Assembly (NCBI GenBank): GCA_035529075.1 | Contig: DATKXK010000011.1 | Span: forward strand, 64,295-128,294 | Direction: 5' to 3' | DNA length: 64,000 nucleotides | Origin: Acidobacteriota bacterium | Lineage (GTDB): Bacteria > Zixibacteria > MSB-5A5 > GN15 > FEB-12 | Part shown: piece by piece, positions 1 through 64,000 of the stretch | Layout of the letters: each line of letters starts with the position of its first letter | How positions within the stretch are numbered: the first letter of the stretch is position 1 | Position numbers and translations under genes: made by a program | The notes under the pieces: model-generated | Told to the model about the DNA's origin: nothing | The model's input: only the letters and a program-made list of their open reading frames with translations | Database searches by the model: none

Positions 1-91
1 CGTCGACTGCGGGCAACCGGCCGCAGGTCAGGAGAGAACCATTAGCACCAACAAGCGACTTGACAGCCGATTCATCGGCTCCTTCTTTGCC

Positions 92-637
92 ATGGAGCAA
101 CTGCCGAACGACCGGCGCCCCCAGGTCGCCATCGCCGGCCGTTCCAACGTCGGCAAATCATCGCTGCTTAACCAGGTTCTCTCAAGCCGCAAGCTGGCCA
201 GGGTGTCCTCGACTCCGGGCAGGACCCGCTCGCTGAATTTCTTTCTCGTTAACGAGAAGTACTACCTCGTCGACCTGCCCGGGTATGGGTACGCCAAAGT
301 CCCCGGAGCGGTGAAGGCGCGGTGGCAAAAGCTGATGCAACAGTACCTCACCACCGCCGAGGACCTTATCGGCCTGATCCTGTTGCTTGATTGCCGGAGG
401 GAGATCACGGCTCAGGACAACCAGCTGGCCGCCTGGCTGGCCGAACGTGAACTTCCGGTCCTGCTGGTCGTGACCAAGGCCGATAAGCTCAGCCGGAGCA
501 GGCTCGAAGAGAGGTTGCGACGTGTCGAGAACGAACTCGGTACCGACGTGGTCGCCTGCTCCGTCGTCTCAGGAATGGGCAAGAGAGAGTTGACGGATGC
601 CGTGCGCGAACTGGTGAGGCGTCACGTGAAGCTGTGA
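92..637 (+). CDS. engB: Ribosome-biogenesis GTPase EngB/YsxC (true start probably upstream; frame open to window edge)
   Basis: GTPase motifs GRSNVGKSS, DLPGYGYA, TKADK. The same frame has no stop back to nt 2, and conserved-looking residues (FIGSFF) precede the ATG at 92. Confidence 0.85.
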   Translation: MEQLPNDRRPQVAIAGRSNVGKSSLLNQVLSSRKLARVSSTPGRTRSLNFFLVNEKYYLVDLPGYGYAKVPGAVKARWQKLMQQYLTTAEDLIGLILLLDCRREITAQDNQLAAWLAERELPVLLVVTKADKLSRSRLEERLRRVENELGTDVVACSVVSGMGKRELTDAVRELVRRHVKL

Positions 638-650
638 AAGGTCTGTAACG

Positions 651-1925
651 ATGGGTAACAATAGAGTTATAGTTGGTTGTCAGTGGGGAGATGAAGGCAA
701 GGGGAAGATAGCCGACTTGCTGGCGTCCGACGCTGATATTATCGTGCGGTTCCAGGGTGGGGCCAACGCCGGACACACGGTCATCGTTGGTGACACGAAG
801 TATATTCTTCACCTGATTCCCTCGGGCATCATCCATCCGGACAAGGTCTGTTACATAGGCAACGGGGTGGTTCTGGATCCGGTGGCGTGCAAGGAGGAGC
901 TGGACTTCCTCGTGGGCCAGGGCGTCGACTACCACGGCCGCCTGTTCATTTCGCCGGCCGCGAATCTGGTGCTTCCGTATCACAAGCTTATCGAGGCGGT
1001 TGAGGAGGAGAAGCGCGGGGCGGCGTGGATCGATACCACCAAACGAGGTATCGGCCCGGCCTACGTGGACAAAGTGGCCCGGCACGGCATCCGTATGATT
1101 GACCTGTTTGCACCCGACCGCCTGAAAAAACGGCTGGACTTCCAGCGGCAGATAAAGTCACGGTACTTGGAAGGATCGGCCGACGAACGCGCCGATCTGG
1201 ATCGGACCTATGAAACCCTGCTGGGCCTGGCTGACCTGTTCCGTCCCATGGTGGTCGACGTATCCTATCGCCTGCACCAGGCCTACCGGGAGGGCAAGAC
1301 TATTCTGTACGAGGGGGCCCAGGGGACGATGCTTGACGTCGACCTCGGCACCTACCCGTACGTGACGTCGTCCAACACTACCGTGGGCGGCGTTCTTACC
1401 GGCCTTGGTATCGGCGTGCGCATGATTGACGAGGTGGTGGGAGTGGTCAAGGCGTACACGACGCGCGTGGGCGCCGGGTGGTTTCCCACGGAACTGGTCA
1501 GTGACATCGGCGATCGCATGCGTGATCGCGGCGCCGAGTACGGCGCGGCAACCGGCCGTCCCCGCCGATGCGGGTGGCTGGACCTGGTGACGCTCCGGCA
1601 CGCCGTCAGGATCAACGGCGTGGACTCCATCGCCGTGACCAAGCTGGACGTTCTCGACGAATTCGCGGAGATCAAGGTGTGCGTCGCGTATGAGTTGGAC
1701 GGACAGCGCCTGGGTCAGGTGCCGCTGGATCTCGCGGCGCTCGGCCACGCCAAGCCCGTGTACGAAGTGCTGCCCGGGTGGCAGCGTGACACCAGCGGGG
1801 TGACCTCATTTGACTCCTTGCCGGAGAAGGCGAGGACGTACCTCAAATTCATGGCCGATGATCTCGCGGTCGGTATTTGCATGGTATCGACGGGCGCCAG
1901 ACGGAACGAAACGATCATGGTCTGA
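651..1925 (+). CDS. purA: Adenylosuccinate synthetase
   Basis: N-terminal QWGDEGKGK P-loop, GGANAGHT, TTKRGIGPAY, full-length 424 aa. Confidence 0.97.
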   Translation: MGNNRVIVGCQWGDEGKGKIADLLASDADIIVRFQGGANAGHTVIVGDTKYILHLIPSGIIHPDKVCYIGNGVVLDPVACKEELDFLVGQGVDYHGRLFISPAANLVLPYHKLIEAVEEEKRGAAWIDTTKRGIGPAYVDKVARHGIRMIDLFAPDRLKKRLDFQRQIKSRYLEGSADERADLDRTYETLLGLADLFRPMVVDVSYRLHQAYREGKTILYEGAQGTMLDVDLGTYPYVTSSNTTVGGVLTGLGIGVRMIDEVVGVVKAYTTRVGAGWFPTELVSDIGDRMRDRGAEYGAATGRPRRCGWLDLVTLRHAVRINGVDSIAVTKLDVLDEFAEIKVCVAYELDGQRLGQVPLDLAALGHAKPVYEVLPGWQRDTSGVTSFDSLPEKARTYLKFMADDLAVGICMVSTGARRNETIMV

Positions 1926-2005
1926 CGCCTCGCGTTTGAGCAACATTGGCAAAGGTTTACGGGGGAAGCTAAACGATAAGATCTGGAGAGAGGAGACAAC
2001 ACGAC

Positions 2006-2434
2006 GTGAGAGTATTCACAATCGTTCTGCTGGCGGCGTTGGCCCTGTCCTGCAAAACGGAGCAACAACAAGTCGGGGAAGTGGCCGGTACGGTCACTGA
2101 TCTGGGTGTCAGGTACGAGGAACTGGTGGTGGGTACCGGCAAACAGGCGGAAATGGGCTCCCCGGTCGAGTGCCATTACACCCTCTGGTTTGCCGATTCC
2201 GCAGGGACCAAGCTGCAGCGGTTTCAGAGTTCGAAGGACGGCGGCCAGCCGTTCCAGTGCACGCTGGGCCAGCGCCTGATCACTGGCTGGTCTGATGGAA
2301 TGGTCGGGATGAAGGAAGGCGGAATCCGTCGGCTTATTATCCCGCCCGAACTGGGCTATGGCAAGGGCGGCGGCCCGATACCTCCGGATCAGTGGCTGGT
2401 GTTCGAGATCGAGTTCCTCAAGCTGCTTCAATAG
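2006..2434 (+). CDS. FKBP-type peptidyl-prolyl cis-trans isomerase, exported (possible lipoprotein)
   Basis: GTG start after GGAGAGAGGAGA. Signal sequence ending LALSC. FKBP core GWSDGMVGMKEGGIRRLIIPPELGYG. Confidence 0.85.
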   Translation: MRVFTIVLLAALALSCKTEQQQVGEVAGTVTDLGVRYEELVVGTGKQAEMGSPVECHYTLWFADSAGTKLQRFQSSKDGGQPFQCTLGQRLITGWSDGMVGMKEGGIRRLIIPPELGYGKGGGPIPPDQWLVFEIEFLKLLQ

Positions 2435-2531
2435 CAGGGATTCTGCGCCCGTGCAGCGGCTGGTCAGCCGCTGCGGTGGCCTTCAAGGCAGGCGCGACCG
2501 GCTGCCCGGGCAAGCCAAACTGACGAAAAAA

Positions 2532-2558
2532 AGCGCCGCGTCCCGCGGCGCTTTTCGT
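2532..2558 (+). terminator. Rho-independent terminator after FKBP gene
   Basis: AGCGCCGCG-tcc-CGCGGCGCT 9-bp stem followed by TTTT. Confidence 0.7.
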
Positions 2559-2763
2559 CTCTACAGGAGGTAATGCAATCATCGCATCGGTATATGAAAA
2601 GCTGAGCCTATGATACAGGCTGTCGCTTCTCTTGTGTCACGGAAATGTCATGACTCTGGAAAAAACTGGCAAATAATGGCGCCGGCTGCACCGCGACAGG
2701 CGCCGGGCCGGCAAACGGGCTGTCGCAACGGCGACGAAGTCAGCATGAAATTACAGAATTGCG

Positions 2764-2791
2764 TTGACATCCCCGGCCGAGACGATATTTT
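2764..2791 (+). promoter_or_regulatory. Candidate sigma-70 promoter for the tRNA-Lys pair
   Basis: TTGACA (2764-2769), 16-nt spacer, TATTTT; about 38 nt upstream of the first tRNA. Confidence 0.35.
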
Positions 2792-2828
2792 GTTGTGCTG
2801 AGACACATCGCCCTTGAGAGGTTTTTAT

Positions 2829-2900
2829 GGGGGTGTAGCTCAGTGGTAGAGCATCTGCCTTTTAAGCAGGTTGTCGATGGTTCGATCCCATCCACCCTCA
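2829..2900 (+). tRNA. tRNA-Lys (anticodon TTT)
   Basis: Hand-folded cloverleaf: acceptor GGGGGTG/CACCCTC, D-arm GCTC-AGTGGTA-GAGC, anticodon arm TCTGC-CTTTTAA-GCAGG, T-arm GATGG-TTCGATC-CCATC. No encoded CCA. Confidence 0.9.
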
Positions 2901-2920
2901 TAAAAGTCTCTTGGCTAAAT

Positions 2921-2993
<73 letters not shown>

Positions 2994-3036
2994 TTTTTCC
3001 ATGCCCCAGCGGCGGGACCCGCCGGGCTTGAGCCGT

Positions 3037-3065
3037 TTGCTTTTCCGAGCGATTCCCTGTATAAA
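3037..3065 (+). promoter_or_regulatory. Candidate sigma-70 promoter of queCED
   Basis: TTGCTT, 17-nt spacer, TATAAA; about 60 nt upstream of the queC ATG. Confidence 0.3.
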
Positions 3066-3126
3066 TAAGTAGATCGGATTCGGGCCGGATGCTTCTGACC
3101 GGTCCTGAGAGAAGGGTTGTGCGGTT

Positions 3127-3828
3127 ATGTCACGTGGTAAAGCAGTCGTACTGCTCAGCGGTGGAATCGACTCTTCCACCACGCTGGCTGCGGCCGGCGC
3201 GGACGGGTACGAACTGTATGCGATCAGTTTTGATTACGGCCAGCGCCACCGGCTCGAACTTGAGTCGGCCGGGAAAATCGCCCTGGCTGTCGGCGTACAG
3301 AAGCACCTCGTGATGTCGGTCGACCTGGCGCTGATCGGCGGGTCGGCGCTCACCGACCAGATCGCCGTTCCCAAGAACCGTTCGCTCGATACCATCGGCT
3401 CCGACATTCCCATAACGTACGTTCCGGCCCGCAACACCATCTTCCTGTCCCTGGCCCTGGCCTGGGCCGAGGTCGCGGGCGCGCGGCACATCCTTATCGG
3501 CGCTAACGCCGTTGACTATTCCGGCTATCCGGATTGCCGGCCGGAATTCATCTACGCCTTTGAGTCCATGGCCAACCTGGCGACGCGGCGGGGAGTGGCC
3601 GGGGAGGGCATCGAGATCAGGGCGCCGCTTATGGAGTTGACGAAGGCCGAGATTATCAGGCGCGGCCTGGAGCTGGGGCTTGATTACGCCATGACCTTTA
3701 GCTGTTATGACCCGACGGATGACGGTCTGTCGTGCGGCGAGTGCGATAGTTGCCGGCTCAGGCACAGGGGGTTCCTCGATGCCGAGATCGCCGATCCCAC
3801 CAAATATGCGGTGACACCCCGGGTCTGA
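3127..3828 (+). CDS. queC: 7-cyano-7-deazaguanine synthase
   Basis: [10 protein letters not shown]-loop; C-terminal Zn cysteines CYDP...[10 protein letters not shown]. Confidence 0.95.
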
Positions 3829-3834
3829 GGCCGG

Positions 3835-4584
3835 ATGAAACGATCGGAACGCATTGTCCCCTGGCCAGGTCAGTCAGCCGGCAGGCTGCCGCTCACGGAG
3901 ATGTTCTATTCCGTTCAGGGGGAAGGCCGCTTCGCCGGGTTTCCGGCGCTCTTTCTCCGTTTCAAGTACTGCAATCTCGGGTGTGACTGGTGCGACGCGC
4001 GTTTCACCTGGGACCCCGATGCCATTGAGGCGGGCGAGCTGCTTGCTCCCGGCGACATCGCCGGGCGGGCGGGCCGTATGGTCGGGGAAAGGAAACTGAA
4101 CCCGGGGGGGCTCCATGTTGTCCTTACCGGCGGGGAGCCGATGCTGCATCAGCAAACCCTGTCGGCCCTGATCGCCCGTATGAATGCGGCCGGATTTGAC
4201 TTCTTTGAAATCGAGACCAACGGCACGCTGGTGCCGAGCAGGACGATGTGCGAGGCCATCTCGTGGTGGAACTGTTCGCCCAAGCTGGCCAACAACGGCC
4301 GACCGCAAGGAGAGAATATCGTCCCGGAGGCGTTGCGGGCGATTGCGGCCACCGGTCGCGCCGATTTCAAATTTGTCGTGTGCTCCCCCGATGACGTCGG
4401 CGAAATAGTCGAACAGTTCATGCCCCTTGTGCCCGCGGATCGTATTATATTGATGCCTGAAGGAACGTCGGCAACGGATCAACTCGAGGCGATGCCGTGG
4501 CTTCTTGACGAGTGCGCGCGGCACGGCTTCAAGTTCTCGCCCCGGCTCCATATTCTGGCCTGGGGGAACGAGCGAAGACGATAA
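3835..4584 (+). CDS. queE: 7-carboxy-7-deazaguanine synthase (radical SAM)
   Basis: MFYSVQGEG start region, CNLGCDWCD cluster motif; sits between queC and queD. Confidence 0.9.
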   Translation: MKRSERIVPWPGQSAGRLPLTEMFYSVQGEGRFAGFPALFLRFKYCNLGCDWCDARFTWDPDAIEAGELLAPGDIAGRAGRMVGERKLNPGGLHVVLTGGEPMLHQQTLSALIARMNAAGFDFFEIETNGTLVPSRTMCEAISWWNCSPKLANNGRPQGENIVPEALRAIAATGRADFKFVVCSPDDVGEIVEQFMPLVPADRIILMPEGTSATDQLEAMPWLLDECARHGFKFSPRLHILAWGNERRR

Positions 4585-4601
4585 CGGCGGGTAGGTAAAA
4601 C

Positions 4602-4961
4602 ATGCGCGTAAAACTGTCCAAGCAGTTTCATTTCGAGGCGTCGCATCGCCTGGATCATCTGCCTCCTGAACACCCCTGCCACGAACTGCACGGTCACAGC
4701 TACCGGGTGGAAGTCGAAGTGGCCGGCGAGGTCAGCGAAACCACCGGTTTTCTCATTGACTACCACGACCTCAAGCGCATCGTCCAGCCTGTGATTGACA
4801 GATTGGATCACAAGAATCTGAACGACGTTGACGGTCTCGAGTTGACCTCCACCGAGTACGTGTCCAGGTGGCTCTGGGAGCGGATCAAGCCCGGACTCCC
4901 GATCCTGAGCAGGATCACGGTCTACGAAACGGCCACCAGCAAGTGTGAGTACGAAGGCTGA
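4602..4961 (+). CDS. queD: 6-carboxy-5,6,7,8-tetrahydropterin synthase
   Basis: FHFEASHRL and HGHSYRVEV motifs, 119 aa. Confidence 0.92.
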   Translation: MRVKLSKQFHFEASHRLDHLPPEHPCHELHGHSYRVEVEVAGEVSETTGFLIDYHDLKRIVQPVIDRLDHKNLNDVDGLELTSTEYVSRWLWERIKPGLPILSRITVYETATSKCEYEG

Positions 4962-4967
4962 CGGCGT

Positions 4968-5366
4968 TCAACGCGTGTCGGCCGTGTATTCCCGAACGAT
5001 GGTCGTCTGAATCCCTCCCCGGGCGTGAAAGATCCCTTCCAGGCGTAGCCGACGCGGTTTGGCCGCCGCTACCACGTCCTCGGCCATCTTGTTGACCACG
5101 TTCTCGTGAAAGATGCCCTTGTTGCGGTAGGCCAGAGTGTACTCTTTGAGACTCTTCAGTTCGATGCAGTGCTGGTCCGGAACGTAGGTCAGGTGAAGCG
5201 TGGCAAAATCCGGCAGACCGGTCCTGGGGCAGACGCACGTGAATTCCGGGATCGCCATCCTGATCTCGTAGTCCCGGTCGGCGTAGATATTGCCGAATGT
5301 CTCGATTTCGGGCGTCTTCCAGTCCCGGATGTCGCCCTGCAGGTCTTCGTAGTTCGATTCGTTCAT
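4968..5366 (-). CDS. queF: NADPH-dependent 7-cyano-7-deazaguanine reductase (type I)
   Basis: EFTCVCPRTGLPDFATL catalytic-Cys region, IELKSLKEY, 132 aa; convergent with queD. Confidence 0.92.
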   Translation of the reverse strand: MNESNYEDLQGDIRDWKTPEIETFGNIYADRDYEIRMAIPEFTCVCPRTGLPDFATLHLTYVPDQHCIELKSLKEYTLAYRNKGIFHENVVNKMAEDVVAAAKPRRLRLEGIFHARGGIQTTIVREYTADTR

Positions 5367-5411
5367 AGCCCCAATATAGTGCCGACGGCATTGCGTGCCA
5401 ACTGCCCGTGC

Positions 5412-6281
5412 TCACTCTTTCAGGTACACCGTCTTTGCTTTTCGTACCACCAGCCCATCCTTCTCAAGACCTGCGACGGCTCGTTCCACCTCGGCGGCTG
5501 ACCGGCTCAGAACGCGGGCAATCGTGCCCGTGCGGAGCTGTCTGCGCGTGGTCAGGCGGCGGATGATCTCACCGCGAATCTGGCGTATCGAACCATCGAA
5601 GGCCTTCTGTCGGGCCAGCGGCCTGACCGTGCCAAGCTGCCTGGGCAGCGCCAGGGCGCTATAATCCATCAAGGCATAATGCCACTCGCGGGCCTGCTTT
5701 CTTGGCAGCAGTTGCAGCGCCACAGACTCGAGCTGGCGGGGGGTTGTCGACGGAGGCAATTGCAACTCGTGGATCAGGACCCGGCGGATGTTGATGTCAA
5801 CCGCCACAAACGGTTTGTTGTAGGCGAAAATCGGAATGGCCCGCGACGTGTACGGGCCGATCCCGGGCAACCGGATCAGAGCAGCAGGGTCGTCAGGCAA
5901 GATGCCGCCGTGTCGAGCAATCACGACGCGAGCCATCTCCCTGAGGAAAAGCGCCCTCCGGTTGTATCCCAGCCCCGACCAGGCGGCCAGCAGTTGCCGG
6001 CTCGATGCCTCGGCCAGGGCGGACCAGGCGGGCCAGCGTGCAATCCAGCTGTCGTACCTGGGCACGACGCGTTCCACCTGCGTTTGCTGCAGCATGATTT
6101 CGGCAACCGCAATCCTGTACGGATCGCGCGTCTGGCGGAATGGCAGTGAACGTCCATGCTCCCGGTAAAAAGCCCGGATTTTGCGCCGAAAACTGTACAC
6201 TTTCTCTCTTGATATGGTCACGGGAGACGAGTATACGGCATACGGGGCCGACCGGCAAGACGTTGCGCCCTGGTTTGCCAT
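5412..6281 (-). CDS. HhH-GPD base-excision glycosylase (MutY/Nth family) with C-terminal winged-helix-like tail
   Basis: AEIMLQQTQV, WSGLGYNRRA, LPGIGPYTS hairpin-helix-hairpin. The start is uncertain; an alternative GTG at 6200 would leave a normal divergent intergenic region. Confidence 0.75.
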   Translation of the reverse strand: MANQGATSCRSAPYAVYSSPVTISREKVYSFRRKIRAFYREHGRSLPFRQTRDPYRIAVAEIMLQQTQVERVVPRYDSWIARWPAWSALAEASSRQLLAAWSGLGYNRRALFLREMARVVIARHGGILPDDPAALIRLPGIGPYTSRAIPIFAYNKPFVAVDINIRRVLIHELQLPPSTTPRQLESVALQLLPRKQAREWHYALMDYSALALPRQLGTVRPLARQKAFDGSIRQIRGEIIRRLTTRRQLRTGTIARVLSRSAAEVERAVAGLEKDGLVVRKAKTVYLKE

Positions 6282-6324
6282 CGTCTGCGTTGACTGCCGT
6301 CACGCCGAGGTGTATCTTCAGTCC

Positions 6325-7818
6325 ATGCGGAATCCTCCTGCGCTCGGTCGCTCTCTGCCCGGAATCAATCCGGGCGCGGTTTCAGGATACGTGGTCACGC
6401 TGGGAATCGTCTTCGCGGCCTTCCTGGTGTACGCCTTGTTGAGGAAACCGCTCTACTTATGGGCGGCGGCCGGTTTGCCCGTGGCTCTTCTCGTAGTGTC
6501 CAACCCGCGGGTGGCGCTCTGGCAGTTTGTGTTCGTGCTCTTCATCTATGTCCCGGCCATCAGGAGCATCCCCCTCTACCTGGTGGATATCAGCGCCATG
6601 CTGGCCATCCTCGCTGCGGCACTCGACCTGTTCCTGCGCGGTGGCGGGCCGGGCCGGCCGCCCCTGCTGGCCGGTAACTATCTGGCTATTCTTGCGGCCC
6701 TGGCCATAGCCGGTCTGTTCAGCTATGATCCGTCGAGGGCCCTGCGACCACTGCTTAGAGTCGGCGTTCTGTTTGTCACTTTTCTTTCGGTGTATCGTCT
6801 GGCCGGCCGGGCCGATGTCGCGAGGATGCTCAGCCTTTTCTTCGGCCTTTGCGCCGTGTATTCGGCGTTCGTCGTGGGGCAGTTTCTCGCCGGCGGCGGT
6901 TCCGTTCGAGTGTTCGGACTTGCCCGCGTTGCTTTCGATGAATTGGCCATGCTGGCTCTGCCGGTCGGTGTGGCACTGTTTCTGTGGTCATCTGACAGGC
7001 GAGCAATACCATATTTGATCGGTTCAGTTCTGGTGGCCGGAGCCCTGGTGGCAACGCAATCCCGGGCCTCCATCCTGTTCGGCTTTACAGCCGCGTTTCT
7101 GGCCCTGGCCATTACCTTTCTGCGGGTGCGAAGAATGCGCGGAGCGACGGGCCTTGCAGGGGCGGACGCCGGGTTGGTTCTGACGGCCCGATCGGCCGGG
7201 CGGCGGTCGGGCGCCCTGGTGGTTTCGTTTTTAGTCCTGGCCGCGACCGTCATGGTTCTGCAGCAGGGACTCTTTCAGGGCGTACTGGCAAGGTTCGAGG
7301 GCTTGTTCACATCCCGACCCGGCGGGACCTTTCTGCTGCGCATCACACTGTGGAAGACAGCCCTTGCCGCCTTCTGGGATCATCCCCTGTTGGGCGTGGG
7401 TCCCGGGATGTTTCGCCGCATTTCCGACGTCTACACTACCATTCACCTCGATCCTACCTTCCTGTGGGTCAGGGGAAAGTCGGCTCACAATCTCTTCCTG
7501 CATTACCTTGCGGAAACTGGACTGGTGGGCGCTGCCGCCCTGCTGGCGCTGTTTGTCAACCAACTGCGTCTCATAAGGCGGCGGTGGGTACGGGTCGCCG
7601 ATCCGAACCGGTTCGGCCCGACTCTGGCACTGTACCTTTGCGGGCTGCTGCTTCTGGCTACCACCTTGTTGGAGGCGGGCTGGATGTGGGGCCAGACGGG
7701 TTTTATCGCGGTCTTTTTCCTGGCTGTCATCGCACGCCAGGCGGACCGTGACAGGCGGGCATCGTTGAGGTCGGTCACGGCGGCGGGGCTTGCCGAGAGT
7801 GAGAGCACACCGGGTTAA
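6325..7818 (+). CDS. O-antigen ligase-like (Wzy_C) polytopic membrane protein
   Basis: Many TM segments; SRASILFG...; periplasmic loop then HNLFLHYLAETGLVG. The ATG at 6325 was chosen because the track start (6181) overlaps the divergent gene. Confidence 0.7.
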   Translation: MRNPPALGRSLPGINPGAVSGYVVTLGIVFAAFLVYALLRKPLYLWAAAGLPVALLVVSNPRVALWQFVFVLFIYVPAIRSIPLYLVDISAMLAILAAALDLFLRGGGPGRPPLLAGNYLAILAALAIAGLFSYDPSRALRPLLRVGVLFVTFLSVYRLAGRADVARMLSLFFGLCAVYSAFVVGQFLAGGGSVRVFGLARVAFDELAMLALPVGVALFLWSSDRRAIPYLIGSVLVAGALVATQSRASILFGFTAAFLALAITFLRVRRMRGATGLAGADAGLVLTARSAGRRSGALVVSFLVLAATVMVLQQGLFQGVLARFEGLFTSRPGGTFLLRITLWKTALAAFWDHPLLGVGPGMFRRISDVYTTIHLDPTFLWVRGKSAHNLFLHYLAETGLVGAAALLALFVNQLRLIRRRWVRVADPNRFGPTLALYLCGLLLLATTLLEAGWMWGQTGFIAVFFLAVIARQADRDRRASLRSVTAAGLAESESTPG

Positions 7819-7821
7819 ACC

Positions 7822-7850
7822 TTGACAGCGTGGGTTTGATTGACTATAAT
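7822..7850 (+). promoter_or_regulatory. Perfect-consensus sigma-70 promoter
   Basis: TTGACA (7822-7827), exactly 17 nt, TATAAT (7845-7850); upstream of the 7974 gene (RBS AAGGAG). Confidence 0.6.
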
Positions 7851-7973
7851 AAAATGGATTGGGATGCCTGATCCCGTTTGGAAAGACCCTCACAATTGCG
7901 CTTCCCGCCATACGCAAGTTGCACTGAATTTGTGGCCTGCAAGAGCCACAGGTAATAAACCAAGGAGTGTTCC

Positions 7974-8363
7974 ATGATGAAAGTAGTTTTACTACTGGCG
8001 GTCCTGCTGGTATTCGTGCTCGCCCCGTGCGGAGACCTTGTCTCGAAGGACAAGCCGTGGGATGATGGGAACGACGGCGGACCTAGCGACGGCGGGCCCG
8101 AAGGGGAGGACCATCCCTGGGGAGGCGAAAACCAGACGCCCGGTGATATCTGGAATCGGCTCAGCCCACTGGAAAGCGCCACCGGTGTCTTTGTGGTCGA
8201 TGCCTTGTACCGCCTGCCGGGCATCGATACGTATCTCGAATCCCGTTTGTTCTGGGTCAGAACCGACCGGCCTTACCGCGACATTCAGAAAAAAAATCGG
8301 GGCGTCACCGACGTTCCGAGGCAGGAGAATTCATCAATCGGGAGCTACGGGGTAGAAAAGTGA
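7974..8363 (+). CDS. Small exported Gly/Asp/Asn-rich protein, unknown function
   Basis: Hydrophobic signal MMKVVLLLAVLLVFVLAPCG, good RBS. Its stop overlaps the GTG start of the downstream activator (GTGA). Confidence 0.6.
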   Translation: MMKVVLLLAVLLVFVLAPCGDLVSKDKPWDDGNDGGPSDGGPEGEDHPWGGENQTPGDIWNRLSPLESATGVFVVDALYRLPGIDTYLESRLFWVRTDRPYRDIQKKNRGVTDVPRQENSSIGSYGVEK

Positions 8364-10639
8364 AGCAGAAGAGCAATAACACAGGCACGGAGTTCTGCGA
8401 TGCGGTAGCGACGTACATATCGTCGCTGGCCCAAAAGCGGGACTGCGCCGGTGTTGTCAGGTACTACGAGGCACATCGTAGTCTCATTGACGACGCCGGT
8501 GGATCCTGGGCGGGCGCGATCCTGCTCAAGGTGTCCGACGCCTGGGCTTCCCTCACTGACTACCCTGCAGCCTTGAAAACGGCTCGTGTCGCACAGGCCA
8601 AGGCAGCCGAAGACGGAGACAGCGTCCTTCTTGCTGAGATCTTCGTCACTCTCGGAGGCATCCTGCGCGACATGGGACAGGTGAAGGAAGCGCAAAAGGC
8701 GTTTCAGGACGCGGAATCAATCTTCCGCCGTAACGACTGTCTCGAAGGTCAGAGCCGCGCGCTCAATCTCCTGGCCGGACTGTACTTCCGGCAGGCGGAC
8801 TATCGCAGCGCCCTGCGGGTACTCATGGACGCAGTGGAGATTGCGCGCAAACTCGACGACAAGCAGAAGCTGGCCTTCATGATGGGAAACATCGGCCGGG
8901 TTTACACCTTTATGGGCGATCTGGCCGAAGCCGAGAAGCACCTGACCATCAACGTCGATCTCTCCACGGAGCTTCGGGACGAGTTGGAGGTGGCGCGTGC
9001 GTATCTGTCGCTCGGTTATATTCACATCCAACAAGCCGCCTATGACAAGGCGGAGCGGGCGCTGGCGCAGGCATATCCGCGGATCATTACGGCCGCGAGC
9101 CGGCGGGACGAGGTCATTTACATGACCTACCTCGGTGAACTGCGATACCGCACCGGCCGCAACGAGGAATCCGGCGCAGTTCTCGAGAAGGCGCTGGTCA
9201 TGGCGGAGGGCATCGCGCCGGGGACGACCCTGGTCGGCCGTGTCCTCAGGCACCTGGCTGAGTTGAACTTGCGCCTGGACAACTACCGTCTGGTCCGGAA
9301 GTTTGCCGCCCAGTCCATGGTCATAATGGAAAAGACCTCAAACAAGGTCGAAACCGGCGCGCTGCTGCGTATAAAGGCGCAGGTGGCCCAGGCGCACGGT
9401 CACAAAAAGGACGCCGTCCGGCTCTACAAAAAGGCGATCGACGTGCTGGATGAATCCGGTGTTCGCTTTGAGAGGGCTGAAGCTCTGGTGGCGGCGGGCA
9501 AATGCGAACTGTTCGGTCAGCGGCAGCGCATGACCTACCTGTTCCGTGCCGAGGAGTACTATTCCCGGTGTCGGATGACTCAGCGGCTTGACAAGGTCAG
9601 CCGGTTGATCAGCTCTCTTGGCTGCACCAAGGCGGGCCCGGTAACTCCAACGAGAACCGGGACGACGGGCGGGGTCGACTTTCTGACGGCCTCACCGGTG
9701 ATTCAACGTTTCAAGGCACAGTTGCCGATGTTCGGCCATTCCGACCTTCCGCTCATGCTCACCGGTGAGACCGGTGTCGGCAAGGATCATCTGGCCCGGT
9801 ACTTCCACTCCCTGGTTCGGCCCGGCGGACCGTTTGTGGCCATCAACTGCGCTTCGGTTCCCGAGACGCTCCTTGAATCGGAGTTGTTCGGCTACAGCCG
9901 GGGAGCTTTCACGGGTGCCGACGCAAGCAAGTGCGGTCTGTTCGTAGCCGCAAACGGCGGTGTCCTGATGCTCGATGAGATCGGCGACATGCCCCTGAAG
10001 CTTCAGGCCAAGCTGCTTGGAGTTCTGGAGCGGCGGAAAGTCATTCCTCTCGGTTCTACGACCGAGGTTGCCCTTGACGTCATCCTGGTCGCGGCCACGA
10101 ACAAGAACCTCGAAGCCATGGTCGAAGACGGTACGTTCCGGCGCGATCTGTACTACCGGCTCAGCGGCATTACCTTCCGCATCCCGCCGTTACGAGAGCG
10201 CCGGGAGGACATTGCACTTCTGCTGAAGCACTTTCTGGTAGAGCATGATCTTCTGCCGGAGGACCTGGCACCGCCTGCCGAACTGGTCAGGCTGTTTCTG
10301 GCCTATGATTGGCCGGGTAATATCCGCGAACTTGACAACAAAGTCAAACGACTCCAGGTCATGTCGCAAATGGTGGCTGAGGGAGACCTGGTAGAGTTGT
10401 ACCGTTCGCTGTTCCCCCAAAGCGCCGACCTGGACGAATCCTCGGACGGCGAGAGTCTTTTCCAGCGCGTGGAGCAGTTTGAGCGGAAACTGATCACGGA
10501 GGCGCTTCTGGCGGCACGCGGCAACAAGAGCGAGGCCGCACGCCTGCTGGGCGTGCACGAGGCGACGGTGCGCACCAAGCTGAAGCGGTACGGCATTTCG
10601 GTACCGCCCACGGTCTTAAGAGGAGGTGCACCCAGCTAA
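8360..10639 (+). CDS. Sigma-54-dependent transcriptional activator (EBP) with an N-terminal TPR region of about 440 aa
   Basis: Walker A GETGVGKD, GAFTGA loop, ESELFGY, DEIGDM, Fis-type HTH GNKSEAARLLGVHEATV. N-terminus is TPR-like and no receiver domain was recognised. Confidence 0.9.
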   Translation: MKQKSNNTGTEFCDAVATYISSLAQKRDCAGVVRYYEAHRSLIDDAGGSWAGAILLKVSDAWASLTDYPAALKTARVAQAKAAEDGDSVLLAEIFVTLGGILRDMGQVKEAQKAFQDAESIFRRNDCLEGQSRALNLLAGLYFRQADYRSALRVLMDAVEIARKLDDKQKLAFMMGNIGRVYTFMGDLAEAEKHLTINVDLSTELRDELEVARAYLSLGYIHIQQAAYDKAERALAQAYPRIITAASRRDEVIYMTYLGELRYRTGRNEESGAVLEKALVMAEGIAPGTTLVGRVLRHLAELNLRLDNYRLVRKFAAQSMVIMEKTSNKVETGALLRIKAQVAQAHGHKKDAVRLYKKAIDVLDESGVRFERAEALVAAGKCELFGQRQRMTYLFRAEEYYSRCRMTQRLDKVSRLISSLGCTKAGPVTPTRTGTTGGVDFLTASPVIQRFKAQLPMFGHSDLPLMLTGETGVGKDHLARYFHSLVRPGGPFVAINCASVPETLLESELFGYSRGAFTGADASKCGLFVAANGGVLMLDEIGDMPLKLQAKLLGVLERRKVIPLGSTTEVALDVILVAATNKNLEAMVEDGTFRRDLYYRLSGITFRIPPLRERREDIALLLKHFLVEHDLLPEDLAPPAELVRLFLAYDWPGNIRELDNKVKRLQVMSQMVAEGDLVELYRSLFPQSADLDESSDGESLFQRVEQFERKLITEALLAARGNKSEAARLLGVHEATVRTKLKRYGISVPPTVLRGGAPS

Positions 10640-10786
10640 GCGATGCCACCGGACAGTGATCCGGGCGGATCACGCCTGACCTGCCGGAGCGTGTGATTGT
10701 GATAATGTGTCTGTTACAATGACGCTCCGTGAGGCCCGGTGAGAGTTATCGTTCGGTCGTACGAATCTCGCACACACTCCTTGGTT

Positions 10787-10827
10787 GCGGTAAGCGTTTG
10801 GTTTTTCAGGCGCTTACCGCTTTTTTT
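10787..10827 (+). terminator. Rho-independent terminator downstream of the EBP gene
   Basis: GCGGTAAGCG ... CGCTTACCGC 10-bp stem followed by TTTTTTT. Confidence 0.7.
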
Positions 10828-10941
10828 GTGCCGTCATTCGTATGATTGTACGGATTTGAACACCGCCGCCGGCCGCATAATTGACACCGAATGCCAGTAC
10901 GTTCATGCCGGGCAACACGATAGAGGTGCGTACCAGACCGA

Positions 10942-10957
10942 CGGCACGCGCCTTGCT
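10942..10957 (+). promoter_or_regulatory. Candidate sigma-54 (-24/-12) promoter
   Basis: CGGCAC-GCGCC-TTGCT matches TGGCAC-N5-TTGCW with exact GG/GC spacing; about 300 nt downstream of the EBP gene. Confidence 0.55.
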
Positions 10958-10966
10958 CTCATTCTG

Positions 10967-11072
10967 ATTGTCATTTTTACTCCTGAGCACTGTTGCCAGT
11001 GCTTGGTAGGTCCTCTTTTCTTTGGTGTGTGGCCGCCCGCAATTGAGGGGATTGCGGGCGGCGCGCTTTTTT
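10967..11072 (+). ncRNA. Candidate sigma-54-dependent small RNA or terminated leader (about 105 nt; 5' end inferred)
   Basis: Between the sigma-54 promoter and a strong terminator. Contains hairpin GCACTG-TTGC-CAGTGC and the C/U tract CCTCTTTTCTTTGG. No ORF with an RBS. Confidence 0.4.
11032..11072 (+). terminator. Rho-independent terminator
   Basis: GCCGCCCGCAAT-tgagggg-ATTGCGGGCGGC 12-bp stem, then GCGC TTTTTT. Confidence 0.7.
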
Positions 11073-11130
11073 GGCTCACACGATACGTTTTAAGTTGTGT
11101 TTTGAGAACCGGTTGCCCTTCTTTGACGCT

Positions 11131-11790
11131 ATGTCGCGGCCTGCCCTGGGATTGATAGAAACGAGGGGACTCGCCGGAGCACTGGCGGCAACCCGCGCGG
11201 CCACTGACGCCGGTCAGGTCGTTATTGCCTCCCTGGAGCAAACCGATGCCGGGATTGTCACAGTCCGTTTCGAGGGAGACTGGCAGGCAGTCCAGCAGGC
11301 GGTCGAGGCGGGAGCACGGGCCGCTGAAGCTCTGCACGACCTGATTTCCATGCACGTGATCCCTCGCACGGACAACGGTCTCAGTCCCATCCTGCCGTAC
11401 GGACGGTTCGTGGCCAGGTATCGCTCCGAGGAAGACAGGGGGCCGTCACCTCCGCGAACGCCGTCGCTGAAACCTGCCTCACGGCCGGAGCACCGGGAGA
11501 TCAAGCTGCCCCCCGCACAGCCCGCGCCCGCTGTACCGACAGTTGCGCGCGTGGCGCCGCCGCCGAAACCACCGGTCACGCCAGAGCCCGCCGTTATCCC
11601 CGCGCCCGCCGTCCAACCGACTTCCGCCCCGCAGCCGCTTAGTCTTGACGAACTGGCAGAGATGCCGGTGGTCAAACTCCGCAAGTATGCACGGACAATC
11701 AGGAACCTTCCGATACAGGGCCGCCAGATCTCCAAGGCGAACAAGGAGACTCTGCTGGAAGCTATCCGAAGCGTCCGCGTGCCCGAGTAG
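11131..11790 (+). CDS. BMC-H (PduA/EutM-type) shell-domain protein with a Pro-rich linker and a Rho_N/SAP-like C-terminal domain
   Basis: ALGLIETRGL...GIVTVRFEGDWQAVQQAVEAG...HVIPR...ILP aligns along the PduA fold. The C-terminal roughly 140 aa are PxP-rich, then LSLDELAEMPVVKLRKYAR... Confidence 0.85.
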   Translation: MSRPALGLIETRGLAGALAATRAATDAGQVVIASLEQTDAGIVTVRFEGDWQAVQQAVEAGARAAEALHDLISMHVIPRTDNGLSPILPYGRFVARYRSEEDRGPSPPRTPSLKPASRPEHREIKLPPAQPAPAVPTVARVAPPPKPPVTPEPAVIPAPAVQPTSAPQPLSLDELAEMPVVKLRKYARTIRNLPIQGRQISKANKETLLEAIRSVRVPE

Positions 11791-12138
11791 ATAACTTCGC
11801 GCCACCGGTCTCCATAATCTGCAATCGATCCGTCAAGTCTTCTCTCTTCCGCCGGATCGATCAACCCGGCGGGGCACGCACTCACCGACGAACCGATATC
11901 CTGCTCTGATGCGAGCTTCAGTGCGTTCAAGCTGGCGGATGATGCGGGACCGTGACGAGGTAATGGGCGGGTCGGAGTTCCCTGCGCAGGGGGCGTTTTC
12001 GGTTGATTTATCGGGTCTTACGGTATATATATGACCTCTGAGAAACCGTCGGCAAGTGTTCAACAGGGGTCGGCAAGGTAAGTGTCCGGTCCGTCGGCAT
12101 ACCCGCCGGACGGGCCTGCGCAGGAGGGCGGTGCAGTC

Positions 12139-13092
12139 ATGGAGAAGATCCTCATCACCGGTGCACTGGGCCAGATCGGCTCGGAACTGACCGTGGTGTT
12201 GCGCCAGCGGTACGGGCGGGAGAACGTCGTGGCCACGGATATCCGGATGCCGAGCGACATCAGCCTGCGCGATTCCGGTCCGTTTGAATTCCTGGACGTC
12301 CTTGATCCGCATCACATCACGAGGGTCATGCAGATCTACAAGGCGGACACCATCTACCATCTTGCGGCGATTCTGTCGGCGGTGGGCGAAACCCGCCCGA
12401 ATGTCGCCTGGCAGGTGAACGTGAACGGTCTGTACAACATCCTCGAGGCGGCGCGCCAGTACGACTGCGCCCTGTTTGTCCCCAGTTCGATAGGCGCTTT
12501 CGGCAAGTCCACGCCGCTGGACAACACGCCGCAGGACACGATTCAGCGTCCCGATACGATCTACGGGGTCACCAAGGTGGCCGGAGAGCTTGTTTGCGAC
12601 TACTATCACAAGCGCTTTGGACTGGACACGCGCGGGCTTCGCTTCCCGGGACTGATCTCGCACCAGACCGACCCCGGCGGCGGAACCACCGACTACGCCG
12701 TTGAGATCTTTTACGACGCCATCCGGCATCGGGAATTCACCTGTTACCTGCGGGCTGATACGTCTCTGGACATGATGTACATGCCGGACGCCATCAGGGC
12801 GATGATTGACCTGATGGAGGCCGACCCGTCCCGGCTGGTGCACCGCAATGCCTTCAACGTCACGGCGATGAATTTTACCCCGGCGCAACTGGCCGACGAA
12901 ATCCGGAAACACATCCCGGAGTTTGAGATTAAATACCAGGTAGACCCGGAGCGACAGGAGATCGCGGACAGCTGGCCTAACAACATGGACGATTCGGCCG
13001 CCCGCAGGGAATGGGGTTGGCGTCACGAGTACGATCTTCCCAGGATGACATCAGACATGCTGGACGTCTTGTCCCGGAAGCTGGCGGGGTGA
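12139..13092 (+). CDS. tdh: L-threonine 3-dehydrogenase, NAD-dependent epimerase/SDR type
   Basis: ITGALGQIGSEL Rossmann motif, GGGTTDYAVEIFY, MMYMPDAI, ADSWP. The ATG at 12139 follows a GGAGGG RBS. Confidence 0.9.
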   Translation: MEKILITGALGQIGSELTVVLRQRYGRENVVATDIRMPSDISLRDSGPFEFLDVLDPHHITRVMQIYKADTIYHLAAILSAVGETRPNVAWQVNVNGLYNILEAARQYDCALFVPSSIGAFGKSTPLDNTPQDTIQRPDTIYGVTKVAGELVCDYYHKRFGLDTRGLRFPGLISHQTDPGGGTTDYAVEIFYDAIRHREFTCYLRADTSLDMMYMPDAIRAMIDLMEADPSRLVHRNAFNVTAMNFTPAQLADEIRKHIPEFEIKYQVDPERQEIADSWPNNMDDSAARREWGWRHEYDLPRMTSDMLDVLSRKLAG

Positions 13093-13128
13093 GTCGGCCC
13101 GTCGCACCGTTCGCCTCGAGGCCACAGG

Positions 13129-13503
13129 ATGATTTTCGGCATCGGCATAGACGACGTGGACGTGGAAAGACTCAGGCGGCGTCTCGGTGATACCGGCGGT
13201 CTCAAGGAGAGAGTGTTCACGCCGCGGGAGATTGAGTACTGCGAGTCCAGGCGAAGCAGCGCGCAGAACTTCGCGGCGCGCTTTGCCGCCAAAGAGGCGT
13301 TCATGAAGGCAGTCGGCACCGGCTGGCGGGACGGGTTGAAGTTTACCGACGTTGAGGTGGTTAACAACGAGAAAGGGAAGCCTGAACTTGTTCTTCACGG
13401 TGTGGCGAAACGTCTTGTCGACGAGAGCGGCATCACCAACGTCCAGGTATCCCTGTCACATATAAGGGATGTTGCCAGTGCCGTTGTCGCACTGGAGAAG
13501 TAA
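13129..13503 (+). CDS. acpS: Holo-[acyl-carrier-protein] synthase (4'-phosphopantetheinyl transferase)
   Basis: MIFGIGIDDVDVERL, FAAKEAFMKA, SLSH; 124 aa. Confidence 0.9.
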   Translation: MIFGIGIDDVDVERLRRRLGDTGGLKERVFTPREIEYCESRRSSAQNFAARFAAKEAFMKAVGTGWRDGLKFTDVEVVNNEKGKPELVLHGVAKRLVDESGITNVQVSLSHIRDVASAVVALEK

Positions 13504-13517
13504 AGGGAAAATGGAGA

Positions 13518-15224
13518 ATGACTAACATCGGGTCCTACGCCGAACGAGTCAAAAACTTCGATTGGTCAATTTCCGAGAAAGAGCTGGCGTTTAAGGACGG
13601 AAACGTCATCAACATCGGCTGGTACTGCTCCGACCGGATCTGCCAGTTGGGCATGGCGGACAAGCCGGCCCTGCTCTGGGAGAACGCGGCGGGACGGGAG
13701 AAGCGTTATACCTACGACGACGTCAGGCTGACCACCAACACCATCGGCGCGTTTCTCAGGGGCCTGGGGATCGGCGACGGGGACAGGGTGTGTCTTTTCA
13801 TGGACAAAATCCCCGAGCTGTACCTCGGGTTTCTGGGGGTGCTCAAGATCGGGGCCATCGCCCAGCCGCTCTTCTCGGCCTTCGGTGACGAGGCGTTGCG
13901 CATCCGGCTCAGTGACGCCGGGACCGCGGCGATCATCACCCAGCGCAAGCACGTCGCCAAGGTCCGGAAGATGCTCGACCAGGTGCCCCATCTCAGGCAC
14001 GTTATTCTTGTCGATTACGACGGGCGCAAGCCGCTTCGGGATCGGGAGGTTGCCTTTTCCCTGGAACAGGCCGAGCCCGTGCAGGAGTTGGAGATCTTCC
14101 CTACCAAGGCGGAGTCACCGTCCGTGCTTCACTATACGTCCGGAACGACCGGGCAGCCCAAAGGCGTCAAGCACGTTCACTATGCGCTGATCGCCCAGTA
14201 CCTGTCCACCAAGTGGGTTCTGGACCTGCAGCCGGACGACGTATACTGGTGCACGGCCGACCCGGGCTGGGTGACGGGTACGTCCTACGGCATTATCGGT
14301 CCCTGGAGCCTGGGCGTCACGCAGTGCGTCCTGGATGCGGGTTTCTCGGCGGAGGCCTGGTACCGCTTCATTGAAAAGCACAAGGTCACGGTCTGGTATT
14401 CCGCGCCGACGGCCATTCGCTCGCTCATGAAGGCGGGCGATGACCTGGTGCGGAAGTTTGACCTTTCCTCGCTGCGGCACCTGGCCAGCGTAGGCGAGCC
14501 GCTCAACGCGGAGGCGGTGGTCTGGTCGAAGAACGTGTATGGGCATCCCTTTCTCGATACGTACTGGCAGACCGAAACCGGTTCGATCATGCTTACGAAC
14601 TTCCCCGGCATGGAGATCAAGCCCGGTTCCATGGGTAAGGCTTTTCCGGGCATAACGGCAACCGTTCTGGACACCAAAACCTACGAGCCGATCACGGAGC
14701 CGGGCCGGGTCGGGCTGATCGCTTTCAAACCGGGCTGGCCGTCGATGATGCGGGCGTACTGGAACAACGAGGCCACGTACCAGGCCAAGTTCAGAAACGG
14801 CTGGTACCTTTCCGGTGACCGTTCGAGCATCGACAAGGACGGGTACTTCTGGTTTACGGGGCGTGACGACGACGTCATCAATACCGCCGGTCACCTGGTG
14901 AGTCCGTTCGAGGTGGAGTCGGCTCTGCTGGAACATGAGGCGGTCGCGGAGTCCGCGGTGGTGGCCAAGCCCGATGAAGTAAACATGGAAGTCGTGAAGG
15001 CGTTCGTGACGCTCAAGCCGGGGTTTGACGCCGGTGCCGACCTCGAGTTGAACATCATGAACTTCATTCGCAAGAAGCTCTCCCCGCTGGCCATGCCCCA
15101 GGAAATCGAGTACGTTGATTCGCTGCCCAAGACAAGGAGCGGCAAGATCATGCGGCGGCTGCTGCACGCGCGGGAGTGGGGCGAAGAGATCGGTGACATC
15201 TCCACGCTCGAGGATGACGAGTAG
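13518..15224 (+). CDS. Adenylate-forming acyl/acetyl ligase, Bacillus AcsA-like
   Basis: YTSGTTGQPKG, WCTADPGWVTG, YWQTETGS, PKTRSGKIMRR; collinear with the 570-aa short acetyl-CoA synthetases. Confidence 0.85.
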   Translation: MTNIGSYAERVKNFDWSISEKELAFKDGNVINIGWYCSDRICQLGMADKPALLWENAAGREKRYTYDDVRLTTNTIGAFLRGLGIGDGDRVCLFMDKIPELYLGFLGVLKIGAIAQPLFSAFGDEALRIRLSDAGTAAIITQRKHVAKVRKMLDQVPHLRHVILVDYDGRKPLRDREVAFSLEQAEPVQELEIFPTKAESPSVLHYTSGTTGQPKGVKHVHYALIAQYLSTKWVLDLQPDDVYWCTADPGWVTGTSYGIIGPWSLGVTQCVLDAGFSAEAWYRFIEKHKVTVWYSAPTAIRSLMKAGDDLVRKFDLSSLRHLASVGEPLNAEAVVWSKNVYGHPFLDTYWQTETGSIMLTNFPGMEIKPGSMGKAFPGITATVLDTKTYEPITEPGRVGLIAFKPGWPSMMRAYWNNEATYQAKFRNGWYLSGDRSSIDKDGYFWFTGRDDDVINTAGHLVSPFEVESALLEHEAVAESAVVAKPDEVNMEVVKAFVTLKPGFDAGADLELNIMNFIRKKLSPLAMPQEIEYVDSLPKTRSGKIMRRLLHAREWGEEIGDISTLEDDE

Positions 15225-15254
15225 ACGACGGATAGAAGTGTATAGGAGACGGTT

Positions 15255-15500
15255 ATGGAAGACGCGAAGGACGTGGTCCTCAATTACATCATCGAGGAGT
15301 ATCTTGAAGAAGAGGATGACGAGATAACCTACGACACGCCGCTTATTTCCGGTGGCATCGTCGATTCCTTCTCCATGGTTTCCCTCAAGCGGTTCCTGGA
15401 GAATAAGTACCAGATAAGCATTCCCGACGACAAGGCCACGCCGGAGGCGTTTGACACCGTCAACAGCATCGTGGCGCTGGTGAAATCCTTCCTCGGATAG
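15255..15500 (+). CDS. Stand-alone acyl/peptidyl carrier protein
   Basis: 81 aa, acidic, phosphopantetheine-site-like GGIVDSFSMVSL. Confidence 0.8.
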   Translation: MEDAKDVVLNYIIEEYLEEEDDEITYDTPLISGGIVDSFSMVSLKRFLENKYQISIPDDKATPEAFDTVNSIVALVKSFLG

Positions 15501-15622
15501 GCGTGCGGACTGCCGGCTCGCAGTCAGGCGGACCGCGCCGAGTTTGGAATCCGGTCGGCGCCCGAGCTGTGGGACCCGAGGGCCGGGGCGAAGAGACCGA
15601 GTGTTGCATGAGGAGTTAAACA

Positions 15623-16870
15623 ATGGGTTACAGTGACAAAGTCAGGGCAATATACCAGGAACAGATCAAGGAAATTCAGGACGCCGGGCTGTTCAAGCAG
15701 GAACGGTTCATCCATTCCTCCCAGGCGGCGGACATCGAGGTCGAATTCCCCATCGGCTCGTCGTTGAAAAAAGTCATCAACATGTGTGCCAACAACTACC
15801 TGGGGCTTTCCAGCCACCCGGAGGTCATCAAGGCGGCGCACGACGGGCTGGAGACGCGCGGCTACGGCATGTCTTCCGTCCGGTTCATCTGCGGCACGCA
15901 GGACATTCACCATGAACTCGAGCGGAAAGTGAGCGAGTTCCTGGGCACGGAAGATACCATCCTGTTTCCCTCCTGCATGGACGCCAACGCCGGCGTGTTC
16001 GAGGCCATCCTCGGCAGCGACGACGTTATGATCTCGGATCGTCTCGTGCACGCCTCGATCATCGACGGGATGCGGCTGTGCAGTGCCGTGCACGACACCT
16101 TCAAGCACTCCAACATGCAGCACCTGGAATCAAAATTGCAACTCCACGCCGACAAGCGATTCAAGGTGGTCATTACCGACGGCGTGTTCTCCATGGACGG
16201 CGACACGGCCAAACTCGACGAGATCGTCGAGCTGTGCGAGAAGTACGACGCCATGGTGTTCGTGGATGACTCCCACGCATCGGGTTTCATCGGCCGGACC
16301 GGCAGGGGCACTCACGAAAAATGTGGCGTCATGGGCAAAATCGACATCATCACCACAACCTTCGGTAAAGCCCTCGGCGGTGCCTCGGGGGGCTGCGTCT
16401 CCGGGCGTCGCGAACTGGTGGAACTGTGCCGCCAGAAGGCGCGGCCCTACCTGTTTTCCAACACCATCGCCCCGGTGGTTGTCTCGGGCGTGCTCAAAGT
16501 GCTCGATATCCTCTCCCGGAGCACCGAGCGGCGCGACAAGCTGGAAGCCAACACGGCGTACTGGCGCAAAGGCCTGGCCGAGGCCGGCTTCGTTCTCAAG
16601 GAGGGCGACACGCCCATCGTCCCTGTCATGCTGTTCAACGCCAAACTCTCGCAGGATTTCTCCCAGGACCTGTACAACGAGGGAATCTATGCCATGGGTT
16701 TCTTCTTCCCCGTGGTTCCCCAGGGCCAGGCGAGAATACGAACGCAGATTTCAGCCGCCCACGAAACACATCACCTCGACAAAGCACTCGAGGCGTTCAT
16801 CAAAGTCGGCAGGAAATACGACATCCTCGGCAAGACGAAGCAGGAGATCATCGAGAAATACGGAATGTAG
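15623..16870 (+). CDS. kbl: 2-amino-3-ketobutyrate CoA ligase (glycine C-acetyltransferase), alpha-oxoamine synthase family
   Basis: CANNYLGLS, VRFICGTQ, DDSHASGF, TFGKALGG (PLP Lys), FFFPVVPQGQARIRTQ. Confidence 0.92.
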   Translation: MGYSDKVRAIYQEQIKEIQDAGLFKQERFIHSSQAADIEVEFPIGSSLKKVINMCANNYLGLSSHPEVIKAAHDGLETRGYGMSSVRFICGTQDIHHELERKVSEFLGTEDTILFPSCMDANAGVFEAILGSDDVMISDRLVHASIIDGMRLCSAVHDTFKHSNMQHLESKLQLHADKRFKVVITDGVFSMDGDTAKLDEIVELCEKYDAMVFVDDSHASGFIGRTGRGTHEKCGVMGKIDIITTTFGKALGGASGGCVSGRRELVELCRQKARPYLFSNTIAPVVVSGVLKVLDILSRSTERRDKLEANTAYWRKGLAEAGFVLKEGDTPIVPVMLFNAKLSQDFSQDLYNEGIYAMGFFFPVVPQGQARIRTQISAAHETHHLDKALEAFIKVGRKYDILGKTKQEIIEKYGM

Positions 16871-16919
16871 ACCGGCGAGTTGTTAGGCTGGGGCCCCTAA
16901 TCCTGAATAGGTGGTAGTA

Positions 16920-17651
16920 ATGGACAGCCCGTACGAGAACTATAACGCGGTTATCCCGCGTTTAGAGGCTAGCTTCTGGCTCACCGTTGGAGCCATCGGG
17001 GCTGCTCACGAAGCAAGAGCGGAGGAGGCCGCGGAGTTGGAACGCAAACTTGATCCGGCTGCGGAGTTGCAGCGCAAACTAGATCCGGCTGTTGAGGAAG
17101 AGGATTTGAGACAGCGGGTTGCGCTACTGTCGAGAACACTCCTTGTATACGGCGTGGTAATCCTGGAAGCAATGGTGAAGGACTATGCACGTTATCTTGT
17201 ATTCAACAAGCGCCAGCCCGCCACCTGTCGAAAAATGCAGGACAGCATGCTTCCGGTGGAACCCACTTTTTCCGACAAAATGAAGGATGCGTCCGCTCTC
17301 AAGCATCAGCAATGGCAGAAGAAACTAATAGGGTGGATAAAGCAGGTTGGCCAACAAGTTGGCGGTGATCAGGGACGGGACTCGCGCTTTCTCGCTGTCA
17401 GGGAGGCCATTATCAAGCGATGCATGGACTTTAGTCACTGGACTATCGTGTACAAATGCTGCATTATCCGGAACCTTGAGGTCCATAATAATGGGCTTAT
17501 GAACGAAAGGAATCACAAGTGCGCGCCTATTTGTGATATAGGTCAAAAGCCCAGTTGGGACTGGGAACTGGTCAGAGACCTGTTCACGGCGCTGGATCTC
17601 TTGAACGTTCATCTCAGTGAGACAGACGTTATACAAACGGGCAGTATATGA
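16920..17651 (+). CDS. Hypothetical protein with an Rx4H (HEPN-like) motif and a tandem 10-aa repeat
   Basis: AGGTGG RBS before the ATG at 16920. Motif IIRNLEVHNNG. The stop overlaps the SDR start (ATGA). Visibly lower GC: lines hand-counted at about 47-55%. Confidence 0.6.
   Translation: MDSPYENYNAVIPRLEASFWLTVGAIGAAHEARAEEAAELERKLDPAAELQRKLDPAVEEEDLRQRVALLSRTLLVYGVVILEAMVKDYARYLVFNKRQPATCRKMQDSMLPVEPTFSDKMKDASALKHQQWQKKLIGWIKQVGQQVGGDQGRDSRFLAVREAIIKRCMDFSHWTIVYKCCIIRNLEVHNNGLMNERNHKCAPICDIGQKPSWDWELVRDLFTALDLLNVHLSETDVIQTGSI
17031..17090. repeat. 2 x 30-bp in-frame tandem repeat inside the 16920 gene
   Basis: gcggagttggaacgcaaacttgatccggct / gcggagttgcagcgcaaactagatccggct (27/30), encoding AELERKLDPA / AELQRKLDPA. 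Confidence 0.9.
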
Positions 17652-18379
17652 GATCACTCAAAGACAAGGTTGTCGTCATCACCGGGGCCTCGCGCGGTAT
17701 CGGTGCCGCCATCGCACGGGTCATGGCCGGCCAGGAGGCCCAGCTGGTTCTGTGCGGGCGGAACAAGAAGAACCTCCAGAACGTGGCCTCATCGCTCAAC
17801 CTCTCGCGCGGCAACTTCGTGACCGTCACCGCCGACGTCTCCAAAGCATCGGGCATGGCCCGGATAGTCAGGACGGCGTATGACAAGTTCGGCCGGGTGG
17901 ACGTTTTCGTCAACAACGCCGGGGTGGGTATCGGCAAGCTGTTCATCAGGACCACGGAGAAAGAGTTCGATACCGTTATCAATACCAACCTGAAGTCGGT
18001 CTTTTACTGTTTCAAGGAGCTTCTGCCGCGCCTTCAGAAACAGGGCGGGGGCCAGATCATCAACGTTTCCAGCATGGCGGCCAAGCAGGGGACGCCCGGC
18101 CTGTCGGTCTACTCCGCTTCCAAGGCGGCGGTGAACGTGCTCAGCGAGGCGGTGGCCGGCGAGGTACGCAACGAGAACATCAAGATTTGCGTCCTGGCGC
18201 CGGCCTCGGTCGAAACCGGGTTCATGTCCAATTTGGCCCCGCGTGCCCGGGCTTCCAGCAAGGCGGCTCGCAAGCTCGCGGTGGAGGAAGTAGCCGACGC
18301 GGTTCTGTTTCTTGCCCGGCAGAACGAAAACGCGTGGGTATCGCTGGCCGAGATCCGGCCACTGTTCGTCAGAAAGTAA
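17648..18379 (+). CDS. Short-chain dehydrogenase/reductase (classical SDR)
   Basis: TGASRGIG cofactor motif, NNAG, YSASKAAV catalytic motif. Confidence 0.9.
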   Translation: MRSLKDKVVVITGASRGIGAAIARVMAGQEAQLVLCGRNKKNLQNVASSLNLSRGNFVTVTADVSKASGMARIVRTAYDKFGRVDVFVNNAGVGIGKLFIRTTEKEFDTVINTNLKSVFYCFKELLPRLQKQGGGQIINVSSMAAKQGTPGLSVYSASKAAVNVLSEAVAGEVRNENIKICVLAPASVETGFMSNLAPRARASSKAARKLAVEEVADAVLFLARQNENAWVSLAEIRPLFVRK

Positions 18380-18766
18380 ACACGCGGCCCGGCGGATTCG
18401 TCCCTGAAACAGAACCCGCCCCGGGCGCGCACCACAGGACGGGTTTCCCCCCTCACGCAGGGGAACAGCACACCAATTCCCCTACGTTGTCACCCACACG
18501 CAATACGCTTCCAGGCTGGCAAAGAGAGCCCTCATACAGAGTATGTAGCGGATGGATATGGTTGCTCTCTCTTCGCCTGTTACGCCTTGTCGCAGGCACG
18601 CAGCAAGGCGTTTACTACGGTGAATAGTATCGATAACATGGGTGGGGGTTCTGTATCAACTACTACAAAGTAAATATATCCGTCCCCTTGCTCGCTGTCA
18701 AGGCAAAACTTCGGCTTTCCACATAAACACTCCAAAAACGTTCCGCTGCGCTGCGTATGATCCGTG

Positions 18767-18795
18767 TTGACAGCACACGCCCGGTCCGGTATACT
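18767..18795 (+). promoter_or_regulatory. Near-consensus sigma-70 promoter of the icd-like gene
   Basis: TTGACA (18767-18772), 17-nt spacer, TATACT (18790-18795); 46 nt upstream of the ATG at 18841. Confidence 0.6.
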
Positions 18796-18840
18796 AAGAG
18801 GAATCACACGGCTTAACCTTATCCTTACAACGAGCATTGC

Positions 18841-19854
18841 ATGGCCAGACATACAGTGACCCTTATACCCGGGGACGGCATTGGTCCGGAAGTCACGCAA
18901 GCCGCCGTCAGGGTGATCGAAGCTGCCGGTGTGGATATCGAGTGGGACGTGCAGGATGCGGGGCTGGCGGCAATTCAGAAGTATGGCGTGTCGGTGCCGG
19001 ATTCGCTGCTTGATTCCATTCGCGAAAACAAGGTGGCGCTCAAGGGTCCACTGACAACTCTTGTCGGTAAAGGGTTCAAATCCGCCAACGTCACTCTTCG
19101 GCAGACCCTTGATCTTTACGTCAACTTGCGCCCGGTCAAGACGATAGGGGGAGTTCCAAGCCGCTTTGAGAAGGTTGATCTGGTTATTGTTCGTGAGAAT
19201 ACCGAGGATTTGTATTCAGGCATTGAAAGCGTTGTGCAACCGGGAGTGACGCAGGCGATCAAGATTATCACCGAGAGGGCATCCGAACGCATTGCCCGCT
19301 GGGCGTTTGAGTACGCCCGCCGGCACGGCCGCCGCAAGATCACTCTGGTGCACAAAGCCAACATCATGAAGATATCGGACGGGCTGTTCCTTCGCACCTT
19401 TCAGAGGATCGCAGTCGAATATCCGGATATAACCGCCGAGGACAAGATCGTCGATGCTCTGGCCATGCACCTCGTGATGGACCCGGGCAGGTTCGACGTG
19501 CTGTTGCTCGGCAACCTTTTCGGCGATATCGTATCTGACCTTGCGGCCGGTCTTGTCGGCGGACTGGGCGTCGTGCCCGGCGCCAATATAGGCGAAAAGT
19601 ACGCCGTTTTCGAGGCCGTGCACGGCACCGCTCCCGATATCGCGGGGAAAAACCTGGCCAACCCCACGGCCGTCCTGTTCTCGGCTCTGCTCCTGTTACG
19701 TCACCTGGGCGAGGACGAGGCGGCGGACCGTATCTGGAAGGCCGTGGTGCTCACGCTCGCCATGGGGCACTGCATGACCGGAGACCTGGGCGGCACTTGC
19801 TCCACCACGGAGTTTACGGAGGCAATCGTTAATGAAATCAGGGGTCGAGGGTAA
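18841..19854 (+). CDS. Isocitrate/isopropylmalate dehydrogenase family protein (NAD-IDH-like, 337 aa)
   Basis: IPGDGIGPEV, LKGPLTT, NLRP, ENTEDLYSG, GNLFGDI.SD, HGTAPDIAG. Confidence 0.85.
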   Translation: MARHTVTLIPGDGIGPEVTQAAVRVIEAAGVDIEWDVQDAGLAAIQKYGVSVPDSLLDSIRENKVALKGPLTTLVGKGFKSANVTLRQTLDLYVNLRPVKTIGGVPSRFEKVDLVIVRENTEDLYSGIESVVQPGVTQAIKIITERASERIARWAFEYARRHGRRKITLVHKANIMKISDGLFLRTFQRIAVEYPDITAEDKIVDALAMHLVMDPGRFDVLLLGNLFGDIVSDLAAGLVGGLGVVPGANIGEKYAVFEAVHGTAPDIAGKNLANPTAVLFSALLLLRHLGEDEAADRIWKAVVLTLAMGHCMTGDLGGTCSTTEFTEAIVNEIRGRG

Positions 19855-19905
19855 ACCGCCCCGTGGCGGCAAGAAACGGACTCGGGAAATCAGAGGAGAC
19901 TTGCC

Positions 19906-20442
19906 ATGAGTCGCGCCATACTGTACGTCGTTCTCGTATCACTGGCTGCGTGTGTCGTCACCGCCCAGCAGCCATTCAGGGTGGGTGATCCCGTGCCTGA
20001 CTTCCGGCTGCCTTACGCCACCGCGGATACAATCAATTTTGACGGTATCGGGTCGAAGGATCTGGCCGAAACGCGCTATATGCTTGCCTTCTACCCGGCC
20101 GACTGGTCCCCCGCCTGCACGAAAGAAATCTGCGGCTTCCGCGACGCCGTCAAGGAATTCGCAGAACTGGCCGTTGAGGTTCTGCCCGTTTCCGCCGACC
20201 TTGTTTTCTCGCATCACGAGTGGGCCAAACAACACAAGCTGCCGTTTAAACTCCTGTCCGATTACACCGGGAAGTTCGGCCGAAGACTGGGCGTGTACCG
20301 GCCCGAGCAGGGAATGTTCCGGCGTTCGGTGTTTGTTGTTGGACCCGACGGCCGGTTTGAGTATATCGACTTTGACTACTCGATCACGGGCGACGCTGAC
20401 TTCATTGCCCTGAAGGAGGCGCTGGCCCGATTGAAAAAGTAG
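19906..20442 (+). CDS. Exported peroxiredoxin (AhpC/TSA-Bcp family)
   Basis: Signal peptide, then FYPADWSPACTKEICGF redox motif. Confidence 0.85.
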   Translation: MSRAILYVVLVSLAACVVTAQQPFRVGDPVPDFRLPYATADTINFDGIGSKDLAETRYMLAFYPADWSPACTKEICGFRDAVKEFAELAVEVLPVSADLVFSHHEWAKQHKLPFKLLSDYTGKFGRRLGVYRPEQGMFRRSVFVVGPDGRFEYIDFDYSITGDADFIALKEALARLKK

Positions 20443-20545
20443 GACCGCCCTGGTACGCTGGTTGTAAATTGCGTTGCGCGGCCGCTTGCCGTCGCCGCAA
20501 TTCTTTCTATATTAGGTAAACAGGACAGGACTTTTAGGAGGAAGT

Positions 20546-20857
20546 ATGGCCACTGAGGGACTGCTTTGCTGGAGTTGTGGCCGCCCCACCGGTATCACCG
20601 GCAAAGTTTTCCGCAAGGATGAATGCCCCGACTGTATGGCCGCCCTGCGCTGCTGTCGCGGCTGTCGCCACTTTGACCCCATGCGGCGCGCCCAGTGCCG
20701 TGAGCCGGTTGAAACGACCGTCCGTGACAAGGAGAAGCCCAACTTCTGCGACTACTACCAGCAGCGGACGGTGGTCAAAACCCCCGGGGGGATTTCCACC
20801 ATCACGGACACCAAGGATTCGCGCAAGAAGAGCTTCGACGATCTATTCGATGATTGA
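20546..20857 (+). CDS. Small Cys-rich (zinc-ribbon-like) protein, unknown function
   Basis: TAGGAGGAAG RBS; CWSCG, CPDC, CCRGCRHF, C..FCDYY cysteine pairs. Confidence 0.6.
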   Translation: MATEGLLCWSCGRPTGITGKVFRKDECPDCMAALRCCRGCRHFDPMRRAQCREPVETTVRDKEKPNFCDYYQQRTVVKTPGGISTITDTKDSRKKSFDDLFDD

Positions 20858-20948
20858 GCTGATCCGATCGTCCGAAGTTATCCCGGAGTGGAGTTATTCC
20901 CGATCCACGTGCGGGGCGGTGGGTTCGGCGGGCAGTTGCCACGCCTGC

Positions 20949-21881
20949 TTATTGGAGACTCTCGCTCCATTGCCGCATGTTCGCCTGATCGTGTTCGGCG
21001 CGATACCCTACCGCACCGATAAGCCTGAGGCTCTTCAGTCCCGCCGCCACCGGGCCGTACTTGGGGTGCTCGAATACAGAACCGTAACCCTCATCGAACT
21101 CAAACCCCACAGCCGGTTCTGACGGCCAGCCTGACCGAGCCACAGACTCCATCAGCGACAGATACTTTGTGCCGCCGCGATCAGACGCCAGAAAGAGCAG
21201 CAGCGTGTCGCCGTCCCGCACATAGCTCGATGTGAACACCTCGTCCAGGCCGGCGATCTCAAGGAAACTCGCGGGATAGTATTTATCCGAGGGAATGATC
21301 CGGTCTGCCTCGGGGAACAGGGCAAACGCCTCCGGCACCCAACCGGAATCGCCGATCAGTGTCGAAATCGTGACCGCCAGCAGACGCATGGCGTCGGCGG
21401 CCGCTTCGCGTTCATCTTCGGCCGTCAGCGAAACAACGCATTCTCTCTGCGTGAAGTGCATGGCGTTGCCCCGGACGTATCCTTCGGCGCCGAGCCGGAA
21501 GGTGGTGATGCCGTCCGGCCTTGACGCGGCATAAAGCCCGTACGCATCGTTGCTGGTTGCGAACTGCGCGATCTGAGCCGATATCTCGATGTCGCTCACC
21601 ACATAATTTCTGGTGGAACGACCGACCAGGCCGAAGGCGAGGTACCGGGCTGCCGGTTCGCCGGGCATCTCGTGCGCCTCGGCCCGGAGAACCGTGACTG
21701 CCGAATCGGTCGGCCGAATCACCGAACTGCTGTCGGGAAGGAATCGTGCGGCCACAAAGGGAACATCGGAAGCGTCGGCCACGGATGGTTCCCGCGTGCT
21801 GTCAGCATCTTTCCTGCCGCACGAGGCGGCACACAACGTCGCTGCGAGCACGGCTGTCATGATGCAGAGCTTGCGGAACAC
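20949..21881 (-). CDS. Lipoprotein, unknown function (last gene of the exosortase operon)
   Basis: Lipobox LCAASC after a hydrophobic signal; starts 6 nt after the UbiA gene stop. Confidence 0.65.
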   Translation of the reverse strand: MFRKLCIMTAVLAATLCAASCGRKDADSTREPSVADASDVPFVAARFLPDSSSVIRPTDSAVTVLRAEAHEMPGEPAARYLAFGLVGRSTRNYVVSDIEISAQIAQFATSNDAYGLYAASRPDGITTFRLGAEGYVRGNAMHFTQRECVVSLTAEDEREAAADAMRLLAVTISTLIGDSGWVPEAFALFPEADRIIPSDKYYPASFLEIAGLDEVFTSSYVRDGDTLLLFLASDRGGTKYLSLMESVARSGWPSEPAVGFEFDEGYGSVFEHPKYGPVAAGLKSLRLIGAVGYRAEHDQANMRQWSESLQ

Positions 21882-21887
21882 GGCGGC

Positions 21888-22769
21888 CTACAGGTAATAC
21901 AGTATAAGGATTGCGGTCAACAGCCAGAGGATTACGGTCACCAGTATCGGCCTGTCACTTATCAGGACCTGCGTCGGCGAGCCGCCCCTCTCTTCTTTGT
22001 GGATCAGGTACAGGTAGCGAAAAACCCCGTAGACCACGAACGGGATCGTCAGGTACAGGTTCTCCGTGCCCAGTTTTGTCGACACTTCAGTCGAAAACGA
22101 GTAGAGCATGTACATGACGACAACGGAAGCGGTGGTCACGCCGATGCATTGATCCAGGAGGTAGGGTGAGTATCGGCTGAGAATCCTGCGGTGCGCCACG
22201 GCACCGTCTTCGAGCAGAAGGAGTTCGTGGCGGCGCTTGCCGAAGGCCAGAAAGAGCGCCAGGAGCAGCGTGTTGATCAGGAGCCACTTGGATGCCGGCA
22301 CGTCGACGGCCACCGCTCCGGCGTAGGCGCGCACCACGAAGCCCAACGCCACGGCCATGACGTCAACGATAACGACGTTTTTCAGCGCCAGCGAATAAAG
22401 CAGGTTCAGGCCGAGGAACACCAGCGCGACGACAAAGAAGTGCCCCCCGAGGAACCACCACGCTCCGACGAGGCCGACAGCTACCAGCAGGACGATCATC
22501 ACCACCGCCTGAGGAGGGGCGACGGCGCCTGAAGCCAGCGGGCGCTCTTTTTTCAACGGATGCTGCCGGTCCTGTTGCCGGTCGATCAGGTCGTTGAAGG
22601 TGTAAACGGCGGACGACAGGAGGCAGAAGATCGCGGTGGCGATCAGGGCCAGTTCGGCCGACCTGGTGTGCCCGGCCTCTCCGGCAAAGACCAGTGCCGC
22701 CAGCACCACGCCGTTTTTCAACCACTGGGCGGGCCTGGCGAGCATGATCAGGTTTTTGAGCATATGCAA
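21888..22769 (-). CDS. UbiA-family prenyltransferase, decaprenyl-phosphate phosphoribosyltransferase-like
   Basis: ARPAQWLKN, NDLIDRQQDRQHPLKKERPLASG (NDxxD motif), about 8 TM segments. Confidence 0.85.
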   Translation of the reverse strand: MHMLKNLIMLARPAQWLKNGVVLAALVFAGEAGHTRSAELALIATAIFCLLSSAVYTFNDLIDRQQDRQHPLKKERPLASGAVAPPQAVVMIVLLVAVGLVGAWWFLGGHFFVVALVFLGLNLLYSLALKNVVIVDVMAVALGFVVRAYAGAVAVDVPASKWLLINTLLLALFLAFGKRRHELLLLEDGAVAHRRILSRYSPYLLDQCIGVTTASVVVMYMLYSFSTEVSTKLGTENLYLTIPFVVYGVFRYLYLIHKEERGGSPTQVLISDRPILVTVILWLLTAILILYYL

Positions 22770-22802
22770 AGATATCAGTCGGCCGGGGCCCGGCCAAGTT
22801 TT

Positions 22803-23447
22803 TTAACCGGCGAACGGCAGTGCTCGTTCGAGGTCGAGATAAAACGTCTGAAGGTACCTGACGGCGCGGTCCGCCGTGTTGTCTATGGTTTCGTCGCTGC
22901 CTATAGGCAGATTCACGCGAACAAAGGCTACGTCCGTCGGACGCAGGAGCAGCGAGTTGACCATCAGGTTCCACTTGAGCGCAAACTCACTCCGGATCGT
23001 GCCGCTGCGCGTTTCAAACCAGTATAGCATGAGTTGTTTCTGCTCGCGGTCGCGTATTATCAGGCGGTTGACCGTCTTGTGGCCCCCGTCCGGGAGGGGC
23101 AGCCGGTACGGTTCCAGCCGTTCGATCTTCCAGCCGCTGCCCGGCAGGCAGTGTCTGGGTGAATGAATCTGGCTGCCGTATTTCTGCGATTGGAAATACC
23201 CGACGAACATCCAGTAGGCGTCACCCTCCGGTGAAACGTACAGCCGCAGGGTGGTGGTGTCGGCCTGCAGGATATCGTACGAGTAGTCGGCGAAACGGCG
23301 TTCCTGGCCCGTGTAGCCGTCGCGGGCGTACGGTATCTCGTCGAAGTGCGGCGATCCTCCCGGGGGCCTGTCGGCGTATCGCAGGTACCAGGCAAACGCC
23401 CCCCCCGCTATGATCAGGATCGAGGCGATCAGGACGTACCGTCTCAT
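22803..23447 (-). CDS. epsI: EpsI-family exosortase-associated protein
   Basis: N-terminal TM, HSPRHCLPGSGW motif. The ATG at 23447 overlaps the exosortase stop (ATGA). The track ORF extends spuriously to 24176. Confidence 0.85.
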   Translation of the reverse strand: MRRYVLIASILIIAGGAFAWYLRYADRPPGGSPHFDEIPYARDGYTGQERRFADYSYDILQADTTTLRLYVSPEGDAYWMFVGYFQSQKYGSQIHSPRHCLPGSGWKIERLEPYRLPLPDGGHKTVNRLIIRDREQKQLMLYWFETRSGTIRSEFALKWNLMVNSLLLRPTDVAFVRVNLPIGSDETIDNTADRAVRYLQTFYLDLERALPFAG

Positions 23448-24286
23448 TTGAATACCCGCCTCACCACCGCTCCTGCGACAAACAGGCAGATGAATGAAAA
23501 CACAAACACGGACAACCCCAGCAGGGAGTGCAGCGGTTCGGCGGTCACCTCGATGGAAATCGCCGAGACAAGCAGAGCCGTGACGAAAACGCGGAAGACG
23601 TTGGCCGCGACCGCGATGGGCACCGTGCTGACAAAAACGATGGCCTTGGCGGCGAGGCGACGTTGCGTCAGGTAGGCATACAGGGCGCCCAGGGCCAGCA
23701 GGGAAACGAGCGACCGTATCCCGGAGCAGGCGTCGGCCACCTCCAGCGAATTGCCCGCCAGGTGAATTATGTTCCCCTGGCGCACGACTCCGAGGCCGAC
23801 GACCTTCAGCAGTACGACCGTGATTTTCGTGGCCAGGGTTTGCATAGGGAAGGCGACGGCGTAGTACAACACGTACGGGATCGGAACCATGAACAGCAGG
23901 AAGAAAAACGCGAACCAGCTTTTTCTGATCACCTCGCGTCCGTACAGGCAATAAACCAGGCCGAACAGGCTGAGGATGAACGAGACGCGCACCGTGAAGT
24001 ACTCGGCGGCCCCGGTGCCGACAAGCAGCAGCAGCAGGCCGGCTACAAGGAGAACCAGTCCGCCCGCGGCAGGACTCGTCCCGGTGCTGCCCAGCCGGTG
24101 GCGGTTCTTCCACAGGAGATAGCCGGAAACAACGGGCACCAGAAAGCCGTGGGAGTAATTGGCGTCCTGATACCACTCCGTCACGAGATCATACAGGACC
24201 GGAAGGTAGGCGGCCGCCAACAGGAGGAACGGGGCGGTCCGCAACCAGGGGGAGTAGCGGCTTTGTACCGCGGTAACTTCTGACAT
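23444..24286 (-). CDS. Exosortase (EpsH/Xrt family)
   Basis: DANYSHGFLVP N-terminal motif, catalytic-Cys motif ADACSGIRSL, polytopic, 280 aa. Confidence 0.88.
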   Translation of the reverse strand: MSEVTAVQSRYSPWLRTAPFLLLAAAYLPVLYDLVTEWYQDANYSHGFLVPVVSGYLLWKNRHRLGSTGTSPAAGGLVLLVAGLLLLLVGTGAAEYFTVRVSFILSLFGLVYCLYGREVIRKSWFAFFFLLFMVPIPYVLYYAVAFPMQTLATKITVVLLKVVGLGVVRQGNIIHLAGNSLEVADACSGIRSLVSLLALGALYAYLTQRRLAAKAIVFVSTVPIAVAANVFRVFVTALLVSAISIEVTAEPLHSLLGLSVFVFSFICLFVAGAVVRRVFK

Positions 24287-24461
24287 GGCAAGGTCCGGTT
24301 TAATATCCCTGCGTTTGCGAAAACTGCTCTAAGGGCCTAGTCGACACAAGGCCGGGCCGCTTTAGCCGACGGTCAGGCGGCGCGGGCACGACGCGATTCG
24401 CCGCAAAAAAAACGGTGGGCTTCAGGGCCCGTTTTGCCTACATTTCGGCGGCGGTTCTTTT

Positions 24462-25406
24462 ATGATCAAGAAACGACGTCAGAAAGGCAAACAGAATCAT
24501 TACGCCCTGTTGCTCAATCGCCGGGCGGGCGGCTTCGAGCGACGGGTGGTCGAGCGGCTGACGGCGGCGATTCGCCGGGCCGGCGCCCACTATACGGTTC
24601 TCGAACCGGAGTCGGCTACGGATCTGCTGGCCATGGCACAACAGGCCGCCGGCGTGAGACGACGCCATCGCTTTCTGTCGCAGAACATCAGTCGACGGGG
24701 GCCCATCACCGCCCTGGTCGCTTGCGGTGGTGACGGGACGTTCAATCTCGTGGCCCGGGCGGCCATGGATGCAGACCTGCCGGTGGGTGTGCTGCCGCTC
24801 GGCAGCCTGAACAATATCGCGCGTTCGCTGTGCGGATCGGTCGATCCCGGCCGGGCCATCCAGAGCATTCTCTCAGGTAACTACCGGAAGTTTGACGCGG
24901 GTCGCGCCGCGACCCAGCCCTTCTTCGGCTCCGTCGGCCTCGGTTTCACGGCCGAGCTGACCCGCCTGCTAAAGGAGAAGAAACTGCCCCGTTTCGGTAT
25001 CGGCTGGGCGCAGCTGGCCAATCGCGCCGCCGCCAGCGTCTCCGTGACACCCATTATCGTCAAGGTGGACAGCTTCCGCTTTGAGGTCAGCCCGCTCATG
25101 CTCAACGTCAACCTGCTGTCGTACTCGGCGGGCCTGCCGTTCTCACCGGCCTCGGTGCCGGATGACGGTCATGCGGAGGTAATCTTTGACAGGGGAGAAG
25201 CCGTCGGAGGGTTCGGCGCCTTCGCCCGCCTCATCCATAACGGAAAGTATCTGTACGGAGATGACGTCCGAATGTACCGCGCCACTACCATCACGTGCCA
25301 GCCATCCCGGGGACGGAAACTGTACCTCGACGGTGAACTGATCGACCTGCCGACCAACGTGCTGGAGGTTCAGGTGAAGCCTCAGCAGGTGAAGGTCTTT
25401 TGCTGA
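24462..25406 (+). CDS. Diacylglycerol/lipid kinase family protein (YegS/BmrU-like)
   Basis: ACGGDGTFN catalytic-domain motif, about 310 aa. Confidence 0.85.
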   Translation: MIKKRRQKGKQNHYALLLNRRAGGFERRVVERLTAAIRRAGAHYTVLEPESATDLLAMAQQAAGVRRRHRFLSQNISRRGPITALVACGGDGTFNLVARAAMDADLPVGVLPLGSLNNIARSLCGSVDPGRAIQSILSGNYRKFDAGRAATQPFFGSVGLGFTAELTRLLKEKKLPRFGIGWAQLANRAAASVSVTPIIVKVDSFRFEVSPLMLNVNLLSYSAGLPFSPASVPDDGHAEVIFDRGEAVGGFGAFARLIHNGKYLYGDDVRMYRATTITCQPSRGRKLYLDGELIDLPTNVLEVQVKPQQVKVFC

Positions 25407-25407
25407 A

Positions 25408-25989
25408 ATGAAGCGCGCCGCTTACGTGCTTCTTCTCGCCGGTCTCCTTGGTCCCCCGTTGCATGCCGATACTACCGACGTGACCGCACCCGCACTGTCC
25501 GACACGGTGATCTTTCAGCCGGTACGGGATACCAGCCGCGCGGTCCAGGTGGCCAACCCGTCTGACTTCGAAAAGCACCTGACGCAGAACCCGACGGCAG
25601 CGCTGTTCAAGTCCATGCTGGTTCCGGGCCTGGGGCAGATCGGCAACCGCCGCTGGGTCAAGGCGGCGGTGATCATCGGCCTGGAGACGTGGTTTATCGG
25701 TTCAGCCGTTCATTACGGCCGGCAGGCCGCCGACTTCCGTGACCAGTGGGAAAACGCAACCGGCCTTCAAACCCGGCGGATTCTCTACGATCTTTACGAG
25801 GACCGCCGCGACGAGCGCAACAAGTTCACGTGGTTTGCGGGTGTCACGATTTTCGTGTCCATGTTTGACGCTTACGTGGACGCCCATCTTTCGGGATCGC
25901 CCGGGGACCGGCGTAACGATCAGGTGGACTGGGACGTGGCGCCGGACGGCCGGGGCGGGGTCCGTGCGCTCGTGACTTATCCGTTCTAA
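25408..25989 (+). CDS. Membrane protein, DUF5683-like (family name from memory)
   Basis: Signal peptide, LVPGLGQIGNRRWVKA, FAGVTIFVSMFDAYVDAHL; starts 2 nt after the kinase stop. Confidence 0.6.
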   Translation: MKRAAYVLLLAGLLGPPLHADTTDVTAPALSDTVIFQPVRDTSRAVQVANPSDFEKHLTQNPTAALFKSMLVPGLGQIGNRRWVKAAVIIGLETWFIGSAVHYGRQAADFRDQWENATGLQTRRILYDLYEDRRDERNKFTWFAGVTIFVSMFDAYVDAHLSGSPGDRRNDQVDWDVAPDGRGGVRALVTYPF

Positions 25990-27431
25990 TCGCTCAGTAT
26001 GAAGTCTGTGACGTCCAGTTCGTAACGGGACGGATCTATCTGTCGGATAATCTTCCGGGCGGCGTGTTCTTCCTGTGACAGGTCCACCCACAGCGGCGTG
26101 TCAAGCAGACCCTGCCGGTCGCCCACCACCTTGACGTACGGGCGCGCCCTGTCCACCTCGTTGTTTGCCAGCACCAGCGCGATCTCATCGGTGTTCAGCA
26201 GGACGAGGGAACCGGCCGGGTAGATGCCGATAATGTCGTTGAACAGCTTCAGGAGGAAGGGGTCAAACTTGATTTTCATCTGGTAGCGCAGTTTCTTGAA
26301 TACGACGTCCGGGCTCAGCGCCTTCTTCAGATACACCCGACCGGAGGTAAGGGCGTCAAAGGAATCAACTACCGAGATGATCCTGGAGAAGAGGTTGGGC
26401 GGCCGTTTCTGGTAGTGCAGGACCGGGTAGCCGGTGAAATCGTTGTTGATGTGGTGTTCAAACGTGCCCCGCGCGGCCCGGGCCGTGTGGGCGTCGAGTT
26501 TCAGGTTGCGCAGCACCGTCTTGGCGCCGAGGATCGGGTGGTACTGCATCTGGATCCAATCGTCCTCGTCAAACGCTTCCGGTTTGCTGATCAGGTCCTT
26601 GGGTAGCCTGACCTTGCCGATGTCGTGGAAAAGAGCCGTGAATCCGAGCTGTGACAGGCGCGAGCGGTCCAGTCCCAGCTTGATGCCGAGCGTGAGAGCG
26701 TATACGGAGACGTTCGTCGAGTGCGCGTACGTGTAGTCGTCGAAGTCCTTGATGGCCGTGAGTTCGAGCAGCGATGATTCGTCCCGGGTGATGTGATCGA
26801 TCAGCGAGTGCACGACGCGCTTGGTCTTGGAGATATTGATATCGCGGTCTTCCATGGTGTTGACAACCACTTCCTGGACCACCGCCACGGCCCGGAAGAA
26901 CGTTTTGCGTGCCATGCTGCGAAAACGGCGCCGTATCTCCTCGGCCAGCAGCGGCTCCTCGTCGTCGATGTCTTTCGCCGAAAGCAGTTCAACGCACTCC
27001 AGCCCGTTCGACTTCAGCGTGGCCGACAGGGATTCCAGGTTCCCGGTCGTCGGCTTGACCGTCGCCATGTAAGTGAAAAAGCCGGCCACCTCGTCCTTGG
27101 TGATCTCCTGGAAAAAGGTGGCACCGCCTATGCCCAGCATTTTCCATTCGGCGACTACGCCGGCGGCTCCCGACGGCCCGGCATCGTCAAACCTGACCAG
27201 CCGGTTGTTTACGAAATACCGGCTGGCCACCCGTTTCACTGTCACGTCGCCTTCGGCTTCCGACAGGGATGCCAGCAGGCCATAGAAGTTGTCGAGCTGG
27301 TTGCGAAAAGCGGCGTTGTTCTCATCGATAATGCGGGCCGTTTTGTACAGCACGAAGAAGGCGTTTACCAGCCTTTCCTCGGCCTGGCCGGCCAGCAGGC
27401 GTCCGGCGATCTGACCGACGGCCTCAGTCAT
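25986..27431 (-). CDS. HD-GYP domain c-di-GMP phosphodiesterase-like protein
   Basis: HSTNV, LFHDIGK, HH.NNDFTGYP. Confidence 0.85.
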   Translation of the reverse strand: MTEAVGQIAGRLLAGQAEERLVNAFFVLYKTARIIDENNAAFRNQLDNFYGLLASLSEAEGDVTVKRVASRYFVNNRLVRFDDAGPSGAAGVVAEWKMLGIGGATFFQEITKDEVAGFFTYMATVKPTTGNLESLSATLKSNGLECVELLSAKDIDDEEPLLAEEIRRRFRSMARKTFFRAVAVVQEVVVNTMEDRDINISKTKRVVHSLIDHITRDESSLLELTAIKDFDDYTYAHSTNVSVYALTLGIKLGLDRSRLSQLGFTALFHDIGKVRLPKDLISKPEAFDEDDWIQMQYHPILGAKTVLRNLKLDAHTARAARGTFEHHINNDFTGYPVLHYQKRPPNLFSRIISVVDSFDALTSGRVYLKKALSPDVVFKKLRYQMKIKFDPFLLKLFNDIIGIYPAGSLVLLNTDEIALVLANNEVDRARPYVKVVGDRQGLLDTPLWVDLSQEEHAARKIIRQIDPSRYELDVTDFILSD

Positions 27432-29286
27432 CTTTTCCTCCGTAGATGAGTTCCCGGCGTCGCTTTAACGCCTGTACGGCCTGCCGTTTGATATCCGGTC
27501 GCCAGCTCGACGAGAGCTTCAGCAGGGCGCGCTCGCACCGCTCGCTTCGATTGTGGCTGAGGGCCTCAAAAGCCGCGGTCCGATAGGCCCTAAGGTTCCT
27601 GTCTCGTAACGGGTTGGGTTTCGTTATCAGGTGCATGAGATATTCCACCGCCCGGTCGCCCCCGAGCACGGAGTACGCATTGAGCACCCTCTGCTGGTCG
27701 GGACCCTCCAGTTCGCCGAACGAATCGTCGTTCAGTACGTCGGTGATGGCAACGAAAGCCGCCGGTCCGCGCCGGGCCACGATAGAGTTGACCGCCTCCT
27801 TGCGAACCTCCGGATCCTTGTCACGGGCGCCACGCTTGAGCAGTTCCAGGGCCTGCTCGTGGGTGCAGTCCAGCAGCGACGACACCAGCGCCAAGCGTAC
27901 TCGCCTGTCTTCGTGGTCGACGACGTTCTTCACCTGGTTAAGCGCCGGGCCGTCGCCGATCCGGCAAAGGATGATGACGGAATTGCGCACGACGAACCAC
28001 CGTTTGTCGAACAACCCCTTGGAGACGAGCTGCAGATTTTCGCGGCCTCGCTCAGCCAGGAAGTCGCACAGTGATTCTCGGTGATTCCGCTGTGTCAGTT
28101 CACCCAGCAGGTCAGTCAGACCGGCCAGGGCCTCCCAGTCGAAGAGGTTGAGATACCGGCGCAGGTCGGCCGCAGCGATATCAGGGAGTTGATTGAGCGC
28201 CTCGCACAGGATTTTCAGGCGGTCTCGACTGCCCGCCGTGATGCGGGCATCTTTCAGCCGCTCGGACCACAGGGGCTTGTCCGGACGGATGCGTTCTTCA
28301 AGTGATCGGAAGTAGCCCAGCACCCGCCCCGCGTACACGAGTCTTCCCGCTCGAATGAACTCGCTCATGACCTTCTCGGAGACCGTCACCGCCTCGTCGA
28401 AGCTGGCCATGTCTCCTTCCTGGTGCAGTAACTCCCTGAGCAATTCGGTGGTTGATTCGTATATGTCAAAATCGGCGTCGTCCCGGGCGATTTGCTGCAC
28501 CTGCAACTCTTCTTCCTCGGAAAGCCTCGACTCGTCCTCAAGTATCAGGGTTGTATCGGGAGTTGCACGCTGGTCCGACGGATCGAGATCGGCGAATCCC
28601 ATGGCATTGGCCGCCTCGACGGTCCTCAAGCCCTCACGGTCGCCCACTTGCTCGTCAAAGACCGTCCGCCCGGGACCGGTCGGAGGTCCGCCGTCGGCGT
28701 CCTCTTGCTCGGCCGGCCTGAAAATGGCCTCGTAGTTCTCGGTTCTCTCGCTCGCCATCTGCGAACCCTCGATACCGCCGGCCTCTCGATTGCTGAACAG
28801 TTCCTGGACTCTGAAGTCACCATCGTATTCGGACAGCGCCAGGTCCTCAACGGTCGTAAACGTAATCCCGGTCAGGCCGGCTTCCCAAAGCATGTTGACC
28901 AGGTCGCGGCTCCTGTTGGGCAGGTTGACGTAGTCTTTGATCACGTTCAGGAACAGGTGAATCTGCGGGGTGTCAAGGCCTTCGCGGAACGTCAGATCGG
29001 TGATACCGGTTTCGAAGAACAGGCCGGCCAGGCTCTCCTGCTTGGAGCGGTCGATGAACGCCGTCTCACCGTCGAGGGCCAGGCGGTCACGCTCTACGGT
29101 GATCCGTATACTGCCGCAGTCCTGGACCAGCGACTCGAGCTTCTCGGCAAACGTCCGTCGCATGCACTCGGGAAGCGGGTTCCCCTCCGGGTACATGGAG
29201 ACGACCTTGATCACTTTCAGGAGGTCTTTGAGGATCAGCCGGACGTCCTGAAGGCGCTGCTCTTCTGTTGCGACCGTCGTTGTCAT
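27424..29286 (-). CDS. HEAT-repeat protein, unknown function (start 29286 preferred over 29346)
   Basis: C-terminal HEAT-like repeats (DRRVRLALVSSL, DPEVRKEAVNSI). An 8-nt overlap with the HD-GYP start indicates an operon. Confidence 0.65.
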   Translation of the reverse strand: MTTTVATEEQRLQDVRLILKDLLKVIKVVSMYPEGNPLPECMRRTFAEKLESLVQDCGSIRITVERDRLALDGETAFIDRSKQESLAGLFFETGITDLTFREGLDTPQIHLFLNVIKDYVNLPNRSRDLVNMLWEAGLTGITFTTVEDLALSEYDGDFRVQELFSNREAGGIEGSQMASERTENYEAIFRPAEQEDADGGPPTGPGRTVFDEQVGDREGLRTVEAANAMGFADLDPSDQRATPDTTLILEDESRLSEEEELQVQQIARDDADFDIYESTTELLRELLHQEGDMASFDEAVTVSEKVMSEFIRAGRLVYAGRVLGYFRSLEERIRPDKPLWSERLKDARITAGSRDRLKILCEALNQLPDIAAADLRRYLNLFDWEALAGLTDLLGELTQRNHRESLCDFLAERGRENLQLVSKGLFDKRWFVVRNSVIILCRIGDGPALNQVKNVVDHEDRRVRLALVSSLLDCTHEQALELLKRGARDKDPEVRKEAVNSIVARRGPAAFVAITDVLNDDSFGELEGPDQQRVLNAYSVLGGDRAVEYLMHLITKPNPLRDRNLRAYRTAAFEALSHNRSERCERALLKLSSSWRPDIKRQAVQALKRRRELIYGGKDD

Positions 29287-29406
29287 ACTTCCAGCCTCTA
29301 AACAGCTTAGATCGGCAGGATGCCGCATCGTATTAACCGGGATCACGGCGAATGCAGAAACGGCCGGTCGCTCGCGACCGGCCGCCTGTGGAACGCGCGG
29401 GTTCCC

Positions 29407-30747
29407 TTAGAGCAGTTCGATTTTCTGGCGATGCCTGCGGACGTGTTTGGTGGCGTTGCGGGTGTCAAAGACGGCCCTGGCGTTATCCACGATCCACTGG
29501 TAGTCGTAGCCGCTGTGGTCGGTGACAACGACGACCAGATTGACTTTCTTGATCAGTTGAGCCGTCAGCCGGCTCGATTTCATGACGCCGTCGCGCCACG
29601 CAAAGTGCGGGACAAAAGGATCGTTGTAGTAGACCCGGCAGCCCTTGTCTTCGAGCAGCTTGATGACGTCCAGGGCCGGGGACTCGCGGATGTCCTTGAT
29701 GTCTCGCTTGTAGGCTACGCCGAGGATGAGCATGGCCGACTTGTTGAGCGCCCTGGCATGACGGCGGTTCATCATGGCACCGATCCGTTGGACCACCCAC
29801 TCGGGCATCTGGCTGTTGATGTCGCCGGCCAGCTCGATGAACCGGGCGTAGTAATTGAGCGACTTGAGCTTCCACGACAGGTAGTGCGGGTCGATCGGAA
29901 TGCAGTGGCCGCCCAGCCCCGGACCGGGGTAGAACGGCATGAAGCCGAACGGCTTGGTGGCGGCGGCGTCGATGATCTCCCACACGTCGATGCCCAGCCG
30001 ATTGCACATGACCGCCACCTCGTTGACGAGACCGATATTGACCGACCTGAACGTATTCTCCAGGAGTTTTACCATTTCCGCGGCCTGGGTCGACGAGACC
30101 GCGTGCACGTGCGGGATGGTCTTTTCATAGAAGGCCTTCGCGACCCGCGTGCAGTCGCGGGTGACGCCGCCGACTACGCGGGGAGTGTTACCGGTGGTGT
30201 ACTTCGCGTTCCCCGGGTCGACGCGTTCCGGTGAGAAAGCAAGGAAGAAATCGGCGCCGACCTTGAACCCCTTCCTGTCAATGAGCGGCAGGATCAGATC
30301 CTCGGTCGTGCCCGGATAGGTCGTGGACTCCAGTACCACGAGCGTTCCCTTCCGGATATACTTCTTTACCCAGTCCATGGCGGCCAGGATGAAGCTGACG
30401 TCGGGATCTTTGGTCTTGGACAGCGGGGTCGGAACACAGATGGAAATCGTATCCATCGTCGACAGCGCTTTCGGGTTGCCCGTGGCGAGAAAGCGTCCCG
30501 AGCGCACGGCCTCACGAACGCGTTCGTCGGGCACGTCGTCGATATCCGATTTCCCCGCGTTGAGTCGCTTGATTTTCTCGCTGCTGATGTCGAAGCCGGT
30601 CACTCGGAACCCGGCCTCGACCAGGGCCATCGACAGCGGCAGCCCCACGTAGCCCAGACCGATAACACCGGCCCTGGCTTTTCGATTCTTGATCTTCTCG
30701 AGCAGCGTATCAACAGCCCTGGGTTTCCTGTGGCGTGTTTCTGCCAT
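29407..30747 (-). CDS. Nucleotide-sugar (UDP-N-acetyl-hexosamine type) 6-dehydrogenase
   Basis: VIGLGYVGLPLS Rossmann motif, catalytic GGHCIP. The ATG at 30747 follows a GGGAGAGAAG RBS. Confidence 0.88.
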   Translation of the reverse strand: MAETRHRKPRAVDTLLEKIKNRKARAGVIGLGYVGLPLSMALVEAGFRVTGFDISSEKIKRLNAGKSDIDDVPDERVREAVRSGRFLATGNPKALSTMDTISICVPTPLSKTKDPDVSFILAAMDWVKKYIRKGTLVVLESTTYPGTTEDLILPLIDRKGFKVGADFFLAFSPERVDPGNAKYTTGNTPRVVGGVTRDCTRVAKAFYEKTIPHVHAVSSTQAAEMVKLLENTFRSVNIGLVNEVAVMCNRLGIDVWEIIDAAATKPFGFMPFYPGPGLGGHCIPIDPHYLSWKLKSLNYYARFIELAGDINSQMPEWVVQRIGAMMNRRHARALNKSAMLILGVAYKRDIKDIRESPALDVIKLLEDKGCRVYYNDPFVPHFAWRDGVMKSSRLTAQLIKKVNLVVVVTDHSGYDYQWIVDNARAVFDTRNATKHVRRHRQKIELL

Positions 30748-30772
30748 AAAACTTCTCTCCCGTGCGCGCCGA

Positions 30773-31741
30773 TTATGCTTTGCCGACCTTGCTCCGCCAG
30801 TACTCCAGCGTGTCACGCAACGTCGTTTTGAGTTTATATCGGATTTCAAAACCGACCGATTGAGCCGCCTTCCGGTTGCTGCCCCTCAGGACGGGGATTT
30901 CCGCCTTACGCAGCCGGGATTCGTCAACCTTGACGGTAACTTTGCCGGTCGAAAAAGACAACAGGGCATCCAGCATCTTCTGGATTGACACCGCCCTCCC
31001 GGAGCAGAGTTGGTATACCTCGCCCGGCCGGCCTTTGAGCGCGATCAGCCGATAGCCGCGGACTATGTCGCGGACGTCGGAGAAGTCTCTGCGCGCCGAG
31101 AGGTCCCCCACTTGCACCCGCGGTTTTTGCCTGCCCGCCTCGATCAGGGCCACCTGCCGGGCGAATGACGGGATGACAAACCGTTCCGTCTGTCGGGGCC
31201 CGCTGTGATTGAAGGAACGTGATATCACCGCCGGAAGCCTGTGCTGTCGGTAGTGGTATCGGACCGCATACTCGGCGGCAGCCTTGCTGATACCGTACGG
31301 CGAGATCGGGTTTAGAGGCTGATTCTCCGTAAGGGTCCGGTTCTTCGGAGAAAAGATGCCATAGCAATCGGCGGAACTTACGTACACAAACCTGTTGAGC
31401 CGATCGAGCTGTCCGGCCGCAGCGAGCATGTTCAGGGTGCCCCGAAAATTAACCTCGACAGTAAGCGCTTCCTGTTCGTAGGACCTGCCTACCGAAGCTA
31501 CCGCCGCCAGGTGAAAGACATACCCCGGTTTCAACTTCCGCAGCACCTTTTTGCACCTGTCACCATCGAGTATATCCAGGGGCACCAGCCGCAGGTCACT
31601 GCGGATGGCGGCGATATTGTCGGTAGGTTCGTCGTCGTAAATCGAGCCGGAAACGGTAAACCCGGAATTCAACAGTTCTTCGGCCAGGTATGAGCCGGCG
31701 AATCCGGCGATTCCGGTAATGAAGGCGTGCGGCTGGCTCAT
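30773..31741 (-). CDS. NAD-dependent epimerase/reductase, GDP-4-keto-6-deoxy-mannose reductase (Rmd)-like
   Basis: [19 protein letters not shown]; immediately downstream of gmd. Confidence 0.75.
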
Positions 31742-31743
31742 CG

Positions 31744-32712
<969 letters not shown>

Positions 32713-32892
32713 TTATCCCTTTGCTCGATTTTTACTGGCTTATACACAAGTATCGGCCGTCTGCCCGGCATTCTCTCTTTCGGGCGCCGGGTCAGGCACG
32801 AATATACGGGCCCCGTTGCCGGAGGTCAAGCCGCCTGCGGCGGGGTCTCGTTCCCGATTGACTATGGCGGCCCCGTTGAATATGTTCAGAAC

Positions 32893-33891
32893 ATGAGAAG
32901 GGGAGGCGTGGTGTTTACCCGGATTGTGCCGATCATTGTGCTGCTGCCGCTCATGCTGACGGCCATTGAGGTCAGCCAAAGAGGAGCTCGTATGGATGCC
33001 GACCAACCGACCGCTGATTCGCTGCTATACAGCGCCGACGAAATCTTCCAGCAACGGGACTACGAGCAAGCCCTGCTTAAATACGAGGAAGCCCTCGGGC
33101 GGGCGCGTGAGGAGTTCAATCGATCCGTCGAAACAGAGACTCTGGCGCAGATGGCCCGGGTGAACCTGCTTCTGGGCAATATCGACGAGGGGAAGGAATG
33201 GCTCTCCAGGGCGGCCGAAAGGGCCAATGATAGCGATCCGATGGGTTGGTCGCGATATCTGGGCGTCAGGGGACGCTATGAGTGGAAGGCCGGCGACTTG
33301 GCCGCGGCGCGCAAAACTTTTGATGAGATGTTCGCCTACTGCAACACCAACGCCCTGTGGCCCCGGGCCGTCGATGCCGCCCATATGATAGCCATCGTCG
33401 CAAAGAATCCTGAGGAACAGATCGAATGGGGGCAAAGAGGGATTGAGGTTGCTGAGGCGGGCAGCGCCGAGCACCAGCTCGGCCCCCTGTGGAACAACCT
33501 CGGCAGCACTTACTACGATCTCAAGCAGTTCGACAGCGCCCTGTCCTGCTACCTGAAAGCGCGGGAATACCACTGGCAGTTCTCCGGTGAGGTCGAAAAG
33601 CTCTTCGCCGACTACCACGTCGGTATGTCTTACCGGCTGGCAGGCAATCCGGAAGAGGCGGAAAAGTGGTTGCGGCCGGTTCTGGCCTGGGCGGAACGCC
33701 TCGAACTGCATTCGGCGATCGGACAGGCCCTGGAAGACCTGGCGGAGATCCGGATCGCCCGCGGGCAGACCGCCGAGGGCCTTGAAATGCTGAAACGGGC
33801 CCGCCTGGAATACAAAGAGGCCGGGTTCGACCAGAGCTGGCCCGCCGTCTGGGACCACATCAACGAGCGCATCAAGCAACTCGGGGGTTGA
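32893..33891 (+). CDS. TPR-repeat protein with an N-terminal membrane anchor/signal
   Basis: ATG at 32893 gives MRRGGVVFTRIVPIIVLLPLML, then TPR-like repeats. The upstream part of the track ORF is antisense to gmd. Confidence 0.7.
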   Translation: MRRGGVVFTRIVPIIVLLPLMLTAIEVSQRGARMDADQPTADSLLYSADEIFQQRDYEQALLKYEEALGRAREEFNRSVETETLAQMARVNLLLGNIDEGKEWLSRAAERANDSDPMGWSRYLGVRGRYEWKAGDLAAARKTFDEMFAYCNTNALWPRAVDAAHMIAIVAKNPEEQIEWGQRGIEVAEAGSAEHQLGPLWNNLGSTYYDLKQFDSALSCYLKAREYHWQFSGEVEKLFADYHVGMSYRLAGNPEEAEKWLRPVLAWAERLELHSAIGQALEDLAEIRIARGQTAEGLEMLKRARLEYKEAGFDQSWPAVWDHINERIKQLGG

Positions 33892-34091
33892 AAACACCGG
33901 TCGGCTCACCGTCCGGGCGAATGACCGCACAGGAAACGCTTTCATTATTCCGGTGATAAACGGCGATGAATCTGATCCTTCGGCGGAGCGGCGTTGCTCG
34001 GGTGGCGGGTCAGTTTGGAAGTTGATATGCTGTTTCTTGACAGGTCGATTATGTAATGAATGGGGGCTGCGGGCGCGTACCACGCTCAACC

Positions 34092-34223
34092 CTACTTTTC
34101 AGCGGGTACTAGGAAACAGAAGCATTTGGCGTTCTTCGGATAAATCCGTTTGCCGCTACGTACAATGTAACGACAGAACACCAGCTTCATGCCACGTGGC
34201 ACTTTAATTGGCGTCTTCGCCAT
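34092..34223 (-). CDS. 43-aa basic small protein (not in ORF track)
   Basis: AAGGAGGAGGTG, 7 nt, then ATG. Translation: MAKTPIKVPRGMKLVFCRYIVRSGKRIYPKNAKCFCFLVPAEK. Confidence 0.45.
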   Translation of the reverse strand: MAKTPIKVPRGMKLVFCRYIVRSGKRIYPKNAKCFCFLVPAEK

Positions 34224-34709
34224 AGGCTCTCACCTCCTCCTTTGTTTAAACTCCGGCACCTCGTCCCTCGGTGGGAAGCCAAAAGCCCCTCACCGAGGGG
34301 AGGGCGGGAGTCTAAGCTGAAGGAGTGAAAGCCAAACGGGGCGCCGCATTGCGCCCAGCAGCCTCTCAGGAAATATAGTGGACATCTTGGGTGATGCAAG
34401 GTTATTCTCTGCCTGCTTCCTGCCTTCATAGCGCCAGTATGATATCTCCAATGCTCCAACGGTGTTTGGTCACGCCAGCACCCACATCGCCAGTAGGTCT
34501 TAGAATCACCCAAATCCCAGCAAGTTTGAATCACAGGAAATGCAGGACAACCGCATACCCAGCGTTTTCGATTGGTTTCGAAAACCGGTTGGTCAGGTGG
34601 TTAAATCGACGCATGCCCTTACGTGCCGCGAAGCGAGAAGCCCTTGAGTCGTCGCGCCTTTTTTCATAATTCTCTTGCCATAAGCAGCATAATGACCGAT
34701 ATTTGTTGT

Positions 34710-34781
34710 AGCGGGCGGCCGGACTCGAACCGGCATTTTCTGGATGGGAGTCCCAACGGTTTACCGTTAACCTACGCCCGC
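34710..34781 (-). tRNA. tRNA-Gly-like with a non-canonical anticodon loop (ACUCCCA)
   Basis: Acceptor GCGGGCG/CGCCCGC plus U73, D-arm GGTT-AACGGTA-AACC, T-arm GCCGG-TTCGAGT-CCGGC. Anticodon arm TTGGG-ACTCCCA-TCCAG reads TCC by position, with C33 and C37. Confidence 0.7.
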
Positions 34782-34788
34782 TCTGTAC

Positions 34789-34859
34789 TGGTGGAGCCGG
34801 CCGGGATTGAACCGGCGATTATCAGGTGCAAACCCTGAGATCGTCACCAGACCGGCCCC
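34789..34859 (-). tRNA. tRNA-Ala-like element (G3:U70, A73, encoded CCA) with an aberrant D region and loop GUUUGCA
   Basis: Acceptor GGGGCCG/CGGCTCC, T-arm GCCGG-TTCAATC-CCGGC, anticodon arm TCAGG-GTTTGCA-CCTGA. Only 12 nt lie where the D-arm should be. Confidence 0.55.
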
Positions 34860-34874
34860 ATGCACCACAAGTTA

Positions 34875-34901
34875 GGCTCAAGCTCTCCATGAGCTTGAGC
34901 C
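34875..34901 (-). terminator. Strong hairpin after the 34906 gene (no U-tract)
   Basis: GGCTCAAGCTC-atgga-GAGCTTGAGCC, 11-bp perfect stem, 4 nt after the stop codon. Confidence 0.5.
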
Positions 34902-34905
34902 TCGT

Positions 34906-35601
34906 TTATTCCTGCTCCTCATCTGCGGTCTCTCTTTTCTTCAAATAGAGAATGAGCGTCCACACGGCTTTCTGCTCTTCCTCTGTCATCTGGTCCGGGT
35001 CCAGGATGTCAATCAAAACGTCCTTAGCAGAAGGTTCCGCAAGCGATTGATCATACCTATTTCCGTTGGCCGGTTGTGATGGTCGCATCGGCTTGGTGCC
35101 TTTTCGCGGAGACCTCCGTTTCGTCGTTCTACGCTCACGCGACATTCTCTTGAGATACGGTGACAGCTCGGCACCTGCTTCTTTCGCGAGTGCCACGAAA
35201 AACGACCGGCATTTAGCCACCGTGTCTCCGGTAGCGCCTGCTTCTTGGAACCCATTGTTGAGTTGATCTGGCGTGGTCTGGGCGATGTCAATTCCGCTCT
35301 CACCAAGGAAACTATACGTCCGTTCGAACAGTTCTCTGTACTGCGCCCTCCTACTATCAGCATCCGCTTGCACCAGACTCCTAAGCTCCTCCGACGGCAC
35401 ACCCGCTTCGTCGATGAGTCTCATGAAACGGAGCGCTCCCATCAAGTAGGAGCGCATTCCACCTGACATGGATGGCATAACGCTTGGATCGATGCGTGAC
35501 GGCATTGCTTGCTTTAGGACATTTAAGAAGTTAACGAATGTCCGCCAAGGAACGTACGGCGGTAGGGCCTTCTTCACTCGCTCTCCGTTTGGCATTACCA
35601 T
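34906..35601 (-). CDS. Hypothetical protein (possibly DUF5343-like; family name from memory)
   Basis: AAAGGAG RBS 7 nt before the ATG; 231 aa. N-terminal PPYVPWRTFVNFLNVL...RIDPS, basic central tract, acidic tail. Lower GC than the flanks. Confidence 0.7.
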   Translation of the reverse strand: MVMPNGERVKKALPPYVPWRTFVNFLNVLKQAMPSRIDPSVMPSMSGGMRSYLMGALRFMRLIDEAGVPSEELRSLVQADADSRRAQYRELFERTYSFLGESGIDIAQTTPDQLNNGFQEAGATGDTVAKCRSFFVALAKEAGAELSPYLKRMSRERRTTKRRSPRKGTKPMRPSQPANGNRYDQSLAEPSAKDVLIDILDPDQMTEEEQKAVWTLILYLKKRETADEEQE

Positions 35602-36378
35602 AACGCGGCTCCTTTACCCTGTGGTTTATACTTGTCAGCCAAATTATGCGCTATGGGCTCTGCGGAGTCAAGTAAAAAGTTGTTCGAAAACCTAGGAATC
35701 TTAGCCCTATCTTAGTATGCGCCGTCTATTCCGGACAGAAGAAGCCGTAGGATAGCAATAGATAGATAGGCTGCCGCGAATATTGGCTGTGCTACTAGAT
35801 TCCCGCAGATCCTTGATTAAGCCGTTGCAATCGCGTATCGTATTGCTGCCCAGTAGGTTGCGTGATTCGATAAATCGATCGTCAGTTGCGGCTAATCGGG
35901 ATTCGCAAATGTTACTGATTCCAAGCGAATGTAAGCTATGATGTTACGCAAGTAGAGGCAGCAGACGGATTAGAGCAGACCGGCGGAAAAGCCGGCCTTG
36001 GAGTTCACTTTTTGCGGTTTTCTGGTCGTTGCTAGTGCTGCTGTCTTTGCCGCAGCAGGGCAGCGCCTGTCGGTAGGGCTTTTGGCCTTGGGCTTGTGTG
36101 GCTTTGATACTCCGGGGGGCAGGATTAGGGGTCGCAGAGTACTCGGGAGCGGTGTGGCTTGACGTGGCCAATAAGAAAGGTGCGGAGTTGAACTGGGTTC
36201 GGCGGGTTATTTCGGAGGTAACGGTGTCAGGGGAAACCTGCAAGTCAGGCAATGTGCTAGTCGGCTTAGGGAACTGCTCACCGTGAGCAGCTACGTTGGT
36301 GCGCGAACGGTTGCAGGCTACCGGCATTTTGCGTACCTTCTTCGTAAAGACAGGAATCAGCCAAAGGGCGAGCGCACT

Positions 36379-37335
36379 ATGGAATACCGTCGAGTAGGAA
36401 AGTCGGGCCTCAGGATTTCGGAGATCTCACTCGGTGCCTGGTTAACGTACGGCTCCTCGGTCGACGGCAACGCCGCCGGGGAGATTGTCAGGGCCGCAGT
36501 GGAGGAAGGCGTCAATTTCATCGATATCGCGGATATCTATGCCAAGGGCGAGGCGGAGAAAGTGGTCGGTGCCGCCATCAGGGATTTCAAGCGTTCGGAT
36601 CTCGTGATTTCCAGCAAAGTGTTCTGGCCCATGTCCGACAACGTCAACGACCGGGGGCTCAGCCGCAAGCATATCACTGAATCGGTCGAAAAATCTCTGC
36701 GCCGCATCGGCACCGATTACCTCGATATCTACTTCTGCCACCGTTTCGATCCGGAGACACCGGTCGAAGAGACGGTGCGGGCTATGAGCGACCTGGTGCA
36801 GCAGGGTAAAGTCCTCTACTGGGGGACGTCCGTCTGGGAAGCGGAGCAGATCGAGCGCGCCGTGGCGGACGCCCGCGAGTGGAAAGGCTATCTTCCGGCC
36901 GTGGAGCAACCGCGCTACAATATGCTCGACCGGCACATCGAAGAGAAGATAATGCCGACCTGCGCGCGGCACGGCATGGGACTGACCGTCTGGTCACCCC
37001 TGGCCCAGGGGCTTTTGACCGGCAAGTACAATGACGGCGTTCCGAAAGGTACGCGCGGCGGCGAGACGATGTGGCTGGCCGGAGATATGGGCCCGCAGAA
37101 TATCACCCGGGTCAGAAAGCTCGGCGAGTTGGCCGACTCCCTGGGCATGGCGACGGGGCAACTGGCCCTGGCATGGATTCTCCGGCGCCCGGAGATAAGC
37201 TGTGCCATCACCGGGGCCACCAGGGTGTCGCAACTCAAGGAAAACCTCGCCGCCTCCGGCATGACTCTGGACGCGGAGACGCAAACGGCCATTGACGGGA
37301 TCCTCGGGAGCGACGAGAGCAGGCAGCGGCCGTAG
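36379..37335 (+). CDS. Aldo/keto reductase (Kv-beta/YghZ-like)
   Basis: MEYRRVGKSGLRISEISLGAW, IDIADIYA, YLDIYFCHR. Confidence 0.9.
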   Translation: MEYRRVGKSGLRISEISLGAWLTYGSSVDGNAAGEIVRAAVEEGVNFIDIADIYAKGEAEKVVGAAIRDFKRSDLVISSKVFWPMSDNVNDRGLSRKHITESVEKSLRRIGTDYLDIYFCHRFDPETPVEETVRAMSDLVQQGKVLYWGTSVWEAEQIERAVADAREWKGYLPAVEQPRYNMLDRHIEEKIMPTCARHGMGLTVWSPLAQGLLTGKYNDGVPKGTRGGETMWLAGDMGPQNITRVRKLGELADSLGMATGQLALAWILRRPEISCAITGATRVSQLKENLAASGMTLDAETQTAIDGILGSDESRQRP

Positions 37336-37453
37336 AATGTGATTCCGTGTGACCCTGTTCGTCCTTACTTTTGCCTTGACATATTGAAAGGGTCGTGCCA
37401 CGGTGCCGCCGGCACGGCGCGGTCCGAACCAACTGCATACCCGGGAGGAAACC

Positions 37454-37957
37454 ATGTTTACAGCAGTTGCCGATTTCGAAAAGACCTGGGCCCAGGAGTC
37501 TCAGGGCACACAGAAGGTTCTGAACGCCCTGACCGACGGGTCCCTGTCGCAGAAGGTTGCCGACGAGCACCGCACGCTCGGGCGCGTCGCCTGGCACATT
37601 GTTACCAGCATTGCAGAGATGATGCCCCATACCGGCCTGAAAATGGAATCGGTTAAGGCCGATGCACCGGTACCGAAAAGCGCCGGGGAGATCCGGTCGG
37701 CGTATGAAGCCGTGTCGGACGAACTGGCCCGGCAGGTGAAGGCCAACTGGCACGACGACACCCTGCAGGTCGAGGATGAATTTTACGGTGAGACCTGGAA
37801 GCGGGGGCTGACCCTTGATATCCTGGTGCGGCACGAAGTGCACCATCGTGGCCAGATGACCGTGCTTATGCGGCAAGCCGGCCTGAAGGTCCCCGGCGTG
37901 TACGGCCCGGCCAAAGAAGAGTGGACCAGCTACGGCGCGCCGGAGCCCGAGGTATAA
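37454..37957 (+). CDS. DinB-family (four-helix bundle) protein
   Basis: GGAGGA RBS; HEVHHRGQMTVLMRQAG metal-binding-type motif. Confidence 0.85.
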   Translation: MFTAVADFEKTWAQESQGTQKVLNALTDGSLSQKVADEHRTLGRVAWHIVTSIAEMMPHTGLKMESVKADAPVPKSAGEIRSAYEAVSDELARQVKANWHDDTLQVEDEFYGETWKRGLTLDILVRHEVHHRGQMTVLMRQAGLKVPGVYGPAKEEWTSYGAPEPEV

Positions 37958-38058
37958 CATCACTCTTGGTGGTTAAAAAGGCTCCCGGGAGTGCCCGGCC
38001 CGTAAGTCTGTGGCAGCAATTAGTGGTTCAGATGAAATGATTCGCGGTTGCGCTCCGG

Positions 38059-39117
38059 CTACAGCCAGCGCTTGAAGAATTTCAATATACCCTGGTCCCA
38101 GCCGACGCGGTGAGTTACGCCGGTCTTGAGGTGCTTCAATTCGTCCTTGTGCTCCAGGTACCAGCGGTGCGAGGCAATAAGGGCGTCCTGGTTGGAGTTC
38201 CTGGCTTTCCAGCCGAGCTTGTCCTCGATTCTCTTGGTTGAGACGTAGGAGTCCTTGTCGGCCGTTCCGTAGACCCACTTATACAGGGGAGAGATCTTCA
38301 TGAACTCGAAGACGGCCAGCGCGCCTTTGACCAGGAGTGCCGGGGTCGGCATTACGCGCGCGCCGCTTTTTGCGAAATCACAGAGCGCACCCACGTCGAT
38401 CTTGACCTTCTCGAAGTGTTGTGCCCCGATGTTGAAGATGTCGTTGGCCATGTCCGCCGGCGCCGAGCCGGCCAGCCAGATAGCTTCGATCAGGTCGGTA
38501 ACCTCCAGAAGCTGGTACAGGTTCTCTCCCTTGCCGATAATGGGAATCCTCTTGCCGGAATCGACCCAGTCGTAGAGAATCTGAAACACGCCCAGCCGGG
38601 CCGTGCCGATAAACGTTTTGGGACGTATCACCGGGACGCACATGCCCTGTTCGCGAAACTCGGCGCACACGGCCTCGGCGGCTATCTTGCTCTCGCCGTA
38701 TGCTCCCACCCCGTCAAGGGGGTCGTCTTCAACAAGGGGGTGTTTGTCCGGGACGCCGTAGACGGCCGTTGAACTGATAAAGATCGTCCGCTCGACGTTA
38801 CACTTGCGGGCCTGCTCAAGGGTCGTGCGCGTGCCCGAGATGTTGGTGGACATGATCTCATCTCGCCGCCAGAGGGGCAGAGCCGCGGCACAGTGGATGA
38901 TGATATCGATCCGGTTGTCGTGGATCAGCCGGTACATGGCCTCGGTGTCGCGGACGTCGACGTTCACCAGGAGGCAGTCCTCGGGGTACTCCGCCCTGAT
39001 GAACGGGGCGATGTCGTTGAACGCCATGAAGGCAACGCCCCGCCTGGGAAGGTTCTGCGCCAGGTGATAGCCAAGAAAACCGGCGCCGCCGGTGACAAGA
39101 ACGCGTTTGTCTTTCAT
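38059..39117 (-). CDS. NAD-dependent epimerase/dehydratase family protein
   Basis: VLVTGGAGFLGYHL, YGESKIAAE; ATG at 39117 (MKDKRVLV). Confidence 0.85.
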   Translation of the reverse strand: MKDKRVLVTGGAGFLGYHLAQNLPRRGVAFMAFNDIAPFIRAEYPEDCLLVNVDVRDTEAMYRLIHDNRIDIIIHCAAALPLWRRDEIMSTNISGTRTTLEQARKCNVERTIFISSTAVYGVPDKHPLVEDDPLDGVGAYGESKIAAEAVCAEFREQGMCVPVIRPKTFIGTARLGVFQILYDWVDSGKRIPIIGKGENLYQLLEVTDLIEAIWLAGSAPADMANDIFNIGAQHFEKVKIDVGALCDFAKSGARVMPTPALLVKGALAVFEFMKISPLYKWVYGTADKDSYVSTKRIEDKLGWKARNSNQDALIASHRWYLEHKDELKHLKTGVTHRVGWDQGILKFFKRWL

Positions 39118-39297
39118 AACCCTTGTTGTTACCGTATCGCCACTTGCTACAAGAAACAAAGGCCGCCGGGGAATGCCGCCCGGGGCCCGCAGCATACAGA
39201 CGCCCGGACAGTATAACAGGTTTTCATGAAAAGGCAAGGGGCACGGCAAGGCTCGGCCGGATGGCTGCCCCGGGTTCCCGGGCGCGTATCATCCGAG

Positions 39298-39879
39298 TCA
39301 GACTATCTCGCAGGCAGTCTTGCAAACCGCCGTCATTTTCTTCCTGAACTTCGCCCTGAGATCATCGTTGGACGGCTCCAGCAGGTCGGCGGCATACTTT
39401 TCGAATTCGCGCACCAGTGTTTCGTGAAAGGCCTTTCGGTTCACGACCAGACCGTTTTCGTCGTCGGTGTATTCTACCAGCGGGATGTCGTCGTCCAAAA
39501 GGATCCTGGAGCTGCCCCGGACTTCCGCCTGGTGCAGAATACCGCAGCGGATCTGGCGATAGAAAAGCTCGGCCATGCGGTCAGTAAAATGATCGCCGAA
39601 GCCCGTCTCGGTCAGGTATCTGACGAAGTAGAGTTTTGACTTCCCTGAGGGAGTTTTGTTGACCCCTTCCCGAAACTGCTGAAGCATCTCTATCAGGAGG
39701 CAGTCCAGGGCAAGAACGGCGAACCCCGCGTACGCGCAAGGTTCGATGCGTGATATCGGGTCGAGAAAACGCTGCCGGATACGGTCGTGCAGCATTTCAA
39801 CCGCCTGCCGCCAGTCGTCCTCCGCCTGGAAAGTCAGGCGCTGCCAATCCTCGGACGTGAATCGTGGTGATACGTGCAT
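39298..39879 (-). CDS. Hypothetical protein with an Rx4H (HEPN-like) motif
   Basis: 193 aa; FYRQIRCGILHQAEV. No other recognisable domain. Confidence 0.6.
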   Translation of the reverse strand: MHVSPRFTSEDWQRLTFQAEDDWRQAVEMLHDRIRQRFLDPISRIEPCAYAGFAVLALDCLLIEMLQQFREGVNKTPSGKSKLYFVRYLTETGFGDHFTDRMAELFYRQIRCGILHQAEVRGSSRILLDDDIPLVEYTDDENGLVVNRKAFHETLVREFEKYAADLLEPSNDDLRAKFRKKMTAVCKTACEIV

Positions 39880-40097
39880 CCAATCATCCCTCCGTCCCGG
39901 CCGGACCGTCCGTGCCTGCCGCCAGGGTGGCGACCGGGCCGAACGCCGGCGTCGGAAACACCGATATCTCCCCGGGCCGTTGTCATCTGAGTCGCCAGGA
40001 AATTAAGGCGCCGGCGGCGATCATGTAAAGGGCAAACAGAGCCCGGTCCGGCCGCTTCTCAGGCCTGCGGTCTTTCGGGCCGTCTGATGGCGGGGGT

Positions 40098-41186
40098 TTA
40101 CAGGTCGGTCGGAGCCGTCGTGCCGGTTTCCGGGTGAAGCGAGAATTCAAACGTCTTTAGCAGGGTCATGAAGATGGCGCCGATCATCGGCCCCAGGACC
40201 ACCCCCAGCAGGCCGAACAAGTAAATGCCTCCCATGATGCAGAAGAAGAGCAGCAGCGGGTGCATGGCCGCCTTCCCGGAGATCAGGTACGGGCGGATGA
40301 CGTTGTCAATCTGACTGATTACGAATACCCCGGCCAGGATGACAATGAACCCTTTGATGTAGAAGCCGCTGATAACCAGTATGATGCCGGCCGGTACGTA
40401 GATGAGAAAGGCGCCCAGAAACGGAATGACGGAGAGAAACGCCATGATTGCCCCCCAGAAAACCGGCGACGAGATGCCGACGGCGAAAAAGAGGATACCA
40501 CCCAGCGTGCCCTGGATCAGCGCTACCACTATACTGCCGTACATCGTGGCCAGAATGACGTCGCGCAAATGGGTAAAGGTGACGTTCACCTGCTCGGCCG
40601 GCAGCGGAATCAGGCGCTTGACCTTGGCGACAATCCGTGATCCTTCCTTGAAAAAATAGTACATGGTAAAGATCATGAGGAAGAAGAAGAACACCGCCTT
40701 GGTTCCGTTGGTGATAAGCCAGGTTGTCTGGTCCACCACCACTCCCGTGACTCTGTTCATAGCGTCCCGGACCATCTCATCGAGGTTGATCTTCGATATA
40801 TCATAGTATTCGGCGAGCTTCGCTTTCATGGTGGTCAGCAGGGGAACGTCTATTTGAAGCATATCCTCCAGCTTGCCGTTCTTGTACATCTCATTGACAC
40901 TGGAAACGGCTTCGACCGCTTCCTCGACCAAGGCCACGAACAGGTAGGTGACAGGGCCGATGATCAGCAGCACGATCAGGAAGCAGACGATGAGCGCCGA
41001 TCCCCCCTTGGTCCTGAGCCGACCGAGGATTTTCTCGTAGAGCGGGGAAAAGAGAATGGCAAAGACGGCGGCCCAGCAGATCGGCACGAAAAACGGAATG
41101 ATGATCTCATAGAAGAGATAAATGAAAAACGCCGATATGACGAAAAACAGTACTGTTAATACGTGTTCTCTTTTCATCGCCGCCAT
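40098..41186 (-). CDS. AI-2E family transporter (PerM/YhhT-like)
   Basis: 8-TM profile, 362 aa, typical central loop and C-terminal GxxGxxxGP segments. Confidence 0.9.
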   Translation of the reverse strand: MAAMKREHVLTVLFFVISAFFIYLFYEIIIPFFVPICWAAVFAILFSPLYEKILGRLRTKGGSALIVCFLIVLLIIGPVTYLFVALVEEAVEAVSSVNEMYKNGKLEDMLQIDVPLLTTMKAKLAEYYDISKINLDEMVRDAMNRVTGVVVDQTTWLITNGTKAVFFFFLMIFTMYYFFKEGSRIVAKVKRLIPLPAEQVNVTFTHLRDVILATMYGSIVVALIQGTLGGILFFAVGISSPVFWGAIMAFLSVIPFLGAFLIYVPAGIILVISGFYIKGFIVILAGVFVISQIDNVIRPYLISGKAAMHPLLLFFCIMGGIYLFGLLGVVLGPMIGAIFMTLLKTFEFSLHPETGTTAPTDL

Positions 41187-41795
41187 TCTCGTGTAATTAT
41201 CAATCCAATCTACCGTCTCTGGAATGCCGCCGCAAGAGATATCCCCCGCCGTATGCTCGGGCGTCAGCGGCCGGCTTGAGCACCCCCGGCGCGGGTGCCT
41301 GCGGCTGCTGAGATTTGTCGACTGACCGGCGACAGTCTGTACCGCGCCGAAAACAAAACAACAGTTGCCGGCCGAGTTGCCGCCCGTGCCTGCAGGATGG
41401 TGCGGTGCAGCGGCTGAGAATCAGGCAGGATGTCGCCGACGGCGTGCACGGACCAAGCCCCCGGCTCTCCGTTCGCGCGCTGCGAATCCGTGGCGCATGG
41501 TATTGTCGATTAGCGGGTTACGATACGAGGGGTGGGGTTTTCCCCATAGTCGTTCGTGCGGGTTGATCAACGTGGCGTGCATGGGGTGTTCTGATGACGC
41601 TCATGCACGCGTCATGGATGAACGGTCCGACGAACGATCGGCCACGTGATTTATCAGACTAAAAATCTCAAGCACCTGGTATCAAGTATTTTATGATTTC
41701 GTCGATCTGTAACACATGAATACTGTTTCCGGTGGGCAGGGGCGTAGCCATCGTCTCTTCTCACAGTACCTAACAACTCAAACAAGGAGTTGAGA

Positions 41796-42194
41796 ATGGC
41801 TTACAGACGTACCAAAACAAGGACTCGTCGCTCAATGCCCCGGCGTAAGGTGACCCGCCGTGTCACGACACGTCGCGCTCAGAATGGCGGCAATCCGTGG
41901 TCCCGTGAAGAGATTGCGTTCATGCGCAGCTACTATCGGAATCACGACACAGCGTGGTGTGCTCGCCAGCTCGGCCGTACGGTGTATTCAGTCCGCTACA
42001 AGGCATCGGATCTGAACATCAAGAAGGCCAATCCGTCAGTCTGGAAAGCGAATAAGCCGAGCGCGTTTGGGAAAGTCACTCGGCGCAACTCCACCACGCA
42101 GAAGAAGCGTTGGGCTACCCCGAAGCGTCGTACCAACCGTCAGGCGATTTCTCGCAGAAGCACTCGTCGTGTGACGAGGCGACGCAGCCGGTAA
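41796..42194 (+). CDS. Arg-rich small basic protein with a central Myb/SANT-like (GcrA-N-like) helix-turn-helix
   Basis: AAGGAG RBS then ATG. Core PWSREEIAFMRSYYRNHDTAWCARQLGRTVYSVRYKASDL is flanked by R/K/T tails. Two terminators follow. Confidence 0.6.
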   Translation: MAYRRTKTRTRRSMPRRKVTRRVTTRRAQNGGNPWSREEIAFMRSYYRNHDTAWCARQLGRTVYSVRYKASDLNIKKANPSVWKANKPSAFGKVTRRNSTTQKKRWATPKRRTNRQAISRRSTRRVTRRRSR

Positions 42195-42234
42195 TAGGAC
42201 ATCCAGGCCCTTCGCAACGAGGGCTTTATACTTA

Positions 42235-42268
42235 GGACCCGTTTTCATCCTGAAGGCGGGTCCTTTTT
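42235..42268 (+). terminator. Rho-independent terminator (second of two hairpins)
   Basis: GGACCCG...CGGGTCC stem then TTTTT; preceded by GCCCT-tcgcaacg-AGGGC at 42207-42224. Confidence 0.7.
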
Positions 42269-42319
42269 CTGCCCTGCCTGCCGATCCCCGCGTATATTGT
42301 CGGGCGAAAGGAGGACCGA

Positions 42320-42664
42320 ATGGCAGTCATAAAGCAGAGCGACATCGAATTCGGCACGGTCCCCGGCGACGACGTCTCGGGGGTAGTCAAGGCCAACGTA
42401 ATCGGACCGACTCAGGGCTGGCAAAGCCACGTCATGCGCGTCTTCAGGATTGAACCGGGCGGTTATACCCCGCGCCACCGGCACGCCTGGGAGCACGTCA
42501 ACTATATCATTTCCGGCAGGGGAAGGCTGCGCCTGGCCGATACCGTTCACGAAGTCCGGACCGCGGATTTCGCCTTCGTGCCGCCGGATACGGAACATCA
42601 GTTTGAGAACCCGTCCGATGAGCCGTTCGAGTTCATATGCATAGTGCCGCAGGAGGTAGCGTAA
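42320..42664 (+). CDS. Cupin domain protein
   Basis: HRHAWEHVNYIISG and FVPPDTEHQFEN cupin motifs. Confidence 0.85.
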   Translation: MAVIKQSDIEFGTVPGDDVSGVVKANVIGPTQGWQSHVMRVFRIEPGGYTPRHRHAWEHVNYIISGRGRLRLADTVHEVRTADFAFVPPDTEHQFENPSDEPFEFICIVPQEVA

Positions 42665-42724
42665 CCGCTTGTGAGCGCAGCGGCGGCTGCTGTTGAAGCA
42701 CTCGGGCGGTCAACAGCCGGCAGG

Positions 42725-43921
42725 TCATTCTTCGGGCGCGGCGGAATCGACCCCGCTGGTGGAATCACCCGAAGGTTCGTTGTACCACAGGGAGTCCTCG
42801 AAGTATTGCCAGTAGTCCGGCTCGTCGAGCGACGGCAGTTCGACCGGCTGGATAACCAGGGACTCGATCTGATTCTCCCGGGAGACCTGAAGGGTGGCGC
42901 CGCCTTCCTCCAGCGCCGCCATGACTTTCTCGATCAGGTCCTTGTGCGTGCGCGGCCGGGCACCGTTGACTCGCCGAATGACGTCTCCCGCCCGCAGCCC
43001 GCAGGCGTACGCCAGCCTGAATACGTCTATCTGGTCGACCACCAGGTAATTCGACTCACCGGCTTTCACGGAAAATCCCAATTGGCCCTTGAGCGGCAGG
43101 TCCTCAATGTACACCTGTGGCCGATGTTGCCCGGCAGGTCTGGTTATTCGCGGCGGACGCGTCGCCGTCACCAGCTTGGACATTGTCGGTTCTTCGGCGA
43201 TCCAGACGGCCAACGGACGCTCGGGAGTCAGAATCCACTCTCCGAGGAGATAGTCCTGCAGGATCTGCCGTCCGACCGTGCGTTGCTGCCAGAACGCTGA
43301 CTGGAACGCCTCGTACGTTGAATCCAGCCCCATGACCTGTTGCGCCGTTACCAGGGCCAGCAGCATCGCGAGGTTGTCCCGCCGATACGGACCGGGTTGC
43401 ATGAGCGCGTGCGAGGCAATTGACGCGTGCAGCGAATCTGCCAGCCAGTCTGTCTGGGCCAGATTCCGATGGGCCAACTGGTAGATCAGGTTCAGTTTCA
43501 GTTTGGCCCCGGTAGGGGCTGCCTCCATAAGAACACCGCGACGAATACCGCCCACCGGAAGTATCAGCGGCTGGGATGCCCCCATAGTGGGGTAATAACG
43601 GACCAGGAATATGTCGAAATCGGCCTCGAGCCACGGTATGCCTGAATAGCGGGCCAGGGTTTCAAGGATGAGATTCCCGGATTCCTCAAGGAAAGCGGCC
43701 AGCCCGCTGTCGTTGGCCTGCACCCAACGCAGGTCCCGGGCCGGCGAGCTCGTCTTGTACAGATCGGGAAAAAGACCGGCCTGCAACGAGACCGACCGGT
43801 CATTCATGCTCACGAACGGGATCGTGACATCGCCTGCCGGTTCGACCAGGTAGCCCGACTGCGAGTAGACACTCGCGCCTATCGTAAGGCACCCGAACAG
43901 CAGCCATCCGACTTTGTTCAT
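42725..43921 (-). CDS. Exported PDZ-domain protein
   Basis: Signal MNKVGWLLFGCLTIGASVYS; C-terminal PDZ GLRAGDVIRRVNG. Confidence 0.7.
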   Translation of the reverse strand: MNKVGWLLFGCLTIGASVYSQSGYLVEPAGDVTIPFVSMNDRSVSLQAGLFPDLYKTSSPARDLRWVQANDSGLAAFLEESGNLILETLARYSGIPWLEADFDIFLVRYYPTMGASQPLILPVGGIRRGVLMEAAPTGAKLKLNLIYQLAHRNLAQTDWLADSLHASIASHALMQPGPYRRDNLAMLLALVTAQQVMGLDSTYEAFQSAFWQQRTVGRQILQDYLLGEWILTPERPLAVWIAEEPTMSKLVTATRPPRITRPAGQHRPQVYIEDLPLKGQLGFSVKAGESNYLVVDQIDVFRLAYACGLRAGDVIRRVNGARPRTHKDLIEKVMAALEEGGATLQVSRENQIESLVIQPVELPSLDEPDYWQYFEDSLWYNEPSGDSTSGVDSAAPEE

Positions 43922-44130
43922 ACGGGCGAAAGTATACCGTTTTGGCACTCCCTGGCAAGGCAAAAAACCATCCGGCGGGTCATCCGGCCCGGCACATTAC
44001 GGGCGGTTCCGTGACGATGTTGTCCTTGCTTTTGAGCCTTCGGTGTGGTACCCAGAGAAAGTTCCGTCAACGCCCCGGCCGGGCTGCCGCCGTACCGTGC
44101 TGGACCCCCGGGATTATCGGGAGCCGAACA

Positions 44131-44508
44131 TTGCATTATGTCTCACGATCTGCCTGGTTCGTATATGCCGGGCTGGCCGTCGTACTTGCGTTGCTGGCGG
44201 GCTGCGACTCGTCCGGCAAGGCAGACCGCACAGCCACGGATCGCCCCTCCGACAGCGACAGTCTCGTGATCGAGTTGGCCGGCGCCGATTCGGTCTCTGT
44301 CTTCGACCTGCTTGAGGCCGGCCACGAGGTGGGTTTCACCCGCACGGCCCTGGGGGTTTTTGTCACGAGAATTGACTCTGTCCGGAACGGGTCCGGGTGT
44401 TTCTGGATTTATTCTCTTAACGACACCATGCCTTCGACGGCGGCCGACCGGTGTATCACGGTTTCGGGCGATCGGGTGCGCTGGCACTTTCGGCGGACGG
44501 CGAATTAG
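44131..44508 (+). CDS. Small lipoprotein, DUF4430-like (TTG start inferred)
   Basis: GGGAG RBS, TTG at 44131, lipobox LLAGC, then the FWIYSLN...WHF region. Confidence 0.55.
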   Translation: MHYVSRSAWFVYAGLAVVLALLAGCDSSGKADRTATDRPSDSDSLVIELAGADSVSVFDLLEAGHEVGFTRTALGVFVTRIDSVRNGSGCFWIYSLNDTMPSTAADRCITVSGDRVRWHFRRTAN

Positions 44509-44581
44509 CCCGGGCCGCGCCGGAATCGGTGGGCCGCCGCGCCGGTTGCTCCGGGCAGACCAATGGTTTATATTCAGACTC

Positions 44582-45379
44582 GTGGTAAGCGACGTTCTTG
44601 ACAGGCTGGAGCGGGGCGAGTTCTTTCTGATCGCCGGCCCGTGCGTGATCGAATCGGATGCAGTCTGCTTCGAGGTAGCCGAAAAGGTGGCTGGACTGGC
44701 CCGGGAGTTCGACCTGCCGTTCATCTTCAAGGCCTCCTACAAGAAGGCCAACCGTCTCTCCGCCGGATCCTTCACCGGACCCGGTCTGGACGAAGGTCTC
44801 ACGATACTCAAGCGCGTCAGGGACGAGTTGTCGCTGCCGGTGCTGACCGATGTTCATGAGACGGCCGAGGTTGACCCGGTGGCCGAGGTGGCGGACGTGC
44901 TTCAGATCCCGGCGTTTCTGTGTCGCCAGACGGATCTGCTGGTAAAGGCGACGTCCACGGGCAAGTGGGTGAATATCAAGAAGGGACAGTTTCTTGCCCC
45001 TGAAGACATGGCCGGGGTGGCCGGCAAAACGGAATCCCGGAAAGTGATGTTGACCGAGAGAGGCACTACCTTCGGTTATCGCCATCTGGTCGTGGATTTC
45101 CGCTCGCTGGTGATAATGAAGGAAACCGGTCTGCCGGTCGTCTTTGACGCCACCCATTCGCTGCAGCTTCCCGGCGGCGGCGGTACGGTCTCGACCGGAC
45201 AGCCGCAGTATATCATTCCGATGGCCAGGGCAGCGGCCGCAGTCGGTATCGACGGGCTCTTTGTGGAGACCCATCCCCGTCCGACCGAGGCGCTTTCCGA
45301 TGCCGGTGCCATGCTGCCGCTTTCGAAGATGCGGGAGCTTCTTGAGTCGGTGATCAGAATTCGGGAATCATCACGGTAG
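44582..45379 (+). CDS. kdsA: 2-dehydro-3-deoxyphosphooctonate (KDO-8-P) aldolase
   Basis: LIAGPCVIES, LPVLTDVHE, LQIPAFLCRQTDLL, KKGQF, DATHSLQLPGG. GTG start at 44582 is inferred. Confidence 0.9.
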   Translation: MVSDVLDRLERGEFFLIAGPCVIESDAVCFEVAEKVAGLAREFDLPFIFKASYKKANRLSAGSFTGPGLDEGLTILKRVRDELSLPVLTDVHETAEVDPVAEVADVLQIPAFLCRQTDLLVKATSTGKWVNIKKGQFLAPEDMAGVAGKTESRKVMLTERGTTFGYRHLVVDFRSLVIMKETGLPVVFDATHSLQLPGGGGTVSTGQPQYIIPMARAAAAVGIDGLFVETHPRPTEALSDAGAMLPLSKMRELLESVIRIRESSR

Positions 45380-45386
45380 GCGGAAG

Positions 45387-45917
45387 ATGACCACCCTTAC
45401 CCGCGAGCAATTTATCGAACGGCTGAAGACTATTCGGTTGCTGGCCATTGACGTCGATGGTACCCTCACCGATGACAGCATCTTCTTCGGTCCCGACGGC
45501 TTCGAGATGAAAAAGTTCAACGTCTCCGACGGCTTCTTCATGGTGCTGGCTATGCGGCAGGGGCTGGAACTGGCCGTCGTTTCCGGCCGCAATTCTCCCG
45601 CCACCGAGACGCGCATGAAAGACCTCGGCATACAGCACGTCCTCCAGGGCCGTCGTGACAAGTGCGATATGATCGAGCCGCTTTTGAGCGAACTGGGCAT
45701 CACCTACAGCCAGGTGGCTTTCGTCGGGAACGAGCTTCTGGACATCAAGCTGGCGCAGAAAGTGGGCCTGCCCCTGGCGGTGGCTGACGCCAACGACGAA
45801 CTGAAAACCGTTGTCAGTTACGTAACGGCCAGGAAGGGCGGCGAAGGTGCGGTGCGGGAAATTCTGGAATGCTATTTTGAAGCTATCGGCGTTGACCCCA
45901 AGAGTCTGGTGATCTGA
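45387..45917 (+). CDS. kdsC: KDO-8-phosphate phosphatase (HAD)
   Basis: IDVDGTLTD, VVSGRNS, GNELLDI. Confidence 0.88.
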   Translation: MTTLTREQFIERLKTIRLLAIDVDGTLTDDSIFFGPDGFEMKKFNVSDGFFMVLAMRQGLELAVVSGRNSPATETRMKDLGIQHVLQGRRDKCDMIEPLLSELGITYSQVAFVGNELLDIKLAQKVGLPLAVADANDELKTVVSYVTARKGGEGAVREILECYFEAIGVDPKSLVI

Positions 45918-46879
45918 TGAACGTACGTGACTACGGTCGGGAAGTTATACGGATGGAAGCCGGGGCGATCGCCGGACTGGCGGAACGCCTGGACGAGAAC
46001 TTTGATCGCGCCGTGGAGCTTATTCTCGGCTGCAAGGGTCGGGTGATCGTGACCGGTCTCGGAAAATCCGGCTTGATCGGCAAGAAGATTGCCGCCACCT
46101 TCAACTCCACCGGCATATCCTCGTTCTTCCTGCATCCGACGGAAGCGATGCACGGCGACCTGGGCCTGGTGCGCTCCGAGGACATTCTCATGGTTCTCTC
46201 CAAGTCCGGGCAGTTTGCCGAGATCGAGGCCGTGATCGCCGCGACCGGGAGGCTCGGCGTCAAGATGATTGCGCTGTGCGGAACGACCGCGTCGCCCCTG
46301 TTCCATCGAGCCGACATTGCCCTGGACTGCTCGGTGGAGGTGGAAGCCTGCCCCAACAACCTCGTGCCCACCTCGTCGTCGACGGCCACCCTGGTCATGG
46401 GGGACGCCCTGGCCGTCGCCCTGCTCAAAGCGCGCGATTTTTCGGCCTCCGATTTCGCCGTGTTGCACCCGGGCGGAGTCCTGGGCCGCCGCCTGCTCAA
46501 ACACGTGTACGAGGTTCACCACGCCGCCGATGAGATCCCCCTCGTCAAGCCCGAGGCTACGTTCTCCGAAATGATTCTCGAGATGACCTCCAAGCGGCTG
46601 GGGTGCGTGCTCATGACGAACGAAGCGGGCGAGGTGGCGGGCGTCTTTACGGACGGTGACCTGCGGCGCCTGGTTCAGACGAAGAACGATGCCTTCAGCC
46701 GGAAAGCTTCGGAATTGATGATGACGGACCCCAAGACCGTCTCGGCCGACGCCGTACTGGACGCCGCGCTGGCGATCATGGAGAAACATGCCATCACGCA
46801 ACTGGCCACGGTTGACGAAAACAATCGGCTGGTGGGCATCGTTCACCTGCATGATATTCTCAAAACCAAGCTCGTGTGA
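45917..46879 (+). CDS. kdsD: Arabinose-5-phosphate isomerase (SIS plus CBS pair)
   Basis: VTGLGKSGLIGKKIAATF, two CBS motifs at the C-terminus. Confidence 0.92.
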   Translation: MNVRDYGREVIRMEAGAIAGLAERLDENFDRAVELILGCKGRVIVTGLGKSGLIGKKIAATFNSTGISSFFLHPTEAMHGDLGLVRSEDILMVLSKSGQFAEIEAVIAATGRLGVKMIALCGTTASPLFHRADIALDCSVEVEACPNNLVPTSSSTATLVMGDALAVALLKARDFSASDFAVLHPGGVLGRRLLKHVYEVHHAADEIPLVKPEATFSEMILEMTSKRLGCVLMTNEAGEVAGVFTDGDLRRLVQTKNDAFSRKASELMMTDPKTVSADAVLDAALAIMEKHAITQLATVDENNRLVGIVHLHDILKTKLV

Positions 46880-46914
46880 CGCCGGTCGGACGATCACGTG
46901 ACCTGCCGGTACCT

Positions 46915-47823
46915 ATGAGAGTTCTCAAGAAGCTAAAGAGGAGCACGGTCTACGGCGGCACGCGCCTTTTCATCTCTCTCTGCAACCGGGTCCCCCGGCG
47001 AGTGGCTGTCTTCGTCGCCGGCTGGCTGGGGCTGGCCGCGTGGAAACTGCTGCCAAGGGACCGGTACCGCGCCCACAGGCATCTTTGGCTTGTCTACGGC
47101 GACCGGCTGAGCTGGTCCCAGAGAGAGAACCTCGGCAGGACGATGTTCGTCAATTTCGGCAGGAATCTGGCGGACATGGCGAGGATGCGGCGGCACTATG
47201 CCTCTGAAATCCGGCCGCTTGTCACGGTCGAGGGCCTCGAACATTTCGACGCCGCTTACCGGCAAGGCAAAGGTGTCATCGGAATCACGGGTCATATCGG
47301 CAACTTTGAACTGATGGGCGTTCACGTGGCCTCGCTTGGCTACGACATTGCCGTGATCGGCCGCAAAATGTACGATGCGCGGCTGGATCAACTGCTCGTG
47401 GAGAACCGCCGGGCGCTGGGGCTGACCAATTTCGCCACCACCGATTCCCCGCACAAAGTGCTCTCGTGGCTGAGAAGCGGCCGAGCAATCGGAGTCCTGA
47501 TCGACACCGACTCCCGGCGGGTAAGGAGCATGTTCATGCCGGCCTTCGGCCGGCTGTCCAACACGCCGGTGGGGCAGTCGATCATCGGACTCAGGGCGGG
47601 GGCGGCGTTTGTGCCGATGGCCTGCCTGCGCTGCGGCGGTGGCCGCTACCGGATCGTCATTCGCCCCCAGGTCGAAATTACGGCCAGCGGTGATCTCCAG
47701 GCGGATGTGCGCCGCCTTACCCTGTTGTGTACCAAGGCCTTGGAGGAAATTATTCACTGCCACCGGGATCAGTGGATATGGTTGCATAATCGCTGGCGGA
47801 CTCCGGCAGGAATTGCCCCTTGA
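46915..47823 (+). CDS. Lipid A biosynthesis (LpxL/HtrB-like) lysophospholipid acyltransferase
   Basis: GHIGNFEL (HX4E/D acyltransferase motif). An alternative GTG start at 46876 overlaps the kdsD stop. Confidence 0.75.
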   Translation: MRVLKKLKRSTVYGGTRLFISLCNRVPRRVAVFVAGWLGLAAWKLLPRDRYRAHRHLWLVYGDRLSWSQRENLGRTMFVNFGRNLADMARMRRHYASEIRPLVTVEGLEHFDAAYRQGKGVIGITGHIGNFELMGVHVASLGYDIAVIGRKMYDARLDQLLVENRRALGLTNFATTDSPHKVLSWLRSGRAIGVLIDTDSRRVRSMFMPAFGRLSNTPVGQSIIGLRAGAAFVPMACLRCGGGRYRIVIRPQVEITASGDLQADVRRLTLLCTKALEEIIHCHRDQWIWLHNRWRTPAGIAP

Positions 47824-47857
47824 CAGCCCGGTATTTTTTGGCATCTTAGACACCGAT

Positions 47858-48448
47858 ATGCGTACAAAGGCCGCGGCAATATCTATGCGCTACAGCATGC
47901 TTCTGATTCTCGTCTCATGGGCGGTCGGCTGGCTTGTCGGCTGCAACGGTGAGGACATCGCGAAAAACAGCGAGCCCGGACTCGTGGACAGCGCCATTCG
48001 CCCGGATTCCGAGGTCGCCGGGGCACGGATACTGCTTTATGACCGGGGCCAAGTAACCAGTGAAATCCTCGCCGATAAAATCTACAAGTTCGAGGCCAGA
48101 GACTCCACGGTCGGCCACAAGCTCGATATCGTCTTCTACGACTCGCTGGGAGAAGTCAACTCCACGGTGGTGGGCGATTCGGGCATTATTCGCGAGACCC
48201 GGGGCCTGCTTGACATTTACGGAAACGTGGTCGTCGTTGATGAAAACGAGTCTCGCCTCGAGACCGACTACCTGTTCTGGAACCAGACCACGCGGAAGAT
48301 GCGCACCGACGCCTTTGTCAGAATCACCTATACCGATGGCAGCGTTGTGACCGGCTGGGGGCTGGAGGCCGACCGGAACCTCAGCACCTACAAAATCCTC
48401 AACCAGGTTTCCGGCACGGTCAAGGATACGCGAAAAAAGCGCCCGTAA
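47858..48448 (+). CDS. lptC: LptC-like LPS export protein (lipoprotein-type signal)
   Basis: Signal with LVGC, OstA/LptC-like beta-jellyroll repeats; located after the Kdo/lipid A genes. Confidence 0.7.
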   Translation: MRTKAAAISMRYSMLLILVSWAVGWLVGCNGEDIAKNSEPGLVDSAIRPDSEVAGARILLYDRGQVTSEILADKIYKFEARDSTVGHKLDIVFYDSLGEVNSTVVGDSGIIRETRGLLDIYGNVVVVDENESRLETDYLFWNQTTRKMRTDAFVRITYTDGSVVTGWGLEADRNLSTYKILNQVSGTVKDTRKKRP

Positions 48449-48644
48449 CGGTCCCGGCGCGTGGCCGTCTTCCCGCGCAAAATAATTCTGCAATCTGCTG
48501 AATTTTCTCACCTTCAGTCGGTAAGCATTTCAGACGGAACATGGCGCCGGTCTGCCGGAATTCCTTGGATTATGGCGCGAGCATGCATATGTTTTGCCGT
48601 GGCCGGTTCGGGGCGAGCCGGAAACGCGCTTTTACGGAGGACAC

Positions 48645-48983
48645 ATGGAGCCACAGGTAAAATACAGAAACATGTGGGGGCAGGTCGGGCTGATGATAAT
48701 CACGCTCGGCATTTACTCGATCTACTGGTTCTACCAGACCGCTGTTGAACTGAAGGGCCTGGCCAAGGCTCACAGCGCTGAACCGGCGCTCTGGACGATT
48801 CTGCTGTTCATCCCGTTTGCCAACCTTTACTCCTACTACAAGTACAGCGACCTGTACGAGTTTGTCAGTTCGGATCATTTCAACCGCTGGATAATGTGGC
48901 TGCTGTGGATTTGCTTCTCTCCGGCCGTCTGGCTGATTGTGCAGCTTGAGCTGAACCGCCGCGCCACCTACGACCGCCCGTAA
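48645..48983 (+). CDS. DUF4234-like small membrane protein
   Basis: GLMIITLGIYSIYWFY signature, 3 TM segments. Confidence 0.6.
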   Translation: MEPQVKYRNMWGQVGLMIITLGIYSIYWFYQTAVELKGLAKAHSAEPALWTILLFIPFANLYSYYKYSDLYEFVSSDHFNRWIMWLLWICFSPAVWLIVQLELNRRATYDRP

Positions 48984-49159
48984 TAGCCCGCACGGCGGCC
49001 GACGTGCAATCAGGTTGCCCGGGCCGAGGTTTTTAGTTGCCCCGGTGCCCGCGCCGTCGTTACATATATCTCCGGTATCCGGATGACTATCCTTTGCCAA
49101 CGGCACTGCCCATCGGTTACCACGCAGGAGAAATCGCAAACTGCACGAAGGATATCGGT

Positions 49160-49708
49160 ATGACCAACAGATACGCGCAGATGAACTGCTATGTCCTGGC
49201 CGGCGGCAGGAGCAATATCAGGGACGATTTCAAGGTAGACGGCGAGTTGACGCGGCTTGAAAAAGGTTTCCGACGGTACGCCGCCGTCTTTGAAAAAGTG
49301 TGCCTCGTGCTCAAAAAGCAGCAGGCCCGCGAAGGGTATCTGAATTACCCTCACGTATGCGACAGCCACCCGGAACATGCGGCCGTGGCCGGGCTGGTGG
49401 CGGCGTTGCGCGACGCCGATTCGGAGGCCGTGTTCATCGGCTCGGCCGACATTGCCGACTTCCCCCTGGAGCTGGTTGTCCGCCTCATGAGGAGCTACCG
49501 GGGAGAACCGTTCCTGGGTTACCAGGACGCCCGGTCCTCCCAGGGCCGGTACCAGCCGTGGTTTGGCATCTATCGCCGGGAGTTTGCAGCCCGGCTCGAG
49601 GGTGTACTTGACGGCCGGGAACCGGATATAGCACATCTGCTGGCCCGGGAGGGCAGGTTTCTGCCGGTCCCGAATCATGCGGCCGCCGGCAGCCTCTGCA
49701 TGAACTGA
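49160..49708 (+). CDS. MobA-like NTP-transferase family protein
   Basis: NCYVLAGGRS nucleotide-binding start; IGSADIADFP. Confidence 0.6.
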   Translation: MTNRYAQMNCYVLAGGRSNIRDDFKVDGELTRLEKGFRRYAAVFEKVCLVLKKQQAREGYLNYPHVCDSHPEHAAVAGLVAALRDADSEAVFIGSADIADFPLELVVRLMRSYRGEPFLGYQDARSSQGRYQPWFGIYRREFAARLEGVLDGREPDIAHLLAREGRFLPVPNHAAAGSLCMN

Positions 49709-49799
49709 CAGTGCTGTCAGCCCGGCGACCGGCCGTGTCGGAAGTCGCTCCGCTGGTGCCGGGCAGTTGATTTTTTCCCGCACCGCGCTATATTGATCG

Positions 49800-50195
49800 G
49801 TGTTGGGGAATCAGGCAGTGGATAGAATCGGTCAGCTTTTTGCGTTCTCACCCGGGCAGCTCAGGCTCCTGTCGCTTCTAAGTGTGACGGCCTTTCTTAT
49901 GGGTACCTATCTCCTGGTGGAATCTTACGCCCGCCAGACTGATCGCGGTGCGCAGCTGCCGGTGTTCCTCGGCGAGAACGACCGTGTTTTCACCGGCCTG
50001 TTCCAACTCGATCCCAATACCGCCCCGGTTGACTCCCTGGAACTGCTGCCCGGCGTCGGTCGGGCCATCGCCGACCGCATCGTGGCCTATCGCCGACAGC
50101 ATCGCTTTGAAAGGGAAATAGACGTCACCGACGTCAGGGGCATCGGGCCAAAAACGTTTGAACGATTGCGGCCCTATCTGAAGGTGCGGCGATGA
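49800..50195 (+). CDS. comEA: ComEA-like helix-hairpin-helix DNA-binding protein
   Basis: N-terminal TM, then LLPGVGRAIADRIV and VRGIGPKTFERL HhH motifs. Confidence 0.75.
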   Translation: MLGNQAVDRIGQLFAFSPGQLRLLSLLSVTAFLMGTYLLVESYARQTDRGAQLPVFLGENDRVFTGLFQLDPNTAPVDSLELLPGVGRAIADRIVAYRRQHRFEREIDVTDVRGIGPKTFERLRPYLKVRR

Positions 50196-51043
50196 ACCGG
50201 ACTTCGGTAGTCGGCATTGATTGTCGGGACGGTCGGCTGTATCTCGCCCGGGTGGTTCACGGGGGGGGCCGGCCCGAGGTCGACAGTCTGAGTACGCTCA
50301 GCCGCGACGAGATCTCTGAAGGCTGCATCCGTGATGGTGACCGGCTGATATTGTCGGTTCCCGACAACATGGTCCTTGTAAAGGCTCTGCATCTGGATCG
50401 CACCGATCCCGTTGCCCTTGATCGACGCGTGTATTTCGAGCTGGGCCGTTCCGTGCTCGAGCCGGAAACCGAGTTCCTTTTCGACGCCCTGATCCCCGAG
50501 GATCTTCCGCTTCAGCTGGGTCTCATTTATCGGCGTGAGCGGCTCAGGGATCTTCTGGCCGAGTGCGGATGCAGCGGGCAGGACAACGTGGGCTACCTGG
50601 TCCGGGCGGCCGCCCTGGGTCGGGGCTACCTGACCTTTTGCCGACCGGCCTCCGGGGAACTTGTCGCGCTGGTTGATATCGCGCCGTCGCTGGTCTCGAT
50701 CTGCATTCTCTACCGTCGTCGCCTTGTCTGCCTGGCCCACCTGGCGGACAGTGCCGGCCGGCAGGCGACCGATGAAACGATCAACAAGCTGGCCATCGAG
50801 TGCAGGACCATCGTCAACTTCAAACTTGCCGCGTTGGCCGACGTCGGGATTACGCTGCCCCTGTCATCCGTCGTTCTCAGCGGGGCTGACGCAGGTGAAC
50901 GCGTCCGGGACGTGTTCAGCCGCCGCTTCTCTGCGTGTGTGAGCGGGCCTGAAATCAACCGTGCTTTTTTCACCGAAAGCACGGCGGGCGCCGATGTTGA
51001 CCCGGAACAGTACCTGGTTGCCCTTGGCCTGGCGGTCAATTAG
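50192..51043 (+). CDS. Hypothetical protein (weak PilM/actin-fold resemblance)
   Basis: 4-nt overlap with comEA; N-terminal VVGIDCRDG resembles the phosphate-1 motif of actin-like ATPases. Confidence 0.45.
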   Translation: MNRTSVVGIDCRDGRLYLARVVHGGGRPEVDSLSTLSRDEISEGCIRDGDRLILSVPDNMVLVKALHLDRTDPVALDRRVYFELGRSVLEPETEFLFDALIPEDLPLQLGLIYRRERLRDLLAECGCSGQDNVGYLVRAAALGRGYLTFCRPASGELVALVDIAPSLVSICILYRRRLVCLAHLADSAGRQATDETINKLAIECRTIVNFKLAALADVGITLPLSSVVLSGADAGERVRDVFSRRFSACVSGPEINRAFFTESTAGADVDPEQYLVALGLAVN

Positions 51044-51115
51044 CTTGCCAATACTGGCGCCGCGGCCTATGTTTGCCTACACGATGAAACCCGGAACATG
51101 TAGTCCGGGGTCCGT

Positions 51116-51631
51116 ATGAATATGGTGCAGAAGAAAATACATCGAGCCGTGTATCCGGGCACGTTTGATCCCGTGACCAACGGGCACGTTTCCCTGGTCG
51201 AACGGGCCAGCCAGTTGTTCGACGAACTTGTCGTGGCCGTGGCCAGAGACGGCGGCAAGAGTCCCCTGTTTGACTTTGAAGATCGCATCGGTTTCATGAC
51301 GGCCGCCGTCGGCCGCCTGCGGATGGCTCAGTCGGTCAAGGTCATCGGCTTCGAAGGCCTCACCGCCGAACTGGTCAAGAAGTTGAAAGCGCAGGTGATC
51401 GTCAGGGGGCTGCGAGCTGTCTCCGACTTTGAGTACGAATTCCAGATGGCGCTCATGAACCGCAAGTTGGTTCGCGACGTGGAGACCGTATACCTGATGC
51501 CGTCCCTCTCATGGGTGTATCTCTCGTCGTCGATCGTCAAGGACGTGGCTCGGAACAGGGGGGACGTCTCGGGCCTGGTGCCGCCCGAGGTAAACGATGC
51601 CATCACCGCCAAGTTCCCCGGGCGCCCCTGA
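51116..51631 (+). CDS. coaD: Phosphopantetheine adenylyltransferase
   Basis: YPGTFDPVTNGH, RGLRAVSDFEYE. Confidence 0.93.
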   Translation: MNMVQKKIHRAVYPGTFDPVTNGHVSLVERASQLFDELVVAVARDGGKSPLFDFEDRIGFMTAAVGRLRMAQSVKVIGFEGLTAELVKKLKAQVIVRGLRAVSDFEYEFQMALMNRKLVRDVETVYLMPSLSWVYLSSSIVKDVARNRGDVSGLVPPEVNDAITAKFPGRP

Positions 51632-51730
51632 GTCCGTCGCGACCCGGCGCGGTGTGTTTAGGTTGGCTTGAGAACCTGCCGGGCATGATCGGCGGCGGGC
51701 CGTGGCTGACCGGTCTGGAAGGAACTCACG

Positions 51731-53314
51731 ATGGACAACAACAAACGAAGCGAATCTGCAGACAACCAGGGACATCCCGAGGCGCAGCCGCCGCTGGCAG
51801 ATATGATCAGGACCCGGCGGGAAAAGGCAAGAGAGCTCATCCGCAGGCACGCCGATCCCTATCCGTACCGTTACGACTGGAGCCACTACATACGGGACGT
51901 GCTCGGCGATTTCGACGCCCTGGCGGCCGGCGAGACCGCGGTGCGCATCACCGGGCGAATCATGCTCAAGCGGAAGATGGGCAAGGTCTTCTTTGCCGAT
52001 CTGCGCGGCGCCAGTGAGCGCATCCAGGTGTACGTGCGAAAGGATGCCGTCGGCGACGAGGCGTTCGCCGTCTTTGACCTGCTCGATCTGGGTGATATTA
52101 TCGGGTGCGAGGGCGTACCTTTCATCACCCGCACCGGCGAGCGCACTGTGCGGGTCACCAGTTTCGACGTGCTGACCAAGACGCTTCATCCCTTGCCCGA
52201 CAAACACTCCGGCCTGTCCGACAAGGAAATGCGGTATCGCCGACGGTACGCTGACCTGATAGTCAACCCCGAGGTCCGTGAAACGTTTCTCATGCGTACG
52301 AAGATCATCCGGACGCTTCGCGATTTCCTGAACGAAAAGGGTTTCATGGAGGTTGAGACTCCCATCCTGCAACCCCTTTACGGTGGAGGCATGGCCAAGC
52401 CGTTTGAAACGTACCATGAGAAACTCAGCATGCCCATGTACCTGCGGGTCGCCGACGAGCTGTATCTCAAACGGCTGATTGTCGGGGGCTATGACAAAGT
52501 CTGGGAATTCTGCAAGGACTTCCGGAACGAAGGGCTTGACCGCGCGCACAATCCGGAATTCTCAATGATCGAACTGTACTGGGCCTATGCCGACTACCGC
52601 GATATGGCCGAGCTTTTCGAGGAACTGGTGCGCCACACCGTGTATGCCGTGCACGGGAAGTACAAATTACCCTACGGCGATCACGAGATAGATTATGAGC
52701 CGCCCTTCCGGTGGGTCACCATGATCGGCTCGATCAAGGACGTGACCGGCGTCGATTTCACGGATCTTGACCTGGAGCAGGCCAGGGCCGAAGCCGGGAA
52801 GCTCGGCGTGGACGACGGCGAGTTGACCAACCGAGGTAAGGTAATCGAAGCAGTATGGGAGGCTACGGTCGAGCCGACGTTGATTCAGCCGACCTTTATC
52901 GCCGACTTCCCCGTGGAGATATCGCCGCTGGCCAAGAAACATCGACGGGATAAACGCCTCACCGAGCGCTTTGAACTGTTCATCGCCGGCCAGGAAATCG
53001 GCAACGCCTTCAGCGAACTCAATGACCCCATGGACCAGTTGGTGCGGTTTCTGGACCAGGGCAAGGCGATCGAGGCCGGCGACGAGGAAGCACAGCCCCT
53101 GGACGACGACTTCATTACCGCCCTGGCTTACGGCATGCCGCCCACGGCCGGGCTCGGCTTCGGTATCGACCGGCTTGTAATGGTGCTGACCAACCAGCAG
53201 AACATTCGCGACGTTATTTTCTTTCCCCAGATGAAGGAAGTCGGCGAAGGCACCGTGCCGGTCTCTCAGATTCTCAGGCAGATCCTCGAAGATGAGGGCG
53301 GCGAGCCAGAGTAG
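51731..53314 (+). CDS. lysS: Lysine--tRNA ligase, class II
   Basis: OB-fold N-domain, FRNEG, class II motifs 2 and 3 (GLGFGIDRL). Confidence 0.95.
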   Translation: MDNNKRSESADNQGHPEAQPPLADMIRTRREKARELIRRHADPYPYRYDWSHYIRDVLGDFDALAAGETAVRITGRIMLKRKMGKVFFADLRGASERIQVYVRKDAVGDEAFAVFDLLDLGDIIGCEGVPFITRTGERTVRVTSFDVLTKTLHPLPDKHSGLSDKEMRYRRRYADLIVNPEVRETFLMRTKIIRTLRDFLNEKGFMEVETPILQPLYGGGMAKPFETYHEKLSMPMYLRVADELYLKRLIVGGYDKVWEFCKDFRNEGLDRAHNPEFSMIELYWAYADYRDMAELFEELVRHTVYAVHGKYKLPYGDHEIDYEPPFRWVTMIGSIKDVTGVDFTDLDLEQARAEAGKLGVDDGELTNRGKVIEAVWEATVEPTLIQPTFIADFPVEISPLAKKHRRDKRLTERFELFIAGQEIGNAFSELNDPMDQLVRFLDQGKAIEAGDEEAQPLDDDFITALAYGMPPTAGLGFGIDRLVMVLTNQQNIRDVIFFPQMKEVGEGTVPVSQILRQILEDEGGEPE

Positions 53315-53353
53315 AGGACGCGGCCCGGGGACCGACCGGTCTCAGGAGGAGTC

Positions 53354-54607
53354 GTGAGCGAAATCAGGAACCTGACCGAGGAGCACTTCAGCGAGTTTGT
53401 GCGTATCTCCACCGAGGCTTACCCGGGGACGCGGGTCTTTACGCCGGAAGGCCGCGAACGGGCCAAAGAGGTCCTCAAAAAGTGGTTAAAGGACACGCGC
53501 CGAACGCTGTACGGCGCTTTCCGCAACGACACCCTGGCGGGCGTGATCAGTCTGCATGACTTCATGATGAACGTTCGCGGTGCAAAGGTCCTTGCCGGCG
53601 GGGCTGGGTCCCTGGCCGTGGAATTGGCGCACAAGAAGCAGCACGTCGCCCGGGACCTCATGGAATTCTATCTCGATCACTATTACGAGATGGGCGCGCC
53701 GATGGCCGTCCTCTGGCCCTTCCGCCCTGACTTCTATCGCCGGATGGGTTTCGGTATCGGCGCCAAGATGCACCAGTACCGGTTCAAGCCGGAGAGCCTG
53801 CCCGTCGCGCAGCCGGGGGAACACGTCCGGTTTCTCAAGCCTGAGGATATCCCGGCGCTCAACGATTGTCACAGCCGTCTCTGCGAGCGGCGCACCGGCA
53901 TGGTTGAGGAATCACAGATCGGCTGGGAAAACCAGTTCGAACTGCGCCCGAATCTCCGGTGTGTCTGCTACGAAGACGCCGGCAGGATTCAGGGATATCT
54001 TATTTACCGATTCCGATCCAATAACCCCGACAACTTCCTGGACAACGATATCATTGTTGACATCCTGCTGTACGAGTCCCGCCAGGTGCTGGCCGAATTG
54101 CTGACTTTCCTTCGAATCCAGGGTGACCAGGTGAACCGCGTCGTTCTCAGCACGCCCGATGACGACTTCTACGTGCTTCTGGAGGATCCCCGCAACGGCT
54201 CCGGCAACCTGTCCAGGCCAGTGTTCCATGAGTGCCACGTCTCCGGAGTCGGGATCATGTACCGCGTACTGAACGTCCGGAAAATGTTTGAGCTTCTCGC
54301 CGACCACGACTTCGGCGGTGTGTCGGTCAGCCTCAGGCTCAGCCTGACGGATATTTTCTTTCCCAGGAACGCCGGATCGCTTATACTGTGCGTAACGGAG
54401 GGCCGGCTGGCCGTCGCGGATTCCGGACCGTGCGAGGTCGATGTCGCCATGGATATCGCGGACTTCTCGTCCCTGTTCATGGGAGCGGTGGGCTTTCGGT
54501 CCCTGCTGACCTACGGCCTGGCCGAGATCTCTGATGCTGGCTATGCCGATACGGTCCATCGCCTGTTCGCAACCGAAGACAAACCGCTCTGTCTGGCTGA
54601 CTTTTAG
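53354..54607 (+). CDS. GNAT N-acetyltransferase with an SCP2-like C-terminal domain (Eis-like)
   Basis: GTG start; GNAT core VAVELAHKKQHVARDLM and FYRRMGFG; about 417 aa tripartite layout. Confidence 0.75.
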   Translation: MSEIRNLTEEHFSEFVRISTEAYPGTRVFTPEGRERAKEVLKKWLKDTRRTLYGAFRNDTLAGVISLHDFMMNVRGAKVLAGGAGSLAVELAHKKQHVARDLMEFYLDHYYEMGAPMAVLWPFRPDFYRRMGFGIGAKMHQYRFKPESLPVAQPGEHVRFLKPEDIPALNDCHSRLCERRTGMVEESQIGWENQFELRPNLRCVCYEDAGRIQGYLIYRFRSNNPDNFLDNDIIVDILLYESRQVLAELLTFLRIQGDQVNRVVLSTPDDDFYVLLEDPRNGSGNLSRPVFHECHVSGVGIMYRVLNVRKMFELLADHDFGGVSVSLRLSLTDIFFPRNAGSLILCVTEGRLAVADSGPCEVDVAMDIADFSSLFMGAVGFRSLLTYGLAEISDAGYADTVHRLFATEDKPLCLADF

Positions 54608-54872
54608 TGAAGGTACCGGATGATCACATTCAAGACGGCAATATCCCCTTGGGTCGAGCGCCAGGTGAACCGTTCGGGACATCCATCAGCGGTGGTGTCC
54701 CATATGGTACGCGGGGGACTGACGGGACGGTGGGCCGAATCGGCGATCCCGTTGTCACACTTCGGCTTGGATCCGGACACCCCCACGGCACACTTTTTGA
54801 AGGTAGCATGTGACGGAGTAGAAGCAGATTCGTCAGTGTTTCAAACAGCCCACTAACAAAGGAGCCTTAGTT

Positions 54873-55244
54873 ATGCGAAGAGCATCAGTCCTGGTAACGG
54901 TTCTTGCTCTCCTGATCGCTTTCGGCGTGACCCCGGTTCAGGCCGGTGGCCCCAATGGAAACGGCCCGGGCGACGGCACCGGAGACGGCAACTTCTATAA
55001 CTGGAACTACGGGTGGTACTACAACTGGTACTACTTCTGGCAGTCGTGCACCGGTTGCGACAATGCAGGAGGCGGTGAGCAGGCCAAGCCGTCCGATCCG
55101 CCAGTTCAGGGAGATGGAGACAACGGCAACAACCACGAGTACCAGTGGAAGTACAAATGGCAGTACAAGGTGGACAAGGAGGACTGCTGCACGGGCGGTG
55201 ACCGCGATCAGACGCGCCTGAGAGACGGCAGCTGTCAGCCGTAA
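54873..55244 (+). CDS. Secreted Trp/Tyr/Asn/Gly-rich Cys-containing small protein, unknown function
   Basis: AAAGGAG RBS, signal peptide ...PVQA/GG. Two 31-aa modules, GDG...aromatic alternation...CTG[CG]D. A terminator follows. Confidence 0.65.
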   Translation: MRRASVLVTVLALLIAFGVTPVQAGGPNGNGPGDGTGDGNFYNWNYGWYYNWYYFWQSCTGCDNAGGGEQAKPSDPPVQGDGDNGNNHEYQWKYKWQYKVDKEDCCTGGDRDQTRLRDGSCQP

Positions 55245-55279
55245 CCCGGACTTTTCAGACGGTCCCGAGATCAAACGTA

Positions 55280-55323
55280 CCCCGTGTGGAACCCGGCGGC
55301 GCCGGGTCACACGGGGCTTTTTT
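55280..55323 (+). terminator. Rho-independent terminator
   Basis: CCCCGTGTG..ACCCGG-cggcg-CCGGGT-CACACGGGG then CTTTTTT. Confidence 0.75.
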
Positions 55324-55422
55324 GTCCTGAATCTCACACCGAAAATGATTGCCCTGACCGCCGGCCCGGCTGTATAATTATTTGTCAAATAACTAATTAG
55401 CTCCTTTTGACGGCGGCACGGC

Positions 55423-56649
55423 GTGAGTTTTGAAAGCTACATTGCGCGGCGGTATTTTAGTTCCGGGAGATACTTTATATCCGTCTCGACCTGGATTACG
55501 ATAGTCGGCGTGACCCTTGGGGTCGCCGTGGTGTGCTTTGTCATGTCCATGCACAACGGGTTTGAGGCGGAGATAAGGTCCCGTCTTCTCGGGACAACGT
55601 CACACATCTCGGTGTTCCCCCTCGGTGATCCGTACATTACGGACTACCGGCAAGTCGTTCGACAGTTGGAGACGGCCGACGGCGTACTGGCGGCCTCTCC
55701 CTTTATTTACTCCAAGGCGGCGATTCAATCGGCCTCGACCGGAGACGGCATTATTGTGCGGGGCATTGACCCGGACCTGGAGCGCCGTACGGCCAACATC
55801 GCCGACGATATCAAGCTCGGCACCTACACCTTCGAAGAGAAGGTCATCAACGGTGATACCCTGCCCGGGATCATACTCGGCCGGGGCCTGGCCGGCCGGC
55901 TGGGTGTCTTTATCGCCCAGCCCGTGGTGCTTTATTCCATGAGCGGCGAGGATCTGCAAAGGAACAGCCGCCCCCGTGTAAAGAAGTTTTACGTTTCCGC
56001 GCTCTTTGAAACCGGCATGTTCGAGTTTGACGGCCAGCAGGCATACATTTCACTGACCGACGCGCAGGAGCTGTTCCGCGTGGGTGATGCCGTGACTGCG
56101 GTTCACCTGAAGCTTACGGACATCTACCGGGCGAGCGAACTGGCCCCCGTCATCGATTCGTTGCTCGGGTTTCAATACGACATCGTGCCCTGGAACGTTC
56201 TGCATCAGAACCTCTTCTCCTGGATCGCCTTCGAAAAAAAGATTCTCTTTCTGGGGTTTATTTTGATTGTCATTGTCGCCGCCTTCTCAATTATCTCCAC
56301 CCTGGTCATGCTGACCATGGAGAAGCGGGCGGAGATCGGAATACTCAAGACCCTGGGCACGACTCCCCGGTCGGTGCGGCGGATTTTCGTTTACAAGGGG
56401 CTTTTGATAGCCCTCCTGGGAATGCTGGGAGGCTGGGGCCTCGCCCTGCTGGCGGCCTACGTTCAGAACCGGTTCCGGCTTATCTCTCTGCCGGCGGACA
56501 TTTACTTCATCAGCTACCTGCCGATCGAGACCCACCTGGTCGATTTCGTTCTGGCCGGGTTAGCCACGTTCCTTATCTGCTACCTGGCGGCTTTGTACCC
56601 CGCCGGTCAGGCGGCGCGGCTGTCGGTGATAGAGGTACTCAGGGAGTGA
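55423..56649 (+). CDS. lolE: Lipoprotein-releasing system permease (LolC/LolE, FtsX family)
   Basis: IARRYF start, MacB-type periplasmic domain, C-terminal FtsX 3-TM with MEKRAEIGILKTLG. Confidence 0.85.
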   Translation: MSFESYIARRYFSSGRYFISVSTWITIVGVTLGVAVVCFVMSMHNGFEAEIRSRLLGTTSHISVFPLGDPYITDYRQVVRQLETADGVLAASPFIYSKAAIQSASTGDGIIVRGIDPDLERRTANIADDIKLGTYTFEEKVINGDTLPGIILGRGLAGRLGVFIAQPVVLYSMSGEDLQRNSRPRVKKFYVSALFETGMFEFDGQQAYISLTDAQELFRVGDAVTAVHLKLTDIYRASELAPVIDSLLGFQYDIVPWNVLHQNLFSWIAFEKKILFLGFILIVIVAAFSIISTLVMLTMEKRAEIGILKTLGTTPRSVRRIFVYKGLLIALLGMLGGWGLALLAAYVQNRFRLISLPADIYFISYLPIETHLVDFVLAGLATFLICYLAALYPAGQAARLSVIEVLRE

Positions 56650-56721
56650 GTTTGTGAAACAGGCCGGTTTTGCTAAAACTTTGGGCAAATGTGGCGAAAT
56701 TAGTAGTGTGGGTAGTAATAT

Positions 56722-57429
56722 ATGGGATATGCTCAGCGACTGAACATGGAACGTACTGACCCCATTCTGTCCGCCGAGGACATACACCGTGAGTTTAAAA
56801 CCACCGATGGGATTCTCCCGGTGCTCAAGGGGATCACGCTGGAGGTGAAAAGGGGACAAATGGCCGTGGTGACCGGGGCCTCCGGGGTGGGGAAATCCAC
56901 CCTCCTTCACATCCTCGGCGGCCTGGACCGGCCGACAGAGGGCTCGGTCCGAATCGGCAACGTCTCGTTTGGCGGGAAGTCCGAAGAGGTGCTGGCCAGA
57001 TTCCGCAACGAAAACGTCGGTTTTGTGTTTCAGCACCACTATCTTCTGGAGGATTTCAGTGCCCTTGAGAACGTGATGATTCCCTTGCTTCTGGCCGGTT
57101 ACGCGCGGTCCGAGGCCTGCCGCAGAGGGGAACAACTACTGCAAGACGTAGGTTTAATAGATAGAAAGTCGCATCGTCCGCGGGAGTTGTCGGGTGGTGA
57201 GCGACAGCGGGTAGCGGTAGCGCGTGCGCTGGCCAATGACCCCGAGATCGTTCTGGCTGATGAGCCCTCGGGAAACCTTGACAGTGCCACCGGCCGCGTT
57301 CTGCACGAGCTGCTGTGCCGACTCAACGTCGAGAAAGCGACGAGCCTTCTGATTGCCACCCACAACCGTGAACTGGCCGACATGTGCGAGCGGGAATTCA
57401 GGATGGTGGACGGGCGGCTGGCCGAGTGA
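56722..57429 (+). CDS. lolD: Lipoprotein-releasing system ATP-binding protein
   Basis: GASGVGKST, LSGGERQRVAVARAL, LADEPSGNLD; possible later start at 56746. Confidence 0.88.
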   Translation: MGYAQRLNMERTDPILSAEDIHREFKTTDGILPVLKGITLEVKRGQMAVVTGASGVGKSTLLHILGGLDRPTEGSVRIGNVSFGGKSEEVLARFRNENVGFVFQHHYLLEDFSALENVMIPLLLAGYARSEACRRGEQLLQDVGLIDRKSHRPRELSGGERQRVAVARALANDPEIVLADEPSGNLDSATGRVLHELLCRLNVEKATSLLIATHNRELADMCEREFRMVDGRLAE

Positions 57430-57450
57430 CGATGCGAGGGTAAGAGAAAA

Positions 57451-57978
57451 ATGCTCTGTCAGGACTGCAAAAAACGAGAAGCGACGGTTCACCTGACGCA
57501 GATCGTGAACAACGAGAAACTGGCCCTGTCACTCTGCAAGGAGTGCGCGGCGGCTCGGGGTTTTCATTCGCCCCTGGACAACGTGCCGTTTCCCCTGGCG
57601 GAGATACTGTCCGGGCTGGCCAAGAACATCGCGCCCGCCCGCGCAGGAGAGACGGCCGAAGACCTCGTGTGCAAGTCGTGCGGCCTTTCGTTCGACGATT
57701 TCACGCGCCAGGGCCGGTTCGGCTGCGGCGAATGCTACGCCAGCTTCCGTCCCCGGCTTGAGTTTATCATGCGCAAGATTCACGGTGCCTCGCTTCATAG
57801 GGGAAGAAACCCCGAACAGGTTGCCTCGGCCGAAGAGGCGGCCCTGCCGATCAAGGAAGAGGAACGGCTCGAGACCGAACTGAGAAAGGCCATTGAGTCG
57901 GAAGAGTTCGAACGTGCCGCAGAGTTGCGTGACAAGTTGCAGGCGGTTCGTGACAGCATGGCGGCTGGCACCAAGTAG
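57451..57978 (+). CDS. mcsA: Protein-arginine kinase activator (UvrB/C-motif protein)
   Basis: CQDC...CKEC and CKSC...CGEC zinc-finger pairs; C-terminal UVR motif EEFERAAELRDKLQ. Confidence 0.85.
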   Translation: MLCQDCKKREATVHLTQIVNNEKLALSLCKECAAARGFHSPLDNVPFPLAEILSGLAKNIAPARAGETAEDLVCKSCGLSFDDFTRQGRFGCGECYASFRPRLEFIMRKIHGASLHRGRNPEQVASAEEAALPIKEEERLETELRKAIESEEFERAAELRDKLQAVRDSMAAGTK

Positions 57979-57998
57979 AGGGTAGAAAGTTGGGAACG

Positions 57999-59054
57999 AT
58001 GTTTGAGGAAATGGCCAAATCACCGGCCGCCTGGCTCTCGGGCAGGGGGAACGAAGCCTTGGTCGTGCTCTCGACCAGGGTCCGTCTCGCCCGCAACGTG
58101 GCCGGTTGCAGGTTCCCCACCACCGCGGACAGCGAAACAAGGAAACGAGTGGTCGGCTACTTCGATTCTACGCTTGCCCGCTCCGAGTTGCTTTCCGGCT
58201 CGCAGACGTGCAACGCGAGCGACCTGGACGAACTCGACCGCGATTTCTTGGTGGAACGTCACCTGATCTCGCCGGTGTTTTTCGACGGCGACTCGTCCAA
58301 GGCCCTGCTGATCGGGGAGTCGGAGCGGTTGTCTATCATGGTAAACGAAGAGGATCACCTTCGAATCCAGGCTCTTTCGGCGGGCCTTGACCCGGAGGGC
58401 GCCTTCGACCTTGCCATCACGTACGAGTCGGAAATCGGCCGGTATATCGAGTTTGACTACGATCCGGATTTCGGTTTCCTCACGGCCTGCCCGACCAATG
58501 CCGGTACCGGTATGCGGGCCTCGGTGCTCATTCACCTTCCCGGCCTGGTTCTCACCCGGGAGATCGAGAAGGTGGTTTCGCGCATTACCCGAAGCGGCCT
58601 CATCGTGCGCGGCTTCTACGGCGAGGGCTCCGACGTGCTGGGCAACCTGTTCCAGGTTTCCAACCAGAACACGCTGGGCGTGACGGAGCAGGACATTATC
58701 GGCCTGATCTCGCGAATCACGCATGAGATTATCGAGGATGAGGCGATGGCGCGGCAGCGTCTCATTGACGAGGCCCAGGACATGATCGAAGATAAGATCT
58801 GGCGGGCCTACGGTATTCTCAAGCACGCGCGCGTGCTCACGTCCGACGAGGTTATGAACTTGCTCTCGGCGGTCAGGCTCGGCCATGCCATGAAGATCAT
58901 TGATTTCCTTGATATCGCCCTGATTAACGAGATTCTGCTGGTGTCACAGCCGGCCCACCTTCAGAAGTATTACGGCCACGAGATGGATCACGGCAAACGC
59001 GATTTCGTCAGAGCGCAGATGGTGCGTGAAAAATTCCGGAACACGGAGCAATAG
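57999..59054 (+). CDS. mcsB: Protein arginine kinase (ATP:guanido phosphotransferase)
   Basis: NEEDHLRIQ, CPTNAGTGMRAS, RGFYGEGS. Confidence 0.9.
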   Translation: MFEEMAKSPAAWLSGRGNEALVVLSTRVRLARNVAGCRFPTTADSETRKRVVGYFDSTLARSELLSGSQTCNASDLDELDRDFLVERHLISPVFFDGDSSKALLIGESERLSIMVNEEDHLRIQALSAGLDPEGAFDLAITYESEIGRYIEFDYDPDFGFLTACPTNAGTGMRASVLIHLPGLVLTREIEKVVSRITRSGLIVRGFYGEGSDVLGNLFQVSNQNTLGVTEQDIIGLISRITHEIIEDEAMARQRLIDEAQDMIEDKIWRAYGILKHARVLTSDEVMNLLSAVRLGHAMKIIDFLDIALINEILLVSQPAHLQKYYGHEMDHGKRDFVRAQMVREKFRNTEQ

Positions 59055-59126
59055 GCGCGTGTTTTGGTTCTTGCAGGAATTGTGCGTCGATATTATATTT
59101 TTACAGAGGGAAAAAGGTGATTTGAG

Positions 59127-61574
59127 ATGAATGAGATGTTTACGGAGGCAGCTCGCAAAGCAATCGAATATGCCCGTGATGAGGCCTCGCGTCTGAGGCA
59201 CGATTATATCGGGACGGAACATCTCCTGCTGGGGCTCATTCGACTCGGTGAGGGCCACGCGGTGGAGATCATCGCCAACCTCGGCCTGGACATCGAGGAT
59301 CTCAAGGCGTCCATCGAGGAAGTGGTGCAACCCTCCGGCGGCACCATGACGATGGGTCAGCTCCCCCTGACCGCCCGGGCCAAGAAAACGCTCGAGGTCT
59401 CCGGGCAGGAGGCCCGCGCCCTGAAGTCCAAGGACATCGATACCGAGCACTTGTTGCTGGCCCTGCTCAAGGACGAGGAGGGGGTTGCCGCTCAGGTCCT
59501 TTCCACGTACGAGATCGACTACAAGGAAGCCTATGAAGAGCTGAAGAACATCCAGGGCGGCAAACCGTCAGCCTTCAAGAAAAAGCGCAAGAAGTCCAAG
59601 ACACCGGCCCTGGATCACTTCGGGCGGGACCTTACGGAACTGGCGCGGCGCGGGAAACTTGATCCCATTATCGGTCGGGAGAACGAGATTGAACGCGTCT
59701 GCCAGGTGCTCTCGCGTCGCAAGAAGAACAACCCGGTGCTGATAGGTGAACCGGGCGTCGGCAAGACCGCCATCGCCGAGGGCCTGGCCCAGAAGATCGT
59801 CGAAGGAAACGTGCCGCAGACGCTGGAGAACAAGCGCGTAGTTACGCTTGACATGGCCTCGCTGGTGGCCGGGACCAAGTACCGCGGGCAGTTCGAGGAG
59901 CGGCTCAAGGCCGTCATGAACGAAATCATCAACGCCGACGACGTGATCATTTTCATTGATGAATTGCACACCATAGTCGGCGCCGGCGGTGCCGAGGGTT
60001 CGCTTGACGCCTCGAATATCTTCAAACCGTCGCTGTCCCGAGGGGAGTTGCGCTGCATCGGCGCTACCACCCTCAACGAGTACCGCAAGTATATCGAGAA
60101 GGACGGCGCCCTGGAACGGCGCTTCCAGACGGTGATGGTGGAGCCTCCCTCCGAGCAGGATACCATCAACATTCTCATGGGCCTGCGACCCAAGTACGAA
60201 GAGCATCACAAGCTGCACATATCGGATGAAGCGATCGAAACGTCGGTGCGACTTTCGAACCGGTACGTCTCCGGGAAATACCAGCCCGACAAGGCGATCG
60301 ACCTGGTCGACGAAGCGGCCTCCCGGGCGCACCTGTCCACCTACACGCGCCCGGACGAGTTCGCCGAGATAGAGAGCCGGCTGACCGAGTTGCAGGGTCG
60401 GAAGGAGCAGGCGGTTAAGAACCAGGCCTTCGAAACGGCTGCCCAGTTGCGTGACGAAATCAAGGCGGAAAAGGAGAAGCTATCGGCGCTTCAGAAGGAC
60501 TGGGAAGAGCAGCGGGAGAGGGACAAGGTCATCCTGACGGCCGATGACGTCGCCTGCGTTCTGGCGAAGATAACCGGTATTCCGCTGTTCCGGCTCGAGG
60601 AGAAGGAATCCCAGCGCCTGCTTCGCATGGAGGACGAGGTTCGCAAGATGATCGTGGGTCAGGATGAAGCCATCAGCCGGCTGGCCAAGGCTATACGTCG
60701 AGCCCGCGCCGGGCTTGGCGACCCGCGCCGACCCATCGGCACGTTCCTGTTTCTCGGCCCCACGGGCGTTGGCAAGACCGAGCTGGCGCGGACGCTCGCC
60801 ACGTTCCTTTTTGACGACGTTGAGTCGCTCATTCGGATCGACATGTCCGAGTACATGGAGAAGTTCGCCGTTTCGCGTCTCATCGGCGCCCCGCCGGGCT
60901 ACGTCGGGTACGAGGAGGGCGGCCAGTTGACTGAAAAAGTGCGCCGGAAACCGTACTCGGTGGTGCTTCTGGACGAGATCGAAAAGGCACATCCGGACGT
61001 GTACAATATTCTGTTGCAGCTGTTTGACGACGGGGCCCTGACGGACTCGTTCGGTCGCAGGGTCGATTTCAAGAATACGGTCGTGATTATGACCTCGAAT
61101 ATCGGCACCAAGCAGTTGCGCGACGGCAAGACGGTCGGCTTTGACGCCGATAAGGTCGACAGTTCGTTCGAAGGTATGAAGAAGAAGATCATGGACGAGG
61201 TGCGGAAGATCTTCAACCCGGAACTGCTCAACCGGATCGACGAGACGATCATTTTCAACCATCTGGACAGAGAGCATATCAAGCAGATTATCGCTATACT
61301 GGTTGTCGACATTGCCCGGCAACTGGCCGAAAAAGGGATCAGTTTCAGTCTCTCCGACGAGGCCAGGGATTTCCTGGCCGCAAAGGGGTACGATCCTTCG
61401 TACGGCGCCCGGCCGCTGAAACGGGCGGTGCGGCGGTACCTGGAGGACCCGCTGGCGGAGGAAATCCTTCGCGGTCAGTATGGCGGGGACTGCGACCTCG
61501 TCATCGGTGCGGCCGAGGACAAGCTGGTCTTCACCTTCAATACCTCTTCTCAAGAGAGGGAAAGAGTCGGCTGA
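59127..61574 (+). CDS. clpC: ATP-dependent Clp protease ATP-binding subunit ClpC
   Basis: Two Clp_N repeats, GEPGVGKT and GPTGVGKT Walker A motifs, UVR linker [10 protein letters not shown]; 815 aa. Confidence 0.95.
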
Positions 61575-61780
61575 CCGGCCGCCGGGCGGGGATAACTTGC
61601 GAGCGCGCACGGTCGGATCGTCCCGGTCCGACCGCTTGCTTTTGGGGTTCGGCAGGCCCGGCCGGAGAGAACGGGCAAAAGGTGTTGCGAAAAATCCGAT
61701 ATGTATTATACTTGGGGCCCGGCCGGAACCGGCCGGCTGATATGCAGTTTGTGTCAACGTGCTGACGGTAGAGGTTTGAT

Positions 61781-62062
61781 ATGGCTCATAAAAAAGGTGT
61801 AGGTTCTTCCAAGAATGGCCGCGATTCAAATGCCCAGCGACGGGGCACCAAAGTTTACGGCGGCCAGGCCGTATCGGCCGGTTCAATCATTGTCCGCCAG
61901 CTCGGCACGCCCATCAGGCCCGGCCTCAATGTCGGCATGGGCTCGGACTTCACCCTGTTCGCCAAAGTTGACGGCGTCGTGACGTTTGAGCGCGTCGGTC
62001 GGAGAGGAAAACGGGTGTCCGTATACCCGGCCGGAGAGGCAGCTCTCCTGGCCAGAGCCTGA
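61781..62062 (+). CDS. rpmA: 50S ribosomal protein L27
   Basis: [16 protein letters not shown]...RQRGT-like core, 93 aa. Confidence 0.97.
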
Positions 62063-62194
62063 GCCGGGCGGTAAATCAAGTTTGCCCGTAAGCGTCGTCG
62101 AGCGCGGAATTCGACGGCGTTTTCTTATTGCCTGCCGGACTGAACGCGCACATATTTGACCAGTTCAGGCACATATCCAGGAGAGGTTCCGGCA

Positions 62195-63502
62195 TTGTAT
62201 ATCAAACTGGTTAGATCGATTATCCTGCTTTCGACGTGGACAGCTCTTGGCATCGTCGCGTTTTCACCCGGAAGCAGCGCCCGGGCTCTCGGCGACAGCG
62301 CCGGCACGGCCGACCGGCCGGCAGCCGTTGATACGGCAACCGGAGCGGTGACGGCCGAAACGCCGGGAGAGCCGGCCTACCCCCTGTCACCGGAACGGTA
62401 CGAGAAGCTGGTTTCGTATTCGCGCCTGAATCAGGTCTGGCTTTTTGTCGAGTTTCTTGTCGGCATAGCTACGCTGGCCATAATCCTGGTCAGCGGGTTG
62501 TCGGCCAGGTTTCGTGACTGGGCTTCACGGCTTCGGCTCCGCTTCTTCGTGATCTGGGCCTTCCTTGCCCTGGTCCTGGTCGCTGACTACCTGCTGGGCT
62601 TTCCCGTACATGTATACCGAAGTTTCTTTGTGGAGAGCGGCTACGGTTTCATGAACCAGACGTTTCTTCAGTGGTTGACGGATGATCTCCTGCAACTGCT
62701 GGTCCTGATTGTCGTGGCCGCGGTGCCGGTCTGGTTCTTTTACTGGCTGGTGCAGAAGACCCGCATGTGGTGGCTGGTGTTCACCATTGGCGCGACTCCG
62801 ATACTCGTGTTTGTCATCGTGATTGCGCCGCTGGTGATAGATCCCCTTTTCAATGAGTTTACGCCCCTGAAGGACACGGTGCTGGAATCGGAAATCATGA
62901 CACTGGCCGAGCGGGGCGGGGTCGAGGGGTCGAATATCTTTGAAGTCAATGCTTCGCGCCAGTCTTCCAAGGTGAGCGCCTACATGACCGGGCTGTTCGG
63001 TTCACGACGGATAGTCCTCTACGACAACCTGCTGAAGAATCTCAGCCACGACGAGATTCAGTTCGTGGTGGGTCACGAGATGGGGCACTACGTCATGGAC
63101 CATCTCTGGCAGGGCATCGGGTTGCTGATCCTCTTTCTCCTGTTCACGTCGTGGCTGGTCAGCAGGACGATTCACCGGGTTATCGCCCGCTTCAGCAGTC
63201 GGTTCAGGTTCGACCGCCTCTCGGATATCGCCTCACTGCCGCTGGTCCTTATTTTTCTGCTGGTTATCTCCTTTGTGGCCCAGCCGGTTACGAACGGGTT
63301 CGGAAGGTACGTCGAATCTCAGGCCGACAAGTACGCCATGGACATCACGGGCGTCTCCGGCGAGACGGCCGCCGTGGCTTTTGACAAGCTGGCGGTCTAT
63401 AATCTGTCGGACCCCGACCCACCTTCCTTCATAGAGTTCTGGTTCTACAATCACCCGTCGCTGAAAAAACGGATGGAGTTTGTCCGGAACTACCGTCCGT
63501 GA
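62195..63502 (+). CDS. M48 (Ste24-like) zinc metalloprotease, membrane
   Basis: HEMGHYVMDH zinc motif, multiple TM segments. A TTG start at 62195 after GGAGAGG is inferred; the track start is 62156. Confidence 0.8.
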   Translation: MYIKLVRSIILLSTWTALGIVAFSPGSSARALGDSAGTADRPAAVDTATGAVTAETPGEPAYPLSPERYEKLVSYSRLNQVWLFVEFLVGIATLAIILVSGLSARFRDWASRLRLRFFVIWAFLALVLVADYLLGFPVHVYRSFFVESGYGFMNQTFLQWLTDDLLQLLVLIVVAAVPVWFFYWLVQKTRMWWLVFTIGATPILVFVIVIAPLVIDPLFNEFTPLKDTVLESEIMTLAERGGVEGSNIFEVNASRQSSKVSAYMTGLFGSRRIVLYDNLLKNLSHDEIQFVVGHEMGHYVMDHLWQGIGLLILFLLFTSWLVSRTIHRVIARFSSRFRFDRLSDIASLPLVLIFLLVISFVAQPVTNGFGRYVESQADKYAMDITGVSGETAAVAFDKLAVYNLSDPDPPSFIEFWFYNHPSLKKRMEFVRNYRP

Positions 63503-63647
63503 AGCCTCGGGCAGTCCGGCAATACATCGGTCGGTCGCGGCCGGCCAGATCCGCGTCCGCACTCCCGAATCTGACTTGAACTCTTAAGGAGAAAGTGTAT
63601 ATTTAGCCGACGTATGTGAAATTCGTAACAAGCTGGGAGGGTGTGCG

Positions 63648-64000
63648 ATGGACTTCCGTATAGAGACGGATTCAATGGGGGAAATCAAGGTTCAGGCGGA
63701 CCGGTACTGGGGTGCTCAGACCCAGCGGTCGCTGCATCATTTCAAAATCGGCGGTGAGAGAATGCCCCGGGAGCTAATCCGGGCCATGGGGATTCTCAAG
63801 AAGGCGGCGGTGCTGGTAAACCACGACCTGGGACTCCTGCCGAAGGACAAGGCTGACCTGATCGTCAAGGCGGCCGACGAGGTCATAGAGGGTAAACTGG
63901 ACGATCACTTTCCGCTGGTCATCTGGCAGACCGGTTCCGGCACCCAGACCAACATGAACAGCAACGAGGTGATTTCCAACCGGGCGATTGAGCTTGCCGG
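63648..64000 (+). CDS. fumC: Fumarate hydratase class II (3' end truncated by window)
   Basis: [25 protein letters not shown]...[12 protein letters not shown]; the frame runs to the window end. Confidence 0.9.

Follow-up and report, generated by a model that had tools for sequence, protein, structure and literature searches.

A candidate sigma-54-controlled small RNA encoded beside its putative TPR-type activator in uncultured Acidobacteriota, Zixibacteria and related lineages

Sigma-54 enhancers are upstream activating sequences that lie about 80–200 bp upstream and are helically phased. Proteobacteria already provide examples of small RNAs encoded beside the sigma-54 activator that controls them. 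One of these RNAs, Qrr, is said to have been described by Tu and co-workers in 2010 as feeding back on the luxO mRNA. LuxO/Qrr and GlrR/GlmY have been tabulated as sigma-54 activator/small RNA pairs (PMC7602753), and CbrB activates crcZ (PMC6296734). The advance reported here is one of breadth, together with a putative new RNA family, and not one of principle.

The locus studied here lies in the window, i.e. the whole 64-kb stretch of DNA that was analysed. Positions 10967/8 to about 11072 probably constitute a separate gene for a non-coding RNA of about 105 nt, termed RNA-B, which would be controlled by sigma-54 and an activator and would act in trans. The features concerned are the following:

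8360–10639, + strand: gene for a sigma-54 enhancer-binding protein of 759 aa (Pfam matches, GAFTGA motif)
10749–10764, no strand: site A, the distal dyad TCGTT-N6-TACGA, centred at about -210 from the RNA-B start
10838–10853, no strand: site B, the proximal dyad TCGTA-N6-TACGG, centred at -121.5 from the RNA-B start
10942–10957, + strand: putative sigma-54 promoter CGGCAC-N5-TTGCT (GG at 10943–10944, GC at 10955–10956)
10967–11072, + strand: RNA-B, about 105 nt (fold, alignment, covariation, covariance model)
10969–10984, + strand: conserved 5' segment of RNA-B, UGUCAUUUUUACUCCU
10983–11006, + strand: hairpin 1 of RNA-B
11009–11027, + strand: pyrimidine tract of RNA-B, GGUCCUCUUUUCUUUGGUG
11032–11062, + strand: hairpin 2 of RNA-B, with the conserved loop GAGGG(GA)
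11067–11072, + strand: U6 of RNA-B

This arrangement resembles that of NrsZ and NtrC in that the small RNA gene directly follows the one that encodes its own sigma-54 activator and is preceded by a promoter of the TGGCAC-N5-TTGCW type; NrsZ was likewise discovered via an intergenic promoter motif. However, RNA-B shows neither sequence nor structure similarity to NrsZ and has no Rfam match, and whereas NrsZ is a processed RNA in which a stem-loop is repeated three times, RNA-B combines two hairpins with a pyrimidine tract. The activator of the present locus also differs in that its sensor region is of the TPR type in place of a receiver domain, and the host phyla are different. CrcZ and CrcY of Pseudomonas, which depend on both CbrB and sigma-54, are comparable to RNA-B as activator-dependent small RNAs, and several upstream subsites, whose spacing on the same helix face matters, precede CrcZ as well (PMC6296734). 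In contrast to the 16-bp dyads that are the candidate sites for RNA-B, the CbrB subsites are non-palindromic, and CrcZ sequesters Crc via repeated A-rich motifs, which RNA-B does not contain (PMC6296734). With regard to Qrr of Vibrio, the likeness to RNA-B lies in the formation of terminated small RNAs of about 100 nt that are driven by a sigma-54 activator, LuxO, and adjoin its gene (PMC7602753). Qrr is, however, Hfq-dependent and has four stem-loops as opposed to the two hairpins of RNA-B (PMC7602753), and the two are not homologous as judged by the lack of an Rfam match. Feedback on the mRNA of the activator itself is a further likeness to Qrr, for RNA-B a candidate one that is deduced from complementarity.

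The Rfam comparison proposed in the initial annotation returned no family matching RNA-B: none of the Rfam 15 families (including Qrr, GlmY/GlmZ, CrcZ, NrsZ and Pxr) reached its gathering score in the window or in seven homologous loci, and with E values up to 10 the region 10600–11200 gave only noise of at most 15 bits (RybB with 13.9 against a gathering score of 40). By this comparison the predicted RNA-B represents a new family of RNAs that Rfam does not contain, with a known regulatory design.

The sequence CGGCAC-GCGCC-TTGCT, with exact GG/GC spacing, had been proposed as a sigma-54 promoter and is indeed found at 10942–10957. Matches to the motif with at most one mismatch occur three times in the window as compared to 1.9 expected, which is at chance level, and the case for a promoter therefore rests on conservation. 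The -24/-12 elements, whose conservation in relatives had been suggested as a check, proved to be kept: GGCA and TG are invariant in all 28 homologous loci, at least 90% have the C of the -12 GC, and the -24/-12 block is free of indels with fixed spacing. The 10–12 nt following the -12 element are variable, and conservation resumes at GTCAT, the predicted +1. In the proposed mechanism RNA-B would be transcribed from this promoter. The 64-kb window does not encode any RpoN-box peptide. We consider it extremely improbable that there is no functional RNA at all, in which case a chance -24/-12 motif would happen to precede hairpins that are ordinary terminators or DNA palindromes. The 1.9 motifs expected per window at the same stringency would fit that explanation, but the promoter and RNA-B unit is kept at 65–121 bits while the flanking proteins share just 40–65% identity, compensatory and G-U changes are strand-specific, and the spacer between -12 and +1 varies with both of its flanks fixed.

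The ORF at 8360–10639 is, as had been claimed, the sole sigma-54 activator gene of the window, judged by its domains and the GAFTGA motif. Its product matches the Pfam families Sigma54_activat (E = 1.5e-57), AAA_lid_14 and HTH_8, and consists of an N-terminal TPR region, an AAA+ domain containing GAFTGA and a C-terminal HTH_8 domain, without a receiver domain. Orthologs of this activator are widespread, at 54–68% identity. The dyad pattern TCGTA-N6-TACGA has three matches in the window, two of which are located in the intergenic region 3' of the activator gene. Both dyads are present in all 19 loci compared; site A is centred at -208 to -211, at -218 to -222 or, in L112, at -235.5, and site B at -119.5 to -121.5 or at -130.5 to -133.5, two position classes that differ by one helical turn. 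At site B of L086 the dyad is a perfect palindrome, TTCGTACGATCGTACGAA. Sites A and B are thus candidate activator-binding sites, or upstream activating sequences, in helical phase. In the mechanism that we propose, the TPR-type enhancer-binding protein of the adjoining upstream gene would switch on the promoter by binding to both TCGTA-N6-TACGA dyads (at about -121 and -210), from where it would reach the promoter by DNA looping.

The predicted fold of RNA-B (10967–11072) has a free energy of -45.9 kcal/mol, with z = -4.5 relative to shuffled sequences. The parts described in the initial annotation were all recovered, i.e. the 5' hairpin GCACTG-TTGC-CAGTGC at 10987–11002, which can be extended to 10983–11006, the C/U tract CCTCTTTTCTTTGG at 11012–11025, and the terminator up to 11072, which comprises a 13-pair stem (11032–11062), GCGC and T6. 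RNA-B was aligned over 25 loci (alignment A4). Of the cells of hairpin 2, 98.9% are paired, and compensatory changes are seen in 8 of its 11 pairs; covariation in both stems had been suggested as a check, and the terminator stem covaries. Many G-U pairs in hairpin 2 are compatible with an RNA of the + strand only. The loop of this hairpin is nearly invariant, and GAGGGGA is odd for a plain terminator. Both single-stranded seeds, the 5' segment and the pyrimidine tract, are invariant in the alignment. CCUC and GAGG are candidates for a pseudoknot; since both sides are nearly invariant, covariation is uninformative for this pairing.

RNA-B ranges in length from 111 to 119 nt owing to indels of 1–2 nt, and the conserved blocks are constant everywhere. 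The earlier claim that no ORF lies inside is correct insofar as reading frames are not conserved, being broken by these indels. A small ORF within RNA-B was rejected on the same ground, and the NTG at +2 is not universal (CG in three loci); a small ORF antisense to RNA-B was likewise rejected, as its minus-strand "SD-ATG" meets stops in L086. A T-rich tail follows hairpin 2 in about 25 of 30 loci and is missing in about 5 (among them L110, L121, L164 and L132), as counted from the alignment; a count from MFE folds was set aside because their helices were over-extended. The missing tails indicate that hairpin 2 is not always a canonical terminator and that read-through is possible. In the proposed mechanism, transcription of RNA-B would stop at hairpin 2 and the U-run.

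The unit consisting of promoter and RNA-B recurs in about 30 distinct loci, the hosts being uncultured Acidobacteriota, Zixibacteria and relatives. These are not assembly copies of a single sequence, as mean column identity is 61–72%. RNA-B was found in all 26 loci that were seeded with the BMC gene (see below) and reach the activator or the RNA position, and in five of six seeded with the activator, the sixth having an assembly gap at the RNA position. It is absent from BMC loci without the activator, and thus strictly co-occurs with the activator ortholog; its covariance model scores 65–121 bits in all activator-bearing loci. The window contains one copy. Four distant TPR activators (L001, L002, L003 and L006) were accompanied by no such RNA, no dyads and no anti-RBS seed. 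In a genome scan with the whole activator as query, generic AAA+ activators dominated the results, and the best match had 48% identity. In viral contigs, 35 matches to the tract pattern were obtained, all of them chance, with scores of at most 22 bits under the RNA-B model. CP070756.1 and CP070824.1 are complete Zixibacteria genomes carrying the module. Taken together, the -24/-12 elements, the phased dyads, the conservation at +1, the covarying stem and the co-occurrence with the activator support the initial suggestion of an activator-controlled small RNA.

The initial annotation had offered a second reading, in which the transcript is a terminator-gated leader of the BMC gene downstream:

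11096–11130, + strand: spacer before the BMC ATG, with a weak TTGTGT-18-TTCTTT-6-ATG in the window
11131–11790, + strand: gene for a BMC-H protein of 219 aa (Pfam BMC match, alignment A2)

In this explanation RNA-B would be a 5' leader, hairpin 2 would gate read-through, and the real product would be that of the downstream gene (BMC-SAP, or a small membrane protein in Zixibacteria). The gene following RNA-B is always on the same strand, at a distance of 60–215 nt, which together with the tails missing in about 5 of 30 loci and a hairpin 2 loop whose sequence conservation suggests a role beyond termination speaks for a leader. The claim that a separate promoter is lacking for the BMC gene, which would favour a leader too, applies to the window, where the -10 is weak and a Shine-Dalgarno sequence is missing, but not to most relatives. 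These have sigma-70-like -35/-10 elements in the spacer, the best -10 ending 5–9 nt before the ATG in 17–20 of 26 loci, a distance that suggests leaderless mRNAs, separate from RNA-B, for the BMC genes of the relatives. Moreover, the BMC gene is the usual but not the obligatory neighbour: RNA-B is kept in the Zixibacteria loci L171 and L172, where the BMC gene is missing and another gene follows, in L171 after a TTTACA-17-TATAAT located between RNA-B and the ORF. The sequence of the spacer between hairpin 2 and the BMC ATG is not conserved, and a search for a conserved alternative (anti-terminator) pairing revealed none. It should also be mentioned that the annotated BMC start is a TTG at 11071, inside the RNA-B terminator. 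We regard a leader as unlikely. Since RNA-B has its own putative promoter and terminator, and since L171 and L172 have a different downstream gene, an independent, activator-controlled small RNA appears better supported than a BMC leader.

The activator gene is itself part of a putative operon, whose two ends are complementary to each other:

7957–7973, + strand: ribosome-binding region of the lipoprotein gene, the operon's first gene, AAACCAAGGAGTGTTCC
7974–8363, + strand: gene for a predicted lipoprotein of 129 aa (signal peptide and LAPC lipobox in the translation)
10774–10827, + strand: RNA-A, consisting of the single-stranded seed ACACUCCUUGGUU (10774–10786) and a 14-pair hairpin with T-run (10787–10827) (alignment A5)

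Because the lipoprotein ORF overlaps the start of the activator gene, the two are probably co-transcribed. A homologous small ORF is located directly 5' of the activator gene in L086, L169–L175 and others, and CCAAGGAG in the ribosome-binding region is invariant in the 14 loci compared. RNA-A sits between dyads A and B, and its hairpin at 10787–10827, previously described as the activator gene's own terminator, was recovered at these positions; 98.2% of its cells are paired and 8 of its 14 pairs show compensatory changes (alignment A5). The seed of RNA-A, ACUCCUUGGU, is the exact complement of the lipoprotein RBS, with which it forms 10–14 contiguous pairs in 14 of 14 loci, and the flanks of the pairing covary. 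As read from these alignments, RNA-A is the putative terminator and 3' end of the activator operon as well as an anti-RBS element. Its closest analogue, which is not an analogue of RNA-B, is the icaR mRNA of Staphylococcus aureus, for which Ruiz de los Mozos and co-workers reportedly described 5'-3' UTR pairing in 2013. In both cases a pyrimidine-rich anti-SD at the mRNA 3' end is the complement of the 5' Shine-Dalgarno region of the same transcript. Unlike icaR, RNA-A is directed at the first cistron of a two-gene operon, its pairing of 10–14 nt is conserved across phyla, and it is located between two candidate activator-binding dyads.

RNA-B would act in trans, most likely by pairing of its 5' UGUCAUUYUUACUCCU and of GGUCCUCUUUUCUUUGGUG with purine-rich translation-initiation regions, and the anti-Shine-Dalgarno-like role previously ascribed to the tract is plausible. 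The lipoprotein RBS is the sole candidate target of RNA-B visible in the data. In 13 of 13 loci the initiation region of the lipoprotein gene offers a potential pairing partner, at one and the same register, to both RNA-B single strands, the pairing being modest (z from -0.1 to -4); if real, it would create a feedback loop like that of Qrr on luxO. The reverse complement of either seed had no match at initiation regions in the window, nor did that of the 5' segment, AGGAGTAARAATGACA, which resembles SD-N5-ATG, match anywhere in it. For the C/U tract the lone window match of the reverse complement, at 37911, lies inside a coding region and was judged to be chance. No recurrent RNA-B target emerged when all initiation regions of 16 loci were scanned, and pairing of RNA-B with the 5' end of the BMC mRNA was no better than that of shuffled sequences. 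It should be underlined that we infer transcription, activator binding, termination efficiency, action in trans and target identity from sequence.

A small RNA of this kind might also bind a protein or another RNA in place of an mRNA, as the almost invariant hairpin 2 loop could indicate, although RNA-B lacks a repeated protein-binding motif; we consider this quite unlikely. Three versions may be distinguished. In the first, the loop GAGGGGAG(U) would mimic the lipoprotein RBS (AAGGAGUG) and titrate RNA-A via its anti-RBS seed. Among the predicted partners of this seed the loop ranks first in 11 of 13 loci, but not in the window; moreover, the loop-seed duplexes have 6–8 pairs including G-U and are 1–3 sd better than shuffles, and the AGUG of the mimic sequence is buried in the stem. 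In the second, the BMC-H protein encoded next to RNA-B would bind it as a ligand through its Rho_N/SAP-like tail. This protein has a proline-rich linker and a conserved C-terminal domain of about 45 aa that weakly resembles Rho_N/SAP, with Rho_N matches in 12 of 18 members (best E 1e-4); a PDB profile search with the domain gave noise only, and L171 and L172 have RNA-B but no BMC gene. In the third, RNA-B would sequester a global RNA-binding protein in the manner of CrcZ, whose synthesis depends on an activator and which acts by protein sequestration (PMC6296734).

The preferred reading of RNA-B as a trans-acting small RNA could be extended to a circuit of two RNAs around the activator operon, which we put forward as a rather speculative possibility. 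RNA-A, being perfectly complementary to the RBS of the first gene in the operon, would hold the system in its off state, and RNA-B, once induced by the activator, would either reinforce this repression or relieve it by titrating RNA-A via its RBS-mimicking loop GAGGGGAGU. The Rho_N/SAP-like tail of the stand-alone BMC-H shell protein may additionally bind RNA-B, which, if true, would give a protein of the microcompartment type a connection with RNA in place of one with metabolism.

To our knowledge, post-transcriptional control is almost uncharted in Acidobacteriota, Zixibacteria and related uncultured lineages, and RNA-B would be among the very few regulatory RNAs defined in them. Inclusion of the RNA-B family in Rfam is feasible and would benefit annotation, as its terminator is now mis-read as the start of a BMC gene. 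The module, with its TPR activator, two phased dyads, sigma-54 promoter, RNA-B and adjoining anti-RBS element, represents a full and testable wiring that can be rebuilt in a heterologous host without any need for culturing.

The flagged, predicted RNA of about 105 nt (RNA-B) lies in the intergenic region between the genes for a sigma-54 activator and a BMC-domain protein, in a stretch derived from an Acidobacteriota metagenome-assembled genome. The activator gene, which encodes a GAFTGA motif, is the sole sigma-54 activator gene in the window, as the initial annotation had claimed. The relevant features are as follows.

Genes and elements around RNA-B (window positions)
6181-7818 (+), Wzy_C-type membrane protein
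7974-8363 (+), predicted lipoprotein, 129 aa, heading the activator operon
8360-10639 (+), sigma-54 activator, 759 aa, overlapping the lipoprotein stop, with N-terminal TPR region, AAA+, HTH_8 and GAFTGA
between the activator and BMC genes (+), intergenic region, 490 nt
10749-10764, distal dyad
10774-10827 (+), RNA-A, between the two dyads: single-stranded seed (C)ACUCCUUGGU, 14-pair hairpin and T-run
10838-10853, proximal dyad
10942-10957, predicted sigma-54 promoter
10967-11072 (+), RNA-B
11131 (ATG) to 11790 (+), BMC-domain protein, 219 aa
further genes (+): short-chain dehydrogenase/epimerase, AcpS, acetate-CoA ligase, glycine C-acetyltransferase, SDR

When the full-length activator served as query for a genome scan, most of the hits were generic activators. 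The BMC protein family (about 220 aa; BMC-H domain, a linker rich in proline and, at the C-terminus, a conserved domain of some 45 aa) proved a better search handle, and a metagenome scan seeded with this C-terminal domain yielded 80 loci; the RNA was detected with nhmmer and then with a covariance model of 25 distinct sequences. The related locus L086 is syntenic with the window (55% identity for the BMC protein, 64% for the activator). Its intergenic region is laid out in the same way: the GG/GC elements are retained, and each of the two hairpins shows compensatory changes. The Wzy_C (O-antigen ligase-like) gene upstream of the lipoprotein-activator operon is kept, on either strand, in L086, L170, L173 and L175, a hint that the module has to do with the cell envelope. 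Downstream, an NAD-dependent epimerase/dehydrogenase gene (12082-13092 in the window) and the glycine C-acetyltransferase gene kbl (15623-16870) recur in L086, L170 and L173, and may represent a threonine-to-glycine pathway pair.

The sequence CGGCAC-GCGCC-TTGCT is present at 10942-10957 as initially proposed. In the window alone the -24/-12 motif gave 3 matches (at most one mismatch) against 1.9 expected, which is not significant, and the case for a promoter thus rests on the comparison of related loci. Among 28 loci, GGCA and TG were invariant, the C of the -12 GC was kept in at least 90% (one exception reads TTGA), and no indel separated the two elements. The 10-12 nt 3' of the promoter vary freely, and conservation restarts at (U)GUCAUUYUUACUCC, around 10967-10969, precisely the position expected for a sigma-54 start site. 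Upstream, two 16-bp dyads of the form TCGTA-N6-TACGA, the candidate enhancer, were found in 19 of 19 loci. Counted from the RNA-B start, the centre of the proximal dyad falls at -119.5 to -121.5 or at -130.5 to -133.5, and that of the distal dyad at -208 to -211 or -218 to -222 (-235.5 in L112), the position classes being one helical turn apart. The window dyads are two of only three matches to this pattern in 64 kb.

With regard to the RNA itself, every element outlined in the initial annotation was confirmed in its place: the 5' hairpin at 10987-11002 (extendable to 10983-11006), the C/U tract CCUCUUUUCUUUGG at 11012-11025, and the GC-rich terminator, a 13-pair stem (11032-11062) with GCGC and U6 behind it. 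The loci share no conserved reading frame, in line with the proposed lack of an ORF. The 106 nt have a predicted fold of -45.9 kcal/mol (z = -4.5). Hairpin 2 is paired in 98.9% of alignment cells, and 8 of its 11 pairs show compensatory changes; variation in hairpin 1 consists mainly of G-U changes; the abundant G-U pairs fit a + strand RNA only. There is almost no variation in the pyrimidine tract or in the hairpin-2 loop CGAGGGGAG, and the exposed invariant elements are three: the 5' UGUCAUUYUUACUCCU, GGUCCUCUUUUCUUUGGUG and the loop GAGGGGA. Of 30 loci, about 25 have a T-rich stretch in the ten bases 3' of the hairpin-2 stem; L110, L121, L164 and L132 do not. Rfam gave no family match to RNA-B in the window or in seven homologous loci; its sole matches in the window are three tRNA genes (2829-2900 and 2921-2993, +; 34710-34781, -).

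The promoter-plus-RNA unit, in + orientation and shortly before the BMC gene, was found wherever an orthologous activator was present or the locus was too short to show one, and was absent from BMC loci that had no activator despite ample upstream sequence (e.g. L094, L119, L126-L168). Five of six loci seeded with activator orthologs contained the RNA. The sixth, L169 (CP070824.1, Zixibacteria), has a 100-N assembly gap (6474-6573) that begins right after the proximal dyad and leaves the RNA and any BMC gene out of view; a transposase lies nearby. Distant TPR activators (42-48% identity) had neither RNA, dyads nor anti-RBS seed. Two of the five loci (L171, and L172 of the Zixibacteria genome CP070756.1) have activator and RNA without the BMC gene; a sigma-70-type promoter comes after the RNA there, and then an ORF for a small membrane protein (48-53 aa). 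The RNA thus travels with the activator and not strictly with the BMC gene. Hosts of the module include Acidobacteriota, Zixibacteria, GN15 and FCB-group bacteria.

These two loci also bear on whether RNA-B is a leader with read-through into the downstream gene, the second reading initially offered. Read-through is more conceivable at loci missing the U-run, but the tails are mostly T-rich, and in relatives the 60-140 nt between RNA and BMC ATG hold sigma-70-like -35 and -10 elements (e.g. L132, TTTACA-17-TATAAT-8-ATG; L101, TATAAT-6-ATG; also L086 and L095). Together with the two loci lacking the BMC gene, this favours a separate transcription unit and makes the leader less likely. The earlier remark that the BMC gene has no obvious promoter holds for the window, where the copy (11096-11130) is degenerate with a weak -10 (TTCTTT), but not for most relatives; the remark also named the lack of an obvious SD. 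In 17-20 of 26 loci the end of the -10 and the ATG are 5-9 nt apart, a spacing that suggests a leaderless BMC mRNA and would explain the missing Shine-Dalgarno.

The public annotation starts the BMC gene at TTG 11071 (239 aa), within the U-run of the RNA terminator; in all homologs the start codon is the counterpart of the ATG at 11131, and the protein begins M-x-R-x-ALGLIET. The BMC-H protein is of a stand-alone shell type, and BMC-P or cargo enzyme genes were not evident among the neighbouring ORFs examined. Its C-terminal domain (residues ~170-215; VVKLRxYARTxxxLPIQGRQISxANKxxLLEAI) gives weak matches to Rho_N, in 12 of 18 members, and to SAP. The small membrane protein (motif K/R-W-Y-H/Y-L/I) is conserved 3' of the BMC gene in relatives; no equivalent was seen there in the window.

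Small membrane-protein ORFs in related loci
L086, 5716-5865
L170, 7499-7657
L171, 6833-6994, directly after the RNA
L172, 6835-6981, directly after the RNA

Both the 5' element of RNA-B and GGUCCUCUUUUCUUUGGUG are rich in pyrimidines and show complementarity to sequences of the Shine-Dalgarno type; reverse-complemented, the former reads AGGAGUAAGAAUGACA, which has the form SD-spacer-AUG. Seed complements matched no initiation region in the window, no recurrent target emerged across 16 loci, and pairing with the BMC mRNA start was at chance level. The sole recurrent candidate is the nearly invariant lipoprotein initiation region AAACCAAGGAGUGUGUCAUG. In all 13 loci compared, both elements can pair with it in the same register, at modest energies (between -9 and -20 kcal/mol; z between -0.1 and -4). 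From these elements and searches we favour a trans-acting small RNA that the activator would induce and that would pair with initiation regions rich in purines; the only concrete candidate target is its own activator operon, on which it would exert feedback.

RNA-A, whose 10787-10827 portion had been described as the activator gene's terminator and was confirmed at these coordinates, appears to address the same operon. Its hairpin is paired in 98.2% of alignment cells, with compensatory changes at 8 of 14 pairs. The reverse complement of the seed ACUCCUUGGU matches the ribosome-binding site of the lipoprotein gene, ACCAAGGAGU (7957-7973), exactly, with 10-14 contiguous pairs in 14 of 14 loci, and the flanks of seed and site covary so that pairing is preserved.

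Flank covariation between lipoprotein mRNA and RNA-A
Window: mRNA GAG-UGU, RNA-A ACA-CUC
L132: mRNA GAG-UAAA, RNA-A UUUA-CUC
L121: mRNA GAGA, RNA-A UCUU
L171: mRNA GAACC, RNA-A GGUUC
L170 and L172: mRNA UAACC, RNA-A GGUUA

In several loci the space would not hold a promoter for RNA-A alone, and the simplest view of it is therefore as the 3' end of the mRNA for lipoprotein and activator. Judged by this complementarity, it is probably a 3'-end anti-RBS feedback element that would act on its own transcript or, once released, in trans. The hairpin-2 loop of RNA-B resembles the lipoprotein RBS (GGAGUG), and in 11 of 13 loci it ranks first among the predicted partners of the RNA-A seed; that it serves as a sponge for the seed is speculative, as the duplexes are short and the window itself is an exception.

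CbrB activates CrcZ through phased upstream subsites (PMC6296734), and LuxO/Qrr and GlrR/GlmY are tabulated sigma-54 activator/sRNA systems (PMC7602753). The design of RNA-B matches these proteobacterial systems; the lack of Rfam matches places it outside the CrcZ, Qrr and GlmY families. It differs from them in its hosts and in an activator that would sense through a TPR region instead of a receiver domain. To our knowledge, a paired anti-RBS element is not part of any of them. The conserved promoter and dyads, the covarying hairpin 2 and the co-occurrence with the activator support the first reading, an activator-controlled small RNA. RNA-B defines a new RNA family, of a regulatory kind already known, its function being deduced from sequence comparison. 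The regulatory principle itself is not new, and the module is well defined and testable, in poorly studied phyla.

Follow-up and report, generated by a model that had tools for sequence, protein, structure and literature searches.

The window, by which we mean the whole 64-kb stretch of DNA analysed, carries a gene for a microcompartment shell protein of the BMC-H type with a long C-terminal extension (tailed BMC-H). Upstream of it on the same strand lie, in order, a predicted lipoprotein gene, the gene of a sigma-54 activator, two palindromes, a sigma-54 promoter and a structured RNA. The tailed gene occupies nt 11131–11790 of the plus strand, where the original prediction had placed it, and every peptide string quoted there was found in its product. 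It starts with ATG and encodes 219 residues plus a stop. Alignment with homologs backs the ATG at nt 11131. The public databases annotate a 239-residue product that begins with TTG at nt 11071, a start that would fall within the T-run of the upstream terminator.

Residues 1–95 (nt 11131–11415) form a BMC-H domain with its C-terminal helix, according to Pfam, structure alignment and AF2. The match to PF00936, a search that had been proposed as a check, covers residues 5–79 with E = 3.4e-17 and 62.6 bits, above the curated cut-off of 24.5. Residues 3–93 are collinear with the PDB chains of PduA, EutM and the Haliangium ochraceum (HO) BMC-H, which upholds the PduA/EutM-type fold claimed at first. 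The domain is single and non-permuted, with the PduA/EutM order of secondary structure. AF2 returns this order as beta-alpha-beta-beta-alpha-beta at pLDDT above 95, and pLDDT is 89–98 over residues 1–80.

The residues at the hexamer–hexamer interface are non-canonical. D26 replaces the lysine of the KAAN motif, which reads TDAG in the window protein, and PRTD replaces PRPH. In the window's subgroup the interface lysine is kept in 18 of 24 sequences, while N29 and H81 are not kept. The canonical residues define 'basal' BMC-H proteins and not the whole BMC-H family. The D26 and PRTD substitutions make the tiling competence of the protein uncertain.

A proline-rich, flexible linker follows at residues 99–167 (nt 11425–11631), as defined by composition, alignment gaps and AF2. 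Its 69 residues contain 32% proline, its length and sequence vary among homologs, and AF2 gives it no secondary structure (pLDDT 50–73). The C-terminal domain, residues 168–219 (nt 11632–11787), was delimited by conservation, AF2, Foldseek and Pfam. It spans about 45–52 residues and is near-invariant across homologs, with L183, R184, R188, L193, G197, R198, I200, S201, A203, N204 and L208 identical in 32 sequences. The tail is basic (10 K+R against 6 D+E), with invariant R184, R188 and R198 and a near-invariant K205. Modelled alone by AF2, it folds into four short helices with pLDDT 88.9.

The original prediction read the protein as a BMC-H whose proline-rich spacer leads into a helical domain of Rho_N/SAP (helix-extended-helix) type. 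Twelve of 20 homologous tails match Pfam Rho_N (best E 8e-5) and two match SAP, although the window's own tail has no match to either at E ≤ 10. The suggested PF07498/SAP search therefore hints at the class through the homologs and not through the window protein itself. The top Foldseek matches in the PDB are the N-terminal helix bundle of Rho, including the E. coli chains 9ff7_A, 6wa8_B and 9gcu_A, with TM 0.58–0.61 over 43–46 residues, rmsd 2.0–2.7 Å, probability up to 0.87 and E no lower than 0.64. The structural matches in BFVD include viral proteins that bear the name SAP or Rho_N, and every Foldseek E value is above 0.4. When the tail profile was set against Rho residues 1–69, only 16 columns aligned at a probability of 0.9%, a result of no use as evidence, and a sequence search of the PDB with the tail profile gave only chance lysozyme matches (E > 0.7). 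The architecture as proposed is in line with the homologs and the Foldseek ranking, and the sequences and models weakly suggest that the tail belongs to the Rho_N/SAP class.

There is next to no probability that the extension is an artefact, whether through a stop that was missed, through a frameshift or through chimeric assembly of a BMC-H with unrelated sequence. The low-complexity linker is the sole point in its favor. Against it, the identical protein is present on 8 contigs from independent assemblies, the architecture is common to more than 120 full-length homologs (family proteins range from 146 to 487 residues), and no other part of the protein is as well conserved as the tail. Together with the fusion of tail and BMC domain across loci, these observations refute it. 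The original prediction had named two ways in which it could fail, and the conservation of the tail in homologs closes one of them, an extension absent or unconserved in orthologs. The extension is thus real, but it reaches about 129 residues past the BMC fold and falls slightly short of the 'about 140' claimed.

The tail was found in 173 species genomes and in 663 clusters at 50% identity, almost always C-terminal to a BMC domain. Tail and BMC domain share one ORF in 80 of 88 loci, the remaining loci being truncated or frameshifted, and among ten tail proteins of odd length eight carry a BMC domain and no other domain. These occurrences point to a BMC-specific module, present almost only on such proteins. 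The tail profile retrieves genes of Ignavibacteria, Melioribacter, Rhodothermaceae, Bacteroidetes and the Chlorobi-related Kapaibacterium. The tails of the first four groups give tblastn E values of 1e-9 to 1e-12 and are fused to BMC domains. Most Ignavibacteria-type loci, which sit among housekeeping genes, pair a plain BMC-H with the tailed BMC-H (39 partners).

The tailed family is widespread but uncharacterised. It is not novel, since BMC-H proteins whose C-terminal extension is large are already catalogued in FRAG1 loci (Sutter et al. 2021, Nat Commun 12:3809, Supplementary Data 2). The FRAG1 entry describes a pair of plain and tailed BMC-H and terms the extension 'analogous to EutK' (Sutter et al. 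2021). According to the FRAG passages of the same catalogue, the shell genes of such genomes are typically scattered, in up to six places, and recognisable encapsulation peptides are lacking. The Zixibacteria-type branch is entered there as 'fragmented (sat) (omitted)' and left unclassified (Sutter et al. 2021). Taxonomy and gene pairing suggest that the window gene is an ortholog of the FRAG1 tailed BMC-H.

The sigma-54 enhancer-binding protein (bEBP) upstream is a 759-residue TPR-domain protein encoded at nt 8360–10639 of the plus strand, with Pfam matches to TPR_12, TPR_MalT, Sigma54_activat and HTH_8. NCBIfam matches only its generic bEBP core, and the search of the locus matched no specific NCBIfam family. 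The bEBP gene keeps synteny with both the RNA and the BMC gene. It lies 360–650 bp upstream of the latter wherever a Zixibacteria-type locus has usable upstream DNA, L027 being the exception; in L059 it is at −1.8 kb. Locus L023 was rejected as an example without the bEBP and is uninformative, because it contains a run of N, an assembly gap. The start of the bEBP gene is overlapped by an ORF of 129 residues (nt 7974–8363, plus strand; from gene calls) with a lipobox-like LAPC motif read from the sequence. This predicted lipoprotein has no Pfam or NCBIfam match, and relatives have an ORF of 110–133 residues at its position.

Pattern search and conservation identified two palindromic sites, TCGT(A/T)-N6-TACG(A/G), at nt 10749–10764 and 10838–10853 of the plus strand. 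Between them the terminator scan finds a near-invariant hairpin with a T-run (nt 10787–10828). The palindrome region is conserved in 5 loci, and in 24 distinct loci by nhmmer. The sites precede the sigma-54 promoter by about 100 and 190 bp, a placement that makes them candidate enhancer sites for the bEBP. The promoter itself, with −24 GGCAC and −12 TTGCT (nt 10943–10957, plus strand), was recognised by pattern match and conservation. GGCAC-N5-TTGCW has a single match in the 64 kb, all 21 loci share the GG and the TTG, and a conserved RNA block begins 12–13 nt downstream.

This block (nt 10968–11082, plus strand) is a structured RNA, conserved and about 113 nt long, and a candidate sigma-54-dependent sRNA, as seen from alignment, covariation and its terminator. 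It comprises a 5′ GUCAUUUUUACUCCU, hairpin 1, an invariant single strand GGUAGGUCCUCUUUUCUUUGGUG, a terminator hairpin with a conserved GAGGGGA loop, and a U-run. In the alignment of 21 loci, 95.8% of cells are paired against 33–45% in slid controls (RNAalifold and pair counts), and 11 pairs show compensatory changes. The MFE is −49.4 kcal/mol with z = −4.3. The intrinsic terminator at nt 11032–11072 (terminator scan match 11032–11062) ends the RNA 49 nt before the BMC ATG; its stem is strong and GC-rich, 11–13 bp long and followed by a U-run in most loci. The RNA has no match in Rfam 15 at E ≤ 1. A metagenome scan seeded with the RNA found a tailed BMC-H just downstream in 11 of 11 full copies. 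Judged from its sequences, the RNA is a previously undescribed, covarying element in strict synteny with tailed BMC-H.

Two other readings of the conserved block were rejected. Pairing of the invariant UUGGUAGGUCC with the G-L-I-E codons of the BMC signature gives duplex energies no better than with shuffled targets (mean z −0.26). The complementarity of UUGGUAGGUCC holds with any codon choice, and lineages that lack the RNA show it equally (9.5 against 10.1 of 11 positions). Read on the minus strand, the block (AGGAGTAAAAATG) leads to a downstream ORF of only 23 residues where the sequence is not conserved, and the sigma-54 promoter faces the opposite direction.

In 17 of the 21 loci where the gap was measured, the RNA ends 65–76 nt before the ATG. 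On visual inspection, the gap in relatives contains TTGnnT-N16-18-TATnnT with the −10 element 6–8 nt from the ATG, an arrangement that implies an mRNA with no leader or almost none. The corresponding candidate in the window (TTGTGT, 17-nt spacer, CTTCTT; nt 11095–11123, plus strand) ends 7 nt before the ATG; it is weak, with a poor −10, and far better in relatives. A consensus promoter scan of the window found no promoter, and so we infer this one. The BMC gene thus appears, from these sequences, to have its own sigma-70-type promoter separate from that of the RNA.

The original prediction had suggested that the shell gene might be under sigma-54 control. Such control does not appear to be direct, since the −24/−12 promoter serves an RNA whose intrinsic terminator lies between it and the gene, and the relatives have their own sigma-70-like promoter. 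It is decidedly unlikely that transcription of the BMC gene starts at the sigma-54 promoter, with the RNA as a 5′ leader and the hairpin as a conditional terminator (attenuator). The RNA is always upstream on the same strand, its spacing to the ATG is tight in most loci, and the window's own sigma-70-like promoter is weak, all of which would fit a leader. However, most loci have the GC-rich terminator stem and U-run, and most relatives have a good −35/−10 pair placed for a leaderless start. A second terminator-like hairpin is present in L006, L010 and L089, and these loci and L090 carry 170–300 extra nt. In L059 an opposite-strand gene separates the RNA from the BMC gene. Alternative pairing that could act as an anti-terminator was not seen.

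Around the tailed gene, searches of the window and its flanks of about 10 kb and 7.5 kb yielded neither BMC-P nor a second BMC domain, aldehyde dehydrogenase or PTAC. The absence of these genes nearby, as claimed originally, is thus borne out over about 81 kb of the 239,650-bp source contig. No other shell gene occurs in that span, and the gene is locally orphan as had been stated. A further BMC-H whose interface residues are standard was also sought, and neither the window nor any Zixibacteria-type locus has a second BMC ORF. BMC-P was sought with EutN, CcmL, PduN and CsoS4A sequences and then by a database search with the BMC-P of L018. Among the best 120 of 206 BMC-P matches, neither the contig of the window nor the remaining long contigs of its subgroup are represented; the subgroup's long contigs measure 1.41 Mb, 854 kb, 240 kb, 236 kb and 132 kb. 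In the window's subgroup BMC-P is never adjacent to the tailed gene.

The sister loci present a different arrangement. BMC-P lies directly downstream of the tailed gene in L018, L027, L034, L059, L089 and L090. PduS-like and PduT-like genes are nearby in L027, L089 and L090, and L018, L034 and L059 have a PduT-sized weak BMC match nearby. The sister zixibacterial operon is compact and consists of the tailed BMC-H, which is its first gene and only BMC-H, a BMC-P, a membrane peptide of about 50 residues, a PduS-like flavoprotein and a PduT-like BMC-T. Operon-type loci of Zixibacteria have a single BMC-P; a BMC-P triplet elsewhere in the genome is one of the marks of the FRAG1 type. The operon makes it most likely that the tailed BMC-H is a shell component, its orthologs being encoded next to BMC-P in six loci. 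The original prediction leaned to a non-organelle role, a lean opposed by these sister genes and by the scattering of shell genes in FRAG genomes. Its alternative, a satellite shell gene for a locus elsewhere in the genome, is favored by the same sister loci.

We consider it unlikely that the lineage has no closed shell, with the other shell genes lost and the protein acting as free hexamers, sheets or tubes that scaffold the nucleoid, RNA or a membrane, the idea preferred in the original prediction. The local orphan state over 81 kb, the want of an adjacent BMC-P throughout the subgroup and the absence of its long contigs among those of the best 120 of 206 BMC-P matches speak for such a loss. 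So do the diverged interface (K to D, PRPH to PRTD) and the BMC domain, which is only 41–46% identical to that of operon-type tailed proteins whose BMC-P proteins stay 77–87% identical among themselves. However, the BMC-P search covered part of one contig per genome and the best 120 of 206 matches, and FRAG-type genomes, as catalogued, typically spread their shell genes over up to six places. In Zixibacteria RBG_16_53_22 the BMC-P and PduT-like genes lie at a great distance from each other. Operon-type and orphan-type loci alike conserve the tail, the bEBP and the RNA, a point in favor of a single function common to both.

The concave face of BMC-H, where the termini sit, looks onto the cytosol in the solved H. 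ochraceum and carboxysome shells. Six tethered basic domains per hexamer would thus stand outside the organelle. The tail domains would most likely bind nucleic acid, either anchoring the compartment to the nucleoid, which would serve its positioning or inheritance, or binding RNA. They may alternatively dock a cytosolic partner. Tentatively, the tail can be regarded as a protein-docking module on the shell surface for the PduS-like electron-transfer protein, the operon membrane peptide or a positioning ATPase, a possibility of some weight though well below an even chance. Its near restriction to BMC-H is what an organelle-specific interaction module should show. The lack of recognisable encapsulation peptides in FRAG genomes, as the catalogue describes them, makes other recruitment devices plausible, and the membrane peptide is co-encoded in L005, L006, L089 and L090. 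On the other hand, the Rho_N/SAP fold class is typically nucleic-acid-associated, and the invariant residues of the tail are mostly basic or small. Nor is any candidate partner kept in all contexts, for the window lacks the membrane peptide and the Ignavibacteria-type genes stand among housekeeping genes.

Our explanation as a whole, a shell hexamer with outward tethers of the Rho_N/SAP class, a dispersed gene with its own promoter and an adjacent sigma-54 sRNA, is held with moderate confidence. Hexamers of the tailed BMC-H would tile the microcompartment shell, each showing six tethered helix-extended-helix domains on the organelle exterior. In the source genome the gene would have parted from the other shell genes and its hexamer–hexamer interface residues would have drifted. 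It appears to be transcribed from the sigma-70-type promoter as a leaderless or near-leaderless mRNA, while the TPR-type activator would drive the sRNA of about 113 nt directly upstream. The sRNA is probably part of the regulatory circuit of the tailed BMC-H.

A more speculative reading, which we regard as improbable, is that the tailed BMC-H of the window's subgroup escaped the shell operon and, with an altered tiling interface, became a free hexameric platform of six Rho_N/SAP-like domains, functionally coupled to the strictly co-inherited sRNA. At the same low likelihood, it could serve as a dedicated ring-shaped RNA-binding partner of the sRNA or as a nucleoid-associated scaffold. If true, a microcompartment shell protein would have been exapted for nucleic-acid biology.

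Few bacterial organelles are as poorly understood as the FRAG-type microcompartments: no cargo is known for them, they lack encapsulation peptides and their genes are scattered. The catalogue gives the extension a one-line remark, to which the present analysis adds that the tail would be a module specific to BMC proteins, of Rho_N/SAP class and carried on a long proline tether. It also adds that the zixibacterial tailed protein is the sole hexamer of a minimal shell operon (BMC-H, BMC-P, PduS and PduT), and that the operon is accompanied by a dedicated TPR sigma-54 activator and a covarying small RNA. DNA or RNA binding by the tail, the positioning of the compartment and the signal of the activator may offer handles on the function of the organelle. 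The protein family will not surprise a BMC specialist; the new parts are the regulatory RNA and the possible shell-free offshoot.

Compared with known systems, the closest is the FRAG1 tailed BMC-H, which appears to belong to the same homologous family, the tails included. The window protein shares its large extension (129 residues, with the tail model at pLDDT 88.9). FRAG1 is described with scattered shell genes and, in its catalogue entry, with no signature enzyme known. It pairs with a plain BMC-H, whereas the window gene has no adjacent plain partner, and the window protein differs from the FRAG1 description in its diverged interface residues. The TPR-bEBP and the sigma-54 RNA flank the window gene, and neither figures in the FRAG1 text of the catalogue.

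EutK, a shell protein of ethanolamine utilisation, joins a BMC-H to a small helical domain that hints at nucleic-acid binding, with no established role (PMC5821096). This C-terminal domain is a helix-turn-helix, and the architecture is in principle that of the window protein. The tails are not homologous, as the NCBIfam EutK model aligns to the BMC part only (residues 5–83; model positions 4–82 of 166), at 35.8 bits against a cut-off of 218, and no EutK chain is among the 48 Foldseek PDB matches of the tail. The linker of the window protein is far longer and proline-rich. EutK is also encoded inside a complete eut operon, in contrast to the locally orphan window gene.

The N-terminal bundle of Rho (Rho_N, PF07498) and SAP (PF02037) have a small helical fold that the tail may share. 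The inter-helix loop of the tail is longer and carries an invariant G-R-x-I-S-x-A-N-K motif. Rho has an adjoining OB-fold RNA-binding domain, which the window protein lacks.

Genes of bEBPs adjoin their sigma-54-dependent sRNA targets in LuxO/Qrr, CbrB/CrcZ and GlrR/GlmY. The window locus resembles these systems in having an activator gene, upstream palindromes, a −24/−12 promoter and a short RNA with an intrinsic terminator. It differs in that its RNA has no sequence or Rfam relationship to theirs, and its activator has an N-terminal TPR sensor in place of a receiver domain. Unlike Qrr, CrcZ and GlmY, the window RNA keeps strict linkage with a gene for a microcompartment shell protein.

The tailed BMC-H gene lies at 11131–11790 on the forward strand, starts with ATG and encodes 219 residues. 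A longer variant of 239 residues, starting from TTG at 11071, is the publicly deposited form (100% identical to P0001, the public entry titled 'MAG TPA: BMC domain-containing protein [Acidobacteriota bacterium]'). In the alignment all homologs begin at M-x-R-P-A-L-G-L-I-E-T, and TTG 11071 is situated within the T-run of the upstream terminator, which forms the U-run of a small RNA. Therefore the 219-residue product is the correct one. The 20 extra N-terminal codons have a counterpart in no homolog, and judging from the sequence the public annotation begins 20 codons too early. Pfam BMC (PF00936) matches residues 5–79 with E 3.4e-17 (62.6 bits, cut-off 24.5), residues 3–93 align collinearly with the solved PduA, EutM, CsoS1, CcmK and H. 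ochraceum BMC-H chains, and residues 1–80 of the AlphaFold model have pLDDT 89–98. Residues 99–167 form a linker with 32% proline and low model confidence, and residues 168–219 a confident four-helix mini-domain (pLDDT 88.9, tail modelled alone). The ORF and architecture of the original prediction are confirmed, and all the strings it cited are found in the protein.

Searched against 5.8 billion proteins, the window protein had 181 matches; nearly all of the best 120 have 97–100% query coverage, at 42–60% identity. In an alignment of 32 sequences the linker is free to vary in length and sequence, and conservation is highest in the tail, where L183, R184, R188, L193, G197, R198, I200, S201, A203, N204 and L208 are invariant. 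A tail-only profile, applied to one genome per species, confirmed the tail in 173 genomes; tail and BMC domain share one ORF in 80 of 88 loci, the others being contig ends or frameshifts. The C-terminal extension is thus real and conserved. HMMER, run exhaustively over 1.84 billion representatives, returned 663 clusters at E <= 1e-3, with the domain always C-terminal. Among ten matches picked for odd length, eight have an N-terminal BMC domain, with linkers of up to ~330 aa, and no other recognisable domain was found save a below-threshold HNH in a spurious 2313-aa match. The tail is therefore a BMC-H-specific module.

In Pfam, neither Rho_N nor SAP is matched by the window's own tail, even at E <= 10. 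When 20 homologous tails were scanned singly, Rho_N was matched by 12 (best E 8e-5) and SAP by two. Foldseek with the tail model placed E. coli Rho in the first rank of the PDB; four Rho chains align over 43–46 residues with TM 0.58–0.61, rmsd 2.0–2.7 Å and probability up to 0.87, and no E-value is below 0.64, which is to be expected when the query has 52 residues. Those viral matches among predicted structures that bear a name are proteins annotated as 'SAP domain' and 'Rho termination factor N-terminal domain'. The proposal of a Rho_N/SAP-type helix-extended-helix is borne out by these matches at the level of family and fold class, and weakly for the window sequence itself. Homology to the EutK C-terminal domain was considered and rejected, since none of the 48 PDB matches from Foldseek is a EutK chain and the alignment to the NCBIfam EutK model is limited to the BMC part of the window protein.

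The window belongs to a group of loci (L001–L032 and others found with the tail profile), labelled mostly Zixibacteria and GN15, that carry a single tailed BMC-H. Their neighbourhood is very stable: first a membrane protein of the Wzy_C family, then an ORF of 110–133 aa (a predicted lipoprotein of 129 aa in the window), then a sigma-54 enhancer-binding protein of ~755 aa whose N-terminal part is a TPR domain (bEBP; 8360–10639, forward strand, in the window), a gap of 360–700 bp and the tailed BMC-H. No second BMC domain or BMC-P was found on the 239,650-bp contig over the 64 kb and its flanks of ~10 kb (upstream) and 7.5 kb (downstream), and no aldehyde dehydrogenase or PTAC among the large ORFs checked, so the gene is indeed locally orphan. 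A cluster at 12139–18379 on the forward strand, downstream of the BMC gene, is syntenic in many of these loci. It encodes an NAD-dependent epimerase/dehydrogenase, a phosphopantetheinyl transferase (ACPS), an acyl-AMP ligase, an acyl carrier protein, a class-I/II aminotransferase (alpha-oxoamine-synthase-like), a 243-aa unknown and a short-chain dehydrogenase, and looks like a gene set for making amino-lipids or sphingolipid-type lipids; in some loci the epimerase and aminotransferase adjoin, like Tdh/Kbl. Envelope functions recur around the locus: beside Wzy_C, exosortase/PEP-CTERM-type genes occur in the window (DUF6599 and a DUF3485/EpsI-family protein, 20949–24176, reverse strand) and in L090 (EpsI and exosortase EpsH, 19324–20321). 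The upstream queuosine-precursor cluster (QueC, radical-SAM QueE-like, PTPS/QueD and QueF, 3127–5366) is unrelated housekeeping.

Cross-locus alignment of the gap reveals two palindromes, TCGT(A/T)-N6-TACG(A/G), at 10749–10764 and 10838–10853 on the forward strand, downstream of the bEBP stop. Between them is a near-invariant hairpin with a T-run (CTCCTTGGTTGCGGTAAGCG...CGCTTACCGCTTTTTTT, 10787–10828, forward strand), the stem of which is conserved by sequence, not by covariation. Candidate readings of the hairpin are the bEBP terminator, a 3′-UTR-derived RNA sharing CUCCUUGGU with the small RNA, or a DNA-level site. A third near-match to TCGTA-N6-TACGA, at 6052–6067 (forward strand), lies between an HhH-GPD glycosylase gene (reverse) and the Wzy_C gene (forward), with no sigma-54 promoter match beside it.

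A -24/-12 promoter, GGCAC-N5-TTGCT, at 10943–10957 on the forward strand is invariant across loci, and its motif occurs nowhere else in the 64 kb. A near-invariant block begins 12–13 nt after it, at 10968–11082 on the same strand, corresponding to a structured RNA of ~113 nt. In its fold a 5′ hairpin is followed by an invariant single strand, GGUAGGUCCUCUUUUCUUUGGUG, and then by a GC-rich terminator hairpin of 11–13 bp, which has a conserved loop (GAGGGGA) and a U-run. Over 21 loci, 95.8% of base-pair cells are paired, against 33–45% in slid controls, with compensatory changes at eleven pairs; none of 500 shuffles reached the observed values. Rfam 15 holds no match. Every Zixibacteria-type locus for which there is upstream DNA has the RNA. 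A metagenome scan with 19 nt of the RNA alone returned 22 contigs, eleven with the full RNA; in all eleven the tailed BMC-H is immediately downstream on the same strand, and the bEBP is upstream wherever the sequence allows. RNA and gene are thus tightly linked, and the RNA is a candidate new sigma-54-dependent sRNA. Its single strand is complementary to the G-L-I-E codons of the BMC gene; a test for pairing with the 5′ coding region gives no evidence of it, since the energies are no better than shuffles and the complementarity is codon-independent and equal in lineages without the RNA.

The spacer between RNA and ATG (11083–11130, forward strand, in the window; the same gap in L004–L032) is poorly conserved and measures 65–76 nt in 17 of 21 loci. 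By eye, most relatives show TTGnnT-N16-18-TATnnT there, and a -10 ending 6–8 nt ahead of the ATG suggests a leaderless or near-leaderless BMC mRNA. The terminator, the covariation, a second terminator-like hairpin in three loci (L006, L010, L089), 170–300 extra nt ahead of the gene in these and L090, and an opposite-strand gene between RNA and BMC gene in L059 indicate that the sigma-54 promoter most likely makes a discrete small RNA. This would be in the manner of LuxO/Qrr, CbrB/CrcZ and GlrR/GlmY, where a sigma-54 promoter gives such an RNA. The BMC gene is most likely served by a promoter of its own. Expression of the BMC gene from the sigma-54 promoter by read-through or attenuation is kept as a rival because the window's BMC promoter is weak, with a degenerate CTTCTT as -10 and no match in a consensus scan, but the second hairpins, the extra nucleotides and the intervening gene make it quite unlikely. 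Direct sigma-54 control of the BMC gene, raised in the original prediction, is accordingly not supported: the promoter feeds a terminated RNA and most relatives show their own -35/-10.

In six loci (L018, L027, L034, L059, L089, L090) BMC-P follows directly 3′ of the tailed gene (PF03319, E 1e-26 in L027). The full array in L027, L089 and L090 is tailed BMC-H, BMC-P, a PduS-like protein (Complex1_51K, RnfC_N, 4Fe-4S) and a PduT-like tandem-BMC protein of 183 aa, and the TPR-bEBP is also immediately upstream in L018, L089 and L090. An ACT protein and DUF711 lie 3′ of the PduT-like gene in the three arrays (L027 12497–16333, L089 13082–16564, L090 12482–16023). The ACT-domain protein is a possible cargo or regulator candidate; the catalogue's FRAG4 entry gives such a protein as the sole non-shell component (PMC8217296). 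A single-pass membrane peptide of ~50 aa occurs right after shell genes (L005 10680–10829, L006 10751–10906, L089 10521–10667, L090 10344–10502), in L089 and L090 between BMC-P and the PduS-like gene; three of the four have a K/R-W-Y/M motif ahead of the hydrophobic helix, not evident in L006. No such ORF follows the window gene in 11790–12140.

In the compact operons the tailed protein is the only BMC-H and must be the main hexamer, and the most economical reading of the window gene is the same shell component after operon breakup. A shell-independent role in the window's subgroup would fit the window protein's identity to operon-type proteins of only 41–46%, against 77–87% among their BMC-P proteins. 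It would also fit the drifted interface (D26 for the KAAN lysine, which is K in 18 of 24 subgroup sequences; PRTD in place of PRPH) and the lack of BMC-P on the window contig and the subgroup's long contigs (1.41 Mb, 854 kb, 236 kb and 132 kb) among 120 of 206 matches listed. That survey, however, covers genome fragments and is not proof of absence, and we hold such a role to be doubtful. Between the two roles first proposed, the adjacency of BMC-P, PduS and PduT in relatives favours the satellite gene over the non-organelle function as the likelier one for the window genome. On this reading the window lineage carries a drifted, stranded copy of the tailed protein.

The architecture, its conservation, the BMC-specific tail, the association with BMC-P/PduS/PduT in relatives and that with bEBP and RNA are established. 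Tailed BMC-H would form hexamers and tile into a shell. In solved shells (the H. ochraceum shell and a carboxysome mini-shell) the concave face, which bears both BMC-H termini, faces outward; each hexamer would therefore expose, on its tethers, six basic helix-extended-helix domains to the cytosol. Judging from its fold class and its invariant arginines and lysine, the tail is a putative nucleic-acid binder; it could plausibly anchor the compartment to the nucleoid, with a part in positioning and inheritance, or bind RNA. The main alternative is that the tail is a predicted protein-docking module.

In the other loci found with the tail profile, which come from Ignavibacteria, Melioribacter (among them the cultured Melioribacter sp. 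Ez-97), Rhodothermaceae, KSB1 and Calditrichaceae, a plain BMC-H of ~95 aa is followed by a tailed BMC-H, and housekeeping genes surround the two (RelA/SpoT, RuvX, pair, YbbR, Tmk). This pair is exactly as given for FRAG1, so the tailed family is already catalogued. FRAG1 comprises 57 loci, most prominent in Ignavibacteria (Sutter et al. 2021, Supplementary Data 2, PMC8217296), and further found in Kryptonia, Bacteroidetes, Chlorobi and Rhodothermaeota, with a BMC-P triplet elsewhere and often also a PduS/PduT pair (PMC8217296). The catalogue describes FRAG shell genes as spread over as many as six sites in the genome, with neither enzymes nor encapsulation peptides found; in its trees Zixibacteria RBG_16_53_22, with BMC-P and PduT-like at distant locus tags, is marked 'fragmented (sat) (omitted)' (PMC8217296). 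A full-text literature search for FRAG1 returned only Sutter et al. 2021 and its preprint, and beyond the catalogue's one sentence nothing on the tailed family seems known. The finding is real and belongs to a catalogued, uncharacterised family. To the catalogue, the present analysis adds the Rho_N/SAP assignment of the tail and its BMC-exclusivity, a minimal shell operon of Zixibacteria in which the tailed protein comes first, its drifted and apparently stranded copy in the window lineage, and a previously undescribed, putatively sigma-54-dependent structured RNA strictly linked to the tailed gene.

Follow-up and report, generated by a model that had tools for sequence, protein, structure and literature searches.

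The enzymes encoded at the locus described here resemble parts of several known systems. In the Tdh-Kbl pair, represented by kbl-tdh of E. coli and the E. coli Kbl structure (PDB 1FC4), a glycine-dependent α-oxoamine synthase (AOS) is paired with L-threonine 3-dehydrogenase (TDH). The Dlt pathway consists of the ligase DltA, the carrier DltC, which is primed by AcpS, and the membrane MBOAT protein DltB, and carriers of the DltC/PigG/PltL class are loaded by dedicated adenylating enzymes. The sphingolipid clusters of Caulobacter and Sphingomonas combine a ligase, an ACP, and an AOS (and a reductase), and AOS enzymes that act on carrier-bound acyl groups are also known in natural-product pathways (PigH, SxtA). 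The activity of Bacillus subtilis-type AcsA and Salmonella Acs is controlled by AcuA/AcuC and Pat/CobB, and the classical effect of Pat-type control is to restrain acetate activation. In Syntrophus aciditrophicus, an AMP-forming Acs makes ATP from acetyl-CoA, AMP, and PPi (PMC4992975, PMC13404658), and the direction bias of this enzyme (SaAcs1) has been attributed to the CoA-binding loop, G196 and T197 (PMC13404658). We found no publication in the literature on a module that joins an AcsA-like ligase, a carrier protein, and a Kbl-type enzyme.

Organization of the gene run

The window is a stretch of 64,000 nucleotides of contig DATKXK010000011.1 from an Acidobacteriota bacterium (GTDB lineage Zixibacteria). 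The gene run consists of the following features:

12082/12139-13092, + strand, TDH-like ORF, SDR/epimerase-type L-threonine 3-dehydrogenase
13129-13503, + strand, AcpS-type holo-carrier-protein synthase (124 aa; NF000832, TIGR00516)
13518-15224, + strand, AcsA-like adenylate-forming ligase (568 aa; NF003313)
15255-15500, + strand, stand-alone carrier protein containing VDSFSM (81 aa; PF00550)
15623-16870, + strand, AOS1, a PLP-dependent α-oxoamine synthase containing VRFICGTQ and PVVPQGQARIRTQ (415 aa; Kbl HMMs)
16911/16920-17651, + strand, orphan ORF (243 aa from the ATG at 16920; no family)
17648-18379, + strand, classical SDR (243 aa; PF00106)

The gaps calculated from the ORF coordinates are 36, 14, 30, 122, and 49 nt, the last being measured to the ATG at 16920 of the orphan ORF, which is the start used in the public gene calls, and the last 4 nt of the orphan ORF (17648-17651) are shared with the SDR. 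The seven genes, gaps, and motifs of the original prediction are all borne out by the gene calls and HMM assignments. No strong terminator-like site was found on the + strand inside 12.1-18.4 kb, while one is located just upstream of the gene run (11977-11994) and a promoter-like site precedes the next gene at position 18767. This pattern is consistent with a single operon but is not proof of one.

Conservation of the ligase, carrier, and AOS1 genes

The conserved unit is narrower than the cluster originally proposed and comprises three genes, i.e., those of the 568-aa ligase, the 81-aa carrier, and the 415-aa AOS1. In a one-genome-per-species collection, this trio occurs in at least about 585 species genomes, most of them from uncultured anaerobes, and spans more than 10 phyla. 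The order ligase-carrier-AOS recurs in all 80 species loci examined, which belong to more than 10 phyla (Zixibacteria, Delongbacteria, Aminicenantes/Acidobacteriota, Bacteroidota, Cloacimonadota, Ignavibacteriales, Elusimicrobia, KSB1, Bipolaricaulota, and others); adjacency by chance is therefore excluded. AOS1 adjoins the carrier in 74 of 75 loci. For the ligase, the figure is approximately 67 of 70, or 65 of 70 by strict criteria; of the five exceptions under these criteria, two result from ORF-calling artefacts and two from insertions. The conservation of the trio is far above that of the neighbouring genes, although part of it could stem from horizontal transfer instead of constraint. Conservation across phyla supports the prediction that the ligase, the carrier, and the Kbl-type enzyme function together, with an acyl-S-carrier as the intermediate and a short acyl group (acetate) as its load.

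The other genes of the run are less constant. TDH, which matches the L-threonine 3-dehydrogenase of PDB 7ol1 with 431 bits, other solved TDHs, and PF01370, is encoded no more than 9 kb from the carrier in 8 of 49 loci (16%); it is found beside the cassette in this genome, in Zixibacteria, and in Ignavibacteriales and not in most lineages, and is thus an occasional companion rather than the core part it had been taken for. In 43 of 68 loci (63%), the gene immediately preceding that of the ligase encodes AcpS. The AcpS of this locus passes NF000832 (116.5 bits, cutoff 107) and TIGR00516 (93.6 bits, cutoff 59.8), which agrees with the predicted phosphopantetheinyl transferase; the epithet "dedicated" is unproven for such an ordinary-looking and variably co-located AcpS, whose identity of 62% within and 48% between phyla resembles the divergence of a vertically inherited gene. 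The orphan ORF has no match in Pfam, NCBIfam, or PADLOC, matches only itself among 5.8 billion proteins, and is absent from all other trio loci examined; it is probably co-transcribed with the cassette and lies outside the conserved module. The SDR reaches the cutoff of none of the NCBIfam models shown, and the SDRs at other loci are all unrelated to it (approximately 30% identity). Because it is not conserved with the cassette, its suggested role as a ketoreductase lacks comparative support. The acetate channel SatP is encoded immediately after the cassette as part of its operon in at least 7 loci, and in 3 it is encoded divergently upstream; a Pat-type Acs acetyltransferase gene is present in 8 loci. 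No tailoring enzymes are conserved in the neighbourhoods of the trio loci.

Carrier protein

The phosphopantetheine attachment site is Ser38 in GGIVDSFSM (codon 15366-15368), which is presumably primed by AcpS. The closest relatives in both sequence and structure are PigG, PltL, DltC, the Bmp1 ACP, and the CcbZ PCP (AF2 model pLDDT, 84). The carrier reaches 31 bits against TIGR00517 (AcpP; cutoff 70) and was not detected with E. coli AcpP as the query at E ≤ 1e-5; these results and the likeness to DltC and PigG rule out a fatty-acid ACP. Sequences from different phyla are 75 to 85% identical, 40 of the 81 columns are invariant, and the family is found essentially only in the ligase/AOS1 context. 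As in the Dlt pathway, this DltC/PCP-like carrier would be primed by AcpS and would receive its cargo from a dedicated, stand-alone ANL ligase. Unlike DltA, the cassette ligase is Acs-like, which points to acetate rather than D-alanine as the presumed cargo, and a cytoplasmic PLP enzyme takes the place of the membrane MBOAT protein as the acceptor.

Ligase

The ligase passes NF003313, the acetate--CoA ligase equivalog (760 bits, cutoff 729), and matches the 572-aa AcsA of PDB 9g79 with 559 bits. The equivalents of the acetate pocket (GWVTG, SVGEP, and YW(Q)) and the SGK lysine are kept in 69 of 69 cassette ligases, and the acetylatable catalytic lysine in PKTRSGKIMRR is the same as in AcsA and Acs; Pat-type and SIR2 genes are near the cassette in some genomes. 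The Trp by which Acs is restricted to C2-C3 acids is kept in the pocket, and W413Y lies beside it. In contrast to AcsA and Acs, all 69 cassette ligases have Leu460 at the position of a conserved Arg (R526 in AcsSe, R528 in AcsMt) together with the further A8-loop changes G462S and V450D, and the ligase gene is always followed by the carrier gene. The second, CoA-dependent step of Acs requires R526; the Ala variant cannot be saturated with CoA, and kcat of the Lys and Gln variants is lowered 130- to 326-fold (PMC10455477).

The ligases lacking this Arg form one clade that includes the cassette ligases. In a small sample of eight lineages, all five with the exact GHLVSP signature adjoin a D-S-[FL] carrier and none of the three without it does. 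The relatives P0126, P0127, and P0136 sit in true Dlt-like MBOAT cassettes, whereas no adjacent carrier was seen for P0125, the sister of the cassette ligases, or for P0124. Because the Arg526 equivalent is missing and the Arg-less clade has other carrier-linked members, the enzyme does not appear to be a plain acetyl-CoA synthetase. We propose from these sequence features that it is an acetate:[carrier protein] ligase that would load the carrier with an acetyl group, although it could also use CoA, as it passes the acetate--CoA ligase cutoff and retains an Arg at the AcsSe R584 position.

AOS1

Similar to canonical Kbls, to which solved members it is 54 to 57% identical, AOS1 passes both Kbl equivalog HMMs (NF005394, 581 bits, cutoff 460; TIGR01822, 577 bits, cutoff 493), with scores far above those for BioF, SPT, ALAS, and CqsA. 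Relative to 1FC4, it keeps the equivalents of the catalytic residues N50, H136, S185, D210, H213, T241, K244, and R368, i.e., all PLP and substrate residues. On the other hand, AOS1 is a monophyletic, slowly diverging clade apart from canonical Kbl (mean identity, 81.7% against 64%), with an insertion at residues 41-50, a C-terminal tail (ILGKTKQEIIxxYG, 401-414), and six clade-discriminating positions that include F112M and N135V, which is beside the PLP-stacking His. AOS1 is always paired with the carrier and the ligase, and many of the loci (49%) also have a canonical Kbl within 9 kb. The arrangement is thus not a tdh-kbl pair split by an insertion, as had been supposed, since the AOS is a distinct paralogue and a canonical-type Kbl also adjoins the cassette in about half of the genomes; the linked TDH, which adjoins the cassette in this window, is of the SDR/epimerase type and is rarely adjacent. 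We propose that AOS1 is a glycine C-acetyltransferase acting on acetyl-S-carrier, in which glycine would be the amino substrate.

Proposed reaction and alternative explanations

The reading that we consider somewhat better than even is one in which acetate and ATP would yield acetyl-S-carrier, which would react reversibly with glycine to form 2-amino-3-ketobutyrate on a private carrier. AcpS would prime the three-protein module, and the ligase would adenylate acetate and load the resulting acetyl group onto the carrier's phosphopantetheine thiol and not onto CoA. AOS1 would then interconvert acetyl-S-carrier and glycine with 2-amino-3-ketobutyrate and HS-carrier, and TDH, where present as in this window, would interconvert 2-amino-3-ketobutyrate and L-threonine with NAD(H). 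The favoured direction would be condensing, ATP-driven, and acetate-consuming, from uptake by SatP through the ligase and AOS1 to TDH if present. Against this reading stand the low share of loci with an adjacent TDH (16%), the members of the Arg-less clade that lack carrier linkage (P0125 and P0124), and the co-expression, in about half of the genomes, of a canonical Kbl from the operon of the cassette, which together with a condensing AOS1 would give a futile cycle (net conversion of acetate to acetyl-CoA).

The latter point better suits a catabolic use of the same trio, which we regard as unlikely and in which the Kbl and AOS1 of one operon would share a direction. In this case, TDH would convert threonine to 2-amino-3-ketobutyrate, AOS1 and HS-carrier would form glycine and acetyl-S-carrier, and the reversed ligase would convert acetyl-S-carrier, AMP, and PPi to acetate and ATP, with acetate leaving via SatP; a private carrier pool would allow a thioester ratio high enough for ATP synthesis. 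Most hosts are anaerobes that live by fermentation or in syntrophy and have a predicted capacity to ferment amino acids, threonine and glycine among them, and some Cloacimonadota have "acs" without ackA/pta (PMC12590816). SaAcs1 is a precedent for the ATP-forming direction in an Acs-family enzyme of an anaerobe; however, it is a long Acs that acts on CoA, with no carrier protein. SatP proteins are anion channels in vitro, but in vivo SatP has been characterized as an uptake system (PMC8379382). The scarcity of adjacent TDH and the presence of Pat-type control, a brake on acetate activation, also speak against catabolism, which would have no obvious gain over acetyl-CoA with a reversed Acs, and we know of no carrier-protein ligase with reverse activity.

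It is improbable, in our estimate, that the chemistry differs, with the ligase loading propionate, glycolate, or another C2-C3 acid or with AOS1 taking another amino acid, so that the pathway would end in a small amino-ketone or amino-alcohol serving as a metabolite, cofactor precursor, or signal instead of in threonine or 2-amino-3-ketobutyrate. The six AOS1 substitutions, W413Y in the ligase, the PigH and SxtA precedents, and the extreme conservation, which suggests a specialized role, would fit this explanation, whereas all four acetate-pocket positions are Acs-like, the Kbl residues and HMM preference are retained, tailoring enzymes are not conserved, and the spread over more than 10 phyla resembles core rather than secondary metabolism.

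A sphingolipid-, sulfonolipid-, or other lipid-type module, in which SPT-like condensation of a long-chain acyl-carrier would produce a lipid head group, is very improbable. The logic is the same as in the Caulobacter and Sphingomonas clusters, where the ligase loads the carrier and the AOS condenses the acyl-S-carrier with an amino acid, but the cassette has a C2 (Acs-type) pocket with the C2-C3-limiting Trp and a ligase that is not of the FadD/AasS type, and AOS1 is Kbl-type (glycine, nondecarboxylative, and reversible) instead of using serine with decarboxylation. AOS1 is also far under the SPT equivalog cutoffs (318 against 640, 282 against 500, and 227 against 670 bits), and no N-acyltransferase, ceramide synthase, or other lipid-tailoring gene is conserved nearby, in agreement with the earlier view that this is not simply a sphingolipid cluster. 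Equally hard to credit is a chance neighbourhood of an ordinary tdh-kbl pair, a housekeeping acetyl-CoA synthetase, the housekeeping acpS, and a stray ACP: although the ligase, AOS, and AcpS each pass equivalog cutoffs for ordinary enzymes and every step could in principle use CoA, this is contradicted by the synteny retained while the surroundings change, the separate AOS1 clade with a co-resident canonical Kbl, the cassette-bound carrier family, and the lost ligase Arg.

If the condensing reading is correct, genes annotated as ordinary acetate and threonine enzymes would most likely carry out a reaction of glycine with an acetyl group on a private carrier and not on coenzyme A, which would give the cell an acetyl-thioester pool of its own that does not depend on the acetyl-CoA/CoA ratio.

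Gene organization of the cassette

Seven genes follow one another on the + strand of the window, and ORF calls confirmed the positions, gaps, and overlap assigned to them in the original prediction. Family searches bore out the gene identities as well, with a single ORF left without a family.

12139-13092, + strand: TDH-like protein, SDR/epimerase type (431 bits to solved L-threonine 3-dehydrogenases)
13129-13503, + strand: AcpS (passes two AcpS equivalogs)
13518-15224, + strand: AcsA-like ligase, 568 aa (barely passes the short-AcsA model NF003313)
15255-15500, + strand: carrier, 81 aa (PP-binding domain)
15623-16870, + strand: AOS1, the Kbl-like alpha-oxoamine synthase (AOS) of the cassette, 415 aa (passes both Kbl equivalogs)
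16920-17651, + strand: orphan ORF (no family match)
17648-18379, + strand: SDR

The genes are separated by gaps of 36, 14, 30, 122, and 49 nt and end in a 4-nt overlap. No strong terminator-like site internal to the run was found within 11.0-19.5 kb. A riboswitch or other RNA element in the 122-nt gap between the carrier and AOS1 was rejected, as no Rfam match was obtained (E ≤ 1, positions 11000-19500); across loci, this gap measures 4 to 124 nt and its sequence is not alignable. The TDH-like protein gives 431 bits to PDB 7ol1 and 250 to 420 bits to another 17 sequences of solved TDHs, but only 67 bits to the next family, UDP-glucose epimerase. AcpS scores 116.5 on NF000832 (cutoff, 107) and 93.6 on TIGR00516 (cutoff, 59.8). 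The orphan ORF, which lies between AOS1 and the SDR, in the stretch of lowest GC content in that part of the window (0.566), found only itself among 5.8 billion proteins, and defence-system and phage-type searches returned nothing for it.

A lone bacterial microcompartment shell (BMC) domain protein, whose C-terminal half is long and rich in Pro and Ala, is encoded at 11071-11790 (+ strand), shortly before tdh and after a TPR + sigma-54 activator (8360-10639); there are no further microcompartment genes nearby. A Wzy_C/O-antigen-ligase-like gene is located upstream of the cassette at 6181-7818, and an exosortase locus a few kilobases downstream (20949-24286, - strand) comprises DUF6599, a UbiA-family prenyltransferase, EpsI (DUF3485), and exosortase EpsH.

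The carrier protein

The carrier scores 30.9 bits on the AcpP model TIGR00517, against a cutoff of 70.45, and Escherichia coli AcpP as a query (E ≤ 1e-5) detected neither the carrier nor anything else in the window or in about 100 loci. Its closest relatives in sequence are type II peptidyl or aminoacyl carriers (Bmp1 ACP, PigG, PltL, and DltC), and its AlphaFold model (pLDDT 84) is best matched by PigG, DltC, the CcbZ PCP, and PltL, which are stand-alone carriers, each loaded by its own adenylating enzyme. NCBIfam holds no model for this carrier; the nearest match there, the OlsH-ACP family of planctomycetes, was rejected as a different family (62 bits; cutoff, 130).

AOS1 forms a clade separate from Kbl

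AOS1 scores 580.7 on NF005394 (cutoff, 460) and 577.1 on TIGR01822 (cutoff, 493), and alignment to 1FC4 indicates that all of the active-site residues of E. coli Kbl are kept, i.e., N50, H136, S185, D210, H213, T241, K244 (the PLP lysine), and R368. Other genomes carry near the cassette a second, more canonical Kbl-like gene, AOS2, which outscores the AOS1 of the window on the Kbl model (572 to 628 bits); a search for a second Kbl in the window found none. In the phylogenetic tree, 69 cassette AOS1 sequences are monophyletic, and the four solved Kbls and 30 coresident Kbl-like genes fall outside; AOS1 thus does not group with the characterized Kbls as the Kbl of its genome would. The mean pairwise identity is 81.7% for AOS1, compared with 64.2% for the AOS2 sequences of those genomes and 64.5% for the solved Kbls. 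AOS1 is further marked by a clade-specific insertion at residues 41 to 50, E-[FY]-P-x-G-x-x-L-K-K, a C-terminal tail with the conserved sequence ILGKTKQEIIxxYG, and six positions that discriminate it from Kbl (S109P, F112M, A128V, N135V, L264C, and S268A in E. coli numbering). The earlier picture of a tdh-kbl pair split by an insertion is therefore wrong, since the cassette has a Kbl-like enzyme of its own, often with the ordinary Kbl as a further neighbor.

A third Kbl-like class occurs directly downstream of AOS1, mainly in Delongbacteria (loci L009:10604-11863, L014:10550-11821, L018, L020, L027, L037, L038, and L062). It is 60 to 62% identical to AOS1, has the same insertion and C-terminal tail, passes the Kbl cutoffs, and looks like a duplication of AOS1.

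Conservation and neighborhood of the trio

A scan of one genome per species returned at least 585 carrier matches, and the identity of the carrier is 75 to 85% across Acidobacteriota, Cloacimonadota, Zixibacteria, KSB1, Bacteroidales, and Delongbacteria. Neighborhoods were counted in the best 80 of these at least 585 loci, with denominators that vary by gene. In this set, the gene directly after the carrier is AOS1 in 74 of 75 loci, and the gene directly before the carrier is, by strict criteria, the ligase in 65 of 70. The five ligase misses consist of two artefacts of overlapping ORF calls (L016 and L039), two insertions of large secreted-protein genes (L009 and L033), and one short contig. 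L083 was rejected as a true locus lacking AOS1, as an assembly gap (N-run) is located there.

The other genes are less constant in the same best 80 loci: within a distance of 9 kb, 24 of 49 loci have AOS2 and only 8 of 49 have TDH, and the SDR of the window never recurs. Of 68 loci, 43 have AcpS as the gene immediately before the ligase and the others have it elsewhere, which suggests a single, shared AcpS. In an unbiased clustering of 963 ORFs from the 80 loci, the recurrent genes were limited to AOS1/AOS2, the ligase, AcpS, the carrier, TDH, SatP, and Pat; the Ser/Thr kinase and SiaC-like genes near the cassette are lineage specific. Genes for the SatP/YaaH acetate channel (PF01184) were found within a few kilobases of the cassette in 10 loci (e.g., L059:8857-9474), often immediately 3' of AOS1; in at least seven loci the gene comes right after AOS1 in the same operon, and in three Cloacimonadota loci it is divergent and upstream of the cassette. 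Eight loci encode, within a few kilobases of the cassette, a Pat-type protein that has an ACD-like N terminus plus GNAT and a length of about 900 aa (e.g., L054:11188-13890). In the Zixibacteria locus L006 (10027-12977), the cassette is followed by a 732-aa fusion of a class-V aminotransferase with an AIR-synthase-like (SelD-type) domain and then by a SIR2 deacetylase, a possible CobB-type partner that would help to control the ligase via lysine acetylation.

Sequence identity within and between phyla

AOS1: 84% within, 81% between
Ligase: 79% within, 75% between
Carrier: 79% within, 75% between
AOS2: 75% within, 62% between
AcpS: 62% within, 48% between
TDH: 78% within, 60% between

The trio of ligase, carrier, and AOS1 is among the most conserved in its loci. 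From these identities, the trio would be either under extreme constraint, as expected of a tight multipartner system, or horizontally mobile as a unit.

The ligase and its probable acyl acceptor

The nearest relative of the ligase is a 572-aa AcsA (PDB 9g79; 559 bits). Its score on NF003313 (acetate--CoA ligase, short AcsA) is 760.2, barely above the cutoff of 729. The acetate pocket (equivalents of V310, T311, V386, and W414 of AcsSe) reads GWVTG, SVGEP, and Y-W-QTETG and is kept in at least 95% of 69 cassette ligases, and the catalytic, acetylatable lysine is present in all 69. The conserved Acs arginine (AcsSe R526, AcsMt R528) is replaced by leucine in 69 of 69, which also carry the changes G462S and V450D in the same A8 loop. 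Arg or Lys occupies the R526 position in Bacillus subtilis AcsA, 8rpk, and 45 sampled relatives. This arginine is reported to stabilize the conformation in which the thioester is formed; with Ala in its place the enzyme cannot be saturated with CoA, and with Lys or Gln kcat falls by 130- to 326-fold (PMC10455477). The CoA-nucleotide loop with Arg191/194 offers no comparison, being absent from AcsA-type enzymes of the short form, genuine B. subtilis AcsA among them.

Relatives of the ligase (P-numbers) were taken from a search of 1.84 billion cluster representatives. In a tree rooted on long Acs, the Arg-less ligases form one clade (36 of 86 leaves); midpoint rooting was uninformative. Genomic context was compared in a small sample of eight lineages, with the Arg-type P0121 outside it on too short a contig.

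A8-loop signature and genomic context of eight ligase lineages

GHLVSP: cassette, P0126, P0127, P0136, and P0139; carrier adjacent in 5 of 5 (77 to 82 aa, D-S-[FL] motif)
GHL.GP: P0124 and P0125, both Arg-less; no adjacent carrier
GERVGP: P0122; no adjacent carrier

On NF003313, the Arg-retaining P0122 reaches 841, and the scores of P0126 and P0127, both carrier linked, are 682 and 694. Because the A8 signature separates carrier-adjacent from carrier-less lineages, the comparison supports the cassette ligase being an acyl:carrier-protein ligase rather than a plain acetyl-CoA synthetase, and the comparative evidence points to the carrier over CoA as its probable acceptor. On the other hand, the ligase passes the Acs equivalog cutoff and retains an arginine at the R584 position of AcsSe, which speaks against a carrier-only reading, and the two Arg-less relatives without a carrier speak against uniform linkage.

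Three of the four noncassette GHLVSP lineages belong to a Dlt-like cassette with an MBOAT. In P0126 and P0136, the order is a 354- to 379-aa protein, MBOAT, a small peptide, the carrier (77 to 82 aa), and the ligase; in P0127, it is ligase and carrier with an MBOAT nearby. The adenylating enzyme of such cassettes is Acs-like, not DltA-like (L092:129-4630, L101:2324-6653, L094:6001-11524, and L100:62-1936), and its pocket reads WF where others read WW or YW. These cassettes may carry out carrier-mediated short-acyl O-acylation of an envelope polymer. To our knowledge, acetyl donors of MBOAT O-acyltransferases are generally presumed rather than demonstrated.

Proposed mechanism and alternatives

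The best-supported explanation, which we hold to be somewhat probable, is carrier dependent. AcpS would prime Ser38 of the carrier, and the ligase would form acetyl-AMP and then acetylate the carrier. AOS1 would interconvert acetyl-S-carrier plus glycine with 2-amino-3-ketobutyrate plus HS-carrier, and TDH, where present, would connect 2-amino-3-ketobutyrate with threonine. A private carrier pool would uncouple the equilibrium from the acetyl-CoA/CoA ratio. We infer the substrates and direction from sequence and context. The module may run in the condensing, acetate-consuming direction, as is consistent with an ATP-dependent ligase, Pat-type control, and a nearby acetate channel whose family is characterized as uptake systems (PMC8379382).

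A catabolic variant of the same module is rather unlikely, yet it accords with a coexpressed canonical Kbl, with hosts that live by amino-acid fermentation (PMC12590816), and with the precedent of ATP-forming Acs in Syntrophus (PMC4992975, PMC13404658). Some other cargo or product is less probable still. Chance adjacency of ordinary genes, for a carrier and AOS1 so regularly side by side, is very improbable. A lipid module is just as hard to credit: AOS1 lies below the cutoffs of three SPT equivalogs (318 against 640, 282 against 500, and 227 against 670), in agreement with the original caution that this is not simply a sphingolipid cluster, and long-chain ligase models are far from reached (e.g., 301 against 476). 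With its pocket Trp (W414 equivalent) retained, the ligase is predicted not to activate long-chain fatty acids.

The logic of the carrier-dependent module, a ligase with a dedicated carrier and an AOS, is shared with, and already known from, bacterial sphingolipid clusters and PigH-, SxtA-, and BioF-type enzymes. The Dlt system is similar in that a stand-alone ANL ligase loads a carrier primed by AcpS. What would be new is a Kbl-type, C2, nondecarboxylative AOS acting on a carrier and an Acs-type ligase serving to load it; new, too, are how widely the module occurs in uncultured anaerobes and how well it is conserved there. We found no description of the cassette or of related ligase-carrier-MBOAT systems in the literature.

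The module is present in hundreds of mostly uncultured anaerobe species (Cloacimonadota, Aminicenantes, Zixibacteria, Bacteroidales, KSB1, Delongbacteria, and others), but annotation does not reveal it, since its components are labeled acetate--CoA ligase, acyl carrier protein, and glycine C-acetyltransferase. It is from these very calls that genome-based metabolic models deduce the activation or production of acetate and the degradation of threonine. MAG-based acs calls, e.g., in Cloacimonadota clade B (PMC12590816), may include the carrier-linked enzyme, and, if the proposal is true, metabolic reconstructions of uncultured phyla would contain many erroneous acs and kbl calls. A carrier-dependent reaction would give Kbl-type enzymes and Acs-type ligases a new substrate class and would place a carrier protein in small-molecule primary metabolism; the related Acs-like clade may furnish acyl-carrier donors to MBOAT O-acyltransferases. 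The joint proposal, CoA-independent Kbl chemistry on a private acetyl-carrier pool together with a new clade of Acs-like acetate (short-acyl):carrier-protein ligases whose other members feed Dlt-like MBOAT O-acylation, is put forward tentatively, as a possibility short of probable. If it is true, these anaerobes would run the interconversion of glycine plus acetyl with 2-amino-3-ketobutyrate/threonine at a thioester "charge" set by a ligase coupled to ATP/AMP + PPi, and they would thereby either make threonine from acetate and glycine at the expense of ATP or ferment threonine with a gain of ATP.
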